From: Escherichia phage phiP4
Reading direction: 5' to 3' (one strand)
DNA: 64,000 nucleotides
Sequence record: PP993145.1
Shown: positions 1 to 64,000 of the stretch, piece by piece
Numbering within the stretch: position 1 is the first letter of the stretch
Layout: each line of letters opens with the position of its first letter
Notes under the pieces: generated by a model
What the model was told of the DNA's origin: nothing
Database searches by the model: none
Seen by the model: only the letters and a program-made list of their open reading frames with translations
Translations under genes and position numbers: made by a program

Positions 1-22
1 AGCGGCTAAAAAAGCACCGTTC

Positions 23-256
23 ATGATCAAAGGTTATATCGATACGCCGATTGGTCGCGTAGTAATCGCTAACCTGCTGAGTGTAGCGGTTGACCAGTAC
101 GCCCCGAGTAACCAGAAAGCGAAAGCGGTAGCGGGGGCGGCTATGGAAGCGGCAATGTTGGAAATGGTGCAAAGTTTTAACATCGCTGAGATGATCGATG
201 AAATGGTAAAAGGTATCGATATTTCTACTTTTACCAATAACACCGAAAACGAGTAA
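23..256 (+). CDS. hypothetical protein (77 aa)
   Basis: ORF track; upstream end of window, no recognisable motif. Confidence 0.4.
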   Translation: MIKGYIDTPIGRVVIANLLSVAVDQYAPSNQKAKAVAGAAMEAAMLEMVQSFNIAEMIDEMVKGIDISTFTNNTENE

Positions 257-376
257 TAACTAGCCCATTGTAAAGTTTTGTAAAGGCCGCCTTTTATGGT
301 GGCCTTTTTTGTTATAATGCCTTTACACCGTTTGAGGACGGTTGAAAATTTTCCCAAAAAATTTTGGAGGCTTAAA

Positions 377-607
377 ATGGTTGCTTTTTCTTCTTCTGAC
401 GCTCTTTTCACTGGAAAAGGCTGGGTATCAAATCGCTGGATTATTCAGGAAATGGTGCAAGAGTACGGCATTGCTAAAACTTATACTACCATTCAGGCGC
501 TTTATGATAATGATCAAATCGATCAGCAAACGGCGGGCTTTTTACTGGATACCCTGAAGGCGGAACACTGTACCAAAAAACAAGCCGCTAAAATTGTTTT
601 AATGTAA
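377..607 (+). CDS. hypothetical protein (about 76 aa; internal start of track ORF 296..607)
   Basis: GGAGG-type RBS a few nt upstream of ATG at 377. Confidence 0.4.
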   Translation: MVAFSSSDALFTGKGWVSNRWIIQEMVQEYGIAKTYTTIQALYDNDQIDQQTAGFLLDTLKAEHCTKKQAAKIVLM

Positions 608-656
608 TTAATAACGGGGCGAAAGTATCGCCCCACTAACTAGGGGAGTATCACAA

Positions 657-839
657 ATGATTATTTTTCGAGCTTTTTTAGCGGGTATCTTGGGAGCTAT
701 TTTGACCCTTTTCGCCACCGCTTACGGTATTCAGGATTCCTATTGCGGTTTGGTAAACACAAAACCTATGGTTACTATAGGCGCTGGTATCGCTGTATTT
801 TCTTATCTGCTGGGCTGCATGAATAGTAAAGGAGAATAA
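657..839 (+). CDS. small hydrophobic membrane protein (60 aa)
   Basis: ORF track; hydrophobic composition. Confidence 0.4.
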   Translation: MIIFRAFLAGILGAILTLFATAYGIQDSYCGLVNTKPMVTIGAGIAVFSYLLGCMNSKGE

Positions 840-841
840 AA

Positions 842-1054
842 ATGATCCGCAACGTTTCTCTTGCACGTTCGAAAGGTTTTAAGCTGGTGGACGCTAACAC
901 GTTCGAGCGTCCAGATTGCAAGATCGAATATGTAGCACGTAATAAAAATGCCTTTCGTGTTACCGAGAAAAAATTTGATAAGCGCGGCAACGTGATCCTT
1001 GAAACGGTTAGGCACTTTGCCACCTTTTACGCTGCATTTCGTGGGGTACTATGA
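842..1054 (+). CDS. hypothetical protein (70 aa)
   Basis: ORF track; tightly packed after previous ORF. Confidence 0.4.
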   Translation: MIRNVSLARSKGFKLVDANTFERPDCKIEYVARNKNAFRVTEKKFDKRGNVILETVRHFATFYAAFRGVL

Positions 1055-1290
1055 AAAGCGTTATTGTTGTTATCCTTGCAATGGCTGGCGGTTTTATCGC
1101 CACCTTATTTAAGAATGATCCCACTTCGTTGGGTATCTTTATGCTTTTATCGGGCTATCTGATCGGGAGGTTGTCAAATGATAGCGCAAATTAAAACGGC
1201 TTTTCGTTTTTGGGGCGTCCTGCCTTCAATTGGTTTTATTCTGATAATCATTAGTCAGCTAATGATTATCGTTGGCGTTATCTGGGAGCT

Positions 1291-1641
1291 ATGCAAATGA
1301 TCATTTACGAGGGCAATCGCTTTGTTGCTAATTGCCGCCCGGCATTGTTAGCAAACTATTTAAACCAGCTTTCACCAGCTTATAAGGGCGTTATTAATAT
1401 TTACGAGGGCAAGGCGCATTATAAAATCAATGCGGTCGTTGCCCGTGAACTAGCGTTTCAATTTTTAACCTTTGCATCTTGCGACGTTCAGGTTATGGGT
1501 GAGGCGTTAATTGCAGAAAATGAAGACGATTTTATTAATATTTTCCGTAAGGTATGCACCGAGCGCCTGATAATCAAAGGCGCATATATTCAATCCACGG
1601 CTGATAGTATTGAAACAGCGTTTCGAAAGGTGGCGCAATGA
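1291..1641 (+). CDS. hypothetical protein (116 aa)
   Basis: ORF track. Confidence 0.45.
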   Translation: MQMIIYEGNRFVANCRPALLANYLNQLSPAYKGVINIYEGKAHYKINAVVARELAFQFLTFASCDVQVMGEALIAENEDDFINIFRKVCTERLIIKGAYIQSTADSIETAFRKVAQ

Positions 1642-2017
1642 AACGATGGTTTAATCACTGGTACAAGCGGTTTTTAGTACGCCGTCGCAAGTCTAGGCAT
1701 CAAGATGAGTGGCGGGAGTGGGCAAAGCGTAACGGTTGCCCACTAATATAATAATCACGGGGCGCAACTATCAGGGAGTGCCCCCAATTTTCAAATGATA
1801 ATCATTCTCATTTGACCGCGCCCGCGATGGTTAGCCTGCTAATGGTTCGGGTGTTACGTGTCGCCTTGTGTGATCGTTAGCTCGCTAACTAATTTTCAAG
1901 CCTCCTCCAATTTTGCCCTTGTTTTAGTATCCCCACCAAAATTAAACGCGTTAGAATGCGTTTGAGAGCGTTTTAACGCTATATTAGAATTATTCGCTGC
2001 GTAGGAATACTGTATAT

Positions 2018-2117
2018 TTATCCAGTAGGATAAGCTGTGGATAAGTCTGTTAATAACGCCTCAAAATGGCTAGGGTTTTGTCAAGTCAAATCGTGCTGTT
2101 AATAAGTCTGTGGATAA
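2018..2117. promoter_or_regulatory. DnaA-box cluster: two perfect TGTGGATAA boxes (2036..2044, 2109..2117) plus a near-box TTATCCAGT (2018..2026)
   Basis: Exact 9-mer matches to the DnaA box consensus TTATCCACA (reverse complement) read directly. Confidence 0.6.
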
Positions 2118-2149
2118 CTTAAATAACAGTGTTTCTCACTTCCGTTCTT

Positions 2150-2350
2150 AAATGAGAATCATTATCATTTGTATTTCACTATCTAACTAATAATCATTCC
2201 ACTATCTAACTAATAATCATTCCACTTTCTAAATGAGAATCATTCCGCTTTTTAAATGAGAATCATTTCACTTTTTAAATGAGATTGATTCTCATTTCAC
2301 TTTCTAAATGCGAATTATTATCATTCTCATTCCGCTTTTTAAATGAGAAT
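2150..2350. repeat. cluster of palindromic iterons (AAATGAGAATCATT-type units, about 5 direct copies, plus tandem 24-bp units 2176..2223)
   Basis: Repeated units read directly; a related palindrome also at 1791..1813. Confidence 0.6.
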
Positions 2351-2400
2351 GATTCTTATTATCATTCGTATTTAGCGCAGAGCAATTGCTCTGCGCTTTT

Positions 2401-3000
2401 GTGCAAATCCGACATTGCTCCACGGGTGTTACGTGCGGGCGTGTATGTGCGAATCCGACAATTTTTGGTAGTGTGCAAATCCGACCCGAAAAATTTTTAT
2501 AGTGTGCAAATCCGACAATGAATTTTCCTAAAAACTCCAGCAATCCGATGCTGCGCATCAATCCTGTGGAATTAGCTAGAGTATGTGCAAATCCGACATG
2601 GGTTTATTTGTGCGAATCCGACAAGATTTTTGTGACTTCGATTGGAGGGTGTGTGATTGTGTGGGTTTGGGGAGAAGTTGAGAGAGCGAGAGAAAATAAG
2701 AGGAGAAGCTAGAGGGGCAGCAGTGGTGGCGTGCAACGCCTGATTTGCTGCGTTTTTGGGGAGAGTTGAAAAGATTTGGGTTAATTTGAGATTAGTGGAG
2801 ATAAAGTAAAATTTTATTAGCAAAATGGGGCAAAATAGCTTGACAAGTGAAAATTTCTGTGGCTCTAAAAACTCAGGCAATCACGGGCCTTCGGCCCGAA
2901 ATAATGCTGCCATTTTCAGGAGATTATATGTTCCTAAAAACTTAGGCAATTGTGCAAATCCGACCATAAATTTCTAGAAACACAATGTGCAAATCCGACA
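2401..3000 (+). repeat. eight same-orientation copies of the 14-bp motif GTGC(A/G)AATCCGACA at about 2401, 2448, 2474, 2504, 2585, 2600, 2953, 2987
   Basis: Motif copies read directly; irregular spacing of 15..350 bp; no ORF support. Confidence 0.6.
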
Positions 3001-3473
3001 GTAATTTCTGGAAATGTGTTTTCAAAAAATGTCTCCTAGAAATAACCGCCCTCCCCATAACCGCCCTGTATTAAACCGCCTAGTATATGTTCCTAGAAAC
3101 TTGGGAGAACCGCCCACTAGAAGCGTGAGATCTCGTGAGTATTTCGTGAGAACTCTGGAGTTTCTAGGAAAGTGTTGTGCCATCCTAGCAGATGAGCGGC
3201 AACCGGTGTATCATCTTGAATGTAAATTATGTGGTCAAAAGTTTTACCTTTAATTTAAGTATAAGATCCCCCAAGATTGGAAGAGATGCTCCACCCCTGG
3301 GATACGAATTGCGTGAGATGGTACAAAACTTCTTAAGATTTCCCTAGTCCTTCGACAAGCTACGGGGGAAATAGAAGTTTCCCATCCACCATCCGTATCC
3401 GGGTGGATCTCTTTATTCTATGTTATTTCATAGAGTTATTATAACATGCAGAAATCATAACGTCAAGTAGAGT

Positions 3474-4364
3474 TTATTCATCGAACATGAGATTTCCTTT
3501 CATCCCCATCTCCGCATACTCCATGAGTTCTTTGATGGATCTCACGGGGTAATCTACTTTACTAAAGTTATCATAGATCTTACATGAACTCTCATACAAC
3601 TCGTTAGGTATCTGCAATTTGTTATCTGTTAGCTTCTCATAACGTGCAGAAGAATTTGTACCGTCAAACAGAACTGCGATAACTGCGGCGATTTGTTTAG
3701 TAAGATCATCTGCTCCTAGAATTATTCTATTAATAGCAATCGTTACTTCATGCTTAGGTTTAGCAGGTGGAAGGATAGGTTTGAGATCCTTAGGTAAAGG
3801 TTCTGTTCCTAGGAATCCTTCTTTTGTGCGGAACCAATAATTATCTAGATCAGATATCGTCTTAGACTTATTCCAAATAGTGAAGCAGGGTTTATTTCCT
3901 TCACGATCTCTGTATTCACGAATTGGAAGGTAATGATCAGGGAATGAATTGAGTGCATCATGCATCGGTGAGCCTGTCTTTTTGAATGACAAACCATACA
4001 ACTCATTATAATTCATAACTTCATCTTCGTAAACATGGAAATCTTTATATGCTGGAAGATTAAACCATTCCTGAAGTGAATGAACTGCAAAACGTTGTGC
4101 CCAAGCATGCATCACTAGAACTCTGTATTCTTTTACTTCATCTTTTGGAGAAGTACCTTTAGCTGTTCTAGCTGAACGAATACAGAACATCTCAACAACA
4201 CGTTTCTCATTTAAAGAGAGTTCAGAATAACAACGTTCATGGCAACCTTCTAGCATTTCTAGAAGTTCACGTAGTTTCTCTACATCGACCGGTGGAAAAG
4301 GTCTTTCTTCAACTGCGAATTTACCAGTTACACCTTTTGGTTTTCTATTACTATAAAATCCCAT
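3474..4364 (-). CDS. hypothetical protein (296 aa)
   Basis: ORF track; first gene of the minus-strand block. Confidence 0.55.
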   Translation of the reverse strand: MGFYSNRKPKGVTGKFAVEERPFPPVDVEKLRELLEMLEGCHERCYSELSLNEKRVVEMFCIRSARTAKGTSPKDEVKEYRVLVMHAWAQRFAVHSLQEWFNLPAYKDFHVYEDEVMNYNELYGLSFKKTGSPMHDALNSFPDHYLPIREYRDREGNKPCFTIWNKSKTISDLDNYWFRTKEGFLGTEPLPKDLKPILPPAKPKHEVTIAINRIILGADDLTKQIAAVIAVLFDGTNSSARYEKLTDNKLQIPNELYESSCKIYDNFSKVDYPVRSIKELMEYAEMGMKGNLMFDE

Positions 4365-4966
4365 TAATTACCTCTCTTATCTTCATTAATAGCAGCTCCC
4401 AACGCTTCAAGGATAGCATCACTCATACTCCCAGGCTTAAGATTATTAAAGTGAGTAACATAAATGGGACTTCTAAAACCCTTAGCATCCGCAGGTGCTA
4501 CGCTTCGCATATCAGATTCAAAAGCTTCTTGAGTGTGTTTCAACTGTACAGAAGGGCCGTAATCTTCCCCAAACTTATATGACTGCGTACTACTTACCAC
4601 ACTCCCACAAGGAACATTGTGCAAATCCGGTGATTTATTTAGCATTGAGATTGTCCCTGACTGCCACGGATCTCTAATAGTCACTGGAGTACTAGGGCGG
4701 TTCACCTCAGTCTTCACAAGTTTATATCCTGCATCGATTAATACGTTAATTAGATTATCAGCTGGGATGCGAGCCTTACCAAAAATCTTACGAGCATCTT
4801 CGAGCTTATCCTCAAGATCTTTACACGCTCTAAGGTCAGTGTGTGCAAATGTTAGCTTCATGGATTTGAATTGTACAGTAGCAGTTAGATCTTTAAAGCT
4901 ATAATCCCATGTGTTCAGTTCATGGTCTGGTACTACTTGAATAGATTGTTGTACATTAAAAGTCAT
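4364..4966 (-). CDS. hypothetical protein (200 aa)
   Basis: ORF track; stop/start junction with neighbours. Confidence 0.55.
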   Translation of the reverse strand: MTFNVQQSIQVVPDHELNTWDYSFKDLTATVQFKSMKLTFAHTDLRACKDLEDKLEDARKIFGKARIPADNLINVLIDAGYKLVKTEVNRPSTPVTIRDPWQSGTISMLNKSPDLHNVPCGSVVSSTQSYKFGEDYGPSVQLKHTQEAFESDMRSVAPADAKGFRSPIYVTHFNNLKPGSMSDAILEALGAAINEDKRGN

Positions 4967-5151
4967 TATTTATTCTCCAGTTTGTCTAATAGCTTATGAG
5001 CTGCTAGATTATATTGTTTGAGTTCACGATTAAGGATTTGATTCTCACACTTTAGCTCTAGATTCTTATTATTAAGAATATTGCAGATTAGTAGAAGTGC
5101 TAATATTAGTAACAGAGAACCTACGAGCATTAAAAGAAAAAGAGTTTCCAT
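4966..5151 (-). CDS. small membrane protein (61 aa)
   Basis: ORF track; hydrophobic N-terminus. Confidence 0.45.
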   Translation of the reverse strand: METLFLLMLVGSLLLILALLLICNILNNKNLELKCENQILNRELKQYNLAAHKLLDKLENK

Positions 5152-5591
5152 TATTTTATCTCCATTCTTAACTTTGAAAACTTATTATACCAAACTATAT
5201 GATTATCGTCAATTACAAATTTATGATAACATGCTGGTACGGTATAAGTTCCATAATCTGTGACACGCTGCACAACCTTGTGTGCACACAGTCGACAACC
5301 ATGCCCTTCTAAATGAGATCTAGCAGTTTGCCAGTAATAACCATCATGATCTGGACAATAGATCTCGACTTGCTGTTGCATTGTTTTGTAATTTACACGC
5401 TCATATCCAAAGAAAGCTCCATGAACTGCAACAGCTTTCTTGATAAATATAAGGTTTAGTGCTTCTTGTTGAAAGTCGGGATGTAGCTGCTTAATCTTAG
5501 TTCTATTAATAGATCCATCCGATTTGATGAACCTATTTATTGGAAAGTTGTTAGCTTCCTCGATTAGTAATTCATTTACTTTTTCTCTCAT
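5151..5591 (-). CDS. hypothetical Cys/His-containing protein (track ORF 5151..5693; start moved to ATG at 5591)
   Basis: Track ORF overlaps the upstream ORF by 100 nt; internal ATG at 5589..5591 removes the overlap. Confidence 0.45.
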   Translation of the reverse strand: MREKVNELLIEEANNFPINRFIKSDGSINRTKIKQLHPDFQQEALNLIFIKKAVAVHGAFFGYERVNYKTMQQQVEIYCPDHDGYYWQTARSHLEGHGCRLCAHKVVQRVTDYGTYTVPACYHKFVIDDNHIVWYNKFSKLRMEIK

Positions 5592-5592
5592 A

Positions 5593-5817
5593 TTATATAC
5601 TCTCACAGCTAAGGTAAAAACATTCGTAAGCATCACCAGTAAACTCTTTATCTTGTAGTATACATTTAGCCTGGTCTTCTGGTACTCCGGCATCTAATAA
5701 TTGTTGTTTACTTGGCTTTTCAGCGAATACTTTTACAAAATATTCACCATCCTGATTATACTCATTTATATCTCTAGTAAGGACATATAATTGCATCTGA
5801 AGTTCCTTGAAACACAA
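5593..5817 (-). CDS. hypothetical protein (74 aa)
   Basis: ORF track. Confidence 0.4.
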   Translation of the reverse strand: MCFKELQMQLYVLTRDINEYNQDGEYFVKVFAEKPSKQQLLDAGVPEDQAKCILQDKEFTGDAYECFYLSCESI

Positions 5818-5850
5818 AAGGCCAGAACAATTAAGTCCTGGCCTCTAGAA

Positions 5851-6222
5851 TTAATGAAGTTGTTTACCACTTCTTAAAATAGTGGCCGTTTCCATAAGAT
5901 TTAACGTTGTATCACGCTTTTTGATTTGTTTGTCGAGTTCATCGGTACGTTTGCCAATGTAAGCGTTAATAGCCATATTCATAGCGGAGGCGAGATCTTC
6001 TTTGGTTATCTCTTCGTCATCTAAGGCTAATTTAGCCAAAGAATCGAAAGTACTAGAAAGTCCTATAAGATCAGAAGCTTCCCCAGCCAAAATAGGGTTA
6101 ACATTATCTATTGTTACTTCTAGCATAGAGTTAACAATATCTTCTCCGTCTACTAGACCAGATTCAATATTACTCTCCCATTCCTTCATCTGCTCCAGCA
6201 ATGGATTTTTCTTTTCTGTCAT
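5851..6222 (-). CDS. hypothetical acidic protein (123 aa)
   Basis: ORF track. Confidence 0.5.
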   Translation of the reverse strand: MTEKKNPLLEQMKEWESNIESGLVDGEDIVNSMLEVTIDNVNPILAGEASDLIGLSSTFDSLAKLALDDEEITKEDLASAMNMAINAYIGKRTDELDKQIKKRDTTLNLMETATILRSGKQLH

Positions 6223-6631
6223 GGTAGAGGTTTCCTGTGTCAGTTGGTAAGAAGGACGATTGAGCTTTAGGCGGATGTTGTTTAGTAATCCAGTTAAGAA
6301 TCAGTACACGACTAGGAACAATATCAGTGTTGCACCAAAAATCATGAACCCATTGACGAGCATCCTCAAACTTACCAAATTTATATGCTTTCTTAAATAA
6401 TTCAAACCCAAAACAATCTGGTGTAAAGTCTACTTCACGATATTGAATTACTTTAGAACCAGTTAGGTCTTGGATCGCTGCATTAATTTCTGTATGCGAG
6501 AATTTTGTTTCGTGAAACTTATTAAAGAATCGGTAGTTGAAGCGTCCGTTCGTTTCGACAAACAACTGGATGAAGAGATCGTTAAATTGGTTATCAAACC
6601 AGTAATTCTGTAGTTGTTGTAGTGCTGTCAT
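6170..6631 (-). CDS. hypothetical protein (153 aa)
   Basis: ORF track. Confidence 0.5.
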   Translation of the reverse strand: MTALQQLQNYWFDNQFNDLFIQLFVETNGRFNYRFFNKFHETKFSHTEINAAIQDLTGSKVIQYREVDFTPDCFGFELFKKAYKFGKFEDARQWVHDFWCNTDIVPSRVLILNWITKQHPPKAQSSFLPTDTGNLYHDRKEKSIAGADEGMGE

Positions 6632-6828
6632 TTACGAACTCCGTTAATTGCCACGATGATGCCTTCGTACATAAAAGGAAGTAGCCCAGAAGTATAGAAG
6701 ATATTTTCCGTTATTCCTAGATGTCGAAAAAGTATATTAAATAACGCTGTTAGAAATACAATCTGAGGCAGTAATACAAAATATTCAGTTACAATCTTTG
6801 GTGCCTGATAAACAAGACGTTTTATCAT
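6628..6828 (-). CDS. small membrane protein (66 aa)
   Basis: ORF track; hydrophobic. Confidence 0.4.
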   Translation of the reverse strand: MIKRLVYQAPKIVTEYFVLLPQIVFLTALFNILFRHLGITENIFYTSGLLPFMYEGIIVAINGVRK

Positions 6829-6927
6829 TGTTTTTAAGTCTCCTTATTACTTTGGCCTGCTCCACAATAATAAAAACTGCAAGCACTAATAGTGCTATTA
6901 GCCCAGCAGTAACTGGTACTAAATCAA

Positions 6928-7254
6928 TCATGGGAGACGCCACACGTAATTAGCTGTCTGTAGGATCTTAGTGGTATCATCATGGTACATTACTACAGAC
7001 TTTGGTGAATAGCTATCAGCTAGTTCTTTACGAATCATTTCACACTCTTCACCAGTATCAATATTTTTAACTATCACTTTCATATTAAGTGGTGTTAATA
7101 CAGAAAGTGGTTTCCAAGAGTCCTCAATTTCAATCCCTACCTTTTTCTCGATTAACATGAGGACTTCTAATGTATCGTCCGGAATACTAATATTATTATT
7201 CACAAACTGTAATATCTCATGTAAGGTATTTAATTCATTAAAATTAAGCTTCAT
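6928..7254 (-). CDS. hypothetical protein (108 aa)
   Basis: ORF track. Confidence 0.5.
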   Translation of the reverse strand: MKLNFNELNTLHEILQFVNNNISIPDDTLEVLMLIEKKVGIEIEDSWKPLSVLTPLNMKVIVKNIDTGEECEMIRKELADSYSPKSVVMYHDDTTKILQTANYVWRLP

Positions 7255-7489
7255 CTTTAAGAATATCCTCTACCATATCACAAGACTGTTGCAATTCATC
7301 CGCAATTCGTTTAATATCGGTTTTTGTTACTTTACCAACTAACATCACCAGTAACATAGAAAAGATAATAAGTGGAACTGGAATAACAAATAAAGCTACC
7401 TTAACAACATTCTTTGGTGCCCATGTGTGGTACTTAGTAACCAGTACACCAACCACAATTAGATAAAACGCTAGAATAAACATCATCAT
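7244..7489 (-). CDS. membrane protein (81 aa)
   Basis: ORF track; two hydrophobic segments. Confidence 0.45.
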   Translation of the reverse strand: MMMFILAFYLIVVGVLVTKYHTWAPKNVVKVALFVIPVPLIIFSMLLVMLVGKVTKTDIKRIADELQQSCDMVEDILKDEA

Positions 7490-7767
7490 TTTTTAATCTC
7501 CGTAATTATCTGTGCACGCATTACTTTATTAGGTAATTTTGTATTCCCAGCTATTGCTTCAATATTGTTTAGTTTTTCTTTTAGAATATCTGAGCGTCTT
7601 TGCGCTAGTTCAATATCTTGTTCTTGTTCTATTAAGCGACAGTGGAGTCCACTATTAGTAATAAGCATACTCTCCATGTTTTTTCGTATGCTTACAATAC
7701 CAATAACCCCACCAATCGCTGCTAGTGTCATAAGCACTAGCAATCCAATGAGAATTTCAATTAACAT
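7486..7767 (-). CDS. membrane protein with N-terminal TM segment (93 aa)
   Basis: ORF track. Confidence 0.45.
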   Translation of the reverse strand: MLIEILIGLLVLMTLAAIGGVIGIVSIRKNMESMLITNSGLHCRLIEQEQDIELAQRRSDILKEKLNNIEAIAGNTKLPNKVMRAQIITEIKK

Positions 7768-7930
7768 TAAATACCCCTACATTTTTCGTTATCCGGGACT
7801 AATTTACACATTTCTACATTTAACTCATGGAGAGATTTGTCTACCTCAGTTAAGTGTACGTTAAGAGCAACTATATTATATATTAGTGTTCCTATAAGGA
7901 ATGACAGTATTGAAATTGATACCCTTTCCA

Positions 7931-8200
7931 TTATTTCTTACCTTTCAGTTGCTTAACTTCACGCTCAAAAGATGCTGCACGACGTTCGGCAGTTGCCTGA
8001 TGTTCTTTCGCAAAACGTGCTTCCTGTTTTGCTAGGTTGAACGCCATAGCATTCTTATTCAGGGAATCATACATCTTTTTCATTGCCGGGATAGACATCT
8101 TCATGAGCTGGCCTTCAAAACCCTGCATGTCGAGGAGAATTGCCAGAACGTTAGCCATTTCATTTTTAGTCATGTTTTCCATTAGAATTTCCTCTCTCAT
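7931..8200 (-). CDS. hypothetical protein (89 aa)
   Basis: ORF track; promoter 8215..8243 immediately upstream. Confidence 0.5.
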   Translation of the reverse strand: MREEILMENMTKNEMANVLAILLDMQGFEGQLMKMSIPAMKKMYDSLNKNAMAFNLAKQEARFAKEHQATAERRAASFEREVKQLKGKK

Positions 8201-8214
8201 TAACTTATGAACTT

Positions 8215-8243
8215 ATTATACAGAATTTTAAGGCTTAAAGCAA
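8215..8243 (-). promoter_or_regulatory. sigma70-type early promoter (TTGCTT-N17-TATAAT on minus strand)
   Basis: -10 complement ATTATA at 8215..8220, -35 complement AAGCAA at 8238..8243, 17-nt spacer. Confidence 0.6.
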
Positions 8244-8260
8244 CTGAATTTTTTAATTAC

Positions 8261-8689
8261 TTACCAATCGTTAACGAAACCTGAGAACTCAGAAGCCAAT
8301 ACTTGCTCAAATTTTTCTGCAATTTCAGGATGATTTTTGCAAATCAGTTCAATGCACGCTTCTGGCGTCATCCCATCATCTTCAGGATTACCATAGTATT
8401 TATCCCAAAGATCATCAGGAATGATGCGTTCAGCGAGGTCTTGGAAATAAACTGCCTGATACCGTGGAGCCTCTTCAGCAAAAAGTTCTTCGATCTCTTC
8501 GTCTGCCTCACCTCTGTAATCTGCCATTAATAGGGCATCAGTTGCGTAACATTCCCAGACCATCAAGCGTTCAGAGATAGGGTTAGACTTATCCTGAACG
8601 TAGGACTGGAACAAGGTTCGGAAAGTTGCCTTAACTTGTTCAAACTTATCTGCTGCTGCGAAAACTAGAGCTTTATCAACTTTGTTCAT
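8261..8689 (-). CDS. hypothetical acidic protein (142 aa)
   Basis: ORF track; promoter 8720..8748 upstream. Confidence 0.5.
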   Translation of the reverse strand: MNKVDKALVFAAADKFEQVKATFRTLFQSYVQDKSNPISERLMVWECYATDALLMADYRGEADEEIEELFAEEAPRYQAVYFQDLAERIIPDDLWDKYYGNPEDDGMTPEACIELICKNHPEIAEKFEQVLASEFSGFVNDW

Positions 8690-8719
8690 TTTGATTCCTT
8701 CTAATCAATTTATAAAGTA

Positions 8720-8748
8720 ATTATACAGAAACTTAAGCATTTTAGCAA
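8720..8748 (-). promoter_or_regulatory. sigma70-type early promoter (TTGCTA-N17-TATAAT)
   Basis: Hexamers and 17-nt spacer read directly. Confidence 0.6.
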
Positions 8749-8856
8749 ATAAAACTTTTAATTAAAATGCCTAATCCCGTGCCAATAGCAATACAAATGA
8801 TTATAAGTATTGCTATCGCTTGTATGACTCGTTTAATAATAGCCTCAGCTATATAC

Positions 8857-9378
8857 TTAGACATTTAACATCCAGCTAGTTTTATCATGTGAGGTATACT
8901 TACCACTCATGATGTCTTCCAGACGTACTGGTGATTTTGCATATTCGACACAAACGTTAATATAACGAGGATCCCCCATTAGCTCAAAGTGAGTATGCCC
9001 ATGTAAATTCTTCTTACCTCTCAGCTCCCCATGGTGTATTGGAGCATGGGAAAGCCAGAAGTTTTTATACTTAACTAGTGATTGTACGTTATCTACAACC
9101 CCTATTAAGTCTTTGAAAGATAATCCTTCTCGTTCTAAGTCGTGGTTTCCCAAAACTAACGTAGTTCTAACATTGCCAAAGAGTTTTTCGAACTTTTCCA
9201 AACCATTTCTAGATACAAATGCGTCTCCTAAAATATAGAATACTGTACGCTTATCTTTCACGGATGTAATAGTATCCATAATAAATTCGTCATGCTCTTC
9301 CATAGTAGAGAAGATTGGTCTGAATTTAGTAATATTTGCATGCCCCAAGTGGAGATCACTCCAAAAACAAACTTTCAT
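8857..9378 (-). CDS. calcineurin-like metallophosphoesterase (173 aa)
   Basis: Motifs GDAF..., GNHD, GHTH typical of the metallophosphatase fold. Confidence 0.65.
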   Translation of the reverse strand: MKVCFWSDLHLGHANITKFRPIFSTMEEHDEFIMDTITSVKDKRTVFYILGDAFVSRNGLEKFEKLFGNVRTTLVLGNHDLEREGLSFKDLIGVVDNVQSLVKYKNFWLSHAPIHHGELRGKKNLHGHTHFELMGDPRYINVCVEYAKSPVRLEDIMSGKYTSHDKTSWMLNV

Positions 9379-10253
9379 TAAAGAACCCTCTGTACACCAC
9401 AGCTATCTTCCCGGAGTGTAGTAAATGTGGTGATTTTGCCCGTTTCATCGTTAACTTGCGCAACCGTCAACTGCCCGTTGAAAACACCGCCAGTATCAAG
9501 ATAAACACGGTTTTTATAGAGAAGTGGATAAGGAACCCCAGTATGTCCGTGAAACACGAAATCTACCCCTTTAACTTCTGGTACTTCTACCGTGTATTTT
9601 TCTTTAAATCCTGCGTAACGCTGGAAATATGGGTGTTCTTCTCCATTTTTGGACAAGTGGAAGCCTATTTCTTGGATTACATCTCGATCCCATAAATATG
9701 GCTCAACATGGTATCCAGGATGGTCATGTGGGTCTTCCTTAGCTGCTTCTACTTGCGCAATAAGATTATCCCATACTGGGGTTTCTACCTCATTACCACA
9801 TTCTTTGTATGTAAAAGGTACACCACCGTGAACAACACCAAATTTCTTACCACGATGTCTAACAGTTAGGAATATTGGCATTTTTTCAGCCATATCTTCG
9901 GCAATATTTTTAATGGTGTCTGCATCCAGCTCATTCATAGCCCACATACCACCGTTATACATCCAATTAGCCCAATCTCCCACAATCATAAATTGATCAT
10001 GATTACCACGGACACTGATAAAACGTGGATTATACAGGAATTTGGCTAAAACTTGTAGGTTTTGTGTGCCTCGGTCTATTAAGTCTCCGACACATACTAC
10101 GCAATCTTTTTTGCTATTATACCCAGCTAATTTCAACGCATCTTCTAGCAAATCATTGCATCCATGAATATCACCAACGAAAAACAAGTTGGCCTCATCC
10201 GGCACTACTAGAGTTTTATGTACATTAAATTCTTTTTTCATAATTATTCCCAA
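9378..10253 (-). CDS. serine/threonine protein phosphatase (PPP family, 291 aa)
   Basis: Motifs GDIHG, GDLIDRG, RGNHD match the PPP signature GDxHG / GDxxDRG / GNHE. Confidence 0.7.
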   Translation of the reverse strand: MGIIMKKEFNVHKTLVVPDEANLFFVGDIHGCNDLLEDALKLAGYNSKKDCVVCVGDLIDRGTQNLQVLAKFLYNPRFISVRGNHDQFMIVGDWANWMYNGGMWAMNELDADTIKNIAEDMAEKMPIFLTVRHRGKKFGVVHGGVPFTYKECGNEVETPVWDNLIAQVEAAKEDPHDHPGYHVEPYLWDRDVIQEIGFHLSKNGEEHPYFQRYAGFKEKYTVEVPEVKGVDFVFHGHTGVPYPLLYKNRVYLDTGGVFNGQLTVAQVNDETGKITTFTTLREDSCGVQRVL

Positions 10254-10517
10254 ATAACAGTTAAAATAGTTGTGCCATAGTCATTAGATAGTTGGAGAGT
10301 ATAACCCTCTTTATAGAGGGCTTTTATAGCTTCATAACTAATTTCATCACGATTAAACTGCACAAAAGAACCCCCCAATCCCCACAGAAGAAACTATTCT
10401 CTTTTTAACATACTTATATGGTTTCTTTCTGCTATTAAGAAGTGCAGCTCTATTTATCCTGGCTAAACGTTTTGCTTGTTCCGCTAACATTTAATCCTCC
10501 AATCAATTTATATAACT

Positions 10518-10546
10518 ATTATACCAAAATTTTTAGCAAAAAGCAA
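10518..10546 (-). promoter_or_regulatory. sigma70-type early promoter (TTGCTT-N17-TATAAT)
   Basis: Hexamers and spacer read directly; conserved leader element follows. Confidence 0.55.
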
Positions 10547-10587
10547 GTAAAATAAAAGCCTGATCAGCTAAGATCAGGCTTTGTTTA

Positions 10588-10878
10588 TTAGTCCTCTGGA
10601 TTATCATCCAGGAAATTTTTAATAGCTTCGTGCATAGTTTCTTTACGAAGCTGACGTCCAATCAGAATATGATTAGCTTCTACTCGACCATTGGGTAAAC
10701 GATCCGCCAGAACTACTACAGGAACTTGGCGCACACCAAATTTCTGCATTAATTCTGTATTATCAGTCTCTTTATGGATTTCCAAATTATAGTCACTGAC
10801 TACTTTATCAAATACTGGCTCAAACATTTTGCAAGGGTTGCAAGTGGAACCTTTCAATAGATATACTAATTTACTCAT
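10588..10878 (-). CDS. thioredoxin-fold protein with C-N-P-C motif (96 aa)
   Basis: CxxC motif near N-terminus in a thioredoxin/glutaredoxin-like context. Confidence 0.5.
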   Translation of the reverse strand: MSKLVYLLKGSTCNPCKMFEPVFDKVVSDYNLEIHKETDNTELMQKFGVRQVPVVVLADRLPNGRVEANHILIGRQLRKETMHEAIKNFLDDNPED

Positions 10879-11302
10879 AGTTATTAATGGCCTCTAAGAA
10901 GTTTTTCATAGTTTTTACGGTTGCGGTGCTTAGATCAAGATTTACACCCAAACACTCGGTTAATGCTTCCTGATAAGGAGCCTTCAATCTGCCTTCTGGG
11001 ACTTCTACCTTTTTATACTCTTTATTTTTGACCTTTTTAATCATAGTCTCTAGTACAAGAAGCGGTAATTTAGCACCTTCAATATCAGTACCCAAAAGTT
11101 CAGTTAAAATTTTATTAAGATCAAGACGAGTTAACTTTTTGCCCTTAGACATAGATGCACCTACCTTTGTATCAATAGATTTTTCCGCTTTCTTTTCGAG
11201 CTTTTTGTACTCAGGAGAGTCATGATCACGGAGTGCAATGTTTAGCTCGTAATGTGGTATACGAAAATGTTCCGCCATTTGAGTATAGAAACGATCAGAC
11301 AT
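10871..11302 (-). CDS. hypothetical protein (143 aa)
   Basis: ORF track. Confidence 0.5.
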   Translation of the reverse strand: MSDRFYTQMAEHFRIPHYELNIALRDHDSPEYKKLEKKAEKSIDTKVGASMSKGKKLTRLDLNKILTELLGTDIEGAKLPLLVLETMIKKVKNKEYKKVEVPEGRLKAPYQEALTECLGVNLDLSTATVKTMKNFLEAINNYE

Positions 11303-11377
11303 AATATATACCTCTCTTAACTAATTTATGTATATATTATATAATAACTAGGGCTAAAAGTCAACTACTTTTTTATC

Positions 11378-11794
11378 TTAATCTACTACATGTATAAATC
11401 TTTTCCTAACTAGATACATAGTTATTGGGTAAATTGAGTACATAAGTATCGGGGAGAAAAGGGTGAAATACGCTGTAACTCCCCCAGCTAACATCAAAGG
11501 TATTAATGCTAGAGTAAGGGCCATAAGAATCATGCCGAATGAAACAGCCAAAGCTATGGATATAGGATTCTCTAGTTCCATCCATAACCAACAATATTTC
11601 GTATCTCTATGGCAATTGCATTTACAAACGCCGAATGAACCCATAATTATATACTCTAGTCCGTGAATAACCTTTATTAATAAGCTATTTCGGGTAGTTA
11701 ATGCAAGGATAGTAAAGACTATCATTAAAACGAATACTACTAGACTTATTTTCCAGATACCTAGCAGCATCATAGTGAATAGTTCTGCAAACAT
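11378..11794 (-). CDS. integral membrane protein (138 aa)
   Basis: ORF track; multiple hydrophobic segments. Confidence 0.5.
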   Translation of the reverse strand: MFAELFTMMLLGIWKISLVVFVLMIVFTILALTTRNSLLIKVIHGLEYIIMGSFGVCKCNCHRDTKYCWLWMELENPISIALAVSFGMILMALTLALIPLMLAGGVTAYFTLFSPILMYSIYPITMYLVRKRFIHVVD

Positions 11795-11871
11795 GGCTTT
11801 CTCCTATCTTTAAAAATTATTAAAGCCCCCTTTGCCTAAAAAGGCGGGAATATTCCCGCCTCAGTTATTAA

Positions 11872-12285
11872 TTAAACTAGTTCGACATGACCGCCATCAT
11901 AGGTACCACGTTTTATTTCATCGTGGTAATCTCCCGAAGCATTCCAATCAGCACCAAAACGAAGTTTAATGCCTAGTTCTTTACCAGCTTGTTCAAAAGC
12001 CTTTTTAACTGCCCAAAATGCTTCTAAATCATTCCAATCAATTTTGCCATTAATGTATGGAGCAAAATCAAGGGCATCCCCAGTAATATGCTTGCTTTTA
12101 CTAGGATCTTTTAAAAATGAAGTACCATTAGCAATATTCTGGGCACTTTGTGCTACTGTACGAATACCCTGTACGATTGTGAAATCATATGGAGATAATT
12201 CTAAAGCTCTACGAGCTACTTTTTGTAGCTCTGGCTTAACGGTAGCTAATTGTTTTTCGCTATTTTTACCAAATTTAAAACTCAT
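11872..12285 (-). CDS. endolysin, L-alanyl-D-glutamate peptidase (M15-type zinc peptidase, 137 aa)
   Basis: His/Asp zinc-ligand motifs (HITGDALDF ... DGGHVE); size and position next to a holin-like gene. Confidence 0.65.
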   Translation of the reverse strand: MSFKFGKNSEKQLATVKPELQKVARRALELSPYDFTIVQGIRTVAQSAQNIANGTSFLKDPSKSKHITGDALDFAPYINGKIDWNDLEAFWAVKKAFEQAGKELGIKLRFGADWNASGDYHDEIKRGTYDGGHVELV

Positions 12286-12938
12286 ATTGATCTACCTAAA
12301 GATCTCTGTTGTGGGGAACAGAGCTTTGTTAAATACTCGTTAAATTTCTCAGAATCGGCTGCATCTACAGGATTATCTTTCCAAGCAATACCAATATATC
12401 CAGCATAGATATTGTTTAGATTGAAATACGGACAAGTGTATATGTAATTAAAAGTAACGTTCTTAAACGCAGGTATATTTAACCCCATATATTTATTTAC
12501 TTTTACACTTAAATCCGATGCGTAGTTAAAGCCTTCCAAGTGACGTCTATATAGCTCAGACGTTTTATTTACCGCTTTATCGGCCAAGTCAGCCCTATCT
12601 AATTGCGCATTGCTTTCCCATGCAATAATGTTAGAATAATCATTAATGGCATCGGGTTTATACTTGACGACAAAAACAGCATCCGCACCCGTTTGAGAAA
12701 AGAGTACCATGCTCTTTTCTCTAGCTACATTAGGAAAGTTATCTATCCTTTGAGTTTGAACATCCTGTAGAACCGCAGACGTGGAGAAAGTCTTTAAGAA
12801 TGACATCACCTCGCTAGTATTACTAACAAATAAGAAAATAATGACAGCAACTAAGATAGTTAGCAGACGTTTAAGAAGCGATGCTGGATCTTTCGCTTCT
12901 TGGAGCAGTACCGTTAATAATTGTAAGAACTTTTCCAA
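12282..12938 (-). CDS. holin-like membrane protein (218 aa)
   Basis: N-terminal TM segment; immediately upstream of endolysin, 4-nt overlap. Confidence 0.45.
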   Translation of the reverse strand: MEKFLQLLTVLLQEAKDPASLLKRLLTILVAVIIFLFVSNTSEVMSFLKTFSTSAVLQDVQTQRIDNFPNVAREKSMVLFSQTGADAVFVVKYKPDAINDYSNIIAWESNAQLDRADLADKAVNKTSELYRRHLEGFNYASDLSVKVNKYMGLNIPAFKNVTFNYIYTCPYFNLNNIYAGYIGIAWKDNPVDAADSEKFNEYLTKLCSPQQRSLGRSI

Positions 12939-13094
12939 TTGTAACCTCCTCTAACCAGTACCATTATACTAATTTTGGAGGAAAATTACAATGTGTTTTT
13001 AAAGATCACTTCTGGAGCATAAAATTTTGTCGTTGTCAAGAAGAATTTTAGATAAAAGAAAAGCCAGGGTCGTTAAACCCTGGCTTAAAACTAC

Positions 13095-13694
13095 TTACTC
13101 TTCTTTATGCTCCTCTGATTGAGGTAACTGGGCTTTATTATATTGCTCAGATCGATATTTTGCCAAGATTTCAATACGCTTATGGATTTCTTTGCTATCT
13201 AGATAGATATTTTTGTTGTCTTTTACCATCTCGTCGATTTCGTCTATTGAGAAGAACGGATAGTAGACATCTAGCATCATATCTTCTACGAACTTGTTGT
13301 AAGATTCATAGGCTTTCTTGATTTCTTGACCCTTCTCACAGAATCCGCCAGAGAACGTGTGTCCCATTAGCGTAGCATGTGGATGTACTACCCACCCATG
13401 GCAGGATAAGAAAATTGTGCAGTAAGCAGAAGCACTAGGACCAACCAGATGTCCTATAACTGTTCCACGGCAATTAGCAATTAAGTTAGATAACTGTGCA
13501 GCAGTATCAACATAACCACCCGGGCCATTAATCATCAGATTAATTTCGTCGTCCTCATGTGCCTGCATAAGTACCATTGATAAATCACGGTATTCATCAG
13601 GTGGACCTAATTCTTCATCAAAGAAAAAGGTATACTCATTAGATTGGCGAATGGAGTGAAACAGGTTAGTCTTTTCTTCTTTTTTATTAGTCAT
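13095..13694 (-). CDS. ClpP-like serine protease (199 aa)
   Basis: INGPGGYV and GPSASA motifs resemble ClpP INSPGG / catalytic Ser region. Confidence 0.55.
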   Translation of the reverse strand: MTNKKEEKTNLFHSIRQSNEYTFFFDEELGPPDEYRDLSMVLMQAHEDDEINLMINGPGGYVDTAAQLSNLIANCRGTVIGHLVGPSASAYCTIFLSCHGWVVHPHATLMGHTFSGGFCEKGQEIKKAYESYNKFVEDMMLDVYYPFFSIDEIDEMVKDNKNIYLDSKEIHKRIEILAKYRSEQYNKAQLPQSEEHKEE

Positions 13695-13706
13695 AGCGAT
13701 CCTTGA

Positions 13707-14459
13707 TTATCCAACTAGTGGTTCTAGCTCTAAGTCACAGAAGTTATAAACTTCTAGTTTAAGGTTATTGATACCATCGAATTTATTAACTAATTCGTGA
13801 GTAATATATTTTGCAGGAATACCACTTTCAGATGGATGATCTGATTTAATAGTGAACTTCTGCTCAGCGGGCACTACATTTACTATCAAAGAATCCATAT
13901 CTAAATGGTTTGTTTCTCTGAGTAACTCTCCTTCATTGGGGAATCTAACATCTGTTATTACGGCGACATCTGGGTCGTCTTTAGCGATGGATTGCTCCAG
14001 AATTATGAGCCAAATGCGTTCATGCACCAGCTGCCTTCCTAGCTCTGTCCCTACGAGCTGTAACATTTTTCTCGGAGAAATAAATAAACTATAAAGTCCG
14101 TCTTCTTTATTCTCTGAGATAAGTTGTTGAGGATTAAGGTATTTTTCCTCAAAAATAGGCCAAACGTACGAGAAGTCTTCAAACTTATCGATACCGTACT
14201 TAAACCATACATCTCTGGCTCGCTCCAATTGAGATTGTGTGACCGTAAACCATTGGTCAATCTCTTTTCCTCTGCGCTCTCCTAGAAACTCTGGAGTTAC
14301 ACCGAGGATTACGGATGCAAGTTCATAAACTGGCTTAGCAAAACTATAACGACGAGAAAAACACGTTGGATACGTGTCATTACACCAATCGATAATTAAT
14401 TTTGCAACGGTATCTTTTCCCGAACCAGCTTCACCATGTAAACCGACTAATACTGACAT
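13707..14459 (-). CDS. deoxynucleoside monophosphate kinase (P-loop, 250 aa)
   Basis: Walker A GEAGSGKDT at N-terminus; T5-like dNMP kinase size. Confidence 0.6.
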   Translation of the reverse strand: MSVLVGLHGEAGSGKDTVAKLIIDWCNDTYPTCFSRRYSFAKPVYELASVILGVTPEFLGERRGKEIDQWFTVTQSQLERARDVWFKYGIDKFEDFSYVWPIFEEKYLNPQQLISENKEDGLYSLFISPRKMLQLVGTELGRQLVHERIWLIILEQSIAKDDPDVAVITDVRFPNEGELLRETNHLDMDSLIVNVVPAEQKFTIKSDHPSESGIPAKYITHELVNKFDGINNLKLEVYNFCDLELEPLVG

Positions 14460-14812
14460 TAATCTTTCCTATTGTTAATTGGTGGATAATATACTAAACA
14501 ACGTTTTTCTTGCAAATCTTGACGATAGAAGCAAACCATACTTGTCAGTCGTGAAATATATGAATATTCTGCCTCACGGCATTTTGCCAACATATTCCAA
14601 TCTTTATATGGTACAACAACTACTACGCCATCTTCTCCATTTGTAGCTAATTTCTTTTCAAACTTAAAGTCAAAGCTACAAGGTTGAAGTCCTTTAGGCC
14701 AATCTACATGAGCTGTTGGTAACTCATGTGAGGGTTCTGACTCTATTTCTTGTGCACAGCCTGTGATTGTGATTGCGGCTGCGAGCAGTATTCCAAGTTT
14801 CCAGTTAAACAT
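14459..14812 (-). CDS. putative lipoprotein (117 aa)
   Basis: Signal peptide with lipobox-like ITGC. Confidence 0.5.
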   Translation of the reverse strand: MFNWKLGILLAAAITITGCAQEIESEPSHELPTAHVDWPKGLQPCSFDFKFEKKLATNGEDGVVVVVPYKDWNMLAKCREAEYSYISRLTSMVCFYRQDLQEKRCLVYYPPINNRKD

Positions 14813-15192
14813 GCTAATCTTTCCTCGAACTCTTTACTCTGCTTTTTAGCAATTAATGTTACCAATCCAGGCTTTGCAGCTATAATGTCTTGACGACTAA
14901 GTGCTTTATCAAGCTGACTAATTTTCTTATCTAAGTCTGCTTGAGAAATATTATTCATCGTGAAATACTGATTCATTCTAGTCTCACGAAGTTCACTTTC
15001 AGCTTTCACCTTATTAAGGGAAGTCTCTAGAGAAGAAATCTTTTTAGTAGCTACTGCAAGATCTCCCGCTAAAGTCTCCACTTTATCTACTAAGTGATAA
15101 GCACCGAATCCGATGCCTATCGCTAGACCTGCTCCCAGGATATACCACTTACCGTGCCATATTCCTGAAAGAAGTTTTTGTATCAAATCCAT
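14743..15192 (-). CDS. membrane-anchored coiled-coil protein (149 aa)
   Basis: ORF track; N-terminal TM segment. Confidence 0.4.
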   Translation of the reverse strand: MDLIQKLLSGIWHGKWYILGAGLAIGIGFGAYHLVDKVETLAGDLAVATKKISSLETSLNKVKAESELRETRMNQYFTMNNISQADLDKKISQLDKALSRQDIIAAKPGLVTLIAKKQSKEFEERLACLTGNLEYCSQPQSQSQAVHKK

Positions 15193-15847
15193 GCGCTGCT
15201 AACCTGTCTTTATCTGATACTTTAATCATATCAGGCTCACCAGTTCCTAGTACACCGAAGATATACTGTTCGAGAACTTGGTGTAAACGGTATAAGTTAC
15301 TTTCAATTTCCTGCCACGGAATACCTGACTGATGGAAACGAATGTTAGTCTGAATTACGAAGTTACGAACATCATCGTTATCGTTCTTTTTAATACCTTT
15401 CACATATGCAATCGGTACGCGCAGTTCGGATAAGATACGTTCTGCTTTAGGTTTTGCTTCAGCTAGCAGATCACGCATTGTTTCACGAACATCTCCACGA
15501 CTCTTATCCATTAAGTAAGAGCGAGCATGCAATCCCATCTCTTCCATTTTATCGAACATAGTGTCGAGATTAAACGTTTTGAAGCTAAATGCTGGATGCC
15601 AGCAGTACAGCTCGTGTAACCAGTAAACTTCACCTGCAACAAACAGTGGATTTACGAAGTATTCGAAATCACCACGGAAAGATAGTGAACCATCACGAAA
15701 TACCTGGCGAGTATGCACAATGTTCTTTTCTGCATCATCGGTTACTTTAACCAGCAACTCCTCAGTTTTACGTTCCCACACACGATCTGGGTCGAACAAA
15801 CTGTTCTGCAAATCATACACATCGGCGAACTTAGAAATAATCCTCAT
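15149..15847 (-). CDS. hypothetical protein (232 aa)
   Basis: ORF track; promoter 15879..15907 upstream. Confidence 0.55.
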   Translation of the reverse strand: MRIISKFADVYDLQNSLFDPDRVWERKTEELLVKVTDDAEKNIVHTRQVFRDGSLSFRGDFEYFVNPLFVAGEVYWLHELYCWHPAFSFKTFNLDTMFDKMEEMGLHARSYLMDKSRGDVRETMRDLLAEAKPKAERILSELRVPIAYVKGIKKNDNDDVRNFVIQTNIRFHQSGIPWQEIESNLYRLHQVLEQYIFGVLGTGEPDMIKVSDKDRLAAHGFDTKTSFRNMAR

Positions 15848-15878
15848 ATTTAATCCTCTTGCCTCAATCTATAAACAT

Positions 15879-15907
15879 ATTATACAAAAGTTTGGGCATC
15901 TAAGCAA
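15879..15907 (-). promoter_or_regulatory. sigma70-type early promoter (TTGCTT-N17-TATAAT)
   Basis: Hexamers and spacer read directly. Confidence 0.6.
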
Positions 15908-16001
15908 CTAAAATTTTATTATAAAAATAGCCCAGTCGCAAAAGTGCAGGCTGGGCTTTGTCATTATTTGCTTTTGCTAGTAAGTTGATTTAGTATCAAT
16001 C

Positions 16002-16382
16002 TTATGTAATATTAGTTTCTCTAGCTTTGCGTAGTACCCCTGCGTTTCTCCACAATTTGATGTCAGCAACTGTTTCTTTATATGGAGCAATGGTAGAACC
16101 AATTGGGCCAGCAACTAATAACCCAAAGAACCCTACAATACGCATGTAGAACAAGCATTCTTTGGCTGTCATATTATTTACTGCTTTTTTCTGCTTTTCA
16201 TCTTTAAACTTCTGTTCTTGATCATCAATACGTAGATACTTAATAAACCATTCAGCAGAATATTCGTCCAAATGTCTAATAATAGCTATCGCATATACAG
16301 CACCGATTAAAAACCAAGTTGTAACAAGAATTAGTAATATAGTCATATTATCTCCAGTTATGGCTAGCAGCCACCTCACCAC
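16002..16382 (-). CDS. membrane protein (126 aa)
   Basis: ORF track. Confidence 0.5.
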   Translation of the reverse strand: MVRWLLAITGDNMTILLILVTTWFLIGAVYAIAIIRHLDEYSAEWFIKYLRIDDQEQKFKDEKQKKAVNNMTAKECLFYMRIVGFFGLLVAGPIGSTIAPYKETVADIKLWRNAGVLRKARETNIT

Positions 16383-16456
16383 TTACCGCACTAAGGGGCA
16401 CGACTCCCTTATCCGTAACAGTTGCAGGTGACGCAACTCGGTCCTACGCGAGTTCT

Positions 16457-16741
16457 TTAAGTATTCTGCATTTCAGCTTTAAATTTTTTCATATTACGAG
16501 TTTTTCTATAAAAGAAAAACACAGATGTTGGGCCTAGAAGAATATCTACAATAAATATCATAGATCTAGCACATCTGAGTAATGTTTTATCATCAAGAGG
16601 TGGCAGATCTAACGGTCGAGTTTTATGTATAACGTATAATATTACATCTTTATTCTTAGAAATATACAGATCATCAACCAAGCTGTAAATAGCAACCACA
16701 GATCCAATGACGAACCAAAGAGCAAATGGAGAGATAATCAT
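16457..16741 (-). CDS. membrane protein (94 aa)
   Basis: ORF track. Confidence 0.45.
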   Translation of the reverse strand: MIISPFALWFVIGSVVAIYSLVDDLYISKNKDVILYVIHKTRPLDLPPLDDKTLLRCARSMIFIVDILLGPTSVFFFYRKTRNMKKFKAEMQNT

Positions 16742-17034
16742 TTCAGATCCTTTTCATTAATTAGAATATTAGTAAACAGTGGAGTAAATCCTAGACTCAT
16801 AGTGGGTCCAAAGGTTTTCATAGCTACCCATAACTGCAGGGTAATCATCCCATCTTTAATCTCTGGATCTTTATATTCACCAATACGTTTTTTGGCAAAG
16901 GCAACTACATCTGGGTTATTTTTATTTTCCTGAATATAGTCATGCCAAAACTGAGTATTCTCACTACGTAGGAATGTTAAAACATCCTTAGTTGCTGGGA
17001 TCTGCACTGTGCTGTTGATGTTTAGTCTTTTCAC
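16738..17034 (-). CDS. hypothetical protein (98 aa)
   Basis: ORF track. Confidence 0.5.
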   Translation of the reverse strand: MKRLNINSTVQIPATKDVLTFLRSENTQFWHDYIQENKNNPDVVAFAKKRIGEYKDPEIKDGMITLQLWVAMKTFGPTMSLGFTPLFTNILINEKDLK

Positions 17035-17431
17035 GTTCTTCTCTCCGACGTTTACTTTCTTTCATCATATGAGCTGCTACAACTTCATGGTAGTAGTCAT
17101 TAATGTTACCTTCTGGCAAGAAATGCTTAATAGTCTCTAACTGACAAATAACTCGATGAAGATGGTTATTTGGTAGACACAATTTTATACCTGCAACAAA
17201 TCCTGAGAAGCCTGGAATACTGAACATGGGTTTGGCTTCTACTCTACCTTCAGAGTTGATGTTAAGCTCAATTGAAATACCCATTTTCATGCTATAAAGC
17301 TGGCAATATTCTCCATTACCAGACCTTGACCAAACAGTGAAGTCCTCATCAATTTGATCTTGGATTTCTGTAATTGCAAATTTAATTCTAGGGTCTAAAT
17401 TATTCATCTTCACCTTCAAAGTCGCAATCAT
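16988..17431 (-). CDS. hypothetical protein (147 aa)
   Basis: ORF track. Confidence 0.5.
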   Translation of the reverse strand: MIATLKVKMNNLDPRIKFAITEIQDQIDEDFTVWSRSGNGEYCQLYSMKMGISIELNINSEGRVEAKPMFSIPGFSGFVAGIKLCLPNNHLHRVICQLETIKHFLPEGNINDYYHEVVAAHMMKESKRRREEREKTKHQQHSADPSN

Positions 17432-17786
17432 AACGACAAGTAAAAGAATCAGAACTATTAGTACGTTGAGTGGTTATTTCACCGCGTTTGCTAATAGTAA
17501 CGGCTGGAGTAGAGAAGTTTTTATTAGTATATATTTCTACTTTACCATTACGTTCCTTAACATCACGAACTTTACCATACTCGGTAATAATGCCGTTCTG
17601 TTGGACTTTAACATTACCATTTTTCATAGAAACTTTGGTAGACGCCAGAGAACCGAAACTAACTGCGGAGATCATCAGTGCAATAATAAACTTATTCATC
17701 TTCATCCTCCCCACTACAATCACGACATACATCATAATCGTTGAAAGAACGTTCGTGGGCTTCACACCACCAAGAACAAGAATCAC
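17400..17786 (-). CDS. secreted protein with signal peptide (128 aa)
   Basis: ORF track; signal-peptide-like N-terminus. Confidence 0.45.
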   Translation of the reverse strand: MILVLGGVKPTNVLSTIMMYVVIVVGRMKMNKFIIALMISAVSFGSLASTKVSMKNGNVKVQQNGIITEYGKVRDVKERNGKVEIYTNKNFSTPAVTISKRGEITTQRTNSSDSFTCRYDCDFEGEDE

Positions 17787-17973
17787 AGAGAAACATTTCG
17801 GTTTTCTCCAGTGCTTGACCTAAAAGATCATCAGCTTCCTCAGCAGTAATCTTCAATCCGCACACATCTGCCACACGTTCTTTAATTAAACGACCTGCTT
17901 CGTGGTAAGACATACAGGTTCCCGCAACATCATGTTCAAGAACATGAACAGCACAGTCTAGACGAGTTTTCAT
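17692..17973 (-). CDS. Cys-rich hypothetical protein (93 aa)
   Basis: ORF track; promoter 18004..18032 upstream. Confidence 0.5.
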   Translation of the reverse strand: MKTRLDCAVHVLEHDVAGTCMSYHEAGRLIKERVADVCGLKITAEEADDLLGQALEKTEMFLCDSCSWWCEAHERSFNDYDVCRDCSGEDEDE

Positions 17974-18003
17974 TTCAAACCTCTCTCATCAATTTATAAA
18001 CAT

Positions 18004-18032
18004 ATTATAGCAAGAAAAGAGAGGTTTAGCAA
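18004..18032 (-). promoter_or_regulatory. sigma70-type early promoter (TTGCTA-N17-TATAAT)
   Basis: Hexamers and spacer read directly. Confidence 0.6.
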
Positions 18033-18049
18033 ATGAATTATTTCAGAAT

Positions 18050-18397
18050 TTAGTCATAGCACCACCATAACCCACGTTTACGCATGTCATGATCGCGATT
18101 ATAATCATAATTTTCTGGATCTTTCATCACGCGGTGGAGTTCTTGACGATTCCCTTGACGAACCATTTTATTAGAATGCCACTTAACATTCTTACTAATA
18201 GAATTCCAGTTATAACCATCCTTTTTCTCATTACGAATGGTTGCTTCCTTCATTTCTTTTTTGATGTCGTCCCAGGATTTGGCATAAATAACACGAATCC
18301 AGTAGCCATTTTCTTTGAGGAAAGAATATTCTTGAGAGAATTGTTCTTTAGACTTCCACCACTGATCACCAGATTGTCTACGATAAGTACGGCTCAT
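18050..18397 (-). CDS. hypothetical protein (115 aa)
   Basis: ORF track. Confidence 0.5.
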   Translation of the reverse strand: MSRTYRRQSGDQWWKSKEQFSQEYSFLKENGYWIRVIYAKSWDDIKKEMKEATIRNEKKDGYNWNSISKNVKWHSNKMVRQGNRQELHRVMKDPENYDYNRDHDMRKRGLWWCYD

Positions 18398-18518
18398 ATT
18401 ACCTCCATTAAGTCTTTTAAATTAACCTAATGTGGATGAATTTTATTATACATATATTATGTACCTTTATACAGAAAAACCCCAGACTACTTATTCAATA
18501 GCTGGGGTTTGTTATTAA

Positions 18519-18824
18519 TTACAGATCGGGGCGTTCATCTTCGAACGCTACGAAGCCATCAAATTCATCATTTGAAATACCACCAGTATAGGTGATGTCC
18601 GCAATCATCGCTTCCATTTTCCTGATCTCCGAGGTTTTCATACCTGCTTTACTATTCTTATAATATTTGCGAGGGTTCCCACACATCCAACAAGAACAGA
18701 TGCAAGGAGTAGTAGTGATAATACCTAACCGCTTAGGGCTTTCTTCATGTGGAAAGACTGTCCAATACTTCTTACGGTTGTTCTTCACACGTTGCCGGTG
18801 ATGGCGTCTTAATGCTCGATCCAC
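18519..18824 (-). CDS. Cys-rich hypothetical protein (101 aa)
   Basis: ORF track. Confidence 0.5.
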   Translation of the reverse strand: MDRALRRHHRQRVKNNRKKYWTVFPHEESPKRLGIITTTPCICSCWMCGNPRKYYKNSKAGMKTSEIRKMEAMIADITYTGGISNDEFDGFVAFEDERPDL

Positions 18825-18905
18825 ACATTTCTCCTAAAACTTGGGAGATAAACGGAGTTTGCTCGACTACCTTGCGTAGCTGGGAGAAATCGTATCCAAA
18901 CCCCA

Positions 18906-19274
18906 TTACATCGCCTGAGTAAATGTACGACTAATAACGTCGTTCTGTTGTTCACGAGTCAGTGCATTAAATCGAACAGCGTAGCCAGAGACACGGATGG
19001 TCAACTGAGGATATTTTTCAGGATGTTTCTGCGCATCCAAAAGCTGATCACGGCTTAACACATTGACATTTAGGTGCTGACCACCTTCGATTTGAGGGAC
19101 GACTTCCACCTTAACTTCACGGAAGGATTCAGGATCGAATTGCGGTGTGATACCTTCTAGATCTTCAACTAGAACTTTCTGTTTAAGTTCACCGTTGTCG
19201 GAGTATAGCTGAATAATCTGATTTTCATGAACAAGGTTAATTACGCCAGATTTAAGATTTTGATATGCTTTCAT
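18906..19274 (-). CDS. GrcA/YfiD-like autonomous glycyl radical cofactor protein (122 aa)
   Basis: C-terminal half closely matches E. coli GrcA as recalled, including the glycyl radical motif RVSGYAV. Confidence 0.75.
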
Positions 19275-19316
19275 TAGATCTCCCCGATGTTAGAATTTGG
19301 CTCAGCTTTTTATTCT

Positions 19317-19511
19317 TTATACTTTTCCATAGTATACGGAAACTGTCTTACCAGTTTGGTTCATGACATATGCTACTTCATCTTCTTTTAAAAAGATGGC
19401 TTGGTCTACTCCAACTATAGCCAATCTTTTATTTCTAGGATTAAAGCTTACACTTTTGCCTGTATGAATCTGTTCCCCATTCTTGGCTGACATTATTTTA
19501 ATTGTTAACAT
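19317..19511 (-). CDS. hypothetical protein (64 aa)
   Basis: ORF track. Confidence 0.4.
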   Translation of the reverse strand: MLTIKIMSAKNGEQIHTGKSVSFNPRNKRLAIVGVDQAIFLKEDEVAYVMNQTGKTVSVYYGKV

Positions 19512-19548
19512 AGCTGCTCCTAAATTTAGCTATCTCTAGCTATTTTAA

Positions 19549-19624
19549 TGGTAGTTAGTAGTGGATTTGAACCACTGTAATCGCTCCGTATGAAGGAGGT
19601 GCATAACCGCTCTGCCAACTAACT
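19549..19624 (-). tRNA. tRNA-Met (anticodon CAT)
   Basis: Hand fold: 7-bp acceptor, T-arm, anticodon loop TTCATAC, encoded CCA. Confidence 0.65.
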
Positions 19625-19720
19625 ATTATGTTTTACTAGACTAAGTAAGTATTCTTTATACTCTTTAGTCCAATTAGCTTTTTTAAACTTTCCTGGACGC
19701 ATAGTCTTAATTCCTAAATT

Positions 19721-19797
19721 TGGTACTCCGGGAGGGATTTAAACCCCCGATCTCTCGGTTATCAGCCGAGTGCTTTAGATCGCTAAGCTACCGAAGT
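19721..19797 (-). tRNA. tRNA-Ile (anticodon GAT)
   Basis: Hand fold: acceptor with one G-U, anticodon loop CTGATAA, encoded CCA. Confidence 0.65.
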
Positions 19798-19798
19798 A

Positions 19799-20026
19799 TT
19801 AACATTTTACAGCAGAACGTTTGCCATTTCTAGGCGCACCTGGAAGTCGTGCACGTTCTGCCATTATTCGCTTAATCTTTGAGATATTTTCTAGTGTTTG
19901 TTTTTCAGGCTTAATACCTGAAACACTACACCACTGACTACCATCCCATGCGGTAATGATCATAACACCATTACTCATGATCTTTTCTGTGAAAGTAATC
20001 CTCATTATAGCAACTCGTCTAAGCAA
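19799..20026 (-). CDS. hypothetical protein (75 aa)
   Basis: ORF track. Confidence 0.4.
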   Translation of the reverse strand: MLRRVAIMRITFTEKIMSNGVMIITAWDGSQWCSVSGIKPEKQTLENISKIKRIMAERARLPGAPRNGKRSAVKC

Positions 20027-20298
20027 GAGGTATATTTAAGTTTACCATCTTTATCTACTTTGATTTCGACTTCCGCTCGTGGTACTTGACGAACTACACC
20101 ATGAATCATCTTATAGCGAATGCCTTTAGCTGGTTCATGCTCTTTTGGAAATACTTGCTTAACCGTTACTACCTTGAAACCCTCACGCGGTGTTAACACT
20201 ACTACTTGATCACCTTTTTTGATCTTCCAAGAGCTAGGAAATTCATAGGTATAGCGTTGACCACCAGTTTGGAACACAACAGAAAGATAACGTTTCAT
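20005..20298 (-). CDS. hypothetical protein (97 aa)
   Basis: ORF track; promoter 20329..20357 upstream. Confidence 0.5.
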   Translation of the reverse strand: MKRYLSVVFQTGGQRYTYEFPSSWKIKKGDQVVVLTPREGFKVVTVKQVFPKEHEPAKGIRYKMIHGVVRQVPRAEVEIKVDKDGKLKYTSCLDELL

Positions 20299-20328
20299 TT
20301 GGTTTCCCTCTCATTAATTTATATAAAT

Positions 20329-20357
20329 ATTATAACAAGAAATAAGAGAGAAAGCAA
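20329..20357 (-). promoter_or_regulatory. sigma70-type early promoter (TTGCTT-N17-TATAAT)
   Basis: Hexamers and spacer read directly. Confidence 0.6.
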
Positions 20358-20365
20358 ATGAATTT

Positions 20366-20533
20366 TTAATAGAGTTTAGTCACTTCATAAACTATACTAC
20401 GAGATTCTTTATTACGTTCTATTAAATTAGCGTATGCTTTTTCAGCTTCGTTTTTAGTATTAAAGTCTATAACGTGGGAGGTATTAGCTCTGTTTGATTG
20501 ACTATACCAGATAACTACTAGGAGTTTAAACAT
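20366..20533 (-). CDS. hypothetical small protein (track ORF 20366..20560 trimmed to an internal ATG)
   Basis: Track start would overlap the tRNA at 20548..20634. Confidence 0.35.
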   Translation of the reverse strand: MFKLLVVIWYSQSNRANTSHVIDFNTKNEAEKAYANLIERNKESRSIVYEVTKLY

Positions 20534-20547
20534 ACTAGTCCTTAAAT

Positions 20548-20634
20548 TGGTGCTGGGCACAGGATTCGAACCTGCAGTGGGATTACTCCTCCTGATTACA
20601 AATCAGGTGCATTCAACCATTCTGCCAACCCAGC
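20548..20634 (-). tRNA. tRNA with long variable arm; anticodon loop TTTGTAA, formally anticodon TGT (Thr)
   Basis: Hand fold: 7-bp acceptor, CCA, 3-bp D-stem, 15-nt variable arm; identity ambiguous. Confidence 0.5.
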
Positions 20635-20642
20635 AGAACCCG

Positions 20643-20807
20643 TTATTTCAACGGGATTTCTTTTTCAATAACAGGAGACTTATCAGTCATAACTGTCATT
20701 GCCATTTGTTGTAGAAATTCAAAGGTGAAGGCTACACGTTCTTCACCAATCTCTACTTCTACACGTTTCTTTTGTTTATCGATCTTGACTTTTAGGTTAT
20801 CAGCCAT
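20643..20807 (-). CDS. small hypothetical protein (about 54 aa, below track threshold)
   Basis: Hand-translated ORF between two tRNAs, overlapping the stop of 20800..21021. Confidence 0.35.
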   Translation of the reverse strand: MADNLKVKIDKQKKRVEVEIGEERVAFTFEFLQQMAMTVMTDKSPVIEKEIPLK

Positions 20808-21021
20808 CTTCGGGTTCTCGTTGCTGTGCTACTTCTAGCCAGTCTGGTAGAAGAAACTTTGTACGAAATTCTTCGTAAGTTTCTTTGGGATAAAAGCTAA
20901 AACCTCCTTTCTCATCATTCAGGATAACAGAGCCGTCCGTTTGTTCGTATGCTCGGTATGTTTCTCCAATAACAATAACTCGTTTATCGGTACTTTTATT
21001 ACGAAACTCAAAAACGTGCAT
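20800..21021 (-). CDS. hypothetical protein (73 aa)
   Basis: ORF track. Confidence 0.45.
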   Translation of the reverse strand: MHVFEFRNKSTDKRVIVIGETYRAYEQTDGSVILNDEKGGFSFYPKETYEEFRTKFLLPDWLEVAQQREPEDG

Positions 21022-21037
21022 AACGTTTCCTTAAAGT

Positions 21038-21113
21038 TGGAGCGGCTAGAGGGAATCGAACCCTACTCAGCGAGGCTTGGAAGGCCTGCGACACAACCCG
21101 TGTGCTTAACCGC
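21038..21113 (-). tRNA. tRNA-Gly (anticodon TCC)
   Basis: Hand fold: acceptor GCGGTTA/TAGCCGC, anticodon loop CTTCCAA, CCA. Confidence 0.6.
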
Positions 21114-21121
21114 TTATTATT

Positions 21122-21197
21122 TGGCTGGAGAAGGAGGAATCGAACCTACCATTAACGGAGTCAAAGGCCGTTGTGCTAACCGTTACACTACTCTCCA
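21122..21197 (-). tRNA. tRNA-Gln (anticodon TTG)
   Basis: Hand fold: anticodon loop CTTTGAC, CCA. Confidence 0.6.
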
Positions 21198-21203
21198 ATT
21201 GTT

Positions 21204-21279
21204 TGGCTGGGATGCCACGGATCGAACGTGGAACCTTCGGAGTCAGAGGCCGACGATCTGCCAATTGATCTACATCCCA
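21204..21279 (-). tRNA. tRNA-Gln (anticodon CTG)
   Basis: Hand fold: paralogous to previous tRNA, anticodon loop CTCTGAC, CCA. Confidence 0.6.
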
Positions 21280-21288
21280 AGAATGCTA

Positions 21289-21525
21289 TTAGCTAGATGC
21301 TGTTTCTACTGGCTGAGAAACAGCAGGCTGTTCTAACGTATCTGGTGCTGATACAGAGAAAAGAGCTTGTAATGCTGCAATATCACGCTCGTAAGTATCA
21401 ATACGAGTAGTAAGAGTATCTACCATCTGTTTATGGTAGGATAAGTTATTCTGAGATTCATCTCGAAGAGTTTGCAGTTCTGCAAGACGTGTTAACATAA
21501 TTTCACTAATTAAAGCATTACTCAT
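21289..21525 (-). CDS. hypothetical protein (78 aa)
   Basis: ORF track. Confidence 0.5.
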   Translation of the reverse strand: MSNALISEIMLTRLAELQTLRDESQNNLSYHKQMVDTLTTRIDTYERDIAALQALFSVSAPDTLEQPAVSQPVETASS

Positions 21526-21715
21526 TTGTTTCTCCTAAGTTTTCCTGTTCTTCTAAACGTTTGCCTTCATGATCTACTCGAATAACTCCGCATCCTTCGC
21601 AAATCACAACTGCACCATAACCTTCTTTGACCTCAGCTTCTGTAATCAAACCAGAAAGATCACCAGTATCTCTGCCCCACATATCAATGGAGCATTGTTT
21701 GCAGAAATCAGCCAT
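21518..21715 (-). CDS. hypothetical Cys-containing protein (65 aa)
   Basis: ORF track. Confidence 0.5.
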   Translation of the reverse strand: MADFCKQCSIDMWGRDTGDLSGLITEAEVKEGYGAVVICEGCGVIRVDHEGKRLEEQENLGETNE

Positions 21716-21740
21716 ATTTTATTTCCTATTTAAGTTAATT

Positions 21741-21817
21741 TGGGGTGGCTAGTGGAATTCGAATCCACATAGGCCTGATTCACAATCAGGATCATTAACC
21801 AATTATGATATAGCCAC
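21741..21817 (-). tRNA. tRNA-His (anticodon GTG)
   Basis: Hand fold: perfect acceptor GTGGCTA/TAGCCAC, anticodon loop TTGTGAA, CCA. Confidence 0.7.
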
Positions 21818-22186
21818 AATTGAAAACTCGCAGGGTTAGCGAAACCTTCCTCAATTAGCATGTTCTAGAATACTAATCAAGTTATCTCCTATTGCACGCA
21901 GCTCAAGACGAGTACGAATTTTCAATTGTGGCGGCTCTCAGAAACTCTTCTACTCTAGCTTTAGCAGCTTACTCCCGAACGCATGTCGGGGAAGTCTTAC
22001 CAAGAGCATCAAATAGCACCGTTACACTTTGAGCCATAGATGTATCAAGAAGCAGAAGGATTTGAACCTTCACGAGATAGACCAGTTATCTCAGCCGCTT
22101 TATGAGGTATGTTGCAGGGAGTGGATGTTCCCTATAAACCTTTTAGGCAGCCCCGTCTACCGATTCCGGCATACTTCAAGAATTTT

Positions 22187-22360
22187 TTATAAACCAGCAG
22201 AAGCCTCATTTAAAGCATCAACAATAGCTTCACGTTGGGTCATTCCATACCCGGTGGAATCTAGGTGTGGCAAATAAGCCATCCATCCCTTATCTGTTTC
22301 ATGAAGACATGCTTTAAATTTTTTACCATCCTTCATTGTTACAGTAACTGTTTTGCTCAT
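22187..22360 (-). CDS. small protein (57 aa) with HicB-like antitoxin fold signature
   Basis: Hand-translated MSKTVTVTMKDGKKFKACLHETDKGWMAYLPHLDSTGYGMTQREAIVDALNEASAGL; AAGGAA-type RBS. Confidence 0.4.
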   Translation of the reverse strand: MSKTVTVTMKDGKKFKACLHETDKGWMAYLPHLDSTGYGMTQREAIVDALNEASAGL

Positions 22361-22380
22361 AAGATTTCCTTATAGTTAAT

Positions 22381-22470
22381 TGGCAGAAGATAATGGAGTC
22401 GAACCATCACCGTATCGCTACAGCGGGCTGGTTTTCAAGACCAGTTACGTACCACTACGTCCTATCTTCT
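22381..22470 (-). tRNA. tRNA-Ser (anticodon TGA)
   Basis: Hand fold: class II, long variable arm, anticodon loop CTTGAAA, CCA. Confidence 0.65.
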
Positions 22471-22483
22471 AGTATTTATTATA

Positions 22484-22831
22484 CTAATAGTCACTCGTAC
22501 TAGTGAAGTTTTCTACTTTTCCACAGATTTTACAAGTCCTACGATGATAGTAGGTAATTTTTACTTTAGACCAGCCATCGTGATCATTACCTAGGTTTTC
22601 TGTTACTCCCCAAGTATGAGAACACTCATTTTCAATTTGCTTAGTAAGAGCGTTATAGCGAGTATAAAACTCCTCCTGAGCAATAGCAAATTCTTTCTGT
22701 AGTTTATCACGAGCAATAATAGCACGTTCCAGATATGTTAAATCAGGCATTCCAGCTTTTTCAGCAACATCTATAATCTTATCTTCATCTAAAGATGCTA
22801 AAAACTCTAGAGCTTTATCTTTTGTTAGCAT
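22484..22831 (-). CDS. hypothetical protein (115 aa)
   Basis: ORF track. Confidence 0.5.
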   Translation of the reverse strand: MLTKDKALEFLASLDEDKIIDVAEKAGMPDLTYLERAIIARDKLQKEFAIAQEEFYTRYNALTKQIENECSHTWGVTENLGNDHDGWSKVKITYYHRRTCKICGKVENFTSTSDY

Positions 22832-22850
22832 TATTATTACCTCAAGTGTT

Positions 22851-22941
22851 TGGCGGAAGAGGAGAGATTTGAACTCTCAAGCCGTTTTACCAGTCAGCCA
22901 CTTTCCAAGCGGTTTTCGTCACCAATTCGATTTGCTCTTCC
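22851..22941 (-). tRNA. tRNA-Ser (anticodon GGA)
   Basis: Hand fold: class II, long variable arm, anticodon loop TTGGAAA, CCA. Confidence 0.6.
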
Positions 22942-22974
22942 AATAATAAGATGATGCCTCTATCACACCAGGCA

Positions 22975-23053
22975 GTTACGCCTCGCTGGGATTCGAACCC
23001 ATTAAAACAGCTCAACCGAGATAGTAGGTTTAATTTACTCTGACCATCAAATT
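22975..23053 (-). pseudogene. tRNA-like remnant: T-arm (GGGTTCGAATCCC) with 3-prime acceptor half but no pairing 5-prime half
   Basis: The 13-mer GGGATTCGAACCC is duplicated 79 nt apart; no complementary acceptor strand found. Confidence 0.3.
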
Positions 23054-23130
23054 TGGTGCGTGACAAGGGATTCGAACCCTCAAAACCCGACTTCTAAGGA
23101 CGGTATGTATGCCAATTCCATCAATCACGC
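23054..23130 (-). tRNA. tRNA with Leu-type anticodon TAG but class I (short variable loop) architecture
   Basis: Hand fold: 7-bp acceptor GCGTGAT/GTCACGC, discriminator A, CCA, anticodon loop CTTAGAA, 5-nt variable loop. Confidence 0.5.
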
Positions 23131-23135
23131 ATATT

Positions 23136-23214
23136 TGGTGGAGAATAACGGAATCGAACCGTTCTGATGTCCTCGGTGCAAGCGAGGTGTCCACTCCATG
23201 CAGACCCATTCCCC
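23136..23214 (-). tRNA. tRNA-Ala (anticodon TGC)
   Basis: Hand fold: acceptor with G3:U70 pair, anticodon loop CTTGCAC, CCA. Confidence 0.65.
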
Positions 23215-23452
23215 AAATTCTTTAGTTTACTAAGGCTATTAGCTCGGCGTAACTACAGCACCTTCGCTTCGAGCGGAAGGAACTGCGTCATCTCGCAAAC
23301 CCAATACACTATTCAGTTGCCGCTGAATCTAGTGGACCAATCTAGAACTTCTCCCGAATCAGGGGGATCGTGCTTTTTGGCAGCCAGTCCTAGGTCGAGC
23401 TAATACCTTAGTGAACTATGATGAGGATTTCTCCTCATCAATTTATATAAAT

Positions 23453-23481
23453 ATTATAACAAGAAATTAAGCATCAAGCAA
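23453..23481 (-). promoter_or_regulatory. sigma70-type early promoter (TTGCTT-N17-TATAAT) upstream of a tRNA sub-cluster
   Basis: Hexamers and spacer read directly. Confidence 0.6.
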
Positions 23482-23500
23482 CTGCGTTTTTTCTTGAAAT

Positions 23501-23579
23501 TGGTAGATCGCCTGGGACTCGAACCCAGAACCTTCCGATTAAAAGTCGGATGCTACTAAACCTATTGAGCTAGCGATCT
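23501..23579 (-). tRNA. tRNA-Lys (anticodon TTT)
   Basis: Hand fold: perfect acceptor AGATCGC/GCGATCT, anticodon loop CTTTTAA, CCA. Confidence 0.7.
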
Positions 23580-23580
23580 A

Positions 23581-23748
23581 TTAGTAACCATTATACACTT
23601 CTTTAATAGAGTGGACTTTTAAGTAAGGGTGATTAGTACTAAACTCTACCATTACTTCATCCCAATTTTTACCATAATGAGCAAGTAAGGATTTTGATGT
23701 ATTCTTACCTAATCGTTTATCACTTACTACTAATCGAAATACTTTCAT
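23581..23748 (-). CDS. small hypothetical protein (about 55 aa, below track threshold)
   Basis: Hand-translated ORF between tRNA-Lys and the next tRNA. Confidence 0.35.
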   Translation of the reverse strand: MKVFRLVVSDKRLGKNTSKSLLAHYGKNWDEVMVEFSTNHPYLKVHSIKEVYNGY

Positions 23749-23768
23749 TTCGAAATCCTCTATTAAAA

Positions 23769-23846
23769 TGGAAGCGGGTGCAGGAATCGAACCTACCTCT
23801 TTCTAGCTTATGAGACTAGCGATCTCTACCAGAGATCTAACCCGCG
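23769..23846 (-). tRNA. tRNA with anticodon CAT (Met, initiator-like or Ile2)
   Basis: Hand fold: anticodon loop CTCATAA; position 1:72 unpaired (C/U), as in initiator tRNAs; CCA. Confidence 0.55.
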
Positions 23847-23852
23847 ATTATT

Positions 23853-23929
23853 TGGTCAGTGCGGCAGGACTCGAACCTGCGACCCGAAGCATCCAAGGCT
23901 CCCACGCTACCAACTGCGCTACGCACTGT
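23853..23929 (-). tRNA. tRNA-Pro (anticodon TGG)
   Basis: Hand fold: perfect acceptor CAGTGCG/CGCACTG, anticodon loop CTTGGAT, CCA. Confidence 0.7.
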
Positions 23930-24138
23930 TAATTTTTGTTAACTCACTTTATAAGATATATTATACAGAGAATTAAGCAGAATAGCAAATGAATTTTTAA
24001 TAAATTTACTTATTGTGTAGGCCACCTAGAGGCTATGAACCCCACGGCTGACAAAGAAGTTTGCGAGACTTCTCTTAAATGCCAGAATAGACCCGCCGAT
24101 CTATCGGAACCTACATAATAAGTAAACTTTATAGTGTC

Positions 24139-24258
24139 ATTCTAGACAGGACTCGAACCTGTTATCACTTGTGCGGACTTACGAGAACCATTCTTTCACT
24201 CGAATCGAACGAGCTTCTGCCCTCGCCAAGCTGGTTTCCCCATCAACCACGCTAGAAT
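24139..24258 (-). other. composite tRNA-like element (120 nt) with two T-arm hairpins and a D-arm-like hairpin
   Basis: Outer 7-bp acceptor-like pairing ATTCTAG/CTAGAAT spans 120 nt; no canonical anticodon arm found by hand. Confidence 0.3.
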
Positions 24259-24380
24259 GTTTGATTGTTTTCAGTGCAAGAGTCCGAGTCTTGGACACGA
24301 CCGCTTCGCAAGTACATAGGCAGCTTATCATGAGTCAGCACTTCCGAATTGCTAGCTCCGTGTTCTGCACTGAAATTTTA

Positions 24381-24728
24381 TTAGTTTAACCGTAAAGTAT
24401 TATCTACTTCACCATTAATTGTTCGGCATTCTTCTGGGATTGCCGGGGTAGCCTTATATTCCCACCACTCAGCACCATCATATTCCCCACGTTCTAACCA
24501 AGTTCCATCGGCAAACCATACATTACCATAAAGTAATTGTCCACCGTATCCAGAATCATATTCAAAGTCTAGGTTATTAAGAAAATCCTCAATATCTTCT
24601 TCTGTATAACCTAAAGGTAATACCCAAACTTTTTTATCCCCATAATACCCGAATTCTATTTTAATACACTTAACTTCAGAATTAGTATTTTTTAAGGCAA
24701 GTAACAACTCTTCTTTAGCATTACGCAT
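24381..24728 (-). CDS. hypothetical protein (115 aa)
   Basis: ORF track. Confidence 0.5.
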   Translation of the reverse strand: MRNAKEELLLALKNTNSEVKCIKIEFGYYGDKKVWVLPLGYTEEDIEDFLNNLDFEYDSGYGGQLLYGNVWFADGTWLERGEYDGAEWWEYKATPAIPEECRTINGEVDNTLRLN

Positions 24729-24753
24729 AATATATTCTCATACTGAATTAATT

Positions 24754-24830
24754 TGGCGCGACCGATGGGATTCGAACCCACATTCTCTCCCGTGACAGGG
24801 GAGTACCATTACCAAGCCAGCCCCGGTCGC
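24754..24830 (-). tRNA. tRNA-Asp (anticodon GTC)
   Basis: Hand fold: perfect acceptor GCGACCG/CGGTCGC, anticodon loop CTGTCAC, CCA. Confidence 0.7.
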
Positions 24831-24839
24831 ATGATCTGT

Positions 24840-25025
24840 TTATTCAGCTTTGAGTTTTTCAATAGCTGCATTAAGTTCTTTAAGAAACTCTTTTCGTACA
24901 TTAAGACGATTGAGACTTACTAGTATATCATGTTTAAGTTCTTCGATGTATTTCTTCTCAACTTCAATATTGTTGATAGTGCTATCACGATGAACTTCTA
25001 ACTGTGCAATTACATTCTTGGACAT
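24840..25025 (-). CDS. hypothetical coiled-coil protein (61 aa)
   Basis: ORF track. Confidence 0.4.
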   Translation of the reverse strand: MSKNVIAQLEVHRDSTINNIEVEKKYIEELKHDILVSLNRLNVRKEFLKELNAAIEKLKAE

Positions 25026-25052
25026 GCTTATTTCCTCAGTTATTAATGAAAA

Positions 25053-25125
25053 TGGTATCTGTGGCTGAATTCGATGTCAGCAATGATAGCTGGTTGGCTA
25101 CCGGTTTACTTAACTCTACACAGAA
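25053..25125 (-). other. non-canonical tRNA-like element (no U33 in candidate anticodon loop, 8-nt T-loop)
   Basis: 6-bp acceptor with encoded CCA; anticodon loop CAACCAG lacks U33. Confidence 0.3.
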
Positions 25126-25127
25126 TT

Positions 25128-25210
25128 TGGCGGGCCGTGTAGGATTCGAACCTACGTTGTCTTTCGACATGGATTAACAGTCCACCGCCAAACCGCTTGG
25201 CTAACGACCC
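25128..25210 (-). tRNA. tRNA with 13-nt variable arm and anticodon GTT (Asn as read; Tyr-like architecture)
   Basis: Hand fold: acceptor GGGTCGT/ACGGCCC, 3-bp D-stem, anticodon loop CTGTTAA, CCA. Confidence 0.5.
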
Positions 25211-25362
25211 TAAATTTATATTGCTGACTAGGATTTTCACCTAGACGGAGTTAGCACCGTAGCGTGTAGCGGCATACCTCTCCAAACCGTGCCTCATCTT
25301 TCAATTACGGAGACAGTGTTCCTACGCGTGCCTGAATTGATTTAACAATTCTTTCAGCAAAT

Positions 25363-25438
25363 TGGACGACCGCATGAGATTTGAACTCACATAAAAAGGA
25401 TTTGCAATCCTTCGCCTAAGCCATTCAGCCAACGGTCG
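25363..25438 (-). tRNA. tRNA-Cys (anticodon GCA)
   Basis: Hand fold: perfect anticodon stem AAGGA/TCCTT, loop TTGCAAA, CCA. Confidence 0.7.
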
Positions 25439-25505
25439 ATTTATTATCTTTCATAACGTGCAGCTACATGGTCGGAACCACAACACTTAAATCTAACTAA
25501 TCGTT

Positions 25506-25748
25506 TCATTTAACACGCTCCGGTAGATCTTCTAGTTTATATTCAGTAGCCACATTAGCAGCATCTAAAAGTAATCCCATGTGTTTAAGGATTTTAGTGA
25601 TAGATTCGCCTTTGGCTTCTTCTACGAAAGAACGTAGATGAACAAAGTCAATTCCACCGTCCATACCAGAGAAAATATTTAGTAAGCGAAGCATTACCAG
25701 CTTACGTTCATTCAATTCTTGTTCTGTCATGTTGCTTCTCCAGTTCAA
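25506..25748 (-). CDS. hypothetical protein (80 aa)
   Basis: ORF track; promoter 25760..25788 upstream. Confidence 0.5.
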   Translation of the reverse strand: MNWRSNMTEQELNERKLVMLRLLNIFSGMDGGIDFVHLRSFVEEAKGESITKILKHMGLLLDAANVATEYKLEDLPERVK

Positions 25749-25759
25749 TTTATATAATT

Positions 25760-25788
25760 ATTATACAGAACTTTTGGAAACTAAGCAA
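25760..25788 (-). promoter_or_regulatory. sigma70-type early promoter (TTGCTT-N17-TATAAT)
   Basis: Hexamers and spacer read directly. Confidence 0.6.
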
Positions 25789-26068
25789 CTACATTTTTTA
25801 AGAATTTGATGCCTTTCTTTTTCTTCTTATATTTCCACGTTAAGGGATTCTGTCGATTATGAACGCTTGAGATCTTCGTCTCGTCAAAGTTCTTCAATAT
25901 CATGTAATCACAAGATAATTGTTCTAGTGGAATGTGATCACCGTCAAAAGCGTATACATAAGGCTGTTGACTAGCACGATAATGATAGACTTTGTTAATT
26001 CTACGTTTCAGCGACTTATCCGCGCAGTAAATAAAGAAGTTTTCAGGATGCATCAGCAGCTCCTTCAA
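25781..26068 (-). CDS. hypothetical protein (95 aa)
   Basis: ORF track. Confidence 0.45.
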   Translation of the reverse strand: MKELLMHPENFFIYCADKSLKRRINKVYHYRASQQPYVYAFDGDHIPLEQLSCDYMILKNFDETKISSVHNRQNPLTWKYKKKKKGIKFLKNVVA

Positions 26069-26070
26069 TT

Positions 26071-26145
26071 TGGTGCACCCTGTTCGTATCGAACGAACCT
26101 CTCAAGCTCTTCAGGCAAGCGCTAATCCATCTCAGCTAAAGGTGC
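26071..26145 (-). tRNA. tRNA-Phe (anticodon GAA), weakly paired anticodon stem
   Basis: Hand fold: good acceptor and perfect T-arm; anticodon stem has two U-U mismatches; CCA. Confidence 0.45.
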
Positions 26146-26152
26146 AAATTTT

Positions 26153-26197
26153 TGGCAAACCTACTAGGACTCGAACCTAGACCGTACGGTTTTGGAG
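26153..26197 (-). other. minihelix-like element: T-arm plus acceptor-like stem with encoded CCA, no D or anticodon arm
   Basis: T-arm CTAGG-TTCGAGT-CCTAG followed by TAGGTTT-G-CCA; only a 5-bp partner 45 nt upstream. Confidence 0.25.
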
Positions 26198-26237
26198 ACC
26201 GACATGCTGTCCAGTAACACTCTAGGAATGCAGGAAT

Positions 26238-26314
26238 TGGCGTCCTGTGAGGGGATCGAACCCGCAAATCCTACCTTGAAAGGGTAGTGACTTTACCAGT
26301 TTGTCTAACAGGAC
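26238..26314 (-). tRNA. tRNA-Glu (anticodon TTC)
   Basis: Hand fold: perfect acceptor GTCCTGT/ACAGGAC, anticodon loop CTTTCAA, CCA. Confidence 0.65.
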
Positions 26315-26320
26315 TTAAAT

Positions 26321-26408
26321 TGGTGGGGAAAGATGGAGTCGAACCACCCGAGTCGCAATGACAACTGATTTACAGTCAGCTCTGCTACCACTTACAGAAT
26401 ATTTCCCC
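26321..26408 (-). tRNA. tRNA-Tyr (anticodon GTA)
   Basis: Hand fold: class II, acceptor GGGGAAA/TTTCCCC, anticodon loop CTGTAAA, CCA. Confidence 0.7.
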
Positions 26409-26487
26409 ATATTTAGAAGTATTCAAAAAATTCTCATTTAAACACTTTTAAATATGTTTCCAAATTAGATAAATATTATATCAAGTT

Positions 26488-26526
26488 TTATAGCACTGAG
26501 CAAGTCAAATTTTAAAGAACTTGCTC
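26488..26526 (-). terminator. 13-bp perfect hairpin (GCACTGAGCAAGT ... ACTTGCTCAGTGC), terminator-like, downstream of 26540..26815
   Basis: Perfect inverted repeat followed by A/U-rich sequence; overlaps a promoter-like -35. Confidence 0.4.
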
Positions 26527-26539
26527 AGTGCTGTATTAG

Positions 26540-26815
26540 TTAGTCGAACTTAGGAGTGACAGTTAAGGAGAATGGAAGTTCGAAAACTTCTTCACCCTCA
26601 TCACTAACAGTAATTACACGACCTTTAAGTTCAGACATTGAAATATCAATATCAGCTTTTGCATCTGGAGCCATGCCAGCTTCAACACATTTAGCTTTAA
26701 TTTCCGGTAGAAGTTCTACATCGTAGAAATAAAGCCATTCAATCTCACCTTCCCAGCCTTCCCAGGATTTACAGATTGCACTTTCAATACCAGCTGCTAT
26801 AACACGATTTTGCAT
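26540..26815 (-). CDS. hypothetical acidic protein (91 aa)
   Basis: ORF track. Confidence 0.5.
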   Translation of the reverse strand: MQNRVIAAGIESAICKSWEGWEGEIEWLYFYDVELLPEIKAKCVEAGMAPDAKADIDISMSELKGRVITVSDEGEEVFELPFSLTVTPKFD

Positions 26816-26905
26816 TCGTTAACTCCTCCATCAATTTATATAACTATTATACCAGAAATTTAAAGCAAAAGGCAAGTACATTTTTAAAAATTCTGTTTGG
26901 AAGAG

Positions 26906-27112
26906 CTAAACTCCAGACTCTTCAGCCAAGTCTAGACTAATAAGAGATATAGCCATAATTGCTGCTCCATGTTCTTTTTCTCCAGTTTCTTTAGCTAGAG
27001 TTATAATATCAAGAAATTGCTTATGAAAATCTGCAACCTCTTGAGTTAAACCCGCCTCAGCAATCATACCTTTAAGCATGAAACGTTGTGCGGTAATTTC
27101 AGGATTAGCCAT
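26906..27112 (-). CDS. hypothetical protein (68 aa)
   Basis: ORF track. Confidence 0.45.
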   Translation of the reverse strand: MANPEITAQRFMLKGMIAEAGLTQEVADFHKQFLDIITLAKETGEKEHGAAIMAISLISLDLAEESGV

Positions 27113-27272
27113 GTTGTTTCTCCAGTTTCATCTTTAATAGTCTACAAATAAAATCAATGTCTTCATCCGTGCCTAGATCTCTATCTTCAAGAGTTGCCTT
27201 GAAGTTTTTAGTCAATTCCATGAGAATAACTTCTCTAGAACGACGTGTTGGCGGAGGTGGATGTCTATACAT
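27105..27272 (-). CDS. small hypothetical protein (about 55 aa, below track threshold)
   Basis: Hand-translated ORF with 8-nt overlap onto the start of 26906..27112. Confidence 0.35.
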   Translation of the reverse strand: MYRHPPPPTRRSREVILMELTKNFKATLEDRDLGTDEDIDFICRLLKMKLEKQHG

Positions 27273-27287
27273 CTTATTTCCTTAATT

Positions 27288-27364
27288 TGGTAGGGGTGGT
27301 GGGATTCGAACCCACAAAACCTGAATTTTAAGTCCAGTACCTATGCCAATTCGATTACACCCCC
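27288..27364 (-). tRNA. tRNA with Leu-type anticodon TAA but class I (short variable loop) architecture
   Basis: Hand fold: acceptor GGGGGTG/CACCCCT with G1-U72, discriminator A, CCA, anticodon loop CTTAAAA. Confidence 0.5.
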
Positions 27365-27465
27365 ATGTAATCAGTTTATTAGTTGATACATATTATAGCC
27401 TAGTGAAAATCCTACTACTAATCCCACAAACCAACCAATATAATAATCTTTTAGTTTCACAGGTA

Positions 27466-27651
27466 TTATCCTCGTTCAATATCTAGGGAAATACCGCAGT
27501 TAGGATTAATACCTGTACCATTGCAATTTGCGCAAACCCAGATATTGCAAAAAGTATCTCCTGCTTCTGCATCAGAACTTTCACCAATTCCCCTACACTC
27601 AGGGCAGGCACATTCCTCTAGCTCTTGCTTGAGTTCTTGAAACTTGGACAT
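27466..27651 (-). CDS. Cys-rich zinc-ribbon-like small protein (61 aa)
   Basis: Paired CxxC motifs (CPEC ... CANC). Confidence 0.45.
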   Translation of the reverse strand: MSKFQELKQELEECACPECRGIGESSDAEAGDTFCNIWVCANCNGTGINPNCGISLDIERG

Positions 27652-27659
27652 ATAGTCTC

Positions 27660-27848
27660 CTAGTTAATTACTTTTGAGGCTTCTAAAGCATTGACGTAGT
27701 AAACATCTTCTACATTATACATATAGTCTACTACTTTGTCCATAGCATGGAGTTCAGATGTAGCCTTTACTAGTCTGTACCCTTGCTTAAACTCGTCCGA
27801 ATGTTCTCTATCTTGTGCAAATTTAACAGAAACTATGAATAATTCCAT
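27660..27848 (-). CDS. hypothetical protein (62 aa)
   Basis: ORF track. Confidence 0.4.
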   Translation of the reverse strand: MELFIVSVKFAQDREHSDEFKQGYRLVKATSELHAMDKVVDYMYNVEDVYYVNALEASKVIN

Positions 27849-27867
27849 TAGTTGTCCTTATTTAATT

Positions 27868-27945
27868 TGGTGGCTCCCCGAGGATTCGAACCTACGTACC
27901 TTCCGGTTATGAGCCGGGTGCTCATACCATATGAGCTTGAGAACC
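27868..27945 (-). tRNA. tRNA with anticodon CAT (third CAT tRNA; Met or Ile2), imperfect T-stem
   Basis: Hand fold: acceptor GGTTCTC/GGGAGCC, D-arm GCTC/GAGC, anticodon loop CTCATAA, CCA. Confidence 0.5.
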
Positions 27946-27951
27946 AAAATC

Positions 27952-28040
27952 TGGCGGAAGAAGTGGGAATCGAACCCACAAGGCTATATTTCAAGCCGAC
28001 AGATTAGCAATCTGCTGCAATACCGTTATGCTATTCTTCC
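27952..28040 (-). tRNA. tRNA-Ser (anticodon GCT)
   Basis: Hand fold: class II, perfect acceptor GGAAGAA/TTCTTCC, anticodon loop TTGCTAA, CCA. Confidence 0.65.
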
Positions 28041-28061
28041 GAATTTATAAGATATATTATA

Positions 28062-28580
28062 TTAGAAATTTAGCTTCATAGCAAGAAAATTTTTCAAGTT
28101 TTCGGTAGACATCTCATCCACATCTACAGGAGAAACAAAGCCGTTTAATTTTCTAGCAAATTTTTCACCTGCAGGGTCATTATCCCCGACAGCTACCAAT
28201 TTAAAAGGTAATAATTTCAGTTGCTTTAATAACGCTTTTCCTGGAGAAGAACCCAACATTGCCAGGGCTGGATAACCAGCGTTATGTAACGCAACTGCCT
28301 TAAATACAGATTCAGCAATCAATACTACTTTTTCATCTCCATTGAGAGTTTCTAGTCCCCATACACACTGGATAGTAGAATAAGTAAAATATTTAGCTTC
28401 AAATGGGCACTTACCATGACCTTTTGGAGCAGAAGGATTATACGTCTGATAGCCTCTCAACATCCCAGAGAAGTCATACAACGGGACTGTTAGCCATCCT
28501 TCCGGACTTAACCAGCAATGATATTTATCTGTATCAAATCCTCTAGATAAGAGGTGCTGTGTTAGCTCATCAACATTCAT
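28062..28580 (-). CDS. hypothetical protein (track ORF 28062..28631; start moved to ATG at 28580)
   Basis: Promoter -10 at 28611..28616 lies inside the track ORF; ATG at 28580 has a GAGAGG RBS. Confidence 0.5.
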   Translation of the reverse strand: MNVDELTQHLLSRGFDTDKYHCWLSPEGWLTVPLYDFSGMLRGYQTYNPSAPKGHGKCPFEAKYFTYSTIQCVWGLETLNGDEKVVLIAESVFKAVALHNAGYPALAMLGSSPGKALLKQLKLLPFKLVAVGDNDPAGEKFARKLNGFVSPVDVDEMSTENLKNFLAMKLNF

Positions 28581-28610
28581 ATTTGGTTCCTCTCTCAAAT
28601 TTATAGATAT

Positions 28611-28639
28611 ATTATACAGAGAATTTAGCATTCAAGCAA
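28611..28639 (-). promoter_or_regulatory. sigma70-type early promoter (TTGCTT-N17-TATAAT)
   Basis: Hexamers and spacer read directly. Confidence 0.6.
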
Positions 28640-28755
28640 TCAAATTTTTTAACTTTTTAGAGGAAAATCATATGGCACTTAAGGGTAGCAGATAAGTGGT
28701 GAGGACCAAAATTTGTGACCCCACTAAAAATCCGGGGGTAATTTTTAAAGACCCC

Positions 28756-28784
28756 TTGACATTTTCTCGGGGGTAGTGTAAAGT
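28756..28784 (+). promoter_or_regulatory. promoter-like element (TTGACA-N17-TAAAGT) for the + strand island
   Basis: Perfect -35 TTGACA, 17-nt spacer, weaker -10. Confidence 0.4.
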
Positions 28785-28846
28785 ATACGTTATGGATGAG
28801 TGATCAAAGAGACACACATTTTCTATATACTAGGAGGTGTCAAAAA

Positions 28847-29833
28847 ATGACAGAAGAAGTAGCTAAGAGTCCTGAGACCGTCGCTAGCGTTGCAGCAGAA
28901 CTGCACCGTCACGAGGAATCGGATAAGAAAAAGTGGGAGAAGGTCAGAGCCTACGAAGAGAAACATCGCGAACACGACGATGAAGAAGATGACGATGATG
29001 AACATTGTCATAAATATGGAAAACATAAAATGCAAGAACCAGTAAACGTATTCACTAGTGGCTTCCCTGGCCTACTGGGTGGTTACCCAGCAAACGCAGG
29101 TGCTTTCGGTGGTGAAGGTATGGGACTATTCGGAGCTATCCTAATCGGTGCTCTATTAACAGGCGGATTCGGTGGTTTCGGTGGATTCGGTGGACGTGGT
29201 GTAGTTGGTGATGGTACCGCAGTTGATGCAGTACTTCAGAACCAAGATACCGCTAGTATTCTAGCAGCTATTAACACTACTCGTACAGAAGCTAACCAGG
29301 GTACTGGAGCTGTTTTAAGCGCAGTTAACAATGGTTTTAGCCAGACATCCCAAAACCAGAGCCGTGATACTCAGTCTGTACTAACTACGATCTATGGTAC
29401 AGGTGCTAATCTGTCTAATCAGATCTGCCAGGAAACTCGCAACGTTATTCAGGGTCAGTTCGATCTTTCTCGCCAGATTGATCAATCTTTCGCAGCTAAC
29501 CAGATAGCTCGTGCACAAGATAAGTTTGATTCTGCACAGATCGCTTTCCAGCAGACTTTACAAACTAATAACCAGTTTGCCGCTGTTCAGGCTCAGATGT
29601 GTGCTAACCAGAACTCTCTGGAACGTCAGATCGCTGAATGTTGCTGTGAACTTCAGACTGCGATCGCTGGTGTAACTACTGCGCGTATCCAGGATGAGTT
29701 AGACGCATGTCGCCTACGTGAAGCAATCGCTGCTGGTAGCGGTGCTAACGGTCAGGTAATTAATCAAATCGCTTTAAGTCTTGGTGCTATCACTCAGACT
29801 CTGGCTGGTCTGCAGGCTAAACTGCCGGCTTAA
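28847..29833 (+). CDS. low-complexity protein: acidic N-terminus, Gly-Phe repeat hydrophobic segment, Gln/Asn-rich body, Cys cluster (track ORF 28796..29833)
   Basis: AGGAGG RBS before ATG at 28847; GGFGGFGGFGG and ECCCE motifs read directly. Confidence 0.5.
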   Translation: MTEEVAKSPETVASVAAELHRHEESDKKKWEKVRAYEEKHREHDDEEDDDDEHCHKYGKHKMQEPVNVFTSGFPGLLGGYPANAGAFGGEGMGLFGAILIGALLTGGFGGFGGFGGRGVVGDGTAVDAVLQNQDTASILAAINTTRTEANQGTGAVLSAVNNGFSQTSQNQSRDTQSVLTTIYGTGANLSNQICQETRNVIQGQFDLSRQIDQSFAANQIARAQDKFDSAQIAFQQTLQTNNQFAAVQAQMCANQNSLERQIAECCCELQTAIAGVTTARIQDELDACRLREAIAAGSGANGQVINQIALSLGAITQTLAGLQAKLPA

Positions 29834-29854
29834 TATTAAGGGGAGGAGCCCATT

Positions 29855-30259
29855 ATGAGTAAATATGGTTTTGTAAATAACGGACTTAATCAAAGTATGG
29901 GCTCCCAGCAGCCCATGCCGGGTCTGGATAACCCCTACTTACAACAGTTGCAACAGCGTTTAGCAGAAGCGCAACAGATGCAGCAACAACTCCAGCAAAA
30001 CCCTGGAAGTGTGAGTCCTATGCAAATGATGCAGCAAATGAGCGGGCAGTCGCAAATGCCTCAACAAATGCAGCAACAGGTGCCGCAGCAGCAAACCCAA
30101 CAACCGCAGGTTTCTGCGGAAGGACAGGCAGTACTAGCCCTTTTCGAAGACTTCGCAAAGACAGAGGATGGGAAACAGCTTGTATCACTTATGGGTAAGT
30201 TTAATAGCTTCTGCCAAAGCCAAGTTGCAAAAGCTCAAAATGGTGGTAATAACTCCTAA
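29855..30259 (+). CDS. Gln/Met-rich low-complexity protein (134 aa)
   Basis: GGAGG RBS; polyQ-like composition. Confidence 0.5.
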   Translation: MSKYGFVNNGLNQSMGSQQPMPGLDNPYLQQLQQRLAEAQQMQQQLQQNPGSVSPMQMMQQMSGQSQMPQQMQQQVPQQQTQQPQVSAEGQAVLALFEDFAKTEDGKQLVSLMGKFNSFCQSQVAKAQNGGNNS

Positions 30260-30268
30260 GGAGGAATT

Positions 30269-30463
30269 ATGTGTTGCAGAAAATCTGTTTCGTGCTGCCC
30301 AATGCCTGTAACACGTTGTTGCTCTCCAGCAATGTTTACGCAAATACCGGCGTTCAATCCGTTTGCCTTTAAACCTATTCTTATCCTGCCCCCTAGAGTA
30401 GATTTTCAGTCAAGATTGGCCTCCCGTATGGGTGGTTGCTGTACACCGAGAGTGTGGTTCTAA
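30269..30463 (+). CDS. Cys-rich small protein (64 aa)
   Basis: AGGAGG RBS upstream; multiple CC pairs. Confidence 0.45.
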   Translation: MCCRKSVSCCPMPVTRCCSPAMFTQIPAFNPFAFKPILILPPRVDFQSRLASRMGGCCTPRVWF

Positions 30464-30477
30464 ACCAAAAAACAAAA

Positions 30478-30510
30478 GCCCCTGCCGAAAGGTAAGGGGC
30501 TTTTTCTTTT
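30478..30510 (+). terminator. rho-independent terminator (GCCCCT ... AGGGGC + T-run)
   Basis: GC stem followed by TTTTTCTTTT. Confidence 0.6.
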
Positions 30511-30518
30511 GCCTTAAA

Positions 30519-30554
30519 TACAGAAAAGCCCGCGCTCTCGGAGGAAACGCGGGC
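30519..30554 (-). terminator. rho-independent terminator for the minus-strand SPFH gene (GCCCGCG ... CGCGGGC + U-run)
   Basis: GC stem followed on minus strand by TTTTCTG. Confidence 0.6.
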
Positions 30555-30579
30555 TTGGTTCGAAGATTACGTGTAACTA

Positions 30580-31527
30580 TTACTTGTTACGCATATCCAT
30601 GATCATTTGACCATCGTAGCCAGTACCTACCACAGTCTGAGGCACACCACCTTGATACTTCTGAGCACGAATCATTTCAACTTCCAGTTGCTTCCAGCGA
30701 ATCATCTCAGGAGTAATGGTACGTTGCAATGCGGCGTTAGCTTCAGCTTCTTTTTTAGCTGCGTACAGTTTAGCATCTGCGTCACGTTCGTTAGCAATAG
30801 CCTGGTTATTACGGGCTTCACGGTCTGCTTCTGCCTGTTTAACTTTTTGCTGTGCTTCTTGTTCAACACGAGCCAACTCAGCTTTTGCAGCATTAACTTG
30901 CTCTTCACGAACTTTGGTATTCTGTACCTGTTCCATGATTACTGGTGGCAGAGTAATATCCTGAAGGAATACCTGCTTAACTGTGTAACCATATGGGCGT
31001 GCATACTCTTCAACTTCTTGTTGAATTGCAGTTTGCAATTGAGCCTGAATTTTAGCATCAAACAAATCTTGTGCTTTAGGTACAGACTTACCAAACTCAC
31101 GAATAGTAGACAGTAATTTTTCAGTTACATATTTGTCTAACGCTTGATCCTGAGTACCCGCATTAATACGGTTAATCGGTGCCTTAGAACCATCAAACTG
31201 CAACATAACAGTCAGGTCAACAGTGGATTTAAACTTATCCTGGCTAGGAACCTGAAGTTTATCTAATTTTACAGCAATATCTTTTGTACTAAAAGTATCG
31301 AAAGATGCAAATGGGTTTACAAGATGGAAACCCGGTAATACTGGGTTAGGATCTACTTTACCCAGAAATGTTTGGGTTTTAACCGTACCATCAGAAACAA
31401 TAGTATATGAATTAAAGGCTAGAATCAAGCCTGCTAAACCAACTACAGCACCAATACCCCAACGTTTAATAGTACGAATTACTTTCTGCTCAGAAGTCAG
31501 TTCTTTCATATTTTTAGTATTAAACAT
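30580..31527 (-). CDS. SPFH/band-7 (stomatin/prohibitin/HflK-C-like) membrane protein (315 aa)
   Basis: N-terminal TM segment, SPFH-like core, C-terminal Ala/Glu/Gln-rich coiled coil. Confidence 0.65.
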   Translation of the reverse strand: MFNTKNMKELTSEQKVIRTIKRWGIGAVVGLAGLILAFNSYTIVSDGTVKTQTFLGKVDPNPVLPGFHLVNPFASFDTFSTKDIAVKLDKLQVPSQDKFKSTVDLTVMLQFDGSKAPINRINAGTQDQALDKYVTEKLLSTIREFGKSVPKAQDLFDAKIQAQLQTAIQQEVEEYARPYGYTVKQVFLQDITLPPVIMEQVQNTKVREEQVNAAKAELARVEQEAQQKVKQAEADREARNNQAIANERDADAKLYAAKKEAEANAALQRTITPEMIRWKQLEVEMIRAQKYQGGVPQTVVGTGYDGQMIMDMRNK

Positions 31528-31561
31528 ATATTTCCTTTGTTTTAGTTACAGTTAATAAAAT

Positions 31562-31636
31562 TGGCCGAGGTGACAGGATTCGAACCTGCATAAAGGAATT
31601 TAGAAGACTCCTGCCTCTCCCTTAGACTACACCCCG
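31562..31636 (-). tRNA. tRNA-Arg (anticodon TCT)
   Basis: Hand fold: acceptor CGGGGTG/CACCTCG, anticodon loop CTTCTAA, CCA. Confidence 0.65.
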
Positions 31637-32138
31637 TTTAAGTATTTTTAAGAACTCTCGTAAAAACTCTTAAAAATACAGACGATACCGGGAGAGTCAT
31701 AAGTCTCACTCATTAAGTATTTCAAGACAAAATACAGTAACGTCTATTATTTTCCAGTTTAAGTCAAGGTGACTTAGTGGTTATGTCCTGCGGTATATTG
31801 AGGACTCGGTTAGGCTTGGGGTCATGACTTCCCGCCTTTTGCTGCTACTCAACAGGAGTTATCGCGAATTACCTGTGCTATTGTGCACCATTAGTGACAT
31901 CTCTCATGTCAGCATTTCCCACTTTGTGGATAGCTTGAAAAACTACTCCGATATGGAGAAAGAACTTCACTATCCTAGAATACCTTCTAAAGTTCTTCTT
32001 TAGCCTGGACATAGTTAAATCGTAATAAAACTATTCAGCAGACTGGTTGGTTAGTCTGGAACCAACTACCGCGTGGTTTAGGCAGTGCGCAACTAACCTC
32101 GGAAGCTTTTACGTTAAAAGCATCAGTTATCCAGTTCT

Positions 32139-32210
32139 TACCGACCGTAGGATTCGAACCTACATCTTCCACCAGTTACGGCTTGATAATACCAATTATA
32201 CTAGGACGGC
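32139..32210 (-). other. tRNA-like element with acceptor and perfect T-arm but no recognisable anticodon arm
   Basis: T-arm GTAGG-TTCGAAT-CCTAC; acceptor 6/7 paired; no CCA. Confidence 0.3.
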
Positions 32211-32470
32211 AGTGTTACTACATAAGTGATTTCCACACCCCACTATTTATAAATTAGAGAAGAGTTTAAGGGAGAGGTTTCAGACGCCTCATTTTACACG
32301 TTCTAGCCACTAACCGGGATTGCCGCCCCCTGTGTACTAGTTTTACAACTAACCCACCGACTCTATTCAATGCGCTCCGGTTGGGATTCTGCACTCAGCG
32401 TAATCGGCTCGCTGTTCCCTAATTTATGAATATATTATACATAATTTATAAGCATTTAGCAAATGAATTT

Positions 32471-32905
32471 TTAGAAAAATTCACTAGCAATCAAAGCAGT
32501 TGTTTTACCGTCATAACGTCCAGGAAATTCTGCCTTAATAGTTTTCATTAAAAGAGCTTTGGTAATTCCTGGATTTAATTTAACCAGTTCTGCAAAATAC
32601 TCACGAATTTCAGTTTCAGTCAGTTGACTTGGCTGATACTCTTGCAGCATGGAATAAAGCAGTTGCTCATAGTCTACATCAGTAGGAACTTTCATACCAA
32701 CTTTAATAGCGCGCTGTTTTGCATTTTCTAGAGCCTTAATCTGAGCTTTCAGATAGGCTACGAACTCGGTTCGAGTAACAATGTCTTTATCAATACGTTG
32801 CAGATCACCAATCATGGTCTGAAGATTAAGTGCCCGCTCTTTATCACCGTGAGTACGTGCTAGACTAAGCAGTCCACGAAGGGTCATTAGGATATTTTCA
32901 CCCAT
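32471..32905 (-). CDS. hypothetical protein (144 aa)
   Basis: ORF track. Confidence 0.5.
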   Translation of the reverse strand: MGENILMTLRGLLSLARTHGDKERALNLQTMIGDLQRIDKDIVTRTEFVAYLKAQIKALENAKQRAIKVGMKVPTDVDYEQLLYSMLQEYQPSQLTETEIREYFAELVKLNPGITKALLMKTIKAEFPGRYDGKTTALIASEFF

Positions 32906-33075
32906 TATTTCATCCCCAATGCTTGGTTAAAAGATTGTTCTGTCATAACTGCTGAGACTTTGGCGAAATCAAACTTTTTAGGGTTCGTAGTGATTTCAGC
33001 AACGTTAGAAGTTTTAACAGTTTTCGTAGTACGAATACCGCGAGTGTTAACACCAATAATTACAACTGATTTCAT
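32905..33075 (-). CDS. small hypothetical protein (about 56 aa, below track threshold)
   Basis: Hand-translated ORF with GAGAGG RBS, promoter at 33107 upstream, ATGA overlap with next gene. Confidence 0.4.
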   Translation of the reverse strand: MKSVVIIGVNTRGIRTTKTVKTSNVAEITTNPKKFDFAKVSAVMTEQSFNQALGMK

Positions 33076-33143
33076 ATTTCGCTTCCTCTCATTAATTTAT
33101 GAAAGTATTATACAGAAATTTAAGTAGTTAAGCAAGTAAATTT

Positions 33144-33611
33144 TTAAGTTTTAGTGACAACAGGTTTATAGAATGTATGTCCCTTAATCTTAGTTGTTTT
33201 CTTAAATTTCTTTGTCCAGTAAGGTTTATCTTTACCACTATGGAAGTATAGTGCTCCATGTGTAGGATCTTGTGGTAAATCAACGTAGTATATCACTCTA
33301 GCTAAATTCTTAGCTGTTTGCCAAGCCTCATCAGTTTTATCAACTTTTGGTCTCTTAGATACCCAAGAGAACTGGTTAGACTGATATACTACTTTACAGT
33401 AGGAATCTGGGAATTTACCGGAGTTTACACGGTTTTTAGTAACATGTGCAATCGCCGTCATTCCCTTTATGCCCTCACCACGACTTTCGAAATAGATATT
33501 TTTAGCAATGCAATCTATTTCTTTTGCATCGTGCGATGCCTGACTACTAAAGCTGAAGGTAAGGGCAGCTACTAAAAGCAAAGCTGCCTTCATTCTTTTT
33601 ACTCCTGCCAA
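33144..33611 (-). CDS. secreted cell-wall hydrolase (SleB/CwlJ-like Hydrolase_2 domain) (155 aa)
   Basis: Signal peptide plus conserved block NIYFESRGEG ... AIAHVTKNR. Confidence 0.55.
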   Translation of the reverse strand: MAGVKRMKAALLLVAALTFSFSSQASHDAKEIDCIAKNIYFESRGEGIKGMTAIAHVTKNRVNSGKFPDSYCKVVYQSNQFSWVSKRPKVDKTDEAWQTAKNLARVIYYVDLPQDPTHGALYFHSGKDKPYWTKKFKKTTKIKGHTFYKPVVTKT

Positions 33612-33916
33612 TCATATTCAACACGATTGGGATTTTCTTTATACCCTAAGTCAAGCAAATCATTACGCATATTTTGCTTAGCTACTGGGTTCGAGGTTAC
33701 TAGTACCACTTTCTTTGGTCTCTGCCCAAATTCTAAGAGTAAACGAAGAATTTGATAACCTTCCATACCATCTACAGCCAAGTCATTATCCATATAAACG
33801 AAATGGCCTGTGGTATCAGTTTTATTCAGAAACTCTACAGCGGCTTCTGGGGTTCGAATGATAATGTCCATTCCGTGAAGATTACGCACATCATCAATCA
33901 AAATATGAAAAGTCAT
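33599..33916 (-). CDS. hypothetical protein (105 aa), possible receiver-like fold
   Basis: ORF track; weak resemblance only. Confidence 0.4.
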   Translation of the reverse strand: MTFHILIDDVRNLHGMDIIIRTPEAAVEFLNKTDTTGHFVYMDNDLAVDGMEGYQILRLLLEFGQRPKKVVLVTSNPVAKQNMRNDLLDLGYKENPNRVEYDWQE

Positions 33917-34358
33917 AATAGCCTCGTTTCATCAATTTAAAAATATATTATACAGATAACTTAGTAAATTAGCAAATACATTTTTAAATTGTGAAACTAG
34001 TAAACCGATAAACAGCCTAGAGGCGCCACAGGCCATATCTTATGAGCCATGTACCTTTGATCTAGGGTTTGAATCATCAACGAATACTTTGCATCTTTTA
34101 GCTTTAGAAGTTTAGAAGTTTGAGTTCTTTAAACTTTTCAGCTTTCATACTTAAATGTTGATCTTTGAAGTTGTGTCGGTAATATCAACGACGCTTTGTT
34201 TTTACGTGTCAGATTAAATGTCTGATGTAATAAACATAATCTCCAATAGATTATACTTTATAGTATGGTCAGCGGTCTTATTTAACCTCGTATTTCAACC
34301 GCTGCTGCGAGGTAAGATGCTTGGGCTTTCGTCTACCGATTTACTAGCTTTTAAATTA

Positions 34359-34997
34359 TTACTCTACTTCAATGAAGGTAGAGGCGTTAGACTCGGACAG
34401 AACAAAGTCAACATTTGTTGCAAAGTCCTGGTATTCCTCGTCATGCTGCTTAATCAGCTTCTCCAGTTCCAGCGGATCAATCAAGAATGGAGTATTCTTG
34501 AGTTCCAGCAGATTGAGCTGCATTTTAACTTCATCTTCGGAAGTTTTCTTATCGCGGGTAGCCATGCTATCCTGCAAACGCTCATATTTAGCATCAAACT
34601 GTGCTTTCTGCGTATTAAACTTAACCGTAGCGGCATGGAACTGCTTACGCATGTTAGCCAGCAGTTGAGCTTTAAGCTCCATAGAACGCTTAGCTTCAAT
34701 TGCTTCCGCAACAGTCATTTTACGAGAACCGATCTCAACGATTGTTTCTGCATTGCTCTTAATCAGAGCAGACTTGATACGATCACGCTGAGACATCATA
34801 TCCAGCAGAGATTGGAAATCAGTCTTAATACGAGTAGACAGGTCATCTACTTCGATTGCAGCTCCAACTACAACCTGGTTTTTATCCTTACCTTCACCAA
34901 CAGCAATCAGAAGCTGCTGTTCAGTAGCTTTACGGATTTTAGCTTCCAGAGATTTGATAGTTGCCAGAGCGCGAGTTTTAGAGATACGAGTAGTCAT
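34359..34997 (-). CDS. coiled-coil protein (212 aa)
   Basis: ORF track; the overlapping + strand ORF 34218..35030 is rejected. Confidence 0.5.
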   Translation of the reverse strand: MTTRISKTRALATIKSLEAKIRKATEQQLLIAVGEGKDKNQVVVGAAIEVDDLSTRIKTDFQSLLDMMSQRDRIKSALIKSNAETIVEIGSRKMTVAEAIEAKRSMELKAQLLANMRKQFHAATVKFNTQKAQFDAKYERLQDSMATRDKKTSEDEVKMQLNLLELKNTPFLIDPLELEKLIKQHDEEYQDFATNVDFVLSESNASTFIEVE

Positions 34998-35050
34998 TAT
35001 TTGCTTCCTTATATGAAGTTTGAGATTTGAATTTATTTAAAGTTGGTCTA

Positions 35051-35245
35051 TTACAGACCAATTGCCAGCAGAGTGCGCAGAACAGTATCGTTACTGTTAT
35101 CAATTTTAGGATTAGCACGATTTAGCAGATCAAAGATTTTCTGGACACCTGATTGACGTTCAGCCATACGACGGATACCCAGATTACGAGTAGCTTTCTT
35201 ACCATTTTTACGAACATTTTTACGAACATTTTTAGATACTGGCAT
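35051..35245 (-). CDS. small basic protein (64 aa)
   Basis: ORF track. Confidence 0.4.
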   Translation of the reverse strand: MPVSKNVRKNVRKNGKKATRNLGIRRMAERQSGVQKIFDLLNRANPKIDNSNDTVLRTLLAIGL

Positions 35246-35315
35246 ATTTGTTTTCCTTTTATTGTTTTCTCAAATTTATGAATATATTATACAGAATTTT
35301 GGAGCCGGAAGCAAA

Positions 35316-36017
35316 TCAAATTTTCATTTTTTCGATCATAGCTGCAACACAATAGCTCTCAACTAAGGCATCGAATGCTGGATCATGCTTAACTGGATAG
35401 ATTCCATAACGAATAGTGTCCATTTTCTCCATTTTAGCGGTTGCCCAGCTAATACCTTCAGCCTCTAGCTCTTTGTAACTATATCCAGCTTGCATCCAGA
35501 GATTACGAAGAGATCGAACATTGCCCAAATTCCAGAATTTCCACGGAACTACCTCTTCATTGGTTCCAGCATGGAAAGTGTTTGCAGAGTAGATAGTCAT
35601 ATCAAACTCTGGGCCATTGCCATAATACAAAGCATTATCGCCTAGAGCCAACTCCATAATATTTTGAGCCATAGAGTAGGCAGCATAGTTAGAGCCGAGT
35701 TTATTAGTACAATGATGTTTACCGTTTTGGAATGCAATCAGCTTTGGATTACGCTCGTTCATAGCTTGCATAATGTGGATAGCAGACGGGCTGTCTTTAG
35801 CTTGATCCATCCAGAATGCTAGAGTAGATGCTGTAACTTTAGCACCAGAGTTAAGCTGATCTTGTACATCCAAAGTAACAAATACTAGATCAGGGTCTTT
35901 ATCAATTCCATGCATAGCCACAAAAGCGAAAGAAGGCATTGCGATATGAGTAGTACCACAATCTCCTGGAGTTCCTAGAGATTCAATATCTAGCATACCA
36001 AATGGTTTTACTTTCAT
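35316..36017 (-). CDS. DEDDh-type 3-prime to 5-prime exonuclease-like protein (233 aa)
   Basis: Motif I LDIESLG, motif II GPEFD, motif III HDPAFDA resemble DnaQ-like Exo I/II/III. Confidence 0.45.
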   Translation of the reverse strand: MKVKPFGMLDIESLGTPGDCGTTHIAMPSFAFVAMHGIDKDPDLVFVTLDVQDQLNSGAKVTASTLAFWMDQAKDSPSAIHIMQAMNERNPKLIAFQNGKHHCTNKLGSNYAAYSMAQNIMELALGDNALYYGNGPEFDMTIYSANTFHAGTNEEVVPWKFWNLGNVRSLRNLWMQAGYSYKELEAEGISWATAKMEKMDTIRYGIYPVKHDPAFDALVESYCVAAMIEKMKI

Positions 36018-36045
36018 AACTTATCCTTTATTGTGTAGAAAACTA

Positions 36046-36282
36046 TTAAAGAGCTGTCTCTTTAATAGACTCCCACTTCTTGGGGTCTTTAAAACCAGGA
36101 AGCATATCCTCACTGACATCCCAGTTCTCTTCCATAGAGAAGTCGGGCCATTCATTCCAGCTACCTTCCAGCTCTTCATAACAGGTGTCCATTACCTCAT
36201 GACTAGAAAGTCGTGTATAATCCCTAGCTGACTTATGGGTGCTAGCACGGTTAAAATCATTCTTTGCCACAAAATTACGCAT
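36046..36282 (-). CDS. hypothetical acidic protein (78 aa)
   Basis: ORF track. Confidence 0.4.
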   Translation of the reverse strand: MRNFVAKNDFNRASTHKSARDYTRLSSHEVMDTCYEELEGSWNEWPDFSMEENWDVSEDMLPGFKDPKKWESIKETAL

Positions 36283-36288
36283 AGTTTC

Positions 36289-36313
36289 TCCAAATAAGAG
36301 GGGCTTTCGCCCC
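36289..36313 (-). terminator. hairpin GGGGC-TTTC-GCCCC with U-rich tail on minus strand
   Basis: Read directly; lies downstream of 36324..36539. Confidence 0.45.
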
Positions 36314-36323
36314 CTGATTTAAA

Positions 36324-36539
36324 TCACTTGCCCAGCAGTTTAAAGATATTTTCCATAATAGTTTGGGCAGATTTTTCACTCTTGTTGGTTTCAGCCAACT
36401 TTAAAGCGAGTTCTTCCTGCTGTTTCTGAATATCAGCTGCGATTTTTTGATCAGCCTCAATACGAGCTTGAAGCTCATCAGTGATAGTGGTAAAGGAAGC
36501 AACGATTTCAGTAACGGAACGTGGTTTCTTAGAGAACAT
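36324..36539 (-). CDS. hypothetical protein (71 aa)
   Basis: ORF track. Confidence 0.4.
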   Translation of the reverse strand: MFSKKPRSVTEIVASFTTITDELQARIEADQKIAADIQKQQEELALKLAETNKSEKSAQTIMENIFKLLGK

Positions 36540-36602
36540 AAAAATATCCTTGATTAGTTAGAGAATTAGTAGATTGTAGGGGCTTCTGCCCCTATTTATC
36601 TA

Positions 36603-37118
36603 TTACTTCGCTTTACGCTTGCTAGCTGGTTTAGCAGATTTACGAGCAGAATCACCCGTGAACTTAATGCCTACACCGTAACACAGAGCGCGAACGTTAT
36701 CTTTACTATACTCTACGCCAAAGATATTTGGCTTAACAGAACCAAACTGTCCACGAGCATCACGTAGTACGTCTGCCGTTGGTTTACGCTTCTGGTTAAC
36801 TGCTTTCTCATAGTCTTTCATAGCCATACCATTACGAGAGAACAATTCAGCCCCAGCGTTGAAGCTCAGGGAAACTGGGGCAGATTTGTGGCCGTAATTT
36901 TCTACATACATAACCATTTTGTAGGATTTACGGGTGGCATTTTTAGCTTTAGGCTTCTGACGAATCGGAGCCGGATTATTCAGTGCTTGTGCAGCCTGAG
37001 CATCGGTAGGATGCTTACGCAGGTGGCGTTCCAGACGAGCTTTGCGATTAGCTTCGGTCTGCGGGAAAGTTTTAACTGCCGGAGCTGCTTGAGTTTTTGC
37101 GTTTTTCTGTTTAGCCAT
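36603..37118 (-). CDS. Lys/Ala-rich basic protein, possible DNA-binding (171 aa)
   Basis: Strongly basic termini (AKQKNAKTQAAPAVK ... KPASKRKAK). Confidence 0.5.
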   Translation of the reverse strand: MAKQKNAKTQAAPAVKTFPQTEANRKARLERHLRKHPTDAQAAQALNNPAPIRQKPKAKNATRKSYKMVMYVENYGHKSAPVSLSFNAGAELFSRNGMAMKDYEKAVNQKRKPTADVLRDARGQFGSVKPNIFGVEYSKDNVRALCYGVGIKFTGDSARKSAKPASKRKAK

Positions 37119-37193
37119 TATTTGTTTTCCTTTTTGTTTATCAATTTATGAAGTATATTATACGAGAATTTGAAGCGTTTAGCAAATGAATTT

Positions 37194-37643
37194 TTAATTT
37201 ATTAACTGTAAGCTTCTTTTAATTTCAGACCTTACCTGCATCAAAAGAACTCCTAAAGTATTATCCCCGATGCCTCGGCAAACACCCCAATATGTATCTC
37301 CCCAGGTATTTCCTTCGATCAAAGTTGCATTTTTTGTTGCTAACAGTTTGTCTCTCAAATCAGGGATTGCAAACTTTAACCGTAAAAGCTCTAGCATTAC
37401 ATCATCTTTTACCTTATCCCAGTCAGAGCGCAGAGTTAATTTACGTCCTCTACGTTTGGCAACACCTGCATTTAGGGAGCGCAGTACATGAGCTACATCA
37501 TCTTTTTGGTCGGATTTCATAGCCTGAAAAGCGTGTTCTACAGTATCAGCATGCCATATTTCATTTAGATATTCGAAAGTAATTGGTGATAAATAAAAGT
37601 TTGATAAGAAACTATAAGCACCTTTAAATTCAGTAATCTTCAT
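37194..37643 (-). CDS. NADAR (YbiA-like, DUF1768) domain protein (149 aa)
   Basis: Motif FLSNFY ... EHAFQAMK typical of the NADAR family. Confidence 0.55.
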   Translation of the reverse strand: MKITEFKGAYSFLSNFYLSPITFEYLNEIWHADTVEHAFQAMKSDQKDDVAHVLRSLNAGVAKRRGRKLTLRSDWDKVKDDVMLELLRLKFAIPDLRDKLLATKNATLIEGNTWGDTYWGVCRGIGDNTLGVLLMQVRSEIKRSLQLIN

Positions 37644-37924
37644 TTTTTACGCCCCGCATCTTTAGCCTCTTCGGCTGTATAGATATACTGATAAGCCCCT
37701 TTGGAGTAGGCTGGAGCAGTACACATTTTCTTACGCTCAATCTCTTCTTGAGCTTTTCTTTCGCGTTCAGCTAATTCTTCGTCCAGATAAACTAAACGTT
37801 GTTCTGGAGGGGGTGGAAGACGTGTTTCTGGCTCACCAATATTAGCCTTTCTTATTTGACGAGGTGATTGTGCACGTTTTCTCAATGGTTTAAATCCTAA
37901 TGAATTTGAGTTATAAATCCGCAT
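37640..37924 (-). CDS. hypothetical protein (94 aa)
   Basis: ORF track. Confidence 0.45.
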   Translation of the reverse strand: MRIYNSNSLGFKPLRKRAQSPRQIRKANIGEPETRLPPPPEQRLVYLDEELAERERKAQEEIERKKMCTAPAYSKGAYQYIYTAEEAKDAGRKK

Positions 37925-38001
37925 AAAGCCCTCCTCACTTTCAATACGAATATTATACTAAATTAGAGGGCTTTAAGCAAGAGAATTTTTTAATTTATTT
38001 A

Positions 38002-38490
38002 TCACATCTCAGCCATTTCAGCTTCAGTAATAACTGTATTACATAAGGCATCTACAGCTTCATTACCACTAATACCAGAATGTCCTTTAACCTTAATAAA
38101 GGTAGGGTTAGTATTATGAAAGTTGATATACTGCTGTGTTAATTTAAATGCTTCCTGCCAAAGTTCTAGATTAAGAGGAACTTCACCATCTGCTTTCTTC
38201 CAGCCTTTCCTTTGCCAAGAAAACATCCAACTTTCCATGCCATTTTTGCAATAAGCAGAGTCAGTATAGATAGCAATTGGTCTATTATCTTTTTTAACAG
38301 ACCAACGTAGAGCTTCTACAATAGCTGTGAGTTCCATCTCATTATTTGTAGTTTTAGGACTATAACCAGATTTAGAGCCTAAACGATCGTCGTTATCATC
38401 ATAGACAATAAAACCCCAAGCACCTGGACCCGGGTTAGCCTTACAAGCACCATCTGTGTAAATGTGGAAAACCGACATTATACCTCCCAA
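38002..38490 (-). CDS. ribonuclease H (RNase HI-like, 162 aa)
   Basis: Catalytic signature IYTDGAC ... YTDS ... GHSG..GNEAVDAL. Confidence 0.7.
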   Translation of the reverse strand: MGGIMSVFHIYTDGACKANPGPGAWGFIVYDDNDDRLGSKSGYSPKTTNNEMELTAIVEALRWSVKKDNRPIAIYTDSAYCKNGMESWMFSWQRKGWKKADGEVPLNLELWQEAFKLTQQYINFHNTNPTFIKVKGHSGISGNEAVDALCNTVITEAEMAEM

Positions 38491-38759
38491 CTAATTTTAA
38501 GACCCATGTCTACAAAGGCGGCTTCTCGGTAGTATTGTGAGAGATGATACCCCTTATCCGATAAGGTTTTTAGTACCGATTTAGCTGCTCCTGGCATTTC
38601 TCTAGGATTATATAGCCACCTAGCGTAAGGATTATCTCGAATAATTACTTCTGTATTTCCAGACTTAGCAGCTTCTACAATCTTTTCTTCTATAAACTTT
38701 AGAAGTGCGGGGACTTCTGTTAATCCTGCAAGTTCTTGAGCTTCTTTGGCTGAAATCAT
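38478..38759 (-). CDS. hypothetical protein (93 aa)
   Basis: ORF track. Confidence 0.45.
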   Translation of the reverse strand: MISAKEAQELAGLTEVPALLKFIEEKIVEAAKSGNTEVIIRDNPYARWLYNPREMPGAAKSVLKTLSDKGYHLSQYYREAAFVDMGLKISWEV

Positions 38760-38775
38760 GGCTTTTCACCTTCTG

Positions 38776-38958
38776 CTACACTTCTAGTTTTTGATGGAAT
38801 GGGGGGTTAGGTTTTATAGCCTCTAATTCTCTATCTAAGAATTCCTCTATTGCTCTATCTACAAAGTAGTCATAGGGTAAATGATAATATTCTGATAGAG
38901 TAAGAAGTTTGTGTTCTTGCCCTTCTGTTAAATAAACTTTCTTTCTAAAGAGTCCCAT
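38776..38958 (-). CDS. hypothetical protein (60 aa)
   Basis: ORF track. Confidence 0.4.
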   Translation of the reverse strand: MGLFRKKVYLTEGQEHKLLTLSEYYHLPYDYFVDRAIEEFLDRELEAIKPNPPFHQKLEV

Positions 38959-39052
38959 ATGTGTATCTCCAATTTATAAAATATATTATATTTAAATTTC
39001 ACTAAATAAGCAAATGAAATTTAAATATAATAGCCCCGAAGGGCTACTTAAG

Positions 39053-39892
39053 TTAAGAGGACATTTTAGCTTTAAGAGCTGGATGTGGGTCATATCCTTC
39101 AAGGTGGAAGGACCAAGCCGCAGTATTATTCTCTAATAAATCATAGAGATCTACAAATTCTGGCATTACTAGAGTTGGCAAAGGACGTGGTTTACGTTTC
39201 ATTTGCTCCTCTACTTGCTCTATATGATCACTGTAAATATGTGTATCTCCACCACTAAAGATGAGATAACGAGGTTTTAATCCAGTCAATTTTGCTAGGA
39301 TATGTGTTAATAAAGCATAACTAGCAATATTGAAAGGTAGGCCTAGAAAACAGTCTACAGAACGTTGTGTCCATTTAAGATCTAAGTATCCATCATTACT
39401 TACGTAACACTGGAAACCATAGTGACATGGTGGTAATGCCATCTTATCTAGTTCGGCAACGTTCCATGCAGATACTAGGTGTCTACGACCATGTGGATTA
39501 TTCTTGAGACCCTCAATGAGTTCTAGGATCTGATCTCGTCCACCAAAGTTGCGCCATTGTTTACCATATACTGGTCCTAGATTACCGTTGTCATAGCCCA
39601 TACTTATAGCTTGGTCTTCATAATTTGGAGTCCAGATAGTCCACTGTCCTTCGTCACGCCCAAATGTGAATACTCGCAGATCATGGAGATTTGTAGATCC
39701 AGATAAAAACCACAGGAGTTCTCCAACTACTGATTTCCAAGCTAGACGTTTAGTGGTTACGGCGGGGAATCCCTCACGTAGGTCGAACTTAGCATAGGAA
39801 TCAAAAATTGAAACTGTGCCTGTTCCTGTACGATCGTTACGTGGTTCACCCAGTAAAATTACATCTGTTAGAATTTTTAAATATTGTTGCAT
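39053..39892 (-). CDS. thyA: thymidylate synthase (279 aa)
   Basis: Conserved ThyA blocks including active-site region PPCH and RR...W motifs. Confidence 0.8.
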   Translation of the reverse strand: MQQYLKILTDVILLGEPRNDRTGTGTVSIFDSYAKFDLREGFPAVTTKRLAWKSVVGELLWFLSGSTNLHDLRVFTFGRDEGQWTIWTPNYEDQAISMGYDNGNLGPVYGKQWRNFGGRDQILELIEGLKNNPHGRRHLVSAWNVAELDKMALPPCHYGFQCYVSNDGYLDLKWTQRSVDCFLGLPFNIASYALLTHILAKLTGLKPRYLIFSGGDTHIYSDHIEQVEEQMKRKPRPLPTLVMPEFVDLYDLLENNTAAWSFHLEGYDPHPALKAKMSS

Positions 39893-40425
39893 TAATAAGT
39901 AACCAATTCCTGTACAAATCGCAGGCTGTTATCACTGTTTGCGCCAGTTGCGTAAACTAAACGAGTAGATTCATAGTTGTAATCTAGAATCGTATTATCT
40001 AGATGTACATCTGCCTCTAGTTTTTGATCACTAAAGATTGTGGATACAAAAGCACTTTCAATATGTCCATGAATATACATTTCGTACAGTAATGTTGCAC
40101 CACCTAAAACCACTGTCTGTTGATCTTTCAGAAATGTAGGTAAAGCATCCCCAATCTTAGAAATTGGAGTGTAAATATCATGTGTAATATCGTCTGGTAG
40201 TGGACGATCAGCACGAATAAATAGGTCAGAAGCTCCAATCATACGTTCCCTAACGGCGTATGGAAGAGCTAAATAAGTACCCGCACCAATGATGATGTTA
40301 TCTGGATTCAACACGTCCAGTTGAGAATAGAAAGCATCTAGTTCTTCTTTGAAGGAACCCCATGGAAGTTTACCGCGGAGGCCGAACTCCCCATTCGGCC
40401 CAACTGCATACATTGCTGTAATCAT
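39892..40425 (-). CDS. dihydrofolate reductase (177 aa)
   Basis: N-terminal DHFR signature (GPNGEFG..GKLPW); adjacent to thymidylate synthase. Confidence 0.75.
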   Translation of the reverse strand: MITAMYAVGPNGEFGLRGKLPWGSFKEELDAFYSQLDVLNPDNIIIGAGTYLALPYAVRERMIGASDLFIRADRPLPDDITHDIYTPISKIGDALPTFLKDQQTVVLGGATLLYEMYIHGHIESAFVSTIFSDQKLEADVHLDNTILDYNYESTRLVYATGANSDNSLRFVQELVTY

Positions 40426-41567
40426 AAGAAATCTCCAAATTCATTACCCAGATCTTTCAGAGTATCAGTAGAGGTCTCAGTTACCTGACCTACACGGTAA
40501 GCTGCACCAATCTGGATTTCTTGCGGAGCAGGCTGTAGAGAAGTAGTATCCAACCAGTTCATGATCCACGGAATAGGGTTTTTGGTGATTACTGGTAAGT
40601 GACTAGGCCATTCTACACCGATGTGCATAAATGCATTACGCCCCACAAAGTACAGATATTCTTCTAGAAGTTCTGCATTCAAGCCAATCAGACTACGACC
40701 TTTGAAAATGAAATGACCCCATTCAATTTCAGTTTTCAGAGTTTTCAGGAGCTGTGCTGGTGCTTTAGCCACTGCTTCATCTACCAGATCTTTGTCAAAC
40801 TGCTGGAACATAATCTGGATGATTGCTTTAGACATCTGAGTGTGTAGAGCTTCATCTTTAGCAATTAATTGTAGGTTTTTAGCAATACCTTGCAGAATAT
40901 CGTTCTCTGCTAATGCAAAGGTACATGCAAAGGATGCATAAAACTGCATTGCTTCCAGACCATAGATCGCAAAGTAAGCGTCTAATAGTTTAGCCTGAGT
41001 TTCACGTTTAACTTCAGGGAACTCAGTTTCTGGATATGTATTGTCGCCACGATGATCGCGTACTGCGATGAAATACTGACCTAACTGGTACAGTTCATCG
41101 AATAGTTCAACAGAATCAGCGATGCGTGCGAATGCTTCTTGGTTTTTGGTTACAGAATCAATAAATTCTGCTGGATCAGTTAGCACATTACGAATAATAT
41201 TGCTATAAGCACGACTATGCAGATCTTCGAAGTAGCTCCACTGCTTGAGCATACCTTCCAATTCTGGACGACTTACAAGCGGCATAATAGCTGCTTCAGG
41301 AGCACGACTGATAAAGGAATCTGTTTGAGTTTGCCATGCTAAGTTCAGGAGTGTAATTTCCTGAATTTCCCGTGGGAGATTAGGCCATTGTTTCTTATCT
41401 GCTTCCAGACTGATTTCAGTTTCAGTCCAAAATTGAGAGCGTTGCAGAAGTGCCAGACGTTCTAGTTCTGGATGTGCTACACGTACATAATCTGCGATAC
41501 CGAGAGAATCGCCCAGGAAAAGATCAGCGTTAGTATGGTCCCAATTCAGGTTTAGTAAAGTAGTCAT
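40422..41567 (-). CDS. nrdB: ribonucleotide reductase class Ia small subunit (381 aa)
   Basis: Ferritin-like di-iron protein downstream of the large subunit; C-terminal FGDFL-type tail. Confidence 0.8.
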   Translation of the reverse strand: MTTLLNLNWDHTNADLFLGDSLGIADYVRVAHPELERLALLQRSQFWTETEISLEADKKQWPNLPREIQEITLLNLAWQTQTDSFISRAPEAAIMPLVSRPELEGMLKQWSYFEDLHSRAYSNIIRNVLTDPAEFIDSVTKNQEAFARIADSVELFDELYQLGQYFIAVRDHRGDNTYPETEFPEVKRETQAKLLDAYFAIYGLEAMQFYASFACTFALAENDILQGIAKNLQLIAKDEALHTQMSKAIIQIMFQQFDKDLVDEAVAKAPAQLLKTLKTEIEWGHFIFKGRSLIGLNAELLEEYLYFVGRNAFMHIGVEWPSHLPVITKNPIPWIMNWLDTTSLQPAPQEIQIGAAYRVGQVTETSTDTLKDLGNEFGDFL

Positions 41568-41673
41568 TGATTTTCCTCTTTCTCACTATTTCAGGAATAT
41601 TATAGCAAATCTGGTAGCGATTAGCAAGTAAAATTTCAAAGAAAAAGGAGACCCGAAGATCTCCTTGTTTTTA

Positions 41674-44003
41674 TTAAATAGTACAACCACCGGATGCACA
41701 ACCTGCTGCTTCTTCTCCAGCACCTCCACCATTTGCAGTATTGAAGTTAGCATAGTAGAAAGTTTTCCACCCATACTTAACAGCAGTCATGAAATCACGA
41801 ACTACTACTGGGCCAGGAATGATTTCATTCTCAAACTTGGTGTAGTCATAGTACATATTCGTACTGATAGACTGGCTGAAGAATTTCTGCATAGTTGCTA
41901 CCCACTTGATCCACTCGATACGATCTACATCATAAGCCAGTTTATAGCTCATTAACGTTTCCCAATCGGTTGCACCTGGAGCAATTGCAATTACTTTATT
42001 CACTGCACTACCCTTGATAGATACAATCTTACGAGGCGGTTCAATAGAGTTAGTAACACCTAACAGAACAGAAGAACTTTCTCCTGGCATCTGAGCAGTC
42101 AGAACAGAGTTACGCATACCATATTTCAGAATATCTGCACGCAGAGACTCCCAATCCATTTCTAGACCTACGGATACCAGTTCATCAACAGTTTTCTTGT
42201 AAGTGTCGATTACCAGAATTCCTTTAGATGGTTTAGTACGATCAAACCACTCACATGCACCCTGTTCTTTAGCTAGGCGTACAGAGGCTTTATGCAGAAA
42301 GTAAGACAGTTTTTCAGCCTCACGGTGAATCCAGTTACGGGCTTCAATACCTTCATAAGCCAGACCTTCTGCTGCCATTGCACCTGCTGCGTTCATCAGG
42401 CCAATACCAACATTACGACGTTTCTTAGCCGTATATTCCATAGTTGGGAACGGATAATCCTGAATTTCAATAATTGTATCAACGAATTTCAGGAGGATGT
42501 AGCAAGTTTTTTCCCACTCAGCCAGAGATTCCATGCGTCCAAGTACAACACCACCTAAGTTACACAGAGATACTTCACCAATATCCTCCGGCTTCATTTG
42601 ATCAAGCTGCTCTTTTGTCTTATACAGCTCTGTGATATGATGGAACGGGCGTGTAGGCTGAGTAATTTCAACACAAAGGTTTGTCATACGGATCGGATCA
42701 AGGAAGTTACCGTGACGGTTAGATTCCCCGATGTGATGAGCGTACATACGTCCTGTTTCCATTCGGATACGTAGCCAAGTATCTAGGATTTCTTTTGCAG
42801 AGACTTTAGGAGCTGCAGGAACTGTTTTTCCTTCGTGGTCGATCTTTGTAAGAGATGCCACACGTTTCTCCGCTGCCACGTAGATTTCTTCAAATTTAGC
42901 CTCGTCATCACTATAAAACGCTTCATGAACTTCTGGAGCATAGAAGTATGACATTAGCGTAATATCTTCGTTTTTAAGATAACGTTTTAACAAAAGATTG
43001 TTAAAGCTCAGAGAATAATCCATCTTATCGATTTTATTCTCATCTGTAGCACGTTGTTGCTTAACCTGCATCAATTGAATGATTTCAGGGTCGAAGTACG
43101 GATAAGACACTGTGGCAGAACCACCACGAGTTTGCTGAGTATTGGCCTTTACTGAGCGGTCAATGTGTCGATAATATGGCAGTTTTCCGGAATGCGGGAA
43201 TGCCCCATTTCGCACCGGATCAGCAATTGATCGGCTTTCAAGATGATACCCGATTCCCGCTCTGGCTGCGACCATTTTGAAGACGATGTGCTCGGCGGTG
43301 TCGATTGAATCCAACGTGTCAGTGGAATCCACGAGGCAGCAACTAGCAAATCCACGGTCACTAGAGCGCAGACCAACCAGTGGCGGCGTAGGAACGTTGA
43401 TTTTGTGGAGTGACATTGCATTGTAGAGGTCGATTGCATCTAGAATTGTCCAGTTAGGTTGAGATAACATCGCCATTGCCATACCCATGTAGGCAAACTG
43501 CGGGGTTTCATAAATTTCACCAGTGGCTATGTTACGACGGGAATACTTATCAAAGAACTGTTTCAGCCCACCACTAGTAAAAAGACGGTCACGATCGTGG
43601 TCTATAACCTGATTCAGAGCTTCAAATTGCTCATCGGTAATCCATGCACTCATGTCTTCCCATGCACCTACGCTAACCATATGGTCATGGAAGAAGCGTA
43701 GAGAGGGTGGTTCGAAAGAATCATAAAGGCGTTTACGCATTTGCGCAAGACGTAATTCCTTTGCTGGCACATCGTATGCTGGATTATCTTTGATAAGACT
43801 TTCAGCAGCTTTAATTAATGCATCCATCAGAGTGTCGGAATCTACAACCCCTTTAGGCAGAGTTTTTTGAGCAGCCATAGTAATGGCTGACCAACTTACA
43901 TCAACTGTTTTGCAACCATACTCTGCCCAACCATTGAGTTTTTCAGGAGCAAAGTCTTCTACAGTACCGTCACGTTTAATTACTTTTTCAATGCGATGGC
44001 TCA
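41674..44003 (-). CDS. nrdA: ribonucleotide reductase class Ia large subunit (track ORF 41674..44109; start moved to ATG at 44003)
   Basis: ATP-cone start (MSHRIEKVIKRDGT) preceded by AAAGGAA RBS; catalytic core; C-terminal Cys pair. Confidence 0.8.
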
Positions 44004-44146
44004 TTTGGCTTTCCTTTTTATAGTTATCAGGATTTAAGGAATATTCTACTTTATTATCGGTCATTAGGCAAATAAAATTTTCTGATAGAAAAGGCCCGAG
44101 TATTTTCATACCCAGGCCCTGTATATTACCAGTCTAGCTTTTTAGC

Positions 44147-44368
44147 TTATTCAATTACTTTAGCTCTAGCTACTTCTTTTAATAGAATATCTATGGAGGT
44201 GCTCAGCTCGTTATAGTTGAATGGTTTATTTGGATTTGAGGTTACAATTTTCCACGCTAGGGTTGTCTTAGGACTTTCTTCCCCTTCCTTACGTGTAATC
44301 ATATTAGCAGCACTCAGTGAAGTACGATGTATTTTAGTTTTACGGCTCAGATGAACGACGTTTCCCAT
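44147..44368 (-). CDS. hypothetical protein (track ORF 44147..44437 trimmed to an internal ATG)
   Basis: Trim removes overlap with the PhoH gene. Confidence 0.4.
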   Translation of the reverse strand: MGNVVHLSRKTKIHRTSLSAANMITRKEGEESPKTTLAWKIVTSNPNKPFNYNELSTSIDILLKEVARAKVIE

Positions 44369-44369
44369 A

Positions 44370-45131
44370 TTACACCTTCCCCATGTCTTTAAAAATATCA
44401 TAGAATGCTTTAGACTCAACAGAACGAACGTTATCAATCAATTCGATCATTGAGAATGGGGCATTTTCGTATTTTTCATAGACTTCCATAAGGAGTGCTA
44501 GACCTGAGTCACCTTTAATGTCTTTCTGAGCTATATCTCCGCAGATAATTAAACGGCAGTCTTGTCCTACACGAGTTAGGAGACAAATCATTGCCTCAAC
44601 GGAAATATTCTGAGCTTCATCGACAATTACATAGGAGTTGTTGAAAGTTCTGCCACGAGCATGTTCGATAGCCAAAAATTTAATTTTCTGACGTTCGACA
44701 TATCCTTTATATGCATGATCGCCGATGGCCCATTTCATACCATCAGCTATTGGCTCCAACCAAGGCTCTAGCTTTTCCGCTAGATCACCAGGAAGCATAC
44801 CAAGAGACTTACCTAGAGGTTCATTAGGACGTACGAGAATCACTTGCTCAATATCTGAGTGAATGTCTACGAGTTCCTGAGCTGCAAGAACGGACGGAAT
44901 AAAGGTTTTACCAGTACCTGGCTCGCCGATACCCACAGTCACTGTGTTGTTCTTGATCATATTGATATATGATTTTTGCTCGCGGTTTTTACCTACTAGG
45001 GATTTAGCAACTGGGTTAGCGTAATCATTAGAAAAATCAGCCTGAATTACGTTGTTCTCATATTTGTTGCCACGCTTTCTTGAACCATTGCGGTTCTCTC
45101 TTTTTTGACGTGCTTTTCCCATAAATAACAC
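44370..45131 (-). CDS. phoH: PhoH-like ATPase (253 aa)
   Basis: Walker A GEPGTGKTF and Walker B-like ICGD, characteristic PhoH layout. Confidence 0.75.
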   Translation of the reverse strand: MLFMGKARQKRENRNGSRKRGNKYENNVIQADFSNDYANPVAKSLVGKNREQKSYINMIKNNTVTVGIGEPGTGKTFIPSVLAAQELVDIHSDIEQVILVRPNEPLGKSLGMLPGDLAEKLEPWLEPIADGMKWAIGDHAYKGYVERQKIKFLAIEHARGRTFNNSYVIVDEAQNISVEAMICLLTRVGQDCRLIICGDIAQKDIKGDSGLALLMEVYEKYENAPFSMIELIDNVRSVESKAFYDIFKDMGKV

Positions 45132-45416
45132 TCCTATAGTGTACTTCGCTAACAGAGGATCAACAAAAAGATCTTGTTTATCAACTTACAAATATATTAT
45201 ACCAATATATACAGTAAAAAGCAACTACAATTTTAAATAAGCCTATGATATTGCATTTAAATAAAAAATTTGCTTGCTTTTAACGTGAGATGTGTGATAC
45301 TAGATAATCATTTTATATCGCGTGCACGAGTGCGTGATTATACAATTTTTAATAGAGATTGGCAAATAAAATTTTTTGACTCAGATCATGTTACAGAACT
45401 TTATAGTAAAATATTG

Positions 45417-45445
45417 TTGACATCCGCCCTCGAATGAGTTATAAT
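45417..45445 (+). promoter_or_regulatory. sigma70 promoter TTGACA-N17-TATAAT upstream of nrdD
   Basis: Perfect consensus hexamers with 17-nt spacer. Confidence 0.65.
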
Positions 45446-45474
45446 AGTAGTCTTAGTTAGAGAAGGAGAGTATA

Positions 45475-47349
45475 ATGAATCGCAATGAAGAACTAAAGTA
45501 TAAAGAAATGCAGGCGTTAATTAGAAACTGCAAAGAGATTATCGAAGGGTCAGCAGATGAAGAGCTGCTGTTTAATAATGCTAATAAACCCTCAGAACGT
45601 TTCCCTACACAAAGGGATATGCTTGCAGGTGAGTTGAGTAAGTATCTGATTCTAGAAGAAATGCCAATTCAGATTCGAAATGCTCATATGATTGGGGATA
45701 TTCATTTCCATGATGCTGATTATGCTGCATTAGGCATGACTAACTGTTGCCTGGTAGCTCTGGAAGATATGTTAAAGAATGGTATGAAGGTTGGTAATGC
45801 TGAAATTAGCACTCCAAACTCTATCACTACTGCGGCGGCTATCACTGCTCAGATTATCACTCAAGTTAGCTCCCATCAGTATGGTGGTACTTCTGTAGAT
45901 CGCCTTGATGAAGTATTAGCCCCTTATGTTCGTAAATCCTATGACAAAAATCATGCGTTTGCAAAACGTTGGACTAAGGATGAAGCCAAAGCATCTGTAA
46001 TGGCTACGGAGATGACTGAAAAAGAAGTCTATGACGCTTGTCAGGGTTTAGAATATGAAATCAATACCATGTTTAACTCTAATGGTCAGAGTCCATTTAT
46101 TACCTTTGGTTTTGGTCTAGGAACTTCCTGGGAAGCACGTCTAGTACAGAAAGCAATACTGAAAGTACGCATGGATGGTTTAGGTATCAATAAACGTACA
46201 GCTATCTTCCCAAAACTGGTATTTGTACTTCGTGATGGCGTAAATATGAAACCAGGAGATGTTAATTATGACATCAAGAAGTTAGCTATGAAATGTACTG
46301 CTGAACGTATGTATCCAGATTATATCAGCTATGACAAAGTTGTAGAAGTTACTGGAGACTACAAAGTTTCTATGGGCTGCCGTTCATTCCTAGCTGCTAC
46401 AGAAGATGGTGAAACTGCCGGTCGTAATAACTTAGGTGTTGTTTCTGTAAACTTGCCTAGAATTGCTATCGAAGCTGAAGGAAATATTGACCTATTCTTT
46501 GATTTGCTTGAGCTACGTGTGGATACAGCATTAAAAGCGTTGGAGTGGAGAGTTGATCGCTTAAAATATATCCAAGCTAAAGCTGCACCCATCCTCTATA
46601 TGTCAGGAGCTTTTGGGTTACGCTTGGAGCCTGATGAATATGTATTCGATCATTTCTATAACCGTGCTTCTGTATCCCTAGGGTATATTGGTTGCCATGA
46701 AATGCTACAGTTCATGTTTGGCAAAGATGTAGACACAATGTCCGAGACCTGCATCAAGTTTGTTCAGCGTGTATTGCAGTACATGCGAGATAGGGTAGAT
46801 CAGAAGAAGGAAGAAACTAAGTTAGGTTATAGCCTATATGCTACACCATCGGAATCCCTATGCGATCGTTTTTGTCGTCTAGACCGTGAGTATTTCCCGG
46901 AGCATGAAGATATTCTGTCCAAAGGATACTACACTAACTCGCACCACCTTGATGTAGAACGTAAAGTTGCTCCTAACGTCAAATTTGATTATGAATCTAA
47001 CTTTACTCCGATTGCTTCTGGTGGGTGCATTTCCTATGTAGAACTACCAGATATGAAACGATTCCCAGATGCACTGGAATGGGTTATTAATTATGCCGCT
47101 AGTAAAGTTCATTACTTCGGTATCAATACTCCAGTGGATTCTTGTGGTAAATGTGGATTCTTAGGTGAAACAATAGCATCCGAGGATGGATTTAAGTGCC
47201 CTATCTGTGGTAATCATGACCCCGAAACTCTTGAAGTAACTCGTCGAGTTTGTGGGTATCTTGGAAATCCGGGTGCTCGTCCCTTTAACCCCGGCAAACA
47301 GCACGAGGTGATGGGCAGAGTGAAACATCAGGATATTCGAGCTAAATAA
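45475..47349 (+). CDS. nrdD: anaerobic ribonucleoside-triphosphate reductase (class III RNR, 624 aa)
   Basis: C-terminal glycyl radical motif RVCGYLG and Cys-rich zinc site (CGKCG ... CPICG). Confidence 0.8.
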   Translation: MNRNEELKYKEMQALIRNCKEIIEGSADEELLFNNANKPSERFPTQRDMLAGELSKYLILEEMPIQIRNAHMIGDIHFHDADYAALGMTNCCLVALEDMLKNGMKVGNAEISTPNSITTAAAITAQIITQVSSHQYGGTSVDRLDEVLAPYVRKSYDKNHAFAKRWTKDEAKASVMATEMTEKEVYDACQGLEYEINTMFNSNGQSPFITFGFGLGTSWEARLVQKAILKVRMDGLGINKRTAIFPKLVFVLRDGVNMKPGDVNYDIKKLAMKCTAERMYPDYISYDKVVEVTGDYKVSMGCRSFLAATEDGETAGRNNLGVVSVNLPRIAIEAEGNIDLFFDLLELRVDTALKALEWRVDRLKYIQAKAAPILYMSGAFGLRLEPDEYVFDHFYNRASVSLGYIGCHEMLQFMFGKDVDTMSETCIKFVQRVLQYMRDRVDQKKEETKLGYSLYATPSESLCDRFCRLDREYFPEHEDILSKGYYTNSHHLDVERKVAPNVKFDYESNFTPIASGGCISYVELPDMKRFPDALEWVINYAASKVHYFGINTPVDSCGKCGFLGETIASEDGFKCPICGNHDPETLEVTRRVCGYLGNPGARPFNPGKQHEVMGRVKHQDIRAK

Positions 47350-47354
47350 GCTAA

Positions 47355-47400
47355 TCAGCCGGGTTGCTAGTCGACCTGGCTTTTATTTTATTTGCTTTCA
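47355..47400 (+). terminator. rho-independent terminator after nrdD (imperfect GC hairpin + TTTTATTTTATTT)
   Basis: Hairpin followed by T-run; overlaps the next promoter. Confidence 0.5.
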
Positions 47401-47420
47401 GCCAAAAATTTATATATAAT
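47392..47420 (+). promoter_or_regulatory. sigma70-type early promoter (TTGCTT-N17-TATAAT)
   Basis: Hexamers and spacer read directly; conserved leader follows. Confidence 0.6.
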
Positions 47421-47448
47421 AGATTTATAAATTTGATGAGAGAAAGAT

Positions 47449-47661
47449 ATGAGAGTTCACAAGGTAGATAAAGAACGTATCTATTTTATTATGGATTCTG
47501 GGGCGTATGGTTCCATTCTCCGTGGGGATATAACTAAATTATGTTTAGTAAATACTTGGATGAACGAAGGGAAGATTGATCCTAGGGTGGGATTGTGCTT
47601 ATCCGAACCCGCCCTTTCTATTGCTAATGCAGAAATTGAAATGTTTGAGGAACAAGAATGA
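47449..47661 (+). CDS. hypothetical protein (70 aa)
   Basis: ORF track. Confidence 0.5.
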   Translation: MRVHKVDKERIYFIMDSGAYGSILRGDITKLCLVNTWMNEGKIDPRVGLCLSEPALSIANAEIEMFEEQE

Positions 47662-47861
47662 AAAACGTAAAACATCTTAAATATCGCTTAATTTACAACG
47701 GACGTATGGAAACAGAAGATCTGGCCCAGTTAGCTATTAATTCTAATGAGGTTACAGTGCGTGCGCTGGCAATTGAAAAGTTGCGTGCCTCTTATGAAAA
47801 TCGTGTTATGGAACTAGAGGAGAAACTTTATGGCATTCTCGAAGCTGATGCTACCAGATAA
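47658..47861 (+). CDS. hypothetical protein (67 aa)
   Basis: ORF track; ATGA overlap with previous. Confidence 0.5.
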   Translation: MKNVKHLKYRLIYNGRMETEDLAQLAINSNEVTVRALAIEKLRASYENRVMELEEKLYGILEADATR

Positions 47862-48051
47862 GGGTTTAAACGACGCTTTGGAAAACGCATTAATGCAGCA
47901 GTGGGAAACTGGCTATAAGGATGGTGTTGAATCCTGTGCTACTATGCTAGAAGTTATTGCTAATACCTTAATGGAGAAAGGCAATAAAGAATTAGCTGAG
48001 CTATTAGACAGTATTGGGCAAAACTTCAGAGAACAGGTGAAAAATGCGTAG
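47830..48051 (+). CDS. hypothetical protein (73 aa)
   Basis: ORF track. Confidence 0.45.
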   Translation: MAFSKLMLPDKGLNDALENALMQQWETGYKDGVESCATMLEVIANTLMEKGNKELAELLDSIGQNFREQVKNA

Positions 48052-48859
48052 ATTAATTATTATTAGTGGTGCAGGTTTGAGTGTTGAAAGTGGTGTACGA
48101 GCTTTTCGTACTGATACTGCTAGTGGTAAAGCATTGTGGGATGATTATGATCTAGAAGAGGTATGTAATATTCATGCCTTTCGTGGTAATTTTTATCATA
48201 AAACCCATATGTTTTACAACAAGCGTCGTGAAGAGCTAAAAACTGTTGAACCCAATCTTGCGCATTTGCGTATTGGTGAATGGTATAAACAATATCCAGG
48301 CCAAGTAGTAAACTTGACTACCAACGTTGATGACCTTATTGAGCGTGCTGGCGTTCCACATAGTGACATTCTGCACATTCACGGATATTTAAAAGAGGTT
48401 GTTGTAGCTGATAGCTACAATAGTAGCAATAAACGGATTATTGATGTAGGGTACAATTCTATTGATCCAGACGATTATAAATGGGTTAAACCTAATGTAA
48501 TCTTTTTTGGGGAGCATGCTCCAGCGTACGCAGAAATGTACAATGTTTTTGATGGTATTACCAGTCAAGATATGATCGTTGTGGTTGGTTGCTCTAACCA
48601 AGTAATTAACTTCTACTGGGAATTATTTCCTGTTCTTAATTTGACTGCTGCCAAGCTAATGGTTGTTAACTACTATGATAGTGCCCTAGCGGCGGAACCG
48701 AGCTATCAAGGTATGACTCGTAGTGAGATGTACCAGCTGGAAGAACGCGGTATCCCTTACTGGAGTAAAGGTGCGGTAGATGCTTTCAGTGATCCTGATT
48801 TTATTGCTCGTGTAGAAGCTCATTTAGAGGGTAGACCTTATGTGTCAGGAAATAAGTAA
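48044..48859 (+). CDS. Sir2-family (sirtuin-like) NAD-dependent protein (271 aa)
   Basis: N-terminal GAGLSVESGVRAFR resembles the sirtuin NAD-binding motif GAGIS.ESGI..FR. Confidence 0.6.
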   Translation: MRRLIIISGAGLSVESGVRAFRTDTASGKALWDDYDLEEVCNIHAFRGNFYHKTHMFYNKRREELKTVEPNLAHLRIGEWYKQYPGQVVNLTTNVDDLIERAGVPHSDILHIHGYLKEVVVADSYNSSNKRIIDVGYNSIDPDDYKWVKPNVIFFGEHAPAYAEMYNVFDGITSQDMIVVVGCSNQVINFYWELFPVLNLTAAKLMVVNYYDSALAAEPSYQGMTRSEMYQLEERGIPYWSKGAVDAFSDPDFIARVEAHLEGRPYVSGNK

Positions 48860-49352
48860 TACTCCAATTATTTTTCTAGACATTGATGGGGTGCTCAATT
48901 CGAGCATCTCCCAATATCATGCGCCTGATGATGAAAAGATTTTCTTTGGAAGTGATTGGGTTTTCAAACCGCTTCTCAAGGCTTTTCAGGACTTTATTCG
49001 TCCTTCTCCAATAATGATTGTTGGAGTATCATCTTGGTTCTCTGTCAGAAATGAGATGGAGAACGTTCAGATTATGACCGGATTAGGTCTTATCGATCGT
49101 TTTCTTGGTACAACGGATTTTACTGGGGGTGGATTATCTAGGGGTAATTCTGTTCTTCGCTTCGTTGAAAAGCATAAGCTCAAACATTGGTGTGTGCTTG
49201 ATGATGCGGGTGCTATGATGTATCAGTATCCAACGGTTATAGTCAACGGTAGGACTGGAATAAATCTTCAAGATTTAAGAGCTGTTAGCTATATGTTAGA
49301 ATTTAGTCCGGATCTTGAAATGTGTAAATCCTTACAACAATTTAAGGTGTAA
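48840..49352 (+). CDS. HAD-superfamily phosphatase-like protein (170 aa)
   Basis: Motif I FLDIDGVLN near the N-terminus. Confidence 0.5.
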   Translation: MCQEISNTPIIFLDIDGVLNSSISQYHAPDDEKIFFGSDWVFKPLLKAFQDFIRPSPIMIVGVSSWFSVRNEMENVQIMTGLGLIDRFLGTTDFTGGGLSRGNSVLRFVEKHKLKHWCVLDDAGAMMYQYPTVIVNGRTGINLQDLRAVSYMLEFSPDLEMCKSLQQFKV

Positions 49353-49354
49353 AT

Positions 49355-49783
49355 ATGTTCAACAATGTATTCTCTAAAGAAGCTAACCCAATTTTGGTTA
49401 ACTTTTGGCGTACTCTCCCAGCTAGCCTGTATAATGAGACTATTAACTCTTTGAAAATATGGTGTGAGAATAACGAAATCTCCTTTGCTTTTAAAGATGA
49501 TATTGATGAGGCTCCCTGTATTGGTTTAATTGTTCAGGTAGAGGAGGGTCTTGAAGAGATTGTCGGCTGGAAAGAGTTAGATGAAATGGGCTTAGTTTTT
49601 GCATTAAACTATAAGCTGTTTATGCCTGCTAAGCATCGCCTCGTTGTTAACTATAAAACTAGTGAATCTCCTGGTTTTCAGGTTAATGAACGTTATGGTT
49701 GGTCTTACTCACCGGAAGAAGTAAATGAGGGGATTCAGAAACTTCGACGTTTCGGGTATATGATCCCAGGTTTAACTGCTTAA
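49355..49783 (+). CDS. hypothetical protein, tandem paralog A (142 aa)
   Basis: Shares blocks with the next ORF (DEAPCIG/DDPCVG, MGLVFALN/MGLIVALN, PGL C-terminus). Confidence 0.5.
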   Translation: MFNNVFSKEANPILVNFWRTLPASLYNETINSLKIWCENNEISFAFKDDIDEAPCIGLIVQVEEGLEEIVGWKELDEMGLVFALNYKLFMPAKHRLVVNYKTSESPGFQVNERYGWSYSPEEVNEGIQKLRRFGYMIPGLTA

Positions 49784-49792
49784 GGAGGCAGA

Positions 49793-50185
49793 ATGGAACA
49801 AGTATATTGGCGTCAGATTGATCCTAGTTTGGTGAAACGTGCGGAGAAGCTGCTACAACGTTGGTTGGGGGTAAGACAAGCCTCCTTCACTTTTCCGGAG
49901 CAGCAAATAGATGATCCCTGTGTTGGTGTTTTCCTATCCGGCTACGCGGGGGGATGGGAGTTGGATTGGAATGAATTGTCTGCTATGGGCTTGATTGTTG
50001 CCCTAAACTTCTCTTTGTTCCATCCACGTGGTTTGGCCATATGTCGTGTGCCGGATGATGGTTGTTCGCCATATCTTTTACAGGTGGAAGATGATATTTG
50101 GGAGTACACTCCAGATATTCTCGCAGAAGCTAAAGAACAATTAAATCGTGTTGGGATTTATGTTCCGGGCCTAAATGATGAATGA
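49793..50185 (+). CDS. hypothetical protein, tandem paralog B (130 aa)
   Basis: Paralogous to the previous ORF. Confidence 0.5.
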   Translation: MEQVYWRQIDPSLVKRAEKLLQRWLGVRQASFTFPEQQIDDPCVGVFLSGYAGGWELDWNELSAMGLIVALNFSLFHPRGLAICRVPDDGCSPYLLQVEDDIWEYTPDILAEAKEQLNRVGIYVPGLNDE

Positions 50186-50276
50186 TTTTTATTAGCTCAA
50201 CTCTGATTACCGAGTCATTTTGGCTCGGTTTTATCCGTACTCAAGACCAATGATAGCACCATCCGGAAAATTTTAC

Positions 50277-50305
50277 TTGCAGGATGCCCAAAATCTTGAT
50301 ATAAT
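50277..50305 (+). promoter_or_regulatory. sigma70-type promoter (TTGCAG-N17-TATAAT) about 500 nt upstream of the large ATPase gene
   Basis: Hexamers and spacer read directly. Confidence 0.5.
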
Positions 50306-50804
50306 ATTTATATTGAATTGAGAGACATTAGTAAAAATTGATTTTGCTAATTTTTCTTGTTTACAATCCGCGATACGGAACAGTTAGGCTGCCCCATTAA
50401 GGGTTGTTTTAACTGTTACGTGTTAGTTTTTAAACAAATAGTTAATAGAATACTTAGCGATCTACATCCCGTAGGAACCCTGGTAAGGCCTCGAAGCAAC
50501 CTAGTGTGAGGTGGTTGTGAAGTGAGACGGGAGGAGTGAAAAACTCCGAGAAGTGATGACGTAAGGTATACTGCATCTAGTATGAGCTAGTACATGAAGC
50601 ATTAGGTGAGCAAATCTGGCTTAGCGGCCATCCTCAAGGATTTGTGCGGTATAGTGAAGCGGCAGTGTAGCGTGAAAGTGGAAGTTGCCACCCCACTTCA
50701 GTATTTGCAATTAATTTGTTGAGAAATTGACAGTAACAGTTGTTCTATTCTTTCTGAATAGTCCTAAAGAAAACTTATTTCATTTCCAACACAGGAGTAT
50801 TGTT

Positions 50805-53594
50805 GTGTTCTCAATCCTACAAGGTCATGCAGGATTTCATCGCGACTTAGCCACAGGCATTTGGCGAGAAGTTAAAGCAGAAGACTATCTTTTTGCTAAA
50901 AGATTTTCCTCAAAGCATCCTGAAGGTAAACCAGCTTCAATGCCCTTCAAGTTTGATGTAATTGATGAAGTTGATCCTCAAACCCTAGTAGAAATGCTCC
51001 CTCTTATGAGACGTTTAACGTCTGACCCTCATATCGTTGCGGTACGAGGTCGATGTCTTGCACCTAAAAATAATGTGCGACGTAAGAAGGGCAACTTTAA
51101 TGTATCTAATCCAAGTCATATAATTGCAATGGATGTGGATGGTATTGTAGATACAGGTGGTTGTAACAAGTTTGATCTTGTTGGCATGGCTCGACATATT
51201 ATTAGAATGTTAAATAGTATTAGTGAGGATATGTTTCCTCTTGATGCAGGGTTTATCGCTCATGCATCGTCTTCGGCTGGGCTAAAACCAGGTATCCGAA
51301 TGCACTTAATACTAGAATCTAATGTTAAGGTAACTCAGGGTCAAATCAAGTTCTTATTTACATCTATCAACGAAAGTAGTAGACAAAAGTATGGCTTTGA
51401 TATTGCCGACTTAGCTTATTACTCTTCCGTACAGCTCCATTATTTCGCAGATCCGTTATTTACTGATGGTATAGTAGATCCGTTTAAAGCGGAGGGTGCT
51501 TCACGTCTGGTATTTGTTAAGGGTTCTAAAGTAAATTTACCAAATAATCTGGTTGACTATGAAACAACTAGAGGTGAGTTTAAGGAGGAGTTTTACTCTT
51601 TACTCGATCAAATTAAAGGTAAAAAAGCTGCCTCTGATAAAGTAGAGGAAACTATCAGCGAACTAGAAGAAGCTGAGGATGGAGTGTATCTACGTATCAT
51701 ACCTAAACTCTATCACAGAGCTTTAGAGGATGGTGTTGATTTTGCATGGCTAGAAAAAGAAATCCGTCCAGCCTTATCAGAATATATTGCAACTAAAGAT
51801 AATAGTCGTAATATTCAAGATTACTTTAATAATGGTCGTAAACAGGCTCTGAAGGCGTTTGTTAATAATTCTAAACGCGATATACCTGATGTTTTAAAAG
51901 GTATTCCACTTAAAAAGCTAGAAACTAATTCTCTAGAAACTGATAACTTCTTGAAATTAAATACTGTACCACCAGAAGGTTATATGACTTTTGTAAAAGC
52001 AAGTCTAGGTACAGGTAAAACTACGGCGGTTGTGCGTTGGTTAGATTCAGGAGTTATTAAAGGTAATTTCTTAGCAATTACCAACACTCGAGCACTGGTA
52101 TCTTCAAATGCTAAGAAATTTAGTGCAGGACAATATGATAAGTCTGTAGATATGCTTAATTTTAAGCGTGGCGCTATTGACCGTATGTCCACAACTATTC
52201 ACTCTTTGCATAAGTTCAAGAGTTTTATTGGTCAAATTGATGCAATCTTTATCGATGAATGTGATGCTGTAATGAATGACCTATTATTCGCCCCGGTTGT
52301 TAAACAACGTCGTGAATGTATTCAGGTTCTTCGGGATATTCTTGCAACTGCAAAAATTATTATATTATCTGATGGGGATATTAGTGCAGAAACAATTGAA
52401 GCATATGGTTCTTTGATTGAGTTCGATAAACCGGTTGCATTTTATAATCATCACCGTAAAATGCTATCAAAAGCTCATGCTTATGAGTTCCCGGATGAAT
52501 CCAGTATTTGGGTTGCACTTCAGACTTCTCTAGAAATGGGTGAGAAATCTATTCTGGTATCTGATTGTGGTCCTGATGAACTGAATGAGAAGGGTATGGC
52601 ACTGCGTCGTAATACGGGTGCATTAGTTAAGGAAATCCACTCAAACTCTACGTCTGATGTAGATATTCGACGTATTCTGGATTACACAACTAATGAGCTA
52701 ATTGACCAACAAATTGATTGCTTATTATGTAGTCCATCCGTAACGAGTGGTGTTGACTTCAACTACTTTGATAACGTATTCGTTATTACTAGAACTAGTA
52801 ATCAAGCGCCAAACATGCGTTTCCAAGCAATCAGGCGCGACCGTGGCGCTCAGAACATTTATTATTTTATTGATAAATCTACTAGTGGATTCTCTGCAGG
52901 TTCTGAACAATATAACATTGATGAAGGTTGGCTGGAGTTAGCACAGCAATTATACGCACGTCGTAGGGAGCTGGAGTCTAGGAACTATACTAGTACTTTA
53001 CGTTATTACTTGCTTGATCAGGGTGCAACTATTGATATTTTCAGTGAAAGCTGGGGAACTATCGAAGGTGCAGGAAAAGAGTATACGGAAGAGCGAATCA
53101 AAGCTATTTTGTATTCAACTCCTGATTATTGTGCTCCACGCCATGCAGATGCGTATGAAGCTAAACTACTTCTTGTTCGCTATTATCATCTTGAGTCTAT
53201 TAAAGATGTAACAGTTGAGCACGTTGAACAATATATCAAGGATAAACCGAATGATCGAGCGGCATTCTTCCATAAAATGCACGAGATGTTCTGGGAAGAT
53301 ATTAAGAAGTGTTCAAATGTCACTATCAAACCATTCATAGAAGCTCTGAAAGGTAAGAAGAAAGATTTCTTCCTTAAAACAGGCCAGAGTGCTAACCCAA
53401 AATATGCAAGAATGTATCTTGGTATGATGGGTATTGGTAAGGATATGAACACGGAGAATATTGTAGACTGGTACAGAACCTATTGTAAAATCGAGTGTAT
53501 GCCAATCCCGTATAAGTTTATGACTGATGAGGAGAAACATATGCATGATGAAGCAATGGCAGAGCTAGGTGCTAGAAATGACAGTGAAGAATAA
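50805..53594 (+). CDS. large P-loop NTPase, putative replication helicase or origin-binding protein (track ORF 50727..53594; GTG start at 50805)
   Basis: Walker A SLGTGKTT, Walker B-like FIDECD; AGGAG RBS before GTG. Confidence 0.6.
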   Translation: MFSILQGHAGFHRDLATGIWREVKAEDYLFAKRFSSKHPEGKPASMPFKFDVIDEVDPQTLVEMLPLMRRLTSDPHIVAVRGRCLAPKNNVRRKKGNFNVSNPSHIIAMDVDGIVDTGGCNKFDLVGMARHIIRMLNSISEDMFPLDAGFIAHASSSAGLKPGIRMHLILESNVKVTQGQIKFLFTSINESSRQKYGFDIADLAYYSSVQLHYFADPLFTDGIVDPFKAEGASRLVFVKGSKVNLPNNLVDYETTRGEFKEEFYSLLDQIKGKKAASDKVEETISELEEAEDGVYLRIIPKLYHRALEDGVDFAWLEKEIRPALSEYIATKDNSRNIQDYFNNGRKQALKAFVNNSKRDIPDVLKGIPLKKLETNSLETDNFLKLNTVPPEGYMTFVKASLGTGKTTAVVRWLDSGVIKGNFLAITNTRALVSSNAKKFSAGQYDKSVDMLNFKRGAIDRMSTTIHSLHKFKSFIGQIDAIFIDECDAVMNDLLFAPVVKQRRECIQVLRDILATAKIIILSDGDISAETIEAYGSLIEFDKPVAFYNHHRKMLSKAHAYEFPDESSIWVALQTSLEMGEKSILVSDCGPDELNEKGMALRRNTGALVKEIHSNSTSDVDIRRILDYTTNELIDQQIDCLLCSPSVTSGVDFNYFDNVFVITRTSNQAPNMRFQAIRRDRGAQNIYYFIDKSTSGFSAGSEQYNIDEGWLELAQQLYARRRELESRNYTSTLRYYLLDQGATIDIFSESWGTIEGAGKEYTEERIKAILYSTPDYCAPRHADAYEAKLLLVRYYHLESIKDVTVEHVEQYIKDKPNDRAAFFHKMHEMFWEDIKKCSNVTIKPFIEALKGKKKDFFLKTGQSANPKYARMYLGMMGIGKDMNTENIVDWYRTYCKIECMPIPYKFMTDEEKHMHDEAMAELGARNDSEE

Positions 53595-53811
53595 AAAATG
53601 GGAAACAAGGAAGTTCCCAGTAAAAGAGCGTAAAGTTCCTGTTTACGACACTTCGGAAAAGCTATGTAGGGTGGTACCACATAGATTAGCTGGCATCCCT
53701 AACATATCCGAGTGGTTACTTAAACAACGGAAAACAAACGTGTCTCTTCGCATCGGCTTTGAGTTAGATAAAGTCTATGCTGAACTTGCTTCTTTGCTCA
53801 AGGAATCGTAA
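53569..53811 (+). CDS. hypothetical basic protein (80 aa)
   Basis: ORF track; overlaps the 3-prime end of the ATPase gene. Confidence 0.35.
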   Translation: MLEMTVKNKKWETRKFPVKERKVPVYDTSEKLCRVVPHRLAGIPNISEWLLKQRKTNVSLRIGFELDKVYAELASLLKES

Positions 53812-53819
53812 AAATTTAT

Positions 53820-53848
53820 TTGCTTTCAGGAAAATTTTTCTGTATAAT
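53820..53848 (+). promoter_or_regulatory. PN25-like strong early promoter (TTGCTT-N17-TATAAT) with leader ATTCATAAATTTGAGAGAGGAGTT
   Basis: Near-exact match to the phage T5 PN25 promoter and leader as recalled. Confidence 0.75.
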
Positions 53849-53879
53849 AGATTCATAAATTTGAGAGAGGAGTTTAAAT

Positions 53880-54584
53880 ATGGCTGGTTCTCGTAGAAAG
53901 AAACACATTCATGAAATCCCGGATGAGGTCTTTAAAAAGGTTATAGAGCATCTGGAGAACGGGGGCACTAAGAAAGCAGCATGTGAAATGCTCGGCGTAT
54001 CATCCAATCCAACTATGGAAAGGATGATTGAAGAATGGCAAGACCGCCAGATTCAAGTTGCCGAAATGAAGAAAAAGAAACGTGGCACACTTATTGAGGG
54101 CATCGAGTTAGCTAACGTTATTGAGCAGTATTTATCTGGTGATTCTTTCGAAGAAATTGCCGATCGTAATTACCGCTCTGTAGCAATGGTTAAATCTGTT
54201 CTGGAACGATATGGTGCTCTACTTCGTTTGAACGATATTGTAGATCCATTGAATCCCCCAATTATTCCTGATGATGCTGTAGCAGAAGAATTTGCAGTTG
54301 GTGAGCTTGTTTGGGTTCCTGGATACCAGTGTATCGGTGAAATCAAAAAAGCAATGGATAATCCTGTTGGTTGTTACCGTGTATGGCTTCTATCGGAAGG
54401 CAAACAACAGAACGTCCATTATATGAATTACGAGCTGGCCTCTGTTAAACATCTGGAAAAGCTAGGGGTTGACGTAAAGTCTCTGGGATATAAATGGACT
54501 CGTGAAGAAATTATTACGTTGATTAACGAAGCTGTTAAGGCTGCCCTGAAACTTGATAAAGAAAAAGGAAAACGCCGTGAGTAG
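53880..54584 (+). CDS. early protein (234 aa) expressed from the PN25-like promoter
   Basis: ORF track; strong RBS GAGAGG. Confidence 0.6.
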   Translation: MAGSRRKKHIHEIPDEVFKKVIEHLENGGTKKAACEMLGVSSNPTMERMIEEWQDRQIQVAEMKKKKRGTLIEGIELANVIEQYLSGDSFEEIADRNYRSVAMVKSVLERYGALLRLNDIVDPLNPPIIPDDAVAEEFAVGELVWVPGYQCIGEIKKAMDNPVGCYRVWLLSEGKQQNVHYMNYELASVKHLEKLGVDVKSLGYKWTREEIITLINEAVKAALKLDKEKGKRRE

Positions 54585-54828
54585 GCTAACTGATTTGCTT
54601 AAAGATGGGGAAGTAAAAACTCTCTATCGTAGAAGCTGGGATAATGATAATAATGGCTTAGTATTACTAACTCTAGATGCTGACTCAGATGTAGTTACCC
54701 AACATACCTGGGTAGCTGGTAATTATCCCTATAGTGAGGTTGTTACGTTAACAGTATGCGAAGCTATTGCCGACGATTGGGAGGTTGCCAGCATCGATGA
54801 TATGCTCGCTGTTGGCCTGGTGGAGTAA
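54553..54828 (+). CDS. hypothetical protein (91 aa)
   Basis: ORF track. Confidence 0.5.
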   Translation: MIKKKENAVSRLTDLLKDGEVKTLYRRSWDNDNNGLVLLTLDADSDVVTQHTWVAGNYPYSEVVTLTVCEAIADDWEVASIDDMLAVGLVE

Positions 54829-54845
54829 CTACAGAAAAATTTCAG

Positions 54846-54874
54846 TTGCTTAATCCTATAATTCTTGATATAAT
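54846..54874 (+). promoter_or_regulatory. sigma70-type early promoter (TTGCTT-N17-TATAAT)
   Basis: Hexamers and spacer read directly. Confidence 0.55.
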
Positions 54875-54931
54875 ATTCTCATAGTTTGAAAGAACTATTC
54901 TGTTTAATTCTTAATTAAGGAAATATAAAAT

Positions 54932-55342
54932 ATGACTACTCCAACTCAGTGGACTGATGAACTGTTCGAAAAAATGTCTTCCGAATACGTTGCTCGTATG
55001 GAGCAATTCCCCGAGGATGAACGTCCGGGTGTTAGCATGGAAATTGTTAGCGAAATTGCCCAGGAAAATGGTGTAACTCCGAACGGTTTTCGTATGAAGC
55101 TGACTAAAGCAGGTTTGTATATCAAGAAAGCTGCTGGCTCCGCTTCTAAATCTAGCGCATCTACTGGAGAAAAAGCTTCTGGTGGTTCTCGTACTTCCAA
55201 AGCTCAAGCTCATGCCGATCTTCGTTCAGCATTCTCTGATGCTGGCCTAGCACCAGATTTTCTGGATGATGCAATTATCGACAAACTGACCGGTAAAGCG
55301 GCCGCTCATCTGGCAGAAGCAATCCGAGCTATCACTAAGTAA
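54932..55342 (+). CDS. hypothetical protein (136 aa)
   Basis: ORF track. Confidence 0.55.
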   Translation: MTTPTQWTDELFEKMSSEYVARMEQFPEDERPGVSMEIVSEIAQENGVTPNGFRMKLTKAGLYIKKAAGSASKSSASTGEKASGGSRTSKAQAHADLRSAFSDAGLAPDFLDDAIIDKLTGKAAAHLAEAIRAITK

Positions 55343-55379
55343 TTTTTAGATAAATCCACCAACAAAAGGAACTACAGTT

Positions 55380-55676
55380 ATGACCAAAGCTGAAATTATC
55401 GCACAATGTGAAAAATTTGGTGAGTTTTATCTTCATTACGAGAAACTTCGTCAGAAAGGAACCACGTACCTTCAGGGTACGATGGAATTTGATCCAGCCC
55501 AAGATAAATATCTGGCTGAGCGTATTAAACGTGAACGTATTCGTAAAGCGAAAGATGATGAGATCCTTGTCTTCTCTCGTACTAATGATAGCTTCCGTTT
55601 TATTCCTGTCGAGAAAGTCCGTCGTGTGACTAGCCTCCAATCAGAGTTAGATCGTGCTTCTCCAGTAGGCCGATAA
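55380..55676 (+). CDS. hypothetical protein (98 aa)
   Basis: ORF track. Confidence 0.5.
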   Translation: MTKAEIIAQCEKFGEFYLHYEKLRQKGTTYLQGTMEFDPAQDKYLAERIKRERIRKAKDDEILVFSRTNDSFRFIPVEKVRRVTSLQSELDRASPVGR

Positions 55677-55726
55677 GAAACCAATTAGCCCCTATATGGG
55701 GCTTTTTGTGTATTTGGGATATGTAA

Positions 55727-56035
55727 ATGAGCGAACAGGTAAATCAAAACTATGAAGGACACGTTGATGACCAGTCCATCATACTTTGGGAGAAGGAGGG
55801 AGAACAAGTAAGATTAACAGTATCTGAATTTCGTGGGAATCTATACATGGGTATTCGTTACTGGCTTCTTGATATTAATGATGAATGGTTTCCAACGAAA
55901 TCTGGCTTCTCTTTTCCTTACACCCTAGAAACAACATCACAGCTTTTCTACGCGTTTACACAGATTCTTAGCGAATCTGAGGTTTTGCATGAAGTACAGA
56001 AACGAGCTGAAGAACTCAAAGCCAAGAATGCCTAG
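55727..56035 (+). CDS. hypothetical protein (102 aa)
   Basis: ORF track. Confidence 0.5.
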   Translation: MSEQVNQNYEGHVDDQSIILWEKEGEQVRLTVSEFRGNLYMGIRYWLLDINDEWFPTKSGFSFPYTLETTSQLFYAFTQILSESEVLHEVQKRAEELKAKNA

Positions 56036-56062
56036 TTCTTGGCTTTTTCTTTATAAATGTAT

Positions 56063-56091
56063 TTGCTTTCAACTCAGTTTTGTTATATAAT
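56063..56091 (+). promoter_or_regulatory. sigma70-type early promoter (TTGCTT-N17-TATAAT)
   Basis: Hexamers and spacer read directly. Confidence 0.6.
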
Positions 56092-56122
56092 ATTTATATA
56101 AATTAATGAGAGATATAAATAA

Positions 56123-57094
56123 ATGACTAATGTAAAAGAATTTATTAAACGCTGTCAAGAAGCATATTATCAAGGCATGTCTTTAATCTCTGATGAAGAA
56201 TATGATCGTCTTATTAAAAGATTCCCACTAGAGGAAGAGATTGGGCCTAAGGGTGATATTCCACATCTGTATCGTATGTATTCTTTACAGAAAGTTTATT
56301 ATAATCGTGGAGATAAACCTCCGTTTAACCCATTAGGTCAGGTAGAAACTGATAAGTTAGATGGTTGTGCGATTTCTCTGCTATATATTAATGGAGAATT
56401 TGTTCAAGCATTAACTCGTGGTAATGGTATTCTAGGGAATGATGTCACAAGCAACGTAAGATTGCTGAACATCCCTAAAAAGATCTCCCAAAAAGTACCT
56501 ACTCAAATCACTGGTGAAGTTCTAATTACAAAAGAAGTAGAAAATAAACGTAACTTTGCCTCTGGTGCTATTAACCTCAAAGATAGTGATGATTTCGTAC
56601 AACGTATCGGAGAAGGTGGTTTAATCTTCGTTGCATACGGTATCCAGTGTTCTGCTGAATCTGTAGGTATTACAGAAGCATATTTAAAAGATATGCTTTG
56701 GCTGGAGAATGAGAACTTCTTAACAGTTGTTAATGTGCGTTCCTTCTTTAAATGGATTCCGACGGACGGTAAAGTTGTTCGTATTAATGATAACAACAAA
56801 TTCTTTCGTGAAGGCTGGACTAATAAATTTCCTCGTGGCGCATTCGCTATTAAAGAAGATGAAGAAGGCGAAATTACAACTCTTACTAAAGTTGAATGGC
56901 AGGTAGGGGCTTCTGGTAAAGTAACTCCAGTTGGTTATTTCGAACCGGTAATTATTGATGATGCTACAATTGTTAAAGCGACTCTTAATAACGTTGATTA
57001 TATTAACTCTCTTGATCTAGAGATCGGTTGCCAGATTCGAGTAATTCGTGCTGGTGGTGTAATCCCGTGTATAGTAGAGCGAGTATACGATTAA
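56123..57094 (+). CDS. NAD-dependent DNA ligase, N-terminal adenylation/OB part of a split enzyme (323 aa)
   Basis: LigA-like Ia domain and KxDG adenylation motif (DKLDG). Confidence 0.75.
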   Translation: MTNVKEFIKRCQEAYYQGMSLISDEEYDRLIKRFPLEEEIGPKGDIPHLYRMYSLQKVYYNRGDKPPFNPLGQVETDKLDGCAISLLYINGEFVQALTRGNGILGNDVTSNVRLLNIPKKISQKVPTQITGEVLITKEVENKRNFASGAINLKDSDDFVQRIGEGGLIFVAYGIQCSAESVGITEAYLKDMLWLENENFLTVVNVRSFFKWIPTDGKVVRINDNNKFFREGWTNKFPRGAFAIKEDEEGEITTLTKVEWQVGASGKVTPVGYFEPVIIDDATIVKATLNNVDYINSLDLEIGCQIRVIRAGGVIPCIVERVYD

Positions 57095-57237
57095 TACATA
57101 ACCCTTTGCTACCCATCTACCATATCGGAATTATAAAGTGGTTATTGACATTTTCGCCGCTTAGGTATATACTATTATCATTCAGTTGAGGGATAGAAAG
57201 TTATGGCGAGGGTAAGCAAAGTTAGTTAAAATTGTAG

Positions 57238-57266
57238 TTGCTAAATGCTTAAATACTTGCTATAAT
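57238..57266 (+). promoter_or_regulatory. sigma70-type early promoter (TTGCTA-N17-TATAAT) between the two ligase halves
   Basis: Hexamers and spacer read directly. Confidence 0.6.
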
Positions 57267-57293
57267 ATTTATATAAATTGATAAGGAAGAAAT

Positions 57294-58067
57294 TTGATGA
57301 AAATCGAAATTCCAACACAATGTCCCTCTTGTGGTTCTAAGCTAGATCTTGTCAACGGACAATTATTCTGTCGGAATAAGTCCAACTGTCCAGCGCAATC
57401 AAGTAAGTTAATTGAGAACTTCTGTACAAAAATGAAGTTAAAGGGCTTTGGTCCGAAAACTATTGAGAAGCTGGAGCTGACGAAGATTTCAGAACTATTT
57501 TACCTAACCGAAGAAGATTTGGTTAGAGCCGTGGGTAGCAAGGTTGCCGCTAAGTTAATTAGCGAATTAAATACTAAAGTTCGCGGAGACATTGACTTTG
57601 GTTCAGTTCTCGGTTCTTTAGGAATCCCTCTAATCGGAGAGGTTGCAGCAAAGAAATTATCCCAAAATTGCACTAGCTTCCACGATGTGAAGGCTGACGG
57701 CAAGGCTGGAGAAAACTACAAAGCCTGGCTAAATTCCCCACAAGGCAAGGATGTTATCGAACTACCGTGGAAATTCTCAACTGGTGCTAAAGCTAAAACC
57801 GTCGTTACTGATGATTTAGTTGCCCAGCCAAATGGAATCGTGGTATGTATTACCGGATCTTTGCAAGATTTTGCAAATCGAACGGATGCAACAAACTATT
57901 TAGAAAGTCTAGGATATACGGTTAAGAAATCCGTTACCAAAGACGTCAAATACCTAATCTGTGAGGATGAATCAAAACGTTCCTCCTCATCTTATAAGAA
58001 AGCCGAAACGAATGGGATAGAAATCCTGTCGATTAAAGAACTATTGGAGAAAAATAATAATGTCTAA
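57294..58067 (+). CDS. NAD-dependent DNA ligase, C-terminal zinc-finger/HhH/BRCT part of a split enzyme (257 aa)
   Basis: Cys4 zinc finger CPSCGSKL ... CRNKSNCPAQ followed by HhH-like and BRCT-like regions. Confidence 0.7.
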   Translation: MMKIEIPTQCPSCGSKLDLVNGQLFCRNKSNCPAQSSKLIENFCTKMKLKGFGPKTIEKLELTKISELFYLTEEDLVRAVGSKVAAKLISELNTKVRGDIDFGSVLGSLGIPLIGEVAAKKLSQNCTSFHDVKADGKAGENYKAWLNSPQGKDVIELPWKFSTGAKAKTVVTDDLVAQPNGIVVCITGSLQDFANRTDATNYLESLGYTVKKSVTKDVKYLICEDESKRSSSSYKKAETNGIEILSIKELLEKNNNV

Positions 58068-58827
58068 ACTGAACTGGAACGTAGAAGGTGTAACCGAGTC
58101 TCTGAAAGCAAAAGCCACTGCTCTGGGTGTTGCTGTAATCTCTCAAGAACAAGTAGCTGCTATCGCTGCTGAACTGGCCGCTGAAACTGGCAAAGATGTT
58201 ACCGCTCGCTCTGTTGGCTCTAAACTGCGTAAAGAAGGTTTTGAAGTACAGAAAGCTAATGAAGTACAGAAATCTCCGTGGACTCCTGAGCAGGAAGCTG
58301 AACTGGTTGATTTCCTGAACGCTCATGCTGGTCAGTATACCTATGCTGAAATCGCTGCTGCTGTAGCTGGTGGTCAGTTCGGTGCTAAGCAGGTACAGGG
58401 TAAGATCCTGAGTCTGGAAATGACCGCTTCTGTTAAGCCAACCGAAAAAGCTGCTGCTGTTCGTTCCTTCACTCCGGATGAAGAAACTGATTTTGTTAAT
58501 CAGGTTGTTGCCGGTGCTACTATTGAAGCTATCGCTGCTCACTTCGGTCGCAATATTAAGCAGATCCGTGGTAAAGCTCTGAGCCTGCTTCGTGAAGGTC
58601 GTATCGCTGCTATGCCGGTACAGGAAACTTCAAGTGCTAAAACTCGTGAAGATCTGTTAGAAGGTCTGGATCTGGTTAACATGACTGTTGCTGAGATCGC
58701 TGAGAAAACTGGTAAGTCTGAGCGTGGTGTTAAATCTATGCTGTCTCGTCGTGGTCTGGTTGCTAAGGACTATGATGGTGCCGCTAAGCGTGCTAAACTG
58801 GATGCAAAAGCTGCGGCTGCTGAATAA
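58060..58827 (+). CDS. Ala-rich abundant early protein, possible DNA-binding protein (255 aa)
   Basis: Codon usage shifts to high-expression codons (GCT, CGT, CTG, GAA). Confidence 0.5.
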   Translation: MSKLNWNVEGVTESLKAKATALGVAVISQEQVAAIAAELAAETGKDVTARSVGSKLRKEGFEVQKANEVQKSPWTPEQEAELVDFLNAHAGQYTYAEIAAAVAGGQFGAKQVQGKILSLEMTASVKPTEKAAAVRSFTPDEETDFVNQVVAGATIEAIAAHFGRNIKQIRGKALSLLREGRIAAMPVQETSSAKTREDLLEGLDLVNMTVAEIAEKTGKSERGVKSMLSRRGLVAKDYDGAAKRAKLDAKAAAAE

Positions 58828-58858
58828 TCTGGTAAATTAAACCTAAGGGGAGGGGGCT

Positions 58859-60382
58859 ATGCTCCTTCCCCTTTTTGCATTTAGAAGGCACGAAAGCGTG
58901 CAAAGGAGAATGACCTTGTTTAACGTGCAAGCTGTAGTGTTGAAGATGCTTCTAGCTTCCGAACAGAAGCAAATAGCATTGGAAACATTCTCAAAACTGC
59001 ATAAAGATCATTTTAATGACGCTTTCTCCTCAATTTACCAAGCCGTCCAGAATTATTATAAAAAATATAACACAATGCCGTCCATTGACGCACTTATGCT
59101 TGAAGCTAATAGGAACGCCCGCCTTTCTCAAGCCCTAGTCGTCTTAGCTAACACTCAAATTCCAGAAGTGAGCATGGAACAGGCACTTGAAGTCCTAGAG
59201 GCCGAATATACACAGGATTTATTCCTGAAGCTTCTAGAAACAGACGTGCTTCAAGATTTAACAATGCTGGATCAGGGAGAAATTCTCAACCGAGTTGCCT
59301 CCCTTCACTTAAAATTAGAAGAGAAAGTAACGAATACTGGAAAAGTATTCAACGCAGATAACATGCGTATTTTCCAGAGAGAAGAAGATACCAAACTGAA
59401 CTTAATCGCTCTTGGTATTTGTAATGAGTTCGACGCTCAAATTGGTTTAGCTCGCACAGAAACGTTACTGCTTGGTGGTTGGCGTGGTACTGGTAAATCC
59501 ATTATCTGTTCAAACATACAGGTTCAGCAATATTTGAATGGGGATATTGCTCCATACTTCTCAATTGAGATGAAAGAACATGAAGTATTTAGACGTAATC
59601 TAGCCATGTTAGCTGGTGTATCAGCATTAGCAATGCGTAATAATACTCTAGAAGGTGCAGCTCTATTGAGATTAGCCAGAACTAGAGCTAGAATGTTTAA
59701 TGGGGGTGAAGAGCTTTTCGATAACTTCGTTAAACAGTATACAATGGCTAAGATGAGTGATTTCTACGATATGGAGAGTAAGCTAATAGAAGGGTATGAG
59801 CTACATACTCCTATGATTATTGTTTATGACCCTGAGCTGTCTATTACAACAGTTGACGTAGAATTAAATAAATTAGTTGCTAGATATGGAGATAAAGTTA
59901 CAGTAGCTTTACTGGACTATATTAACCAAACCCGACTTCCAGACTCTAAAACCATTGATATGTATGACTGGAAAGAACAGATGGTTGTTAGCTCGTCTTT
60001 CAAATCTATCTGCCAGAAACATAACGTGGCTGGTGTAGCTCCTTACCAGATCGATCAAGATGGTAGAACACGTATGTCAAAGGGGATTCTTGATTCCGCA
60101 GACATGGCTGCTAATCTTAATGCTGCAAAAGCTGATAATGGTCAAGGTGCCATTATGTTTGACTTCGTTAAGACTCGTTCTTCTGATAGCGTGAAGTTTA
60201 TGCCTAAAATGAACTGGGAAACTCTGCGAATGGATAACACTACCAACCTAGCAATGGAAGATATATCTCAAATGGAAGCTGAGTTCGTTATCCCTATTGA
60301 GAAGGATAAGCCGGCTCAACCTAAACGTGCTAAGAAAGACAAAACTGAAAATTCAACAGGTGAACAGGCCAGCGATATATGA
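58859..60382 (+). CDS. DnaB-like replicative helicase (507 aa)
   Basis: Walker A GWRGTGKS; GGAGG RBS; position upstream of primase. Confidence 0.6.
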   Translation: MLLPLFAFRRHESVQRRMTLFNVQAVVLKMLLASEQKQIALETFSKLHKDHFNDAFSSIYQAVQNYYKKYNTMPSIDALMLEANRNARLSQALVVLANTQIPEVSMEQALEVLEAEYTQDLFLKLLETDVLQDLTMLDQGEILNRVASLHLKLEEKVTNTGKVFNADNMRIFQREEDTKLNLIALGICNEFDAQIGLARTETLLLGGWRGTGKSIICSNIQVQQYLNGDIAPYFSIEMKEHEVFRRNLAMLAGVSALAMRNNTLEGAALLRLARTRARMFNGGEELFDNFVKQYTMAKMSDFYDMESKLIEGYELHTPMIIVYDPELSITTVDVELNKLVARYGDKVTVALLDYINQTRLPDSKTIDMYDWKEQMVVSSSFKSICQKHNVAGVAPYQIDQDGRTRMSKGILDSADMAANLNAAKADNGQGAIMFDFVKTRSSDSVKFMPKMNWETLRMDNTTNLAMEDISQMEAEFVIPIEKDKPAQPKRAKKDKTENSTGEQASDI

Positions 60383-61269
60383 GTAGAATAACAGAACTAC
60401 TTGATCTGAAAGGCATTGAATATAAAGACACAGGTGGGGACATCCTCATCTGTTGTCTCAATCCAGATCATGACGATAAACACCCAAGTTTGCGTATTGA
60501 TCCTGAAACAGGTATTATGCACTGCTTGAGTTGTGGCTTCGGTAAAGGTATACCGAGCATTTACCATTATTTTAATGAGACTCAGTACCGACAGTCTCCA
60601 AGACTATCGCAGGTACGTAAAAAGATTTCAGAGATTAGGAATGGATCTACGAATCTTGCAATTCCTGAATCTGCTTACCTTTTCGAAGGTGATTTCCGAG
60701 GTATAAGTTCTAAGACCTTGAAGAAATATTTTGCTTTCCAACATCAAGCAGACTGGGAAGGCAGAATTGTATTCCCAATCACAGATGCTGTTGGACGCAA
60801 TATCCTATTTTTGGGTCGTTCTATAAACAGTTCTGCCCCTCCTAAATACTTAGTAAAACCAAAACAAGTTTCACCACCGATTTTCCCTGTACGATATAAT
60901 ACTCCAGTTCTTATTCTAGTTGAAGGTATCTTTGATATGCTGAACCTAGAGGATAATGGTATAGACTATGCTTCTTGCTGCTTTGGTACACATCAGTTTA
61001 CTTCGGATAACATTGCAGATAAGTTCAGTCCTTATATTATTGCTGGTGTAAAAGTTGTTGTTATCTTACTAGATAATGATGCTTCTGGTAATAAAGCTGC
61101 ACAAGCATTGGCCAAGTTAATTCGTACAAAAACGCGTTTAACACCTGTAGTTGCTAACTTTCTTCTGCCCGAAGGCAAAGATCCTGGTGATTTAAACAAA
61201 GATGAAATTGATATGTTAGCAAAACGTATTGAAATTTTAGTTGCTGAATCGCTTAAAGATTTGGTATAA
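60379..61269 (+). CDS. DNA primase (zinc-binding + TOPRIM, 296 aa)
   Basis: Zinc motif CCLNPDHDDKHPS...CLSCG and TOPRIM-like LVEG ... LLDNDASG. Confidence 0.7.
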   Translation: MSRITELLDLKGIEYKDTGGDILICCLNPDHDDKHPSLRIDPETGIMHCLSCGFGKGIPSIYHYFNETQYRQSPRLSQVRKKISEIRNGSTNLAIPESAYLFEGDFRGISSKTLKKYFAFQHQADWEGRIVFPITDAVGRNILFLGRSINSSAPPKYLVKPKQVSPPIFPVRYNTPVLILVEGIFDMLNLEDNGIDYASCCFGTHQFTSDNIADKFSPYIIAGVKVVVILLDNDASGNKAAQALAKLIRTKTRLTPVVANFLLPEGKDPGDLNKDEIDMLAKRIEILVAESLKDLV

Positions 61270-61331
61270 TATATTGGTAAGTTAGAGAAGAAACACTGAA
61301 GTTATACTTACTTACCAAGAGGAGATTAAAT

Positions 61332-63899
61332 TTGAAAATCGCAGTAGTTGATAAAGCTCTAAATAACACTCGTTACGATAAACATTTCCAGCTATACGGC
61401 GAGGAAGTTGATGTATTCCATATGTGTAATGAGAAGTTATCCGGTCGTTTGCTCAAAAAGCATATTACTATCGGGACTCCGGAAAACCCATTTGATCCGA
61501 ATGATTATGATTTTGTTATACTGGTAGGTGCCGAACCTTTCCTGTACTTTGCTGGTAAGAAAGGCATTGGTGACTATACTGGTAAACGTGTAGAGTATAA
61601 TGGATATGCTAACTGGATTGCGAGCATCAGCCCAGCCCAGTTACACTTCAAACCTGAAATGAAACCAGTTTTCGATGCAACAGTAGAGAATATCCACGAT
61701 ATTATCAATGGTCGTGAGAAGATTGCAAAAGCTGGTGATTACCGTCCTATTACTGACCCTGACGAGGCGGAAGAATATATCAAGATGGTGTATAATATGG
61801 TTATCGGACCTGTAGCATTTGACTCCGAAACCTCAGCACTATACTGTCGAGATGGTTATCTGCTTGGTGTTTCTATGTCTCACCAAGAATATCAGGGTGT
61901 ATATATCGATTCTGATTGTCTCACAGAGGTTGCAGTATATTATCTCCAGAAAATTCTGGATAGTGAAAACCACACTATTGTTTTTCACAACCTGAAGTTT
62001 GATATGCACTTTTATAAGTACCATCTGGGACTTACTTTTGATAAAGCACATAAAGAACGCAGGCTCCATGATACAATGTTGCAGCATTATGTTCTAGATG
62101 AGCGTCGTGGTACTCATGGCTTGAAATCTCTAGCAATGAAGTATACCGATATGGGTGACTATGATTTTGAACTAGATAAGTTCAAGGAGGATTATTGCAA
62201 AGCACATAAAATCAAGAAAGAAGATTTCACCTATGATTTAATTCCGTTTGATATTATGTGGCCTTACGCTGCAAAAGATACCGATGCCACCATACGTTTG
62301 CACAACTTCTTCTTACCAAAAATTGAGAAGAATGAAAAACTTTGCAGTCTGTATTATGATGTTCTAATGCCTGGTTGCGTGTTCCTGCAACGTGTTGAGG
62401 ATCGTGGTGTACCTATTTCTATTGATCGTTTAAAAGAAGCTCAGTACCAGTTAACCCATAATCTGAATAAAGCTCGTGAGAAACTGTATACTTATCCAGA
62501 AGTCGTTCAGCTAGAGAAAGACCAGAACGAAGCGTTTAACCCAAACTCTGTTAAGCAGCTACGTGTTCTTCTGTTTGATTATGTTGGGTTAACTCCAACA
62601 GGTAAATTGACAGATACTGGAGCGGACTCTACAGATGCAGAAGCTCTGAACGAATTGTCTACGCAGCATCCAATTGCTAAGACCCTACTAGAGATTCGTA
62701 AGCTGACTAAGCTGATCTCTACTTACGTTGAGAAGATTCTTCTGAGCATTGATGCTGATGGTTGCATTCGTACTGGCTTCCATGAGCATATGACTACTTC
62801 TGGTCGTCTGAGTTCTTCTGGTAAACTGAACCTGCAACAGTTACCTCGTGATGAATCCATTATCAAGGGTTGTGTAGTAGCCCCTGTAGGATACCGTGTA
62901 ATTGCATGGGACTTAACAACTGCGGAAGTTTATTATGCTGCTGTTCTATCTGGTGATAGAAATATGCAACAGGTATTTATCAACATGAGAAATGAACCTG
63001 ATAAATACCCTGACTTCCACTCTAACATCGCACACATGGTGTTTAAACTCCAATGCGAGCCTCGTGATGTTAAAAAGTTATTCCCAGCTCTGCGTCAGGC
63101 TGCTAAGGCAATTACCTTCGGTATTTTGTATGGTTCTGGCCCGGCTAAAGTAGCTCATTCTGTTAATGAAGCTCTTCTGGAACAAGCTGCTAAGACAGGT
63201 GAACCGTTTGTAGAGTGTACTGTTGCAGATGCTAAAGAGTACATTGAAACTTACTTCGGTCAGTTCCCGCAGCTTAAGCGTTGGATTGATAAATGTCATG
63301 ACCAGATCAAGAATCATGGGTTTATCTATAGTCACTTTGGTCGTAAACGTCGTCTGCATAATATCCATTCCGAAGACCGTGGTGTTCAGGGTGAAGAAAT
63401 CCGTTCTGGATTTAACGCAATCATTCAGTCTGCTTCTTCTGACAGTCTCCTTTTAGGTGCTGTAGATGCAGATAATGAGATCATTTCTCTTGGCCTAGAA
63501 CAAGAGATGAAGATTGTTATGCTGGTTCATGACTCCGTAGTTGCTATTGTTCGTGAGGATTTGATCGACCAATACAATGAAATCCTGATTCGTAATATCC
63601 AAAAAGACCGTGGTATCAGTATTCCTGGCTGTCCGATTGGTATTGATTCAGATTCTGAAGCCGGAGGTTCTCGTGACTATTCTTGTGGTAAGATGAAGAA
63701 ACAGCACCCATCAATCGCTTGTATTGATGATGATGAATATACTCGTTATGTCAAGGGTGTATTACTTGATGCAGAGTTCGAGTATAAGAAACTAGCTGCA
63801 ATGGATAAAGAGCATCCAGATCATAGCAAATACAAGGATGATAAGTTTATTGCTGTATGTAAAGATTTGGATAACGTGAGAAGGATTCTCGGTGCTTGA
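61332..63899 (+). CDS. DNA polymerase, family A, with 3-prime to 5-prime exonuclease domain (855 aa)
   Basis: Exo motifs (FDSETSALY, YAAKD) and Pol A motifs (FGILYG, VHDS); length matches T5 DNA polymerase. Confidence 0.85.
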   Translation: MKIAVVDKALNNTRYDKHFQLYGEEVDVFHMCNEKLSGRLLKKHITIGTPENPFDPNDYDFVILVGAEPFLYFAGKKGIGDYTGKRVEYNGYANWIASISPAQLHFKPEMKPVFDATVENIHDIINGREKIAKAGDYRPITDPDEAEEYIKMVYNMVIGPVAFDSETSALYCRDGYLLGVSMSHQEYQGVYIDSDCLTEVAVYYLQKILDSENHTIVFHNLKFDMHFYKYHLGLTFDKAHKERRLHDTMLQHYVLDERRGTHGLKSLAMKYTDMGDYDFELDKFKEDYCKAHKIKKEDFTYDLIPFDIMWPYAAKDTDATIRLHNFFLPKIEKNEKLCSLYYDVLMPGCVFLQRVEDRGVPISIDRLKEAQYQLTHNLNKAREKLYTYPEVVQLEKDQNEAFNPNSVKQLRVLLFDYVGLTPTGKLTDTGADSTDAEALNELSTQHPIAKTLLEIRKLTKLISTYVEKILLSIDADGCIRTGFHEHMTTSGRLSSSGKLNLQQLPRDESIIKGCVVAPVGYRVIAWDLTTAEVYYAAVLSGDRNMQQVFINMRNEPDKYPDFHSNIAHMVFKLQCEPRDVKKLFPALRQAAKAITFGILYGSGPAKVAHSVNEALLEQAAKTGEPFVECTVADAKEYIETYFGQFPQLKRWIDKCHDQIKNHGFIYSHFGRKRRLHNIHSEDRGVQGEEIRSGFNAIIQSASSDSLLLGAVDADNEIISLGLEQEMKIVMLVHDSVVAIVREDLIDQYNEILIRNIQKDRGISIPGCPIGIDSDSEAGGSRDYSCGKMKKQHPSIACIDDDEYTRYVKGVLLDAEFEYKKLAAMDKEHPDHSKYKDDKFIAVCKDLDNVRRILGA

Positions 63900-64000
63900 T
63901 TTCAAATTGCCCGTATATGCTTTACGGGCGTTTGTATCAATTGAGCAAGAAGGTGATTATTCCGTAATTACAACAAGGTATAATAAATATGTGCTAGATA

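Follow-up and report, generated by a model that had tools for sequence, protein, structure and literature searches.

A predicted AdfN-type NADAR gene among conserved early genes of the T5-like Escherichia phage phiP4

A NADAR-domain gene of the AdfN(Bas32/Bas33) type is found within a row of conserved early genes of Escherichia phage phiP4 (PP993145.1), and sequence comparison identifies its product as an AdfN-type DNA ADP-ribosylglycohydrolase, predicted to act in counter-defence against DarTG1. The window, the whole stretch of 64,000 nucleotides that was analysed, carries these genes between positions 35316 and 38490, and we consider it very probable that this interval is a collinear row of independently acting T5-like early genes with small accessory insertions, among them the NADAR gene, and not a dedicated system.

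Results

Gene content and conservation of the interval

The original prediction named four genes in this interval, an RNase H, a NADAR-domain protein, a Lys/Ala-rich basic protein and a DEDDh exonuclease-like protein; all four are real and their coordinates on the minus strand stand, but the interval holds seven genes, all on that strand, the others being ORFs of 94 aa (37640-37924), 71 aa (36324-36539) and 78 aa (36046-36282), which are all conserved. The RNase H, NADAR and DEDDh assignments hold in profile searches. The cluster had also been placed just upstream of the nucleotide-metabolism genes; thymidylate synthase, DHFR and nrdB are found at 39053-41567, and all genes of the cluster run towards lower coordinates, which places it transcriptionally downstream of them.

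By sequence, the interval is a piece of the well-conserved early-gene region of a T5-like phage (Tequintavirus). Over 4 kb, its DNA shares 96.7% identity with Escherichia phage EC148, SUT_E1520 and others, and the 444 phage records that match the region are all T5-like. The backbone is collinear with T5 (NC_005859) at 89-95% DNA identity, with T5.087-T5.091 corresponding one-to-one to the exonuclease, the 78-aa protein, the DUF7022 protein, the 94/92-aa protein and rnh, whereas three insertions of phiP4 are absent from T5: 36314-36577 (the 71-aa ORF), 37196-37685 (the NADAR gene) and 38482-38976 (ORFs of 93 and 60 aa). The order thyA, RNase H, 94-aa protein, DUF7022, exonuclease and Hydrolase_2 is kept in metagenomic relatives whose proteins are only 50-56% identical, and the backbone order from thyA to Hydrolase_2 is also seen in T5-like contigs of IMG/VR. 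Judged by gene order and homology, the backbone, consisting of RNase H, the 94-aa protein, DUF7022 and the 78-aa protein with the DexA-type exonuclease, is common to divergent Demerecviridae; it comes immediately after the nucleotide-synthesis genes of the phage (nrdA/B, DHFR, thymidylate synthase) in the direction of transcription. No Rfam RNA family was found within 35316-38490, none of the six non-NADAR proteins matched a PADLOC defence model, and a literature search on T5.087-T5.090 or DUF7022 found no papers.

A putative sigma-70-like early promoter (37157..37185, minus strand) lies upstream of the DUF7022 gene, with the elements TTGCTA-17-TATAAT (10/12 matches), and the segment 37143-37196 aligns with the annotated T5 promoter region 45985-46059 and, at 91%, with T5 promoter P16-17; from consensus and homology only, it is predicted to be the homologue of T5 P-H 207. 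Phage BB1 has a terminator annotated at the place of each of two hairpins in the interval. The GC-rich, terminator-like hairpin at 36576..36595 (8-bp stem, 5 GC pairs) directly follows the DUF7022 stop and marks the region of the left edge of the insertion with the 71-aa ORF, and the AT-rich hairpin at 36043..36068 (minus strand, 11-bp stem) overlaps the stop of the 78-aa ORF and is followed by a T-run and then by the ribosome-binding site of the exonuclease.

The NADAR protein and its relation to AdfN

The NADAR-domain protein (37194..37643, minus strand) matches PF08719 over residues 9-142 with an E-value of 6.9e-22 and 78.9 bits against a cut-off of 35.1, and weakly matches the PADLOC candidate model PDC-M42C (E 6.5e-7). 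It is identical in 148 of 149 residues to bas33_0070, the AdfN(Bas32/Bas33) protein of phage HildyBeyeler (Bas33), the sole difference being A9 in place of T9. Both genes occupy one and the same genomic slot, flanked by the 94-aa gene and DUF7022, the active-site residues are all alike, and no functional difference would be expected between the two proteins. Motifs and an HMMER alignment, rather than a structure, served to map the residues, and all those of the active site are present: the catalytic E36 and K43 lie within TVEHAFQAMK, the last-strand acidic E110 lies within LIEGN, and K63, R67, W75, D116 and W119 are the ADP-ribose contacts. Catalytic and ADP-ribose-binding residues are those defined in PMC11543638; the Glu and Lys of the S/T-E-x-x-F-Q-x-x-K motif are E43/K50 in PnNADAR and E88/K95 in E. 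coli C7, and the last-strand acidic residue is E125 and D171, respectively.

AdfN(Bas32) neutralises the toxicity of DarT1 and lets RB69, T5 and Bas25 form plaques again on hosts with DarTG1, whereas T5 is not rescued on DarTG2 hosts (Nat Commun 2025, PMC11825919). The suggestion in the original prediction that the NADAR protein could reverse ADP-ribosylation has in this way been borne out experimentally in a nearly identical protein, and the AdfN function is already published (2025) for a protein one residue apart. In the proposed mechanism, the host toxin DarT1 attaches ADP-ribose to guanine bases of the phage DNA and the NADAR protein would hydrolyse it off again, thus allowing the phage to replicate in hosts that carry DarTG1.

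Relative to T5, alignment indicates that the NADAR gene is an accessory insertion, in which the 490 bp of 37196-37685 cleanly replace 46 bp of T5. Copies at a minimum of 95% identity are found in 95 phage records as compared with 529 for DUF7022, and roughly four in five of the phages with the other genes lack it. A diverged NADAR in Epseptimavirus UTK0009 is found between RNase H and a 94-aa-like gene, not after the 94-aa gene. In phiP4, the NADAR start codon overlaps the stop of the 94-aa ORF (ATGA).

RNase H and the DexA-type exonuclease

The RNase H ORF (38002-38490, minus strand) matches PF00075 with an E-value of 5.4e-32 and 111.3 bits against a cut-off of 25.8, phrog_531 (E 1.8e-69) and NCBIfam NF001236 (E 4.3e-39), the last at 133.5 bits and under the strict equivalog cut-off of 160. 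Compared by BLASTP with E. coli RNase HI, the protein is 37% identical and its D9, E49, D73, H133 and D143 align with the catalytic D10, E48, D70, H124 and D134, all conserved. TTG 38490 is the limit of the mechanical ORF, and the start is most likely ATG 38478, giving 158 aa (38002..38478): a GGAGG lies upstream of this ATG, which overlaps the stop of the preceding ORF, and public T5-like records start the gene at ATG, with T5 and its relatives annotating it as rnh (T5.091). From its family membership, the enzyme would clear RNA primers and RNA:DNA hybrids as the phage DNA is replicated.

The 233-aa exonuclease (35316..36017, minus strand; T5.087 homologue) matches PF16473, Rv2179c-like, with an E-value of 2.4e-8 and 34.3 bits against a cut-off of 27, and phrog_255, 'exonuclease', with an E-value of 2e-52. 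The DEDDh pattern, D-x-E in Exo I, D in Exo II and H-x4-D in Exo III, is given by D10 and E12 (LDIES), D139 (EFDMT), and H211 and D216 (KHDPAFD), residues that are invariant in 23 homologues down to 36% identity, and the protein is assigned to the RNase H-like exonuclease fold. A sequence-only search of the PDB with the protein or its profile returned no nuclease, only spurious armadillo-repeat and PCNA matches, and a structure-based search was therefore needed; its best match is T4 DexA, which shares the profile family phrog_255. On these grounds the protein is classed as a DEDDh 3'-5' exonuclease of the T4 DexA family with predicted activity on DNA.

The acidic 78-aa protein (36046..36282, minus strand; T5.088 homologue) carries the N-terminal motif MRNFVAKNDFNRA..HKS, is DUF7230-like, and matches phrog_4586 (E 9.6e-40) and also positions 75-147 of phrog_255; its match to PF23876 is under the cut-off (E 2.8e-4). 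It aligns over its full length with the first ~75 residues of relatives of 324-334 aa (P0078, P0083, P0084, P0086 and P0087), the C-terminal parts of which correspond to the exonuclease, and by this alignment it is the detached N-terminal domain of the exonuclease that is fused in relatives. In relatives with the fusion, the stop of DUF7022 and the start of the exonuclease overlap (TAATG). A programmed frameshift that would join the 78-aa ORF to the exonuclease was rejected because a TAA is found in frame two codons 5' of the exonuclease ATG, and the two are thus separate genes. The possibility that the 78-aa ORF, with its MRNF... N-terminus, is a relative of T7 gp1.1 (PF08200) was also rejected, as hhalign gave a probability of 3.6% with only 5 residues aligned.

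The DUF7022, 94-aa and 71-aa proteins

The DUF7022 protein (36603..37118, minus strand; T5.089 homologue) has 171 residues with 24 Lys and 26 Ala (K+R 37) and a pI of 10.5, and matches PF22887 (E 1.2e-75) and phrog_4516; the 529 phage records with DUF7022 are all T5-like. Its N-terminal helical hairpin, which is basic, and its C-terminal segment (FGSVKPNIFGVEYS..NVRALCYGVGIKFTG) are conserved, whereas the middle is variable; in its alignment (A1), 28 columns are invariant, H32, H36 and C146 among them. The AF2 model, with a pLDDT of 65.5, is confident only in the helices 19-35 and 40-47. No match was found in the PDB by sequence or fold and, as regards the nucleoid-associated role that the original prediction put forward as a possibility, no sequence or fold likeness was detected to the nucleoid proteins HU/IHF, H-NS, Fis, Lrp and Dps; a relationship to ribosomal protein S20, considered for the basic helical N-terminus, was rejected at an hhalign probability of 0.09%. 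A profile HMM search of 1.84 billion representatives yielded ~10 full-length relatives and ~110 small proteins that share the N-terminal module alone, and these matches contained no other known domain, apart from a low-complexity artefact in P0108. The N-terminal basic module recurs among the replication genes of other phages. We infer, tentatively, that DUF7022 probably serves the replication or DNA-metabolism apparatus as a basic accessory protein that binds nucleic acid.

The basic 94-aa protein (37640..37924, minus strand) matches phrog_4593 (E 1.8e-54). With T5.090 it shares 91% identity, the differences being clustered at the C-terminal end beside the NADAR insertion, and it is 56% identical to a syntenic 94-aa ORF of a divergent T5-like metagenomic contig. 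Searches of Pfam, NCBIfam and PADLOC returned nothing for it, and a hit to NADase_NGA (E 0.076, 13 bits against a cut-off of 30.5) was dismissed as noise. The predicted coiled-coil protein of 71 aa (36324..36539, minus strand) matches phrog_2380 (E 1.3e-28), has its ORF flanked by two hairpins and is present in 372 phage records; with no counterpart of 36314-36577 in T5, sequence comparison makes its gene an accessory insertion as well.

Discussion

The adjacency of the seven genes on one strand, all of them early-expressed, and the overlap of the NADAR start with the 94-aa stop would also fit a single module repairing ADP-ribosylated phage DNA, in which the NADAR protein strips the adduct and the exonuclease, RNase H and the basic protein process the damaged strand. 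This reading is very improbable and is already largely refuted by the distribution of NADAR, which T5 and most phages with its supposed partners lack and which occupies a different intergenic slot in UTK0009. Moreover, AdfN(Bas32) works alone: expressed from a plasmid, it neutralises DarT1 without other phage factors and acts in trans for unrelated phages (PMC11825919). The functional link among these genes implied by the original prediction is left unsupported by the same evidence. A narrower objection concerns the substrate, as the NADAR protein could be a YbiA-type N-glycosidase that acts on small molecules, riboflavin-pathway intermediates or another metabolite, and not on DNA. E. coli YbiA (PDB 2B3W) is its closest solved structure by sequence (E 3.5e-15), its last-strand E110 is the signature of the YbiA family, and at 66.5 bits it falls just under the cut-off of 73.7 of the equivalog model TIGR02464 (riboflavin biosynthesis intermediates N-glycosidase, YbiA/COG3236). 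Yet a variant differing by one residue, AdfN(Bas32), neutralises DarT1 and restores growth on DarTG1 hosts, every NADAR tested to date, YbiA included, cleaves guanine-ADP-ribose in vitro, and the evidence offers no hint of a use for riboflavin damage control in a lytic phage; we regard a small-molecule role as highly unlikely. Since the phiP4 protein has the YbiA-type E110 and YbiA gives no DarT1 rescue in vivo, the anti-DarT1 assignment rests on near-identity to AdfN(Bas32) and not on subfamily features.

The DEDDh enzyme may be an exoribonuclease, involved in primer or RNA:DNA hybrid removal with RNase H, in nanoRNA turnover or in degradation of an RNA or oligonucleotide signal; RNA-specific relatives score almost as well as DexA in the structural comparison, but we hold this to be a minority possibility beside a DNA exonuclease of the DexA family. 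The Pfam family that the protein matches is named after the exoribonuclease Rv2179c. DUF7022 is very basic, and UniRef and the records for STG2, ESCO30 and JLBYU call it 'virion structural protein', as would suit a virion protein, for example a basic internal protein packaged with the DNA, in place of an intracellular DNA-metabolism or nucleoid factor. However, a search for an experimental source of that label found none, the protein goes under 'swarming motility protein' as well, which is plainly an error of label transfer, its gene belongs to the early region and follows an annotated early promoter, and its N-terminal module is found among replication genes in other phages, all of which makes a virion role improbable. 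The fusion of the 78-aa domain to the exonuclease in relatives, and the translational coupling of DUF7022 to that fusion, raise the further idea that the three form one nucleic-acid-processing unit in which DUF7022 is a new DNA-binding accessory subunit and its N-terminal hairpin (KNRxxRLxRHLKxHPNDxQA) a widespread phage replication module; we offer this as speculation and think it unlikely. With regard to the DUF7022, 94-aa, 71-aa and 78-aa proteins, conserved gene order and translational coupling could reflect a functional complex. A row of independently acting genes remains the reading that we favour for the interval as a whole.

The NADAR protein should be annotated as AdfN, anti-DarTG1 factor, and its presence predicts that the phage, unlike T5, escapes DarTG1 hosts, which would be useful in choosing T5-like phages for therapy or biocontrol. 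The assignments also correct common database entries, in which the NADAR protein figures as 'swarming motility protein' or 'GTP cyclohydrolase II', DUF7022 as 'swarming motility protein' or 'virion structural protein', and the exonuclease as 'metallopeptidase'. DUF7022 and the 94-aa protein emerge as core genes of a large phage family, and DUF7022 and the 78-aa protein are tied to a DexA-type exonuclease by gene order or fusion; together with the 71-aa protein they are reasonable but modest experimental targets.

Comparison with known systems

From its fold and family, the exonuclease would degrade DNA from 3' ends, like T4 DexA (exonuclease A, PDB 8KEL), for example in scavenging of host DNA or in resection during homing. 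The resemblance is distant: structure-based identity is only ~15%, and profile comparison gives a partial match over residues 8-173 at 81% probability. T4 DexA discriminates 5hmC, whereas T5-like DNA is not known to carry it (absence of modification is stated for Bas32). The extra N-terminal domain that relatives carry on the enzyme, and that is the separate 78-aa ORF here, has no counterpart in T4 DexA, and T4 dexA.1 is in a different PHROG.

The NADAR protein shares its fold family and the hydrolysis of guanine-ADP-ribose in DNA, predicted here, with T4 AdfN (gp30.3) and with DarG1-type NADAR antitoxins (BC4488), all of which counter DarT1. They differ at the last-strand catalytic position, which is Glu (E110) here, whereas phage NADARs of the gp30.3 type have His and DarT1-linked ones Asp. 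Like the phiP4 protein, E. coli YbiA is a minimal NADAR core with the Glu signature and no N-terminal extension, but it is tied to hydrolysis of riboflavin intermediates and does not protect from DarT1 in vivo (PMC11125620). Bas32-type AdfN, in turn, neutralises DarT1 in uninfected cells, whereas T4 AdfN does not, and the published tree groups the Bas32-type with archaeal NADARs, which indicates that it was acquired independently (PMC11825919).

Gene content and relation to T5

Seven open reading frames, all on the minus strand, were found in window 35316-38490, with a phage protein family match for 7/7. In transcription order they encode an RNase H (38002-38490; PF00075, E 5.4e-32), which in fact probably starts at the ATG at 38478, a 94-aa basic protein (37640-37924), a NADAR protein (37194-37643; PF08719, E 6.9e-22), a 171-aa basic protein (36603-37118; PF22887 DUF7022, E 1.2e-75), a 71-aa protein (36324-36539), a 78-aa acidic protein (36046-36282) and a 233-aa exonuclease (35316-36017; PF16473 Rv2179c-like exonuclease, E 2.4e-8). 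Since all four Pfam matches exceed the curated cut-offs, the RNase H, NADAR, Lys/Ala-rich basic protein and DEDDh exonuclease-like assignments of the original prediction hold, and profile searches uphold the NADAR (PF08719) and DEDDh (PF16473) calls in particular. An Rfam search of 35316-38490 returned no RNA families.

Over 4 kb the region shares 96.7% identity with Escherichia phages EC148, SUT_E1520, T5_ev212 and others, and all 444 phage records that match it are T5-like Demerecviridae. Its T5 counterparts are T5.087 (exonuclease), T5.088, T5.089, T5.090 and T5.091 (rnh), between which several early promoters are annotated in T5. The cluster had been placed upstream of the nucleotide-metabolism genes, but on the coding strand it is thymidylate synthase, DHFR and nrdB (39053-41567) that lie upstream of the cluster.

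Relative to T5, the window carries three clean insertions: 36314-36577, which contains the 71-aa ORF; 37196-37685, which contains the NADAR gene and replaces 46 bp of T5; and 38482-38976 (minus strand), with two small ORFs of 93 aa (phrog_5321) and 60 aa. In metagenomic relatives a 91-aa ORF with PF26862 Phage_T4_Y10B lies directly upstream of RNase H, in a slot that corresponds in position to the 93-aa/60-aa insertion. Repeats of 55-70 bp (33081-33150, 33921-33990, 35268-35324 and 37143-37196), which share 74-91% identity with several regions annotated as early promoters in T5, coincide with the intergenic sites of accessory-gene gain and loss, and may therefore act as recombination substrates for gene shuffling.

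The NADAR protein

The NADAR protein shares 148/149 residues with bas33_0070, a protein of BASEL phage Bas33 (Escherichia phage HildyBeyeler). Identical NADAR proteins in Bas32 and Bas33 have been named AdfN(Bas32), which neutralises the toxin DarT1 in E. coli in the absence of infection and allows RB69, T5 and Bas25 to form plaques on DarTG1 hosts again, but does not help T5 against the thymidine-modifying DarTG2 (Nature Communications 2025, PMC11825919). The suggestion that NADAR could reverse ADP-ribosylation-type modifications was thus right and is already published, because a protein one residue apart has been shown to counter DarT1. All catalytic and ADP-ribose-binding residues (PMC11543638) are found in the window's protein: E36, K43, K63, R67, W75, E110, D116 and W119.

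A YbiA-like role has some features in its favour: E. coli YbiA is the nearest solved relative by sequence, and the acidic residue of the last strand is Glu, the YbiA-family signature, whereas DarT1-linked NADARs have Asp and T4-type AdfN has His. The score against the riboflavin-glycosidase equivalog model is under the cut-off, and for function the experiment on the one-residue variant AdfN(Bas32) outweighs the YbiA subfamily resemblance.

The NADAR gene is accessory. T5, a DarTG1-sensitive phage (PMC11825919), is without it, and copies of at least 95% identity occur in only 95 phage records, against 529 with DUF7022. In Epseptimavirus UTK0009 a 59.7% identical NADAR gene sits between RNase H and a 94-aa-like gene, a slot other than the one in the window. 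Protein clustering at 90% identity grouped the 94-aa protein with 149-aa NADAR proteins; the genes overlap by only 4 nt, and the shared cluster is probably a clustering artefact.

The exonuclease and the 78-aa protein

T4 DexA and the exonuclease both belong to phrog_255 (E 3.6e-91 and 2e-52, respectively), and their profile comparison gave 81% probability; sequence-only PDB searches with the exonuclease missed this relationship. The most economical reading, by analogy, is that the enzyme would play a role similar to that of T4 DexA beside the nucleotide-synthesis genes, on a substrate that could be DNA or RNA. The common database label of this gene, 'metallopeptidase', is wrong.

On the phrog_255 profile the 78-aa ORF matches positions 75-147, ahead of the stretch to which the exonuclease aligns, and in five relatives of 324-334 aa (P0078, P0083, P0084, P0086 and P0087) both parts are found in a single chain, the first ~75 residues aligning with the 78-aa ORF with identity of up to 62%. 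In the window, the 78-aa and exonuclease ORFs lie in different frames, and joining by frameshifting is excluded by a stop codon in the exonuclease frame, two codons ahead of the ATG. The 78-aa protein and the exonuclease are best regarded as one enzyme in two parts, and we infer that they still act together.

Several features further downstream were also observed. A 212-aa coiled-coil protein (34359-34997, minus strand; T5.085 homologue, phrog_1491) is labelled 'tail fiber protein' despite its early-region position; its locus is another variable slot, since phage vB_EcoS_MM-1 has unrelated plus-strand ORFs there. At 33599-33916 (minus strand) a 105-aa protein is encoded that is a 'cyclic-phosphate processing receiver' domain standing alone (PF20274 cREC_REC, E 3.8e-15), a T5.084 homologue labelled only hypothetical in T5-like records; at one IMG/VR locus (L022) a cREC domain protein adjoins the 94-aa gene. 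A 155-aa SleB-like cell-wall hydrolase with a hydrophobic N-terminus (33144-33611, minus strand; PF07486 Hydrolase_2, E 2.4e-25) is conserved in divergent T5-like contigs, where it follows directly after the exonuclease block, and is labelled 'endolysin' or 'spore cortex-lytic enzyme' in databases.

DUF7022

The 171-aa protein (pI 10.5, 24 Lys, 26 Ala) is the product of a core gene of T5-like phages, and its annotated homologues are all in T5-like phages of Escherichia, Salmonella, Yersinia, Klebsiella and Pectobacterium. In its alignment the basic N-terminus (TEANRKARLERHLRKHPxDxQA ... R.KP) and a C-terminal block, FGSVKPNIFGVEYS..NVRALCYGVGIKFTG, are conserved, and the middle between them is variable and has been deleted in many relatives. 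Exhaustive searching with an HMM returned ~110 small proteins with the N-terminal module only, and in IMG/VR the module is present at 63 loci, which form 24 sequence groups. T5-like IMG/VR contigs keep the synteny thyA, RNase H, 94 aa, DUF7022, 78 aa, exonuclease. Neighbours were scanned against Pfam at six non-T5 loci, and replication genes surrounded the module in 4/6: an NAD-dependent DNA ligase (L023), a clamp loader (L045), a clamp loader with a PIF1-type helicase and PolB (L039), and PolA (L027). In the remaining two (L014 and L057), PKD-domain or head-fibre genes adjoin it. In the fused-exonuclease relatives, the exonuclease start overlaps the DUF7022 stop codon. Taken together, the alignment, the module neighbourhoods and this overlap hint, weakly, at a part in DNA metabolism that involves binding of nucleic acid, and the alignment, module distribution and gene context give no support to a specific 'nucleoid-associated' function, as had been proposed, or to the label 'virion structural protein'.

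As a separate observation, the module (MAK...KNRxxRLxRHLKxHPNDxQA...RKKP) occurs in more than 100 protein clusters of small proteins, either by itself or with differing extensions (P0106-P0215; IMG/VR L012-L074), in phages of very different genome sizes and often adjacent to a gene for a DNA ligase, clamp loader, helicase or polymerase.

Further observations on the window and database records

The minus strand carries 22 tRNA genes as a block at 19549-31636, as expected of T5-like phages. GC skew goes from negative (before ~44 kb) to positive (after ~46 kb), a sign change (~44000-46000) consistent with a coding-strand switch between two divergent transcription blocks. Short 'Listeria phage LM 4-14-1 / 4-11-1' records and partial proteins assigned to Enterococcus faecalis, 99-100% identical to T5-like genes here, are probably database contamination or mislabelling.

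One system or separate genes

The backbone gene order is conserved in divergent Demerecviridae. The genes of 35316-38490 are, however, separated by promoters and terminator-like hairpins, the accessory genes are gained and lost independently, and AdfN(Bas32), which represents the only gene here whose function has been demonstrated, acts by itself (PMC11825919). We found no evidence for the cluster as a single system. The original observation is confirmed, and its interpretation is partly supported: the enzymatic assignments and the NADAR idea stand, while the nucleoid-protein idea and the functional link that it implied are unsupported. What is novel is small, namely an exonuclease architecture that is split or fused and the DUF7022 module, and everything of substance is already known from T5 rnh, AdfN(Bas32) and the DexA family.

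What the first reader, a model, noticed from the sequence alone, without database searches (positions are those of the whole stretch)
45475..47349. Class III anaerobic RNR (NrdD) alongside class Ia RNR, with no NrdG activase seen
The phage carries both aerobic (NrdA/NrdB, 40422..44003) and anaerobic (NrdD) reductases. None of the ORFs in this window shows a radical-SAM CxxxCxxC activase motif, so NrdD may depend on host NrdG or an activase elsewhere in the genome.
Basis: partly seen in the sequence, partly recalled or inferred. Interest (0 to 1): 0.5.

Follow-up and report, generated by a model that had tools for sequence, protein, structure and literature searches.

The report
T5-type phage NrdD without its activase
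This T5-like phage carries an intact anaerobic ribonucleotide reductase (NrdD) but no gene for the enzyme that switches it on, so it almost certainly borrows the host's NrdG; this gene content was already tabulated for T5-like phages in 2013.

Summary
ORF 45475..47349 (+) is a full-length class III ribonucleotide reductase, NrdD. It scores Pfam NRDD 2.7e-172 and passes the NCBIfam equivalog cut-offs. All catalytic, zinc-site and glycyl-radical residues are present. NrdB, NrdA and PhoH lie upstream on the other strand.

No NrdG or PflA-type radical-SAM activase is found in the window. None is found in the complete genome of a 97-98% identical relative (phage Lindwurm) by six-frame HMM search, although the same HMM detects NrdG in a Vibrio T5-relative at 3.7e-63.

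The window is a Tequintavirus/Epseptimavirus-type (T5-like) phage. Dwivedi et al. 2013 already list T5, SPC35 and EPS7 as nrdB-nrdA-nrdD without nrdG.

New here:
- nrdD is under strong purifying selection (dN/dS 0.01-0.02).
- It has its own perfect sigma-70 promoter and a terminator.
- Its glycyl-radical loop is more host-like than that of coliphages that encode their own NrdG.
- The phage also encodes a GrcA-like glycyl-radical protein, again without an activase.

Best explanation: host NrdG, already present in anaerobic cells, activates the phage NrdD. This is inferred, not shown. The finding is ordinary and of low interest.

The parts
45475..47349 (+). nrdD, a class III (anaerobic, glycyl-radical) ribonucleoside-triphosphate reductase of 624 aa with no N-terminal ATP-cone. 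Key residues are C91, C302, N319, zinc-site C557/C560/C575/C578, and glycyl-radical G594 within RRVCGYLG.
   Evidence: Pfam NRDD 2.7e-172 and Gly_radical. NCBIfam equivalogs are above cut-off. It is 54% identical to E. coli NrdD residues 113-705. Residue mapping to T4 and E. coli NrdD is. dN/dS is 0.010-0.019. PDB relatives are 9d3x and 1h78.
45417..45445 (+). Consensus sigma-70 promoter (TTGACA-17-TATAAT, 12/12) ending 30 nt upstream of the nrdD ATG.
   Evidence: Pattern scan. This is a consensus match only. The total number of promoter-like sites in the region is not above the shuffled expectation, but this is the only 12/12 site.
47357..47391 (+). Terminator-like hairpin (10 pairs, 6 G-C) plus a T-run, starting 8 nt after the nrdD stop codon. 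It suggests nrdD is a one-gene transcription unit.
   Evidence: Lindwurm annotates a terminator at the equivalent place, but on the opposite (-) strand in locus coordinates.
41674..44004 (-). nrdA, the class Ia RNR large subunit. The longest ORF runs to 44109. The start at 44004 is taken by homology with the 776-aa Lindwurm CDS.
   Evidence: Pfam Ribonuc_red_lgC 2e-119 and Ribonuc_red_lgN. Lindwurm annotation.
40422..41567 (-). nrdB, the class Ia RNR small subunit.
   Evidence: Pfam Ribonuc_red_sm 3.8e-36.
44370..45131 (-). phoH-like ATPase gene, transcribed divergently from nrdD. This is the neighbour reported for T5, SPC35 and EPS7.
   Evidence: Pfam PhoH 3.3e-61. PMC3653736 text.
18906..19274 (-). 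GrcA/YfiD-like autonomous glycyl-radical protein (122 aa, motif RVSGYAV). It is a second glycyl-radical protein with no phage-encoded activase.
   Evidence: Pfam Gly_radical 4e-18. It is 80% identical to E. coli PflB residues 700-760, E=7e-33. NCBIfam GrcA TIGR04365 scores 121 bits, below the 170 cut-off. There is no PflA in the phage.

Best explanation
The window comes from a T5-like phage (Demerecviridae, Markadamsvirinae).

nrdD is an early gene read by host RNA polymerase from its own consensus sigma-70 promoter. It encodes a functional class III ribonucleotide reductase that lacks the ATP-cone. By analogy with T4 NrdD, it probably escapes dATP feedback (inferred).

The phage has no activase of its own. 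The glycyl radical at G594 would be installed by the host's radical-SAM activase NrdG. NrdG is already present in anaerobically growing E. coli, Salmonella or Shigella, together with SAM, the flavodoxin system and formate. The activated enzyme then adds anaerobic dNTP supply on top of the oxygen-dependent phage NrdAB.

The phage GrcA-like protein would in the same way use host PflA. It could help sustain pyruvate formate-lyase, which makes formate, the class III reductant.

Shown here: gene identity, intact residues, selection, absence of a phage activase, and presence of nrdG in E. coli K-12. Inferred: the cross-activation itself.
For: - NrdD identity is established and all essential residues are intact. 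The same residues are invariant in five other Demerecviridae NrdDs.
- Purifying selection is strong in lineages without nrdG: dN/dS is 0.010 at dS 0.13 and 0.019 at dS 0.70.
- No NrdG or PflA is found in the window or in the whole Lindwurm genome. As a positive control, Dax gp77 scores 3.7e-63 with the same HMM.
- Per-genus counts of NrdD-hit records minus NrdG-hit records track the number of T5-like records: Salmonella 397-126=271 vs 276, Escherichia 1054-928=126 vs 131, Klebsiella 346-265=81 vs 82, Shigella 111-107=4 vs 4.
- The literature lists T5, SPC35 and EPS7 as nrdB-nrdA-nrdD. [quoted passage not shown]
- E. coli K-12 carries nrdG next to nrdD.
- The glycyl-radical loop (E. coli residues 671-705) is 69-79% identical to the host in the four NrdG-less T5-likes. 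It is 51-63% identical in five enterobacterial phages compared as NrdG-encoding: T4, EduardKellenberger and EC001 have an annotated or HMM-detected NrdG, while NrdG status was not checked for KP1LMA and Munch.
- 'VTRRVCGYLG' is identical to the host sequence.
- Genes downstream of nrdD differ between Lindwurm, Sugarland and Stubb, so there is no conserved adjacent partner.
Against: - No experiment shows that E. coli NrdG activates a T5-type NrdD, and none was found in the paper library.
- T4 keeps its own NrdG although its NrdD is 59% identical to the host's. From my memory of Young et al. 1994 (not checked here), T4 NrdD needed the T4 gene 55.9/nrdG product in E. coli. Cross-activation is therefore not automatic.
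- The host-like C-terminus argument rests on one NrdG-less lineage. The C-terminus/core identity ratio does not separate the groups.
- The true source genome is not in the collection. The best match for window 1-25000 is 95.8% identical, so the part of this phage outside the window was checked only by proxy.
Confidence: 0.8

Rival explanations
1. An NrdG-type activase is encoded elsewhere in this phage's genome, outside the 64-kb window.
For: The window covers only about 60% of a ~110-kb genome. The exact source genome was not found. A Vibrio member of the same family, Dax, does encode NrdG.
Against: The whole Lindwurm genome lacks it. T5, SPC35 and EPS7 lack it. Per-genus counts imply that essentially all ~500 enterobacterial T5-like records lack it. 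In Dax, NrdG lies 3 genes from NrdD, a region the window covers.
Confidence: 0.03
2. The phage NrdD is a decaying or non-catalytic remnant that is never activated.
For: The cognate activase is missing. Dwivedi et al. note that the functionality of incomplete RNR gene sets is unknown.
Against: dN/dS is 0.01-0.02. C91, C302, N319, the four zinc cysteines and G594 are all invariant across genera. The full-length gene occurs in >500 records. It has its own perfect promoter.
Confidence: 0.05
3. A phage protein unrelated to radical-SAM enzymes acts as an activase. Alternatively, it acts as an adaptor that redirects a host activase (NrdG or PflA) to the phage NrdD or GrcA-like protein. Candidates are the small unknown ORFs after nrdD and the Cys-rich 101-aa ORF next to the GrcA-like gene.
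For: Many neighbouring ORFs have no known function: phrog_20147, 5236, 5827 and 4499. The 101-aa Cys-rich ORF lies directly downstream of the GrcA-like gene.
Against: All known glycyl-radical activases are radical-SAM enzymes (established knowledge). The ORFs after nrdD are not conserved between Lindwurm, Sugarland and Stubb and lie beyond a terminator. No Fe-S motif occurs in them.
Confidence: 0.05
4. A host glycyl-radical activase other than NrdG, such as PflA, activates the phage NrdD.
For: The phage also carries a PFL-type glycyl-radical protein that must use PflA. Activases of this family share the same fold (one search shows weak cross-hits between NrdG and PFLA models).
Against: The NrdD C-terminus, with its Zn-ribbon and RRVCGYLG loop, is of the NrdD type and nearly identical to the host NrdD substrate of NrdG. 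Activases are generally specific to their partner (RNRdb calls NrdG a 'specific activase').
Confidence: 0.04

Closest known systems
Bacteriophage T5 / SPC35 / EPS7 nrdB-nrdA-phoH-nrdD cluster (Dwivedi et al. 2013, PMC3653736)
   Same: Same gene set and order, with phoH between class I and class III genes and no nrdG. The window is 95-98% identical at the nucleotide level to many Tequintavirus/Epseptimavirus genomes. The NrdD protein is 100% identical to that of Shigella phage SSP1.
   Different: Nothing material. This is another member of the same group.
Bacteriophage T4 NrdD/NrdG
   Same: NrdD lacks the ATP-cone, is 50% identical, has the same catalytic and zinc residues, and coexists with phage class Ia NrdAB.
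   Different: T4 encodes its own NrdG beside nrdD. The T4 glycyl-radical loop is the least host-like of those compared, 51% against 71% here. T4 nrdD carries a group I intron.
E. coli K-12 NrdD-NrdG operon
   Same: 54% identity over the catalytic core. The Gly loop is nearly identical, 'VTRRVCGYLG.P.ARPFN.GKQ.EV..RVKH'.
   Different: The host enzyme has an N-terminal ATP-cone of about 100 residues and an adjacent nrdG. The phage gene has neither.
Vibrio phage Dax (Demerecviridae, Thalassavirus) NrdD + gp77 NrdG
   Same: Same virus family. NrdD lies next to the replication-origin-binding protein gene and is 52% identical.
   Different: The Dax NrdD is 724 aa, 100 residues longer than the 624-aa enzyme here. 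Dax encodes a bona fide NrdG, with NCBIfam NF008335 at 236.6 bits against a 199 cut-off, although it is annotated 'hypothetical'.
E. coli GrcA (YfiD) / PflB C-terminus
   Same: The phage ORF 18906..19274 shares 80% identity with PflB residues 700-760, including RVSGYAV.
   Different: The N-terminal half is divergent, and the score is below the NCBIfam GrcA equivalog cut-off.

Membership tests
Class III RNR catalytic subunit (NrdD) | Full-length match to NrdD family models above curated cut-offs | tested here: met
   Pfam PF13597 scores 574.8 bits (cut-off 26.2). NCBIfam NF006732 scores 844 bits (cut-off 657) and TIGR02487 scores 588.6 bits (cut-off 326).
Class III RNR catalytic subunit (NrdD) | C-terminal glycyl-radical motif RVCGY with the radical glycine (T4 G580 / E. 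coli G681) | tested here: met
   G594 lies in TRRVCGYLG. It is invariant in 6 Demerecviridae sequences.
Class III RNR catalytic subunit (NrdD) | Active-site cysteines and asparagine (T4 C79, C290, N311) | tested here: met
   C91, C302 and N319 align with them.
Class III RNR catalytic subunit (NrdD) | Four-cysteine zinc site in the C-terminal domain (T4 C543/546/561/564) | tested here: met
   C557, C560, C575 and C578.
Class III RNR catalytic subunit (NrdD) | Cognate NrdG activase encoded with it | tested here: not met
   There is no NrdG in the window or in the complete Lindwurm genome. This is a feature of the two-gene system, not of the NrdD protein family. The host supplies nrdG.
Class III RNR catalytic subunit (NrdD) | Oxygen-sensitive, formate-dependent NTP reduction | not testable with these tools
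   Needs anaerobic enzymology.
NrdG / glycyl-radical activating enzymes (radical SAM) | Sequence similarity to NrdG or PflA anywhere in six frames | tested here: not met
   The best hmmsearch --max E-value is 0.5 (7.7 bits, a 39-aa fragment in Lindwurm). In the window the best is 3.6, and PflA phmmer gives a best of 1.1. The positive control scores 3.7e-63.
NrdG / glycyl-radical activating enzymes (radical SAM) | N-terminal CX3CX2C cluster motif in a protein of at least ~150 aa | tested here: not met
   The only in-gene motif is in the 101-aa ORF 18519..18824, at residues 41-48, with no family match.
Autonomous glycyl radical cofactor GrcA (for ORF 18906..19274) | PFL-type Gly_radical domain with RVSGYAV | tested here: met
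   Pfam 4e-18. It is 80% identical to the PflB C-terminus.
Autonomous glycyl radical cofactor GrcA (for ORF 18906..19274) | Score above the NCBIfam equivalog cut-off | tested here: not met
   TIGR04365 scores 121.1 bits against a cut-off of 170. The ORF is GrcA-like and is not filed as an equivalog.

The most novel reading that the evidence does not exclude
The missing activase might not simply be replaced by pre-existing host NrdG. T5-like phages could instead encode a non-radical-SAM factor among their many unknown small early proteins. Such a factor would recruit or retarget a host glycyl-radical activase (NrdG or PflA) to the two phage glycyl-radical proteins, NrdD and the GrcA-like protein. 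That would make host nrdG or pflA conditional dependency factors under phage control in the anaerobic gut.
Probability: 0.05. Interest if true: 0.65.

Novelty: already known. Interest (0 to 1): 0.15.

Why it matters
If host NrdG does activate the phage enzyme, T5-like phages depend on a host protein made before infection for anaerobic dNTP supply. T5-like phages are widely proposed for therapy and biocontrol of E. coli, Salmonella, Shigella and Klebsiella in the oxygen-poor gut. nrdG loss could then reduce phage yield under anaerobiosis. This is a modest, testable point about phage-host metabolic dependence. It is not a new kind of system. The gene content itself has been in the literature since at least 2013.

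Tried and rejected
- The weak tblastn hit of E. coli NrdG residues 4-57 to window 32605..32444 (E=1.0; 8178..7996 in Lindwurm, E=0.9) was rejected. The ORF is a cysteine-free YqeY-like protein.
- The 101-aa ORF 18519..18824 with CICSCWMC was rejected as an activase. It is too short, has no family match, and scores E=18 against the NrdG HMM.
- The three small ORFs after nrdD (47449..48051) were considered as an NrdG remnant or partner. They have no Pfam or NCBIfam hit, fall only in PHROGs of unknown function, are not conserved in Sugarland or Stubb, and lie beyond a terminator.
- Looser cysteine motifs (CX4CX2C, CX5CX2C, CX2CX4C) were found only in short open segments of 33-99 aa.
- VMJ710 was at first suspected to be a T5-like Vibrio phage with NrdG. 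It is an ICP1-type Mohonavirus. Dax is the valid Demerecviridae example.
- The ratio of C-terminal to core identity to host NrdD was tested as a marker of host-activase use. It does not separate NrdG-less from NrdG-encoding phages; only the Gly-loop identity does, and weakly.
- Literature searches for experimental cross-activation or T5 nrdD phenotypes found nothing. Torrents et al. 2001 was not held.
- The exact source genome could not be identified, because the genome is mosaic and the best match is 95.8%.

Full report
**What the window is**

The region 44000-50500 matches 548 phage records. The best matches are 96-98% identical Tequintavirus/Epseptimavirus genomes such as Lindwurm, mar004NP2 and SPLA5b. 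Window 1-25000 gives the same picture, with a best match of 95.8%. The exact source genome is therefore not in the collection and the genome is mosaic. The Lindwurm annotation shows the classical T5 early-region order: RNase H, thymidylate synthase, DHFR, NrdB, NrdA, PhoH, then divergently NrdD, Sir2, the origin-binding protein, ligase, helicase/primase and DNA polymerase.

**Checking the observation**

- ORF 45475..47349 (+) encodes 624 aa. It matches Pfam NRDD over its full length (2.7e-172) and Gly_radical. It exceeds the curated cut-offs of two NCBIfam NrdD equivalogs. Its nearest solved structures are class III RNRs 9d3x and T4 1h78.
- NrdB (40422..41567) and NrdA (41674..44004; the longest ORF reaches 44109) are confirmed by Pfam.
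It is the 101-aa ORF 18519..18824. It has no Pfam or NCBIfam match, belongs to a PHROG of unknown function, and has no similarity to NrdG. It is about 50 residues shorter than the shortest NrdG used here, so I do not regard it as an activase.

**Is an activase really absent?**

- tblastn with E. coli NrdG gave only chance-level hits. I verified this query against the K-12 locus.
- I built an HMM from six NrdGs: E. coli, T4, VMJ710, Enterococcus phage TJE1, Clostridioides phage LIBA2945 and Citrobacter phage Michonne.
- I searched every stop-to-stop segment of at least 25 aa in the window and in the complete Lindwurm genome, with filters off. The best E-value was 0.5, for a 39-aa fragment. PflA gave nothing either.
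- The same HMM found the un-annotated NrdG of Vibrio phage Dax at 3.7e-63, so the search was sensitive enough.
- By synteny, the part of the genome outside the window holds the pre-early genes, the structural genes and the remaining replication genes. Lindwurm has no activase there.

At population level, the number of phage records with an NrdD hit minus those with an NrdG hit almost equals the number of T5-like records, genus by genus:

| Genus | NrdD hits | NrdG hits | Difference | T5-like records |
|---|---|---|---|---|
| Salmonella | 397 | 126 | 271 | 276 |
| Escherichia | 1054 | 928 | 126 | 131 |
| Klebsiella | 346 | 265 | 81 | 82 |
| Shigella | 111 | 107 | 4 | 4 |

**Already published**

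- Dwivedi et al. [quoted passage not shown] They note phoH between the class I and class III genes in SPC35, EPS7 and T5.
- Their Table S1 lists all three phages as nrdB-nrdA-nrdD with an empty NrdG column.
- RNRdb (2009) counted 30 phage NrdD against 21 phage NrdG.
- The AKFV33 genome paper lists nrdA, nrdB, nrdC and nrdD only.

**Is the gene functional?**

- Aligned with T4 and E. coli NrdD, the protein keeps C91, C302 and N319 (T4 C79, C290, N311). It also keeps the four zinc cysteines and the radical glycine G594.
- These residues are invariant in Lindwurm, S132, Proteus phage Stubb, Klebsiella phage Sugarland and Vibrio phage Dax.
- Nei-Gojobori dN/dS is 0.010 against Lindwurm (dS 0.13) and 0.019 against S132 (dS 0.70). 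This is strong purifying selection in lineages without nrdG.
- A 12/12 consensus sigma-70 promoter ends 30 nt before the ATG, and a hairpin with a T-run follows the stop codon. This suggests a one-gene early transcription unit. These are pattern matches only.
- The protein starts at the equivalent of E. coli residue 113 and has no ATP-cone. T4 NrdD is the same in this respect. By analogy the enzyme probably escapes dATP inhibition (inference).

**How it most likely works**

A constrained glycyl-radical enzyme needs an activase. The only candidate consistent with the data is host NrdG, which is encoded next to nrdD in E. coli K-12. From established knowledge, nrdDG is induced under anaerobiosis.

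T5 shuts off the host early, so the activase would have to be the pool already present when an anaerobic cell is infected (inference).

The substrate loop supports compatibility:
- 'VTRRVCGYLG' is identical to the host sequence.
- Loop identity to E. coli (residues 671-705) is 69-79% in the four NrdG-less T5-likes.
- It is 51-63% in the five enterobacterial phages compared as NrdG-encoding (T4, EduardKellenberger, EC001, KP1LMA, Munch). NrdG is annotated or detected for the first three but was not checked for KP1LMA and Munch.

This evidence is weak. It rests on one NrdG-less lineage, and the cruder C-terminus/core ratio does not discriminate.

The counter-example is T4, which keeps its own NrdG. 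From memory of Young et al. 1994, which I could not check, T4 NrdD required the T4 nrdG product in E. coli.

**Family context**

Vibrio phage Dax belongs to the same family (Demerecviridae, Thalassavirus). It has a 724-aa NrdD and, three genes downstream, a genuine NrdG annotated as hypothetical. Absence of nrdG is therefore a trait of the enterobacterial branch (Markadamsvirinae, Novosibvirus, Sugarlandvirus), not of the whole family. Whether this reflects loss or independent gain was not resolved.

The genes downstream of nrdD differ between Lindwurm, Sugarland and Stubb. This argues against a conserved cryptic partner.

**In passing**

ORF 18906..19274 (-) is a GrcA/YfiD-like glycyl-radical protein. 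It is 80% identical to the last 61 residues of E. coli PflB. No PflA is present. The phage thus carries two glycyl-radical proteins and no activase. That fits a general reliance on host activases. It also links to class III chemistry, because PFL makes formate, the NrdD reductant (established knowledge; the link is inference). Salmonella phage Munch has a glycyl-radical cofactor gene directly after its nrdD.

**Verdict**

The 'host NrdG' reading is the best explanation, at about 0.8 confidence. The 'activase elsewhere' reading is very unlikely. The arrangement is a known property of T5-like phages, so novelty is 'already known' and interest is low.

Noticed in passing
window 18906..19274 (-): A GrcA/YfiD-like autonomous glycyl-radical protein of 122 aa with the RVSGYAV motif. 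It is 80% identical to E. coli PflB residues 700-760. No PflA activase is present in the phage. Lindwurm annotates its homologue only as 'acetyltransferase-related'.
   Followed up: partly
window 18519..18824 (-): A conserved 101-aa Cys-rich ORF (PCICSCWMCGNPRK; phrog_4499, unknown function) lies directly downstream of the GrcA-like gene. It is the only gene in the window with a CX3CX2C string. Its function is unknown.
   Followed up: partly
window 48044..50185 (+): Downstream of nrdD lies a run of co-oriented genes: Sir2-family (48044..48859), HAD_SAK_2 'Swiss Army Knife RNA repair' HAD domain (48840..49352), and two paralogous DUF7415 proteins (49355..49783 and 49793..50185).
   Followed up: no
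window 47449..47661 vs L001 23450..23830: The first gene after nrdD is replaced between close relatives. The window has a 70-aa ORF (phrog_20147), whereas Lindwurm has a 126-aa ORF (phrog_11748). This is a small mosaic hot-spot just past the nrdD terminator.
   Followed up: partly
window 32471..32905 (-): A YqeY-like ORF (Pfam 4.4e-4, below cut-off) is 144 aa here but 184 aa in Lindwurm (L001 7933..8487). Their C-terminal ends differ.
   Followed up: no
L011 8001..8483 (Vibrio phage Dax gp77): A bona fide NrdG (NCBIfam NF008335 at 236.6 bits, cut-off 199) is deposited as 'hypothetical protein'. It is separated from nrdD by three ORFs of 70, 330 and 565 aa with no assigned function.
   Followed up: partly
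L017 2071..2352 (Salmonella phage Munch): This jumbo phage has a 'glycyl radical cofactor' gene immediately after its nrdD. NrdD and GrcA-like genes therefore co-occur in an unrelated phage.
   Followed up: no
window 45337..45365 (-) and 45417..45445 (+): Back-to-back near-consensus sigma-70 promoters (11/12 and 12/12) sit in the 343-bp phoH-nrdD intergenic region. This is typical of strong T5 early promoters.
   Followed up: no

What the first reader, a model, noticed from the sequence alone, without database searches (positions are those of the whole stretch)
48044..50185. Sir2-like protein, HAD-like phosphatase and a tandem paralog pair: candidate NAD-linked module
Sir2-domain proteins are NAD-consuming effectors in several bacterial anti-phage systems. 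A phage-encoded Sir2-like protein next to a HAD-type phosphatase and duplicated small proteins could be a counter-defence or NAD-salvage module, or could modify host proteins.
Basis: inference. Interest (0 to 1): 0.7.

Follow-up and report, generated by a model that had tools for sequence, protein, structure and literature searches.

The report
Known T5-phage sirtuin–phosphatase gene cluster
The four genes are real, but they are the long-annotated T5.102–T5.107 early cluster of T5-like phages; a 2022 comparative-genomics paper already predicted that this sirtuin–phosphatase pair repairs RNA using NAD+, and nobody has tested it.

Summary
Window 48044-50185 holds four overlapping or closely spaced genes. 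They encode a zinc-less sirtuin (PF02146), a cap-less HAD phosphatase (HAD_SAK_2) and two 31%-identical DUF7415 paralogs. These are the last four genes of a seven-gene early operon (47449-50185).

The window is a T5-like phage. The cluster corresponds to T5.102 and T5.105–T5.107, and 530 phage records match it.

The sirtuin is not a defence-type SIR2 NADase. It belongs to an almost phage-only clade derived from CobB-like class III sirtuins, with the NAD+ site and catalytic histidine invariant.

Iyer et al. 2022 (PMC9503650) already described this sirtuin + "Swiss-army-knife" HAD neighbourhood. They predicted NAD+-dependent RNA repair, with the sirtuin acting like Tpt1/KptA.

My context analysis supports and slightly extends that:
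- A 61%-identical ortholog sits in an RNA ligase 1–cREC–kinase cassette.
- HAD and a DUF7415 half-domain flank rnlA in Aeromonas T4-like phages.
- DUF7415 follows the sirtuin in 31 of 31 sirtuin-bearing Demerecviridae-like loci.
- The window also carries a cREC gene and 22 tRNAs.

The cluster holds no NAD-salvage enzymes. One sequenced natural variant lacks the sirtuin gene. I found no experimental test. Verdict: real, already described, function untested, moderate-to-low interest.

The parts
47357..47381 (+). Intrinsic terminator after nrdD. It separates nrdD from the sirtuin operon.
   Evidence: 10-bp stem followed by a T-run. A terminator is annotated at the same place in T5 and Lindwurm.
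47392..47420 (+). Likely sigma-70 early promoter of the operon: TTGCTT, 17-nt spacer, TATAAT.
   Evidence: Read directly from the sequence. T5 annotates a promoter at the equivalent position. It fell below the scan tool's -35 threshold. Its resemblance to T5 PN25-type promoters is from my memory only.
47449..47661 (+). Small ORF (70 aa), first gene of the operon, function unknown. It is variable among relatives.
   Evidence: phrog_20147, unknown function. Detected in only 5 of 33 related loci.
47658..47861 (+). Small ORF (67 aa), function unknown. Its start overlaps the previous stop (ATGA).
   Evidence: Detected in 28 of 33 related loci.
47830..48051 (+). Small ORF (73 aa), function unknown. 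It overlaps the sirtuin start.
48044..48859 (+). Zinc-less sirtuin of a phage-specific clade (T5.102 ortholog). It is the predicted NAD+-consuming catalytic core.
   Evidence: PF02146 E=1.2e-24. Best PDB match is E. coli CobB 1s5p, E=2.3e-17. Invariant across the clade: GAG, F21-R22, Y58, R61, T92-T93-N94-V95-D96, H113. There is no Cys pair in the small domain. No PADLOC hit.
48840..49352 (+). Cap-less HAD phosphatase of the HAD_SAK_2 family (T5.105 ortholog).
49355..49783 (+). DUF7415 paralog A (T5.106 ortholog): acidic (pI 4.75), two beta-alpha-beta-beta halves, function unknown.
49793..50185 (+). DUF7415 paralog B (T5.107 ortholog): acidic (pI 4.40), preceded by an AGGAGG ribosome-binding site.
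   Evidence: PF24187 E=9.7e-32. 31% identical to paralog A. Its C-terminal half matches small T4-like phage proteins.
50210..50234 (+). Intrinsic terminator ending the operon.
   Evidence: CCGAGTC-ATTTT-GGCTCGG followed by TTTTAT, read from the sequence. A terminator is annotated at this place in T5 and Lindwurm.
33599..33916 (-). cREC (cyclic-phosphate-processing receiver domain) gene, 14 kb away beside the tRNA cluster. It is a possible functional partner (inference).
   Evidence: PF20274 E=3.8e-15. In phage Ro1 a cREC gene sits two genes upstream of the orthologous sirtuin.

Best explanation
This is the T5-type version of a phage NAD+-dependent RNA (probably tRNA) end-healing module, expressed early from its own promoter.

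Proposed mechanism:
1. Host ribonucleases (anticodon nucleases, toxins, defence effectors) cut RNA and leave 2',3'-cyclic phosphate and 5'-OH ends.
2. A cyclic-phosphate-processing enzyme opens the cyclic phosphate. The phage's cREC protein, encoded elsewhere in the window, is the candidate.
3. The HAD phosphatase removes a terminal phosphate monoester. Alternatively it dephosphorylates the ADP-ribose-phosphate by-product.
4. The sirtuin uses NAD+ to remove a 2'-phosphate by Tpt1/KptA-like chemistry. A phosphate oxygen attacks C1'' of NAD+, nicotinamide leaves, and the ribose 2''-OH then expels the RNA as 2'-OH, giving ADP-ribose-1'',2''-cyclic phosphate.
5. Sealing would need a ligase that the window does not encode, for example host RtcB.
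6. The two acidic DUF7415 paralogs are accessory subunits of unknown role.

What is shown: the domain identities, the intact catalytic motifs, the operon structure and the gene associations. What is inferred: every biochemical step and every substrate.
For: 1. The neighbourhood and this prediction are already published for the 'Escherichia phage SP15' type, a T5-like phage (PMC9503650 section 3.7.3).
2. The sirtuin belongs to a tightly conserved clade. The best 120 of 173 hits are all at least 50% identical and come from phage records or uncharacterised metagenome contigs; a few carry host-genome labels. Only 2 loci were found in 185,579 species genomes.
3. A 61%-identical ortholog in Raoultella phage Ro1 lies in the order Metallophos – RNA_lig_T4_1 – cREC – AAA_33 kinase – SIR2.
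4. Among 62 IMG/VR loci with this sirtuin, 13 show that cassette and 11 have Rnl1 within about 3 kb.
5. The HAD belongs to the family defined on RNA-repair proteins. It is cap-less, like HADs that act on macromolecules.
6. In Erwinia phage KEY the HAD lies upstream of the sirtuin, so the gene order has changed but the genes stay 1 gene apart.
7. Independently, in Aeromonas T4-like phages (Ah1, Aeh1, PX29, phiAS5) a HAD_SAK_2 homolog (E=5.7e-39) and a DUF7415 half-domain (E=2e-13) flank rnlA within 2.6 kb. The T5 record itself notes these similarities.
8. DUF7415 follows the sirtuin in 31 of 31 Demerecviridae-like loci. Two distant relatives lack sirtuin, HAD and DUF7415 together.
9. The window carries a cREC gene, an Rv2179c-like exoribonuclease and 22 tRNA genes.
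10. The clade keeps Y58/R61, equivalent to CobB Y92/R95. From general knowledge these residues bind a negatively charged acyl group, so a phosphate could fit.
Against: - No biochemical or genetic test was found in the literature library.
- By tblastn, the window encodes no relative of the Ro1 RNA ligase or kinase, so the pathway is incomplete on its own.
- The best sequence relatives of the sirtuin are protein deacylases.
- The DUF7415 proteins are acidic (pI 4.4-4.75), which is unlike typical RNA binders.
- Neighbours of more distant HAD_SAK_2 homologs are heterogeneous, and some link to NAD+ reconstitution genes instead.
- Within Demerecviridae the association could partly reflect inherited synteny.
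- A natural deletion of the sirtuin exists in one sequenced genome, so the module is accessory.
Confidence: 0.45

Rival explanations
1. The sirtuin is a conventional NAD+-dependent protein lysine deacylase (CobB/SIRT5-like, possibly a desuccinylase). It would reprogram host or phage proteins early in infection. The HAD and DUF7415 proteins would be unrelated neighbours or regulators.
For: The closest solved relatives are CobB, Sir2Af and SIRT5 deacylases. NCBIfam deacylase models are the only hits. The class III Tyr/Arg pair, the catalytic His and the FGE loop are conserved. This is the standard database annotation and was argued for related phage sirtuins in PMC5107563.
Against: All NCBIfam hits are far below cut-off (100 bits against 243). 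All four zinc-binding cysteines of the small domain, which helps form the peptide-binding cleft, are absent clade-wide. The near-universal TQNID motif is TTNVD. Recurrent linkage to RNA ligase, cREC, kinase and HAD genes in three phage lineages is not explained by protein deacylation. The clade is almost absent from cellular genomes.
Confidence: 0.2
2. This is an NAD+/ADP-ribose metabolite module for counter-defence. The HAD would dephosphorylate ADP-ribose phosphates, by analogy with the Macro-domain Adpp of NARP1-AP. The sirtuin would process NAD+-derived molecules to blunt NAD+-centred immunity.
For: HAD_SAK_2 homologs 38-40% identical to this one overlap the start of a Prs-like (Adps-like) gene followed by a NAPRTase-family (Namat-like) gene in Serratia phage ChuuTotoro and Acinetobacter phage ABPH49. 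In Ro1-like phages the same gene pair lies divergently next to the sirtuin cassette in 8 of 13 loci, and a NADAR gene lies nearby. NARP1 operons are known to recruit an ADPR-1''-phosphate phosphatase (bioRxiv 10.64898/2026.01.28.702374).
Against: The window has no Adps, Namat or NMNAT homolog by tblastn. The characterised NARP1 phosphatase is a Macro domain, not a HAD. A sirtuin consumes NAD+ rather than restoring it. I did not verify that the Prs-like and NAPRTase-like genes are true Adps and Namat. HAD-NARP adjacency was seen in one phage lineage plus one looser case.
Confidence: 0.12
3. The sirtuin acts as a macromolecular ADP-ribosyltransferase or NADase for host takeover (a toxin-like early function). 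The acidic DUF7415 proteins would serve as its inhibitors or modulators.
For: Some sirtuins ADP-ribosylate proteins (PMC9503650). The gene is in an early operon. The DUF7415 proteins are small and acidic, like many phage inhibitor proteins.
Against: The catalytic His is retained. From memory, SirTM-type ADP-ribosylating sirtuins lack it. No Macro-domain partner is present. There is no similarity to defence NADase SIR2 models. Nothing in the gene contexts points this way.
Confidence: 0.08

Closest known systems
Phage sirtuin RNA-repair neighbourhoods of Iyer, Burroughs, Anantharaman and Aravind 2022 (Viruses 14:1977, PMC9503650), type 3 'Escherichia phage SP15'
   Same: It is the same sirtuin clade and the same adjacent 'Swiss-army-knife' HAD phosphatase in the same phage group (T5-like). 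The DUF7415 ortholog from SP15 is 91% identical. The same functional prediction applies.
   Different: The passages of the paper I read do not mention the two DUF7415 genes, the dispersed cREC gene, or the HAD–rnlA–DUF7415 arrangement in Aeromonas T4-like phages. I did not read the whole paper or see its figures. The prediction remains untested.
E. coli CobB and human SIRT5 (class III sirtuin protein deacylases)
   Same: Shared features are the Rossmann fold motifs GAGxS and FR, the catalytic His, the FGE loop and the Tyr/Arg pair (CobB Y92/R95). CobB is the best PDB match, E=2.3e-17.
   Different: The phage protein has no zinc-binding cysteines and has TTNVD instead of TQNID. It scores far below the NCBIfam equivalog cut-offs. 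Its clade is almost phage-only and its gene contexts are RNA-repair-like.
Tpt1/KptA RNA 2'-phosphotransferase
   Same: This is the proposed working analogue. It is NAD+-dependent, releases nicotinamide, and works by a two-step attack on C1'' followed by transesterification through the ribose 2''-OH. It acts within ligase, kinase and cyclic-phosphodiesterase pathways.
   Different: The fold is unrelated and there is no sequence similarity. The activity has never been shown for any sirtuin. This is an analogy only, not family membership.
T4 Pnkp–Rnl1 tRNA repair
   Different: The window encodes no relative of the Ro1 kinase or ligase. The T4 pathway needs no NAD+.
NARP1 / NARP1-AP NAD+ reconstitution (Osterman et al.)
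   Same: It is an NAD+-centred phage accessory system that recruits a phosphatase acting on an ADP-ribose phosphate. HAD_SAK_2 homologs abut NARP1-like genes in some phages.
   Different: The window has no Adps or Namat homolog. The known phosphatase Adpp is a Macro domain.
Defence SIR2 NADases (ThsA, DSR1/2, SIR2-HerA, pAgo-associated SIR2)
   Same: They share the sirtuin superfamily fold and use NAD+.
   Different: None of the PADLOC models matches. The phage protein has no sensor or partner domains and is encoded by the phage, not the host.

Membership tests
Sirtuin family (Pfam SIR2, PF02146) | Profile match above the gathering threshold | tested here: met
   87.6 bits against a cut-off of 24, covering profile positions 1-178 of 180.
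Sirtuin family (Pfam SIR2, PF02146) | NAD+-binding motifs (GAGxS, FR, N and D of the TQNID motif) and the catalytic His | tested here: met
   G9-A10-G11, S13, F21-R22, N94, D96 and H113 are invariant in 19 clade members and align to CobB. The Gln of TQNID is replaced by Thr clade-wide.
Sirtuin family (Pfam SIR2, PF02146) | Zinc-binding Cys4 module in the small domain | tested here: not met
   There are no cysteines between H113 and K148 in any of the 19 clade members. The CobB cysteines align to non-Cys residues.
CobB-type protein deacylase (NCBIfam equivalogs) | Score above the curated equivalog or subfamily cut-off | tested here: not met
   The best hit is NF001753 at 100.4 bits against a cut-off of 243. 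NF040867 CobB scores 89.5 against 320.
Class III sirtuins (CobB/SIRT5) | Tyr/Arg pair that recognises negatively charged acyl groups | tested here: met
   Y58 and R61 align to the CobB FYNARRR motif and are invariant in the clade. The functional meaning of the pair comes from general knowledge.
Defence-type SIR2 NADases (Thoeris ThsA, DSR, SIR2-HerA, pAgo-SIR2) | Match to a PADLOC defence SIR2 model | tested here: not met
   0 families at E<=0.01 among 5027 models.
Phage RNA-repair sirtuin clade (Iyer et al. 2022) | Membership of the viral sirtuin clade found next to RNA-repair genes | tested here: met
   61% identical to the Ro1 sirtuin, which lies in an Rnl1–cREC–kinase cassette. 13 of 62 clade loci show that cassette.
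Phage RNA-repair sirtuin clade (Iyer et al. 2022) | Adjacent 'Swiss-army-knife' HAD phosphatase (SP15-type neighbourhood) | tested here: met
   The HAD_SAK_2 gene overlaps the sirtuin stop by 20 nt. The HAD is present in 28 of 31 Demerecviridae-like loci.
Phage RNA-repair sirtuin clade (Iyer et al. 2022) | NAD+-dependent removal of RNA 2'-phosphate (predicted activity) | not testable with these tools
   This needs enzymology. No experimental report was found.
HAD_SAK_2 (PF18143) HAD phosphatases | Profile match and the four HAD catalytic motifs | tested here: met
DUF7415 (PF24187) | Profile match above the gathering threshold | tested here: met
   121.5 and 109.4 bits against a cut-off of 27, with two stretches in each protein.
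NARP1 / NARP2 NAD+ reconstitution pathways | Presence of Adps (Prs-like) plus Namat (NampT-like), or NampT plus NMNAT | tested here: not met
   tblastn of Prs-like and NAPRTase-like phage proteins against the 64-kb window found nothing at E<=0.01. Nothing of the kind is annotated in a 96%-identical relative.
T4-type Pnkp/Rnl1 tRNA repair system | Polynucleotide kinase and RNA ligase genes | tested here: not met
   The Ro1 Rnl1, the L004 RNA ligase and the Ro1 AAA_33 kinase gave no tblastn hit in the window. The part of the genome outside the window was not searched.

The most novel reading that the evidence does not exclude
The phage sirtuin is a true RNA 2'-phosphotransferase or RNA-phosphate ADP-ribosyltransferase. 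That would be the first sirtuin shown to act on a nucleic-acid phosphate. Together with the HAD and the fold-orphan DUF7415 pair it would form a ligase-less, NAD+-driven RNA-end healing unit. That unit would protect the 22+ phage tRNAs (and host tRNAs) from nuclease-based immunity, with the HAD possibly also recycling the ADP-ribose-phosphate by-product.
Probability: 0.3. Interest if true: 0.7.

Novelty: already known. Interest (0 to 1): 0.3.

Why it matters
If the published prediction is right, sirtuins would gain a new substrate class: RNA phosphate ends. T5-like phages, already known for tRNA-based evasion of host immunity, would also have an NAD+-dependent RNA-healing arm.

T5 is genetically tractable. 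The cluster is a compact, self-contained operon, and natural variants without the sirtuin already exist. The question is therefore directly testable.

As a genome-scan finding it adds little. The genes have been annotated since the T5 genome was published, and the neighbourhood was interpreted in 2022. The modest additions here are:
- the strict sirtuin–DUF7415 linkage in Demerecviridae;
- the independent HAD–rnlA–DUF7415 linkage in Aeromonas phages;
- the HAD–NARP1-like adjacency in ChuuTotoro- and ABPH49-type phages.

Tried and rejected
- Defence-type SIR2: a PADLOC scan of all four proteins gave no hit, so I rejected it.
- NAD salvage inside the window: tblastn with Prs-like, NAPRTase-like and NADAR proteins, and with RNA ligase, kinase and metallophosphatase proteins, found only the sirtuin.
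- Broad neighbour census of 47 non-T5 HAD_SAK_2 loci: a Pfam scan of 110 neighbouring proteins showed no enriched partner family. Only the closest HAD relatives were informative.
- Neighbour census of the 18 'other' sirtuin loci: mostly unknown proteins.
- DUF7415 near non-Demerecviridae sirtuins (Ro1, KEY, ECO340P2): none found with an HMM.
- Cellular homologs of the clade: 2 loci in 185,579 species genomes.
- Literature: no experimental work on the T5-type sirtuin, on DUF7415 or on HAD_SAK_2.
- Long non-coding gap downstream of the operon: no Rfam hit, no notable repeats, and an RNA fold z-score of -1.6.
- My own error: the HAD structure job modelled the first row of alignment A2 (P0042, 39% identical), not the window protein.
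Full report
**What is there.**
- 48044-48859 (271 aa) matches Pfam SIR2, E=1.2e-24.
- 48840-49352 (170 aa) matches HAD_SAK_2, E=1.2e-19.
- 49355-49783 (142 aa) and 49793-50185 (130 aa) both match DUF7415, E=1.7e-35 and 9.7e-32.

The last two are real paralogs, 31% identical with E=8e-20. Three small ORFs of unknown function (47449-48051) precede the four genes. All seven genes overlap or are 2-9 nt apart. They are bracketed by a terminator after nrdD (47357-47381), a TTGCTT-17-TATAAT promoter (47392-47420, read) and a terminator at 50210-50234. Lindwurm and T5 annotate the same promoter and terminator arrangement.

**Where it comes from.** The window is a T5-like phage (Demerecviridae, Tequintavirus).
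- 530 phage records match 47400-50700 by megablast, the best at 95-98% identity.
- In the T5 reference the genes are T5.102 ('Sir2'), T5.105 (the HAD, mislabelled 'Sir2'), T5.106 and T5.107.
- The mislabel comes from PHROG 18062, which covers the HAD C-terminal half but is named Sir2.

The Sir2-like gene has been noted in T5-like genome papers for years. I found no experimental work on it.

**The sirtuin.**
- Its closest solved relatives are E. coli CobB (E=2.3e-17), Sir2Af and SIRT5.
- It scores far below the NCBIfam CobB cut-offs, 100 against 243 bits.
- It matches no PADLOC defence model, so it is not a ThsA/DSR-type NADase.
- Across 19 diverse clade members these are invariant: GAG, F21-R22, Y58, R61-R62, T92-T93-N94-V95-D96, H113-G114, the KPxVxFF(x)E loop and G181xS183.
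- The enzyme therefore looks active. It lacks every zinc-binding cysteine and carries TTNVD instead of TQNID.
- Y58 and R61 align with CobB Y92 and R95. From general knowledge this pair binds negatively charged acyl groups.
- The best 120 hits are all at least 50% identical and come from phage records or uncharacterised metagenome contigs, a few carrying host-genome labels.
- A clade-specific pattern scan found only 2 loci in 185,579 species genomes.

**Prior description.** Iyer et al. 2022 (PMC9503650, section 3.7.3) already describe three conserved neighbourhoods of a distinct viral sirtuin clade. [quoted passage not shown] SP15 is a T5-like phage; its DUF7415 protein is 91% identical to the window's. 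The authors predict NAD+-dependent RNA repair, with the sirtuin acting like KptA/Tpt1 to remove 2'-phosphates. The finding is therefore already known as a computational prediction.

**Independent checks of that prediction.**

1. Ortholog context. The Raoultella phage Ro1 ortholog (61% identical) lies in the order Metallophos – HNH – … – RNA_lig_T4_1 – cREC – AAA_33 kinase – SIR2 – DNA ligase.
2. Census of 62 IMG/VR loci with this sirtuin.

| Locus type | Loci | Details |
|---|---|---|
| Demerecviridae-like | 31 | 31 with DUF7415 downstream, 28 with HAD |
| Ro1-type cassette | 13 | 11 with Rnl1 within about 3 kb, 8 with a Prs-like gene nearby |
| Other | 18 | mostly unknown neighbours |

3. Gene order. 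In Erwinia phage KEY the order is HAD – 118 aa – SIR2, so the two genes stay 1 gene apart despite rearrangement.
4. A second lineage. In Aeromonas T4-like phages (Ah1, Aeh1, PX29, phiAS5; 13 records) a HAD_SAK_2 homolog (E=5.7e-39) and a DUF7415 half-domain protein (E=2e-13) flank rnlA within 2.6 kb. The T5 record's own notes already cite Aeh1 ORF303c and ORF299c.
5. Other RNA genes in the window. It also encodes a cREC protein (33599-33916, minus strand, E=3.8e-15), an Rv2179c-like exoribonuclease (35316-36017, minus strand) and 22 tRNAs.

These links tie the sirtuin, the HAD and the DUF7415 domain to RNA-ligase-centred repair.

**DUF7415.**
- A confident model (pLDDT 87.6) shows two beta-alpha-beta-beta halves.
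- A profile search of 1.84 billion representatives found only 66 proteins.
- The distant full-length members I looked up that sit on informative contigs lie in Demerecviridae-like synteny after the sirtuin. A fourth sat on a 2.9-kb contig that was uninformative.
- The C-terminal half occurs alone in T4-like phages in mixed contexts: between nrdD and nrdG, after rnlA, and near nudE.
- Both paralogs are acidic, pI 4.4-4.75.
- Their role is unknown.

**Evidence for the rival readings.** HAD_SAK_2 homologs 38-40% identical to this one overlap the start of Prs-like plus NAPRTase-like genes, which look like NARP1, in phages ChuuTotoro and ABPH49. NARP1 operons are known to recruit an ADPR-1''-P phosphatase, although that one is a Macro domain. 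The HAD could therefore act on an ADP-ribose phosphate, which is also the expected by-product of Tpt1-like chemistry. The window itself has no NARP genes. The deacylase reading rests on sequence similarity alone.

**Dispensability.** Of 33 origin-binding-protein-anchored Demerecviridae loci:

| Gene content | Loci |
|---|---|
| Sirtuin + HAD + DUF7415 | 27 |
| Sirtuin + DUF7415, no HAD | 3 |
| None of the three (distant relatives) | 2 |
| Sirtuin deleted, HAD truncated, DUF7415 kept | 1 |

The last locus has an in-frame deletion that removes the sirtuin and the HAD catalytic N-terminus but keeps both DUF7415 genes. This agrees with the report that phage Shivani lacks the Sir2-like gene.

**Verdict.**
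- The module is NAD-linked and plausibly counter-defensive.
- The Sir2-defence analogy and the NAD-salvage idea are not supported.
- The best-supported mechanism is NAD+-dependent RNA-end healing, confidence about 0.45, all biochemical steps inferred.
- It is an already described system in a very well sampled phage group.
- My only additions are the DUF7415 linkage, the Aeromonas HAD–rnlA–DUF7415 arrangement and the HAD–NARP1-like adjacency.

Noticed in passing
window 50186-50805: There is a non-coding gap of about 600 nt between the operon terminator and the origin-binding-protein gene, with a G-rich core at 50370-50720. It has no Rfam hit and no notable repeats, and the RNA fold z-score is -1.6. 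The 955-aa ORF listed from a TTG at 50727 is over-extended: relatives start the 929-aa protein near 50805.
   Followed up: partly
window 33599-33916 (-) and 35316-36017 (-): A cREC cyclic-phosphate-processing domain protein (E=3.8e-15) and an Rv2179c-like 3'-5' exoribonuclease (E=2.4e-8) lie between the tRNA cluster and the nucleotide-metabolism genes. They are RNA-processing genes that could work with the sirtuin module.
   Followed up: partly
window 19549-31636 (-): 22 tRNA genes cover 19 amino-acid specificities, as is typical of T5-like phages. This matters if the sirtuin module repairs tRNA.
   Followed up: no
L175 5530-5919 (IMG/VR contig 2706796320): A natural in-frame deletion fuses the first 24 residues of the 73-aa ORF to HAD residue ~67 onward. 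It removes the whole sirtuin and the HAD DxD motif but keeps both DUF7415 genes. This is a ready-made knock-out phage.
   Followed up: yes
L174 and L181 (distant Demerecviridae, origin-binding protein 65% identical): The sirtuin, HAD and DUF7415 genes are all absent. Four small unknown ORFs fill the nrdD to origin-binding-protein interval in L174.
   Followed up: partly
L002 6001-9217 and L003 6001-9222 (Serratia phage ChuuTotoro, Acinetobacter phage ABPH49): A HAD_SAK_2 gene overlaps the start of a Prs-like gene followed by a NAPRTase-family gene, which looks like NARP1. A HAD accessory to NARP1 is not mentioned in the NARP1-AP preprint, which describes a Macro-domain phosphatase.
   Followed up: partly
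L145 1667-4228 (Aeromonas phage Ah1; also Aeh1, PX29, phiAS5): The conserved order is td – HAD_SAK_2 – nrdA.1 – denA – rnlA – DUF7415 half-domain. This places two of the T5 cluster's families on either side of RNA ligase 1 in an unrelated phage family.
   Followed up: yes
L144 3995-4213 (Klebsiella Jiaodavirus phages): A 72-aa DUF7415 half-domain ORF sits between nrdD and nrdG and overlaps both. In T5-like phages the DUF7415 operon also lies directly downstream of nrdD. A link to anaerobic ribonucleotide reductase cannot be excluded.
   Followed up: no
window 48840-49352 and many GenBank relatives: The HAD gene is often annotated as a second 'Sir2 (NAD-dependent deacetylase)', and the DUF7415 genes as 'exonuclease' or 'tail tube protein'. 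The Sir2 mislabel traces to PHROG 18062. These are annotation artefacts.
   Followed up: yes
L013, L020, L026 (same contigs as L122-L124): The cluster is mosaic in these T5-like genomes. Their sirtuin is only about 51-52% identical to the window's, while the adjacent HAD is 89-90% and DUF7415-A about 77% identical. This suggests recombination inside the operon.
   Followed up: no
L080 2940-3215 (Escherichia phage ECO340P2): An Acb2/Tad1-like anti-defence sponge gene lies 4 kb upstream of that phage's sirtuin ortholog, in a block of unknown small genes.
   Followed up: no
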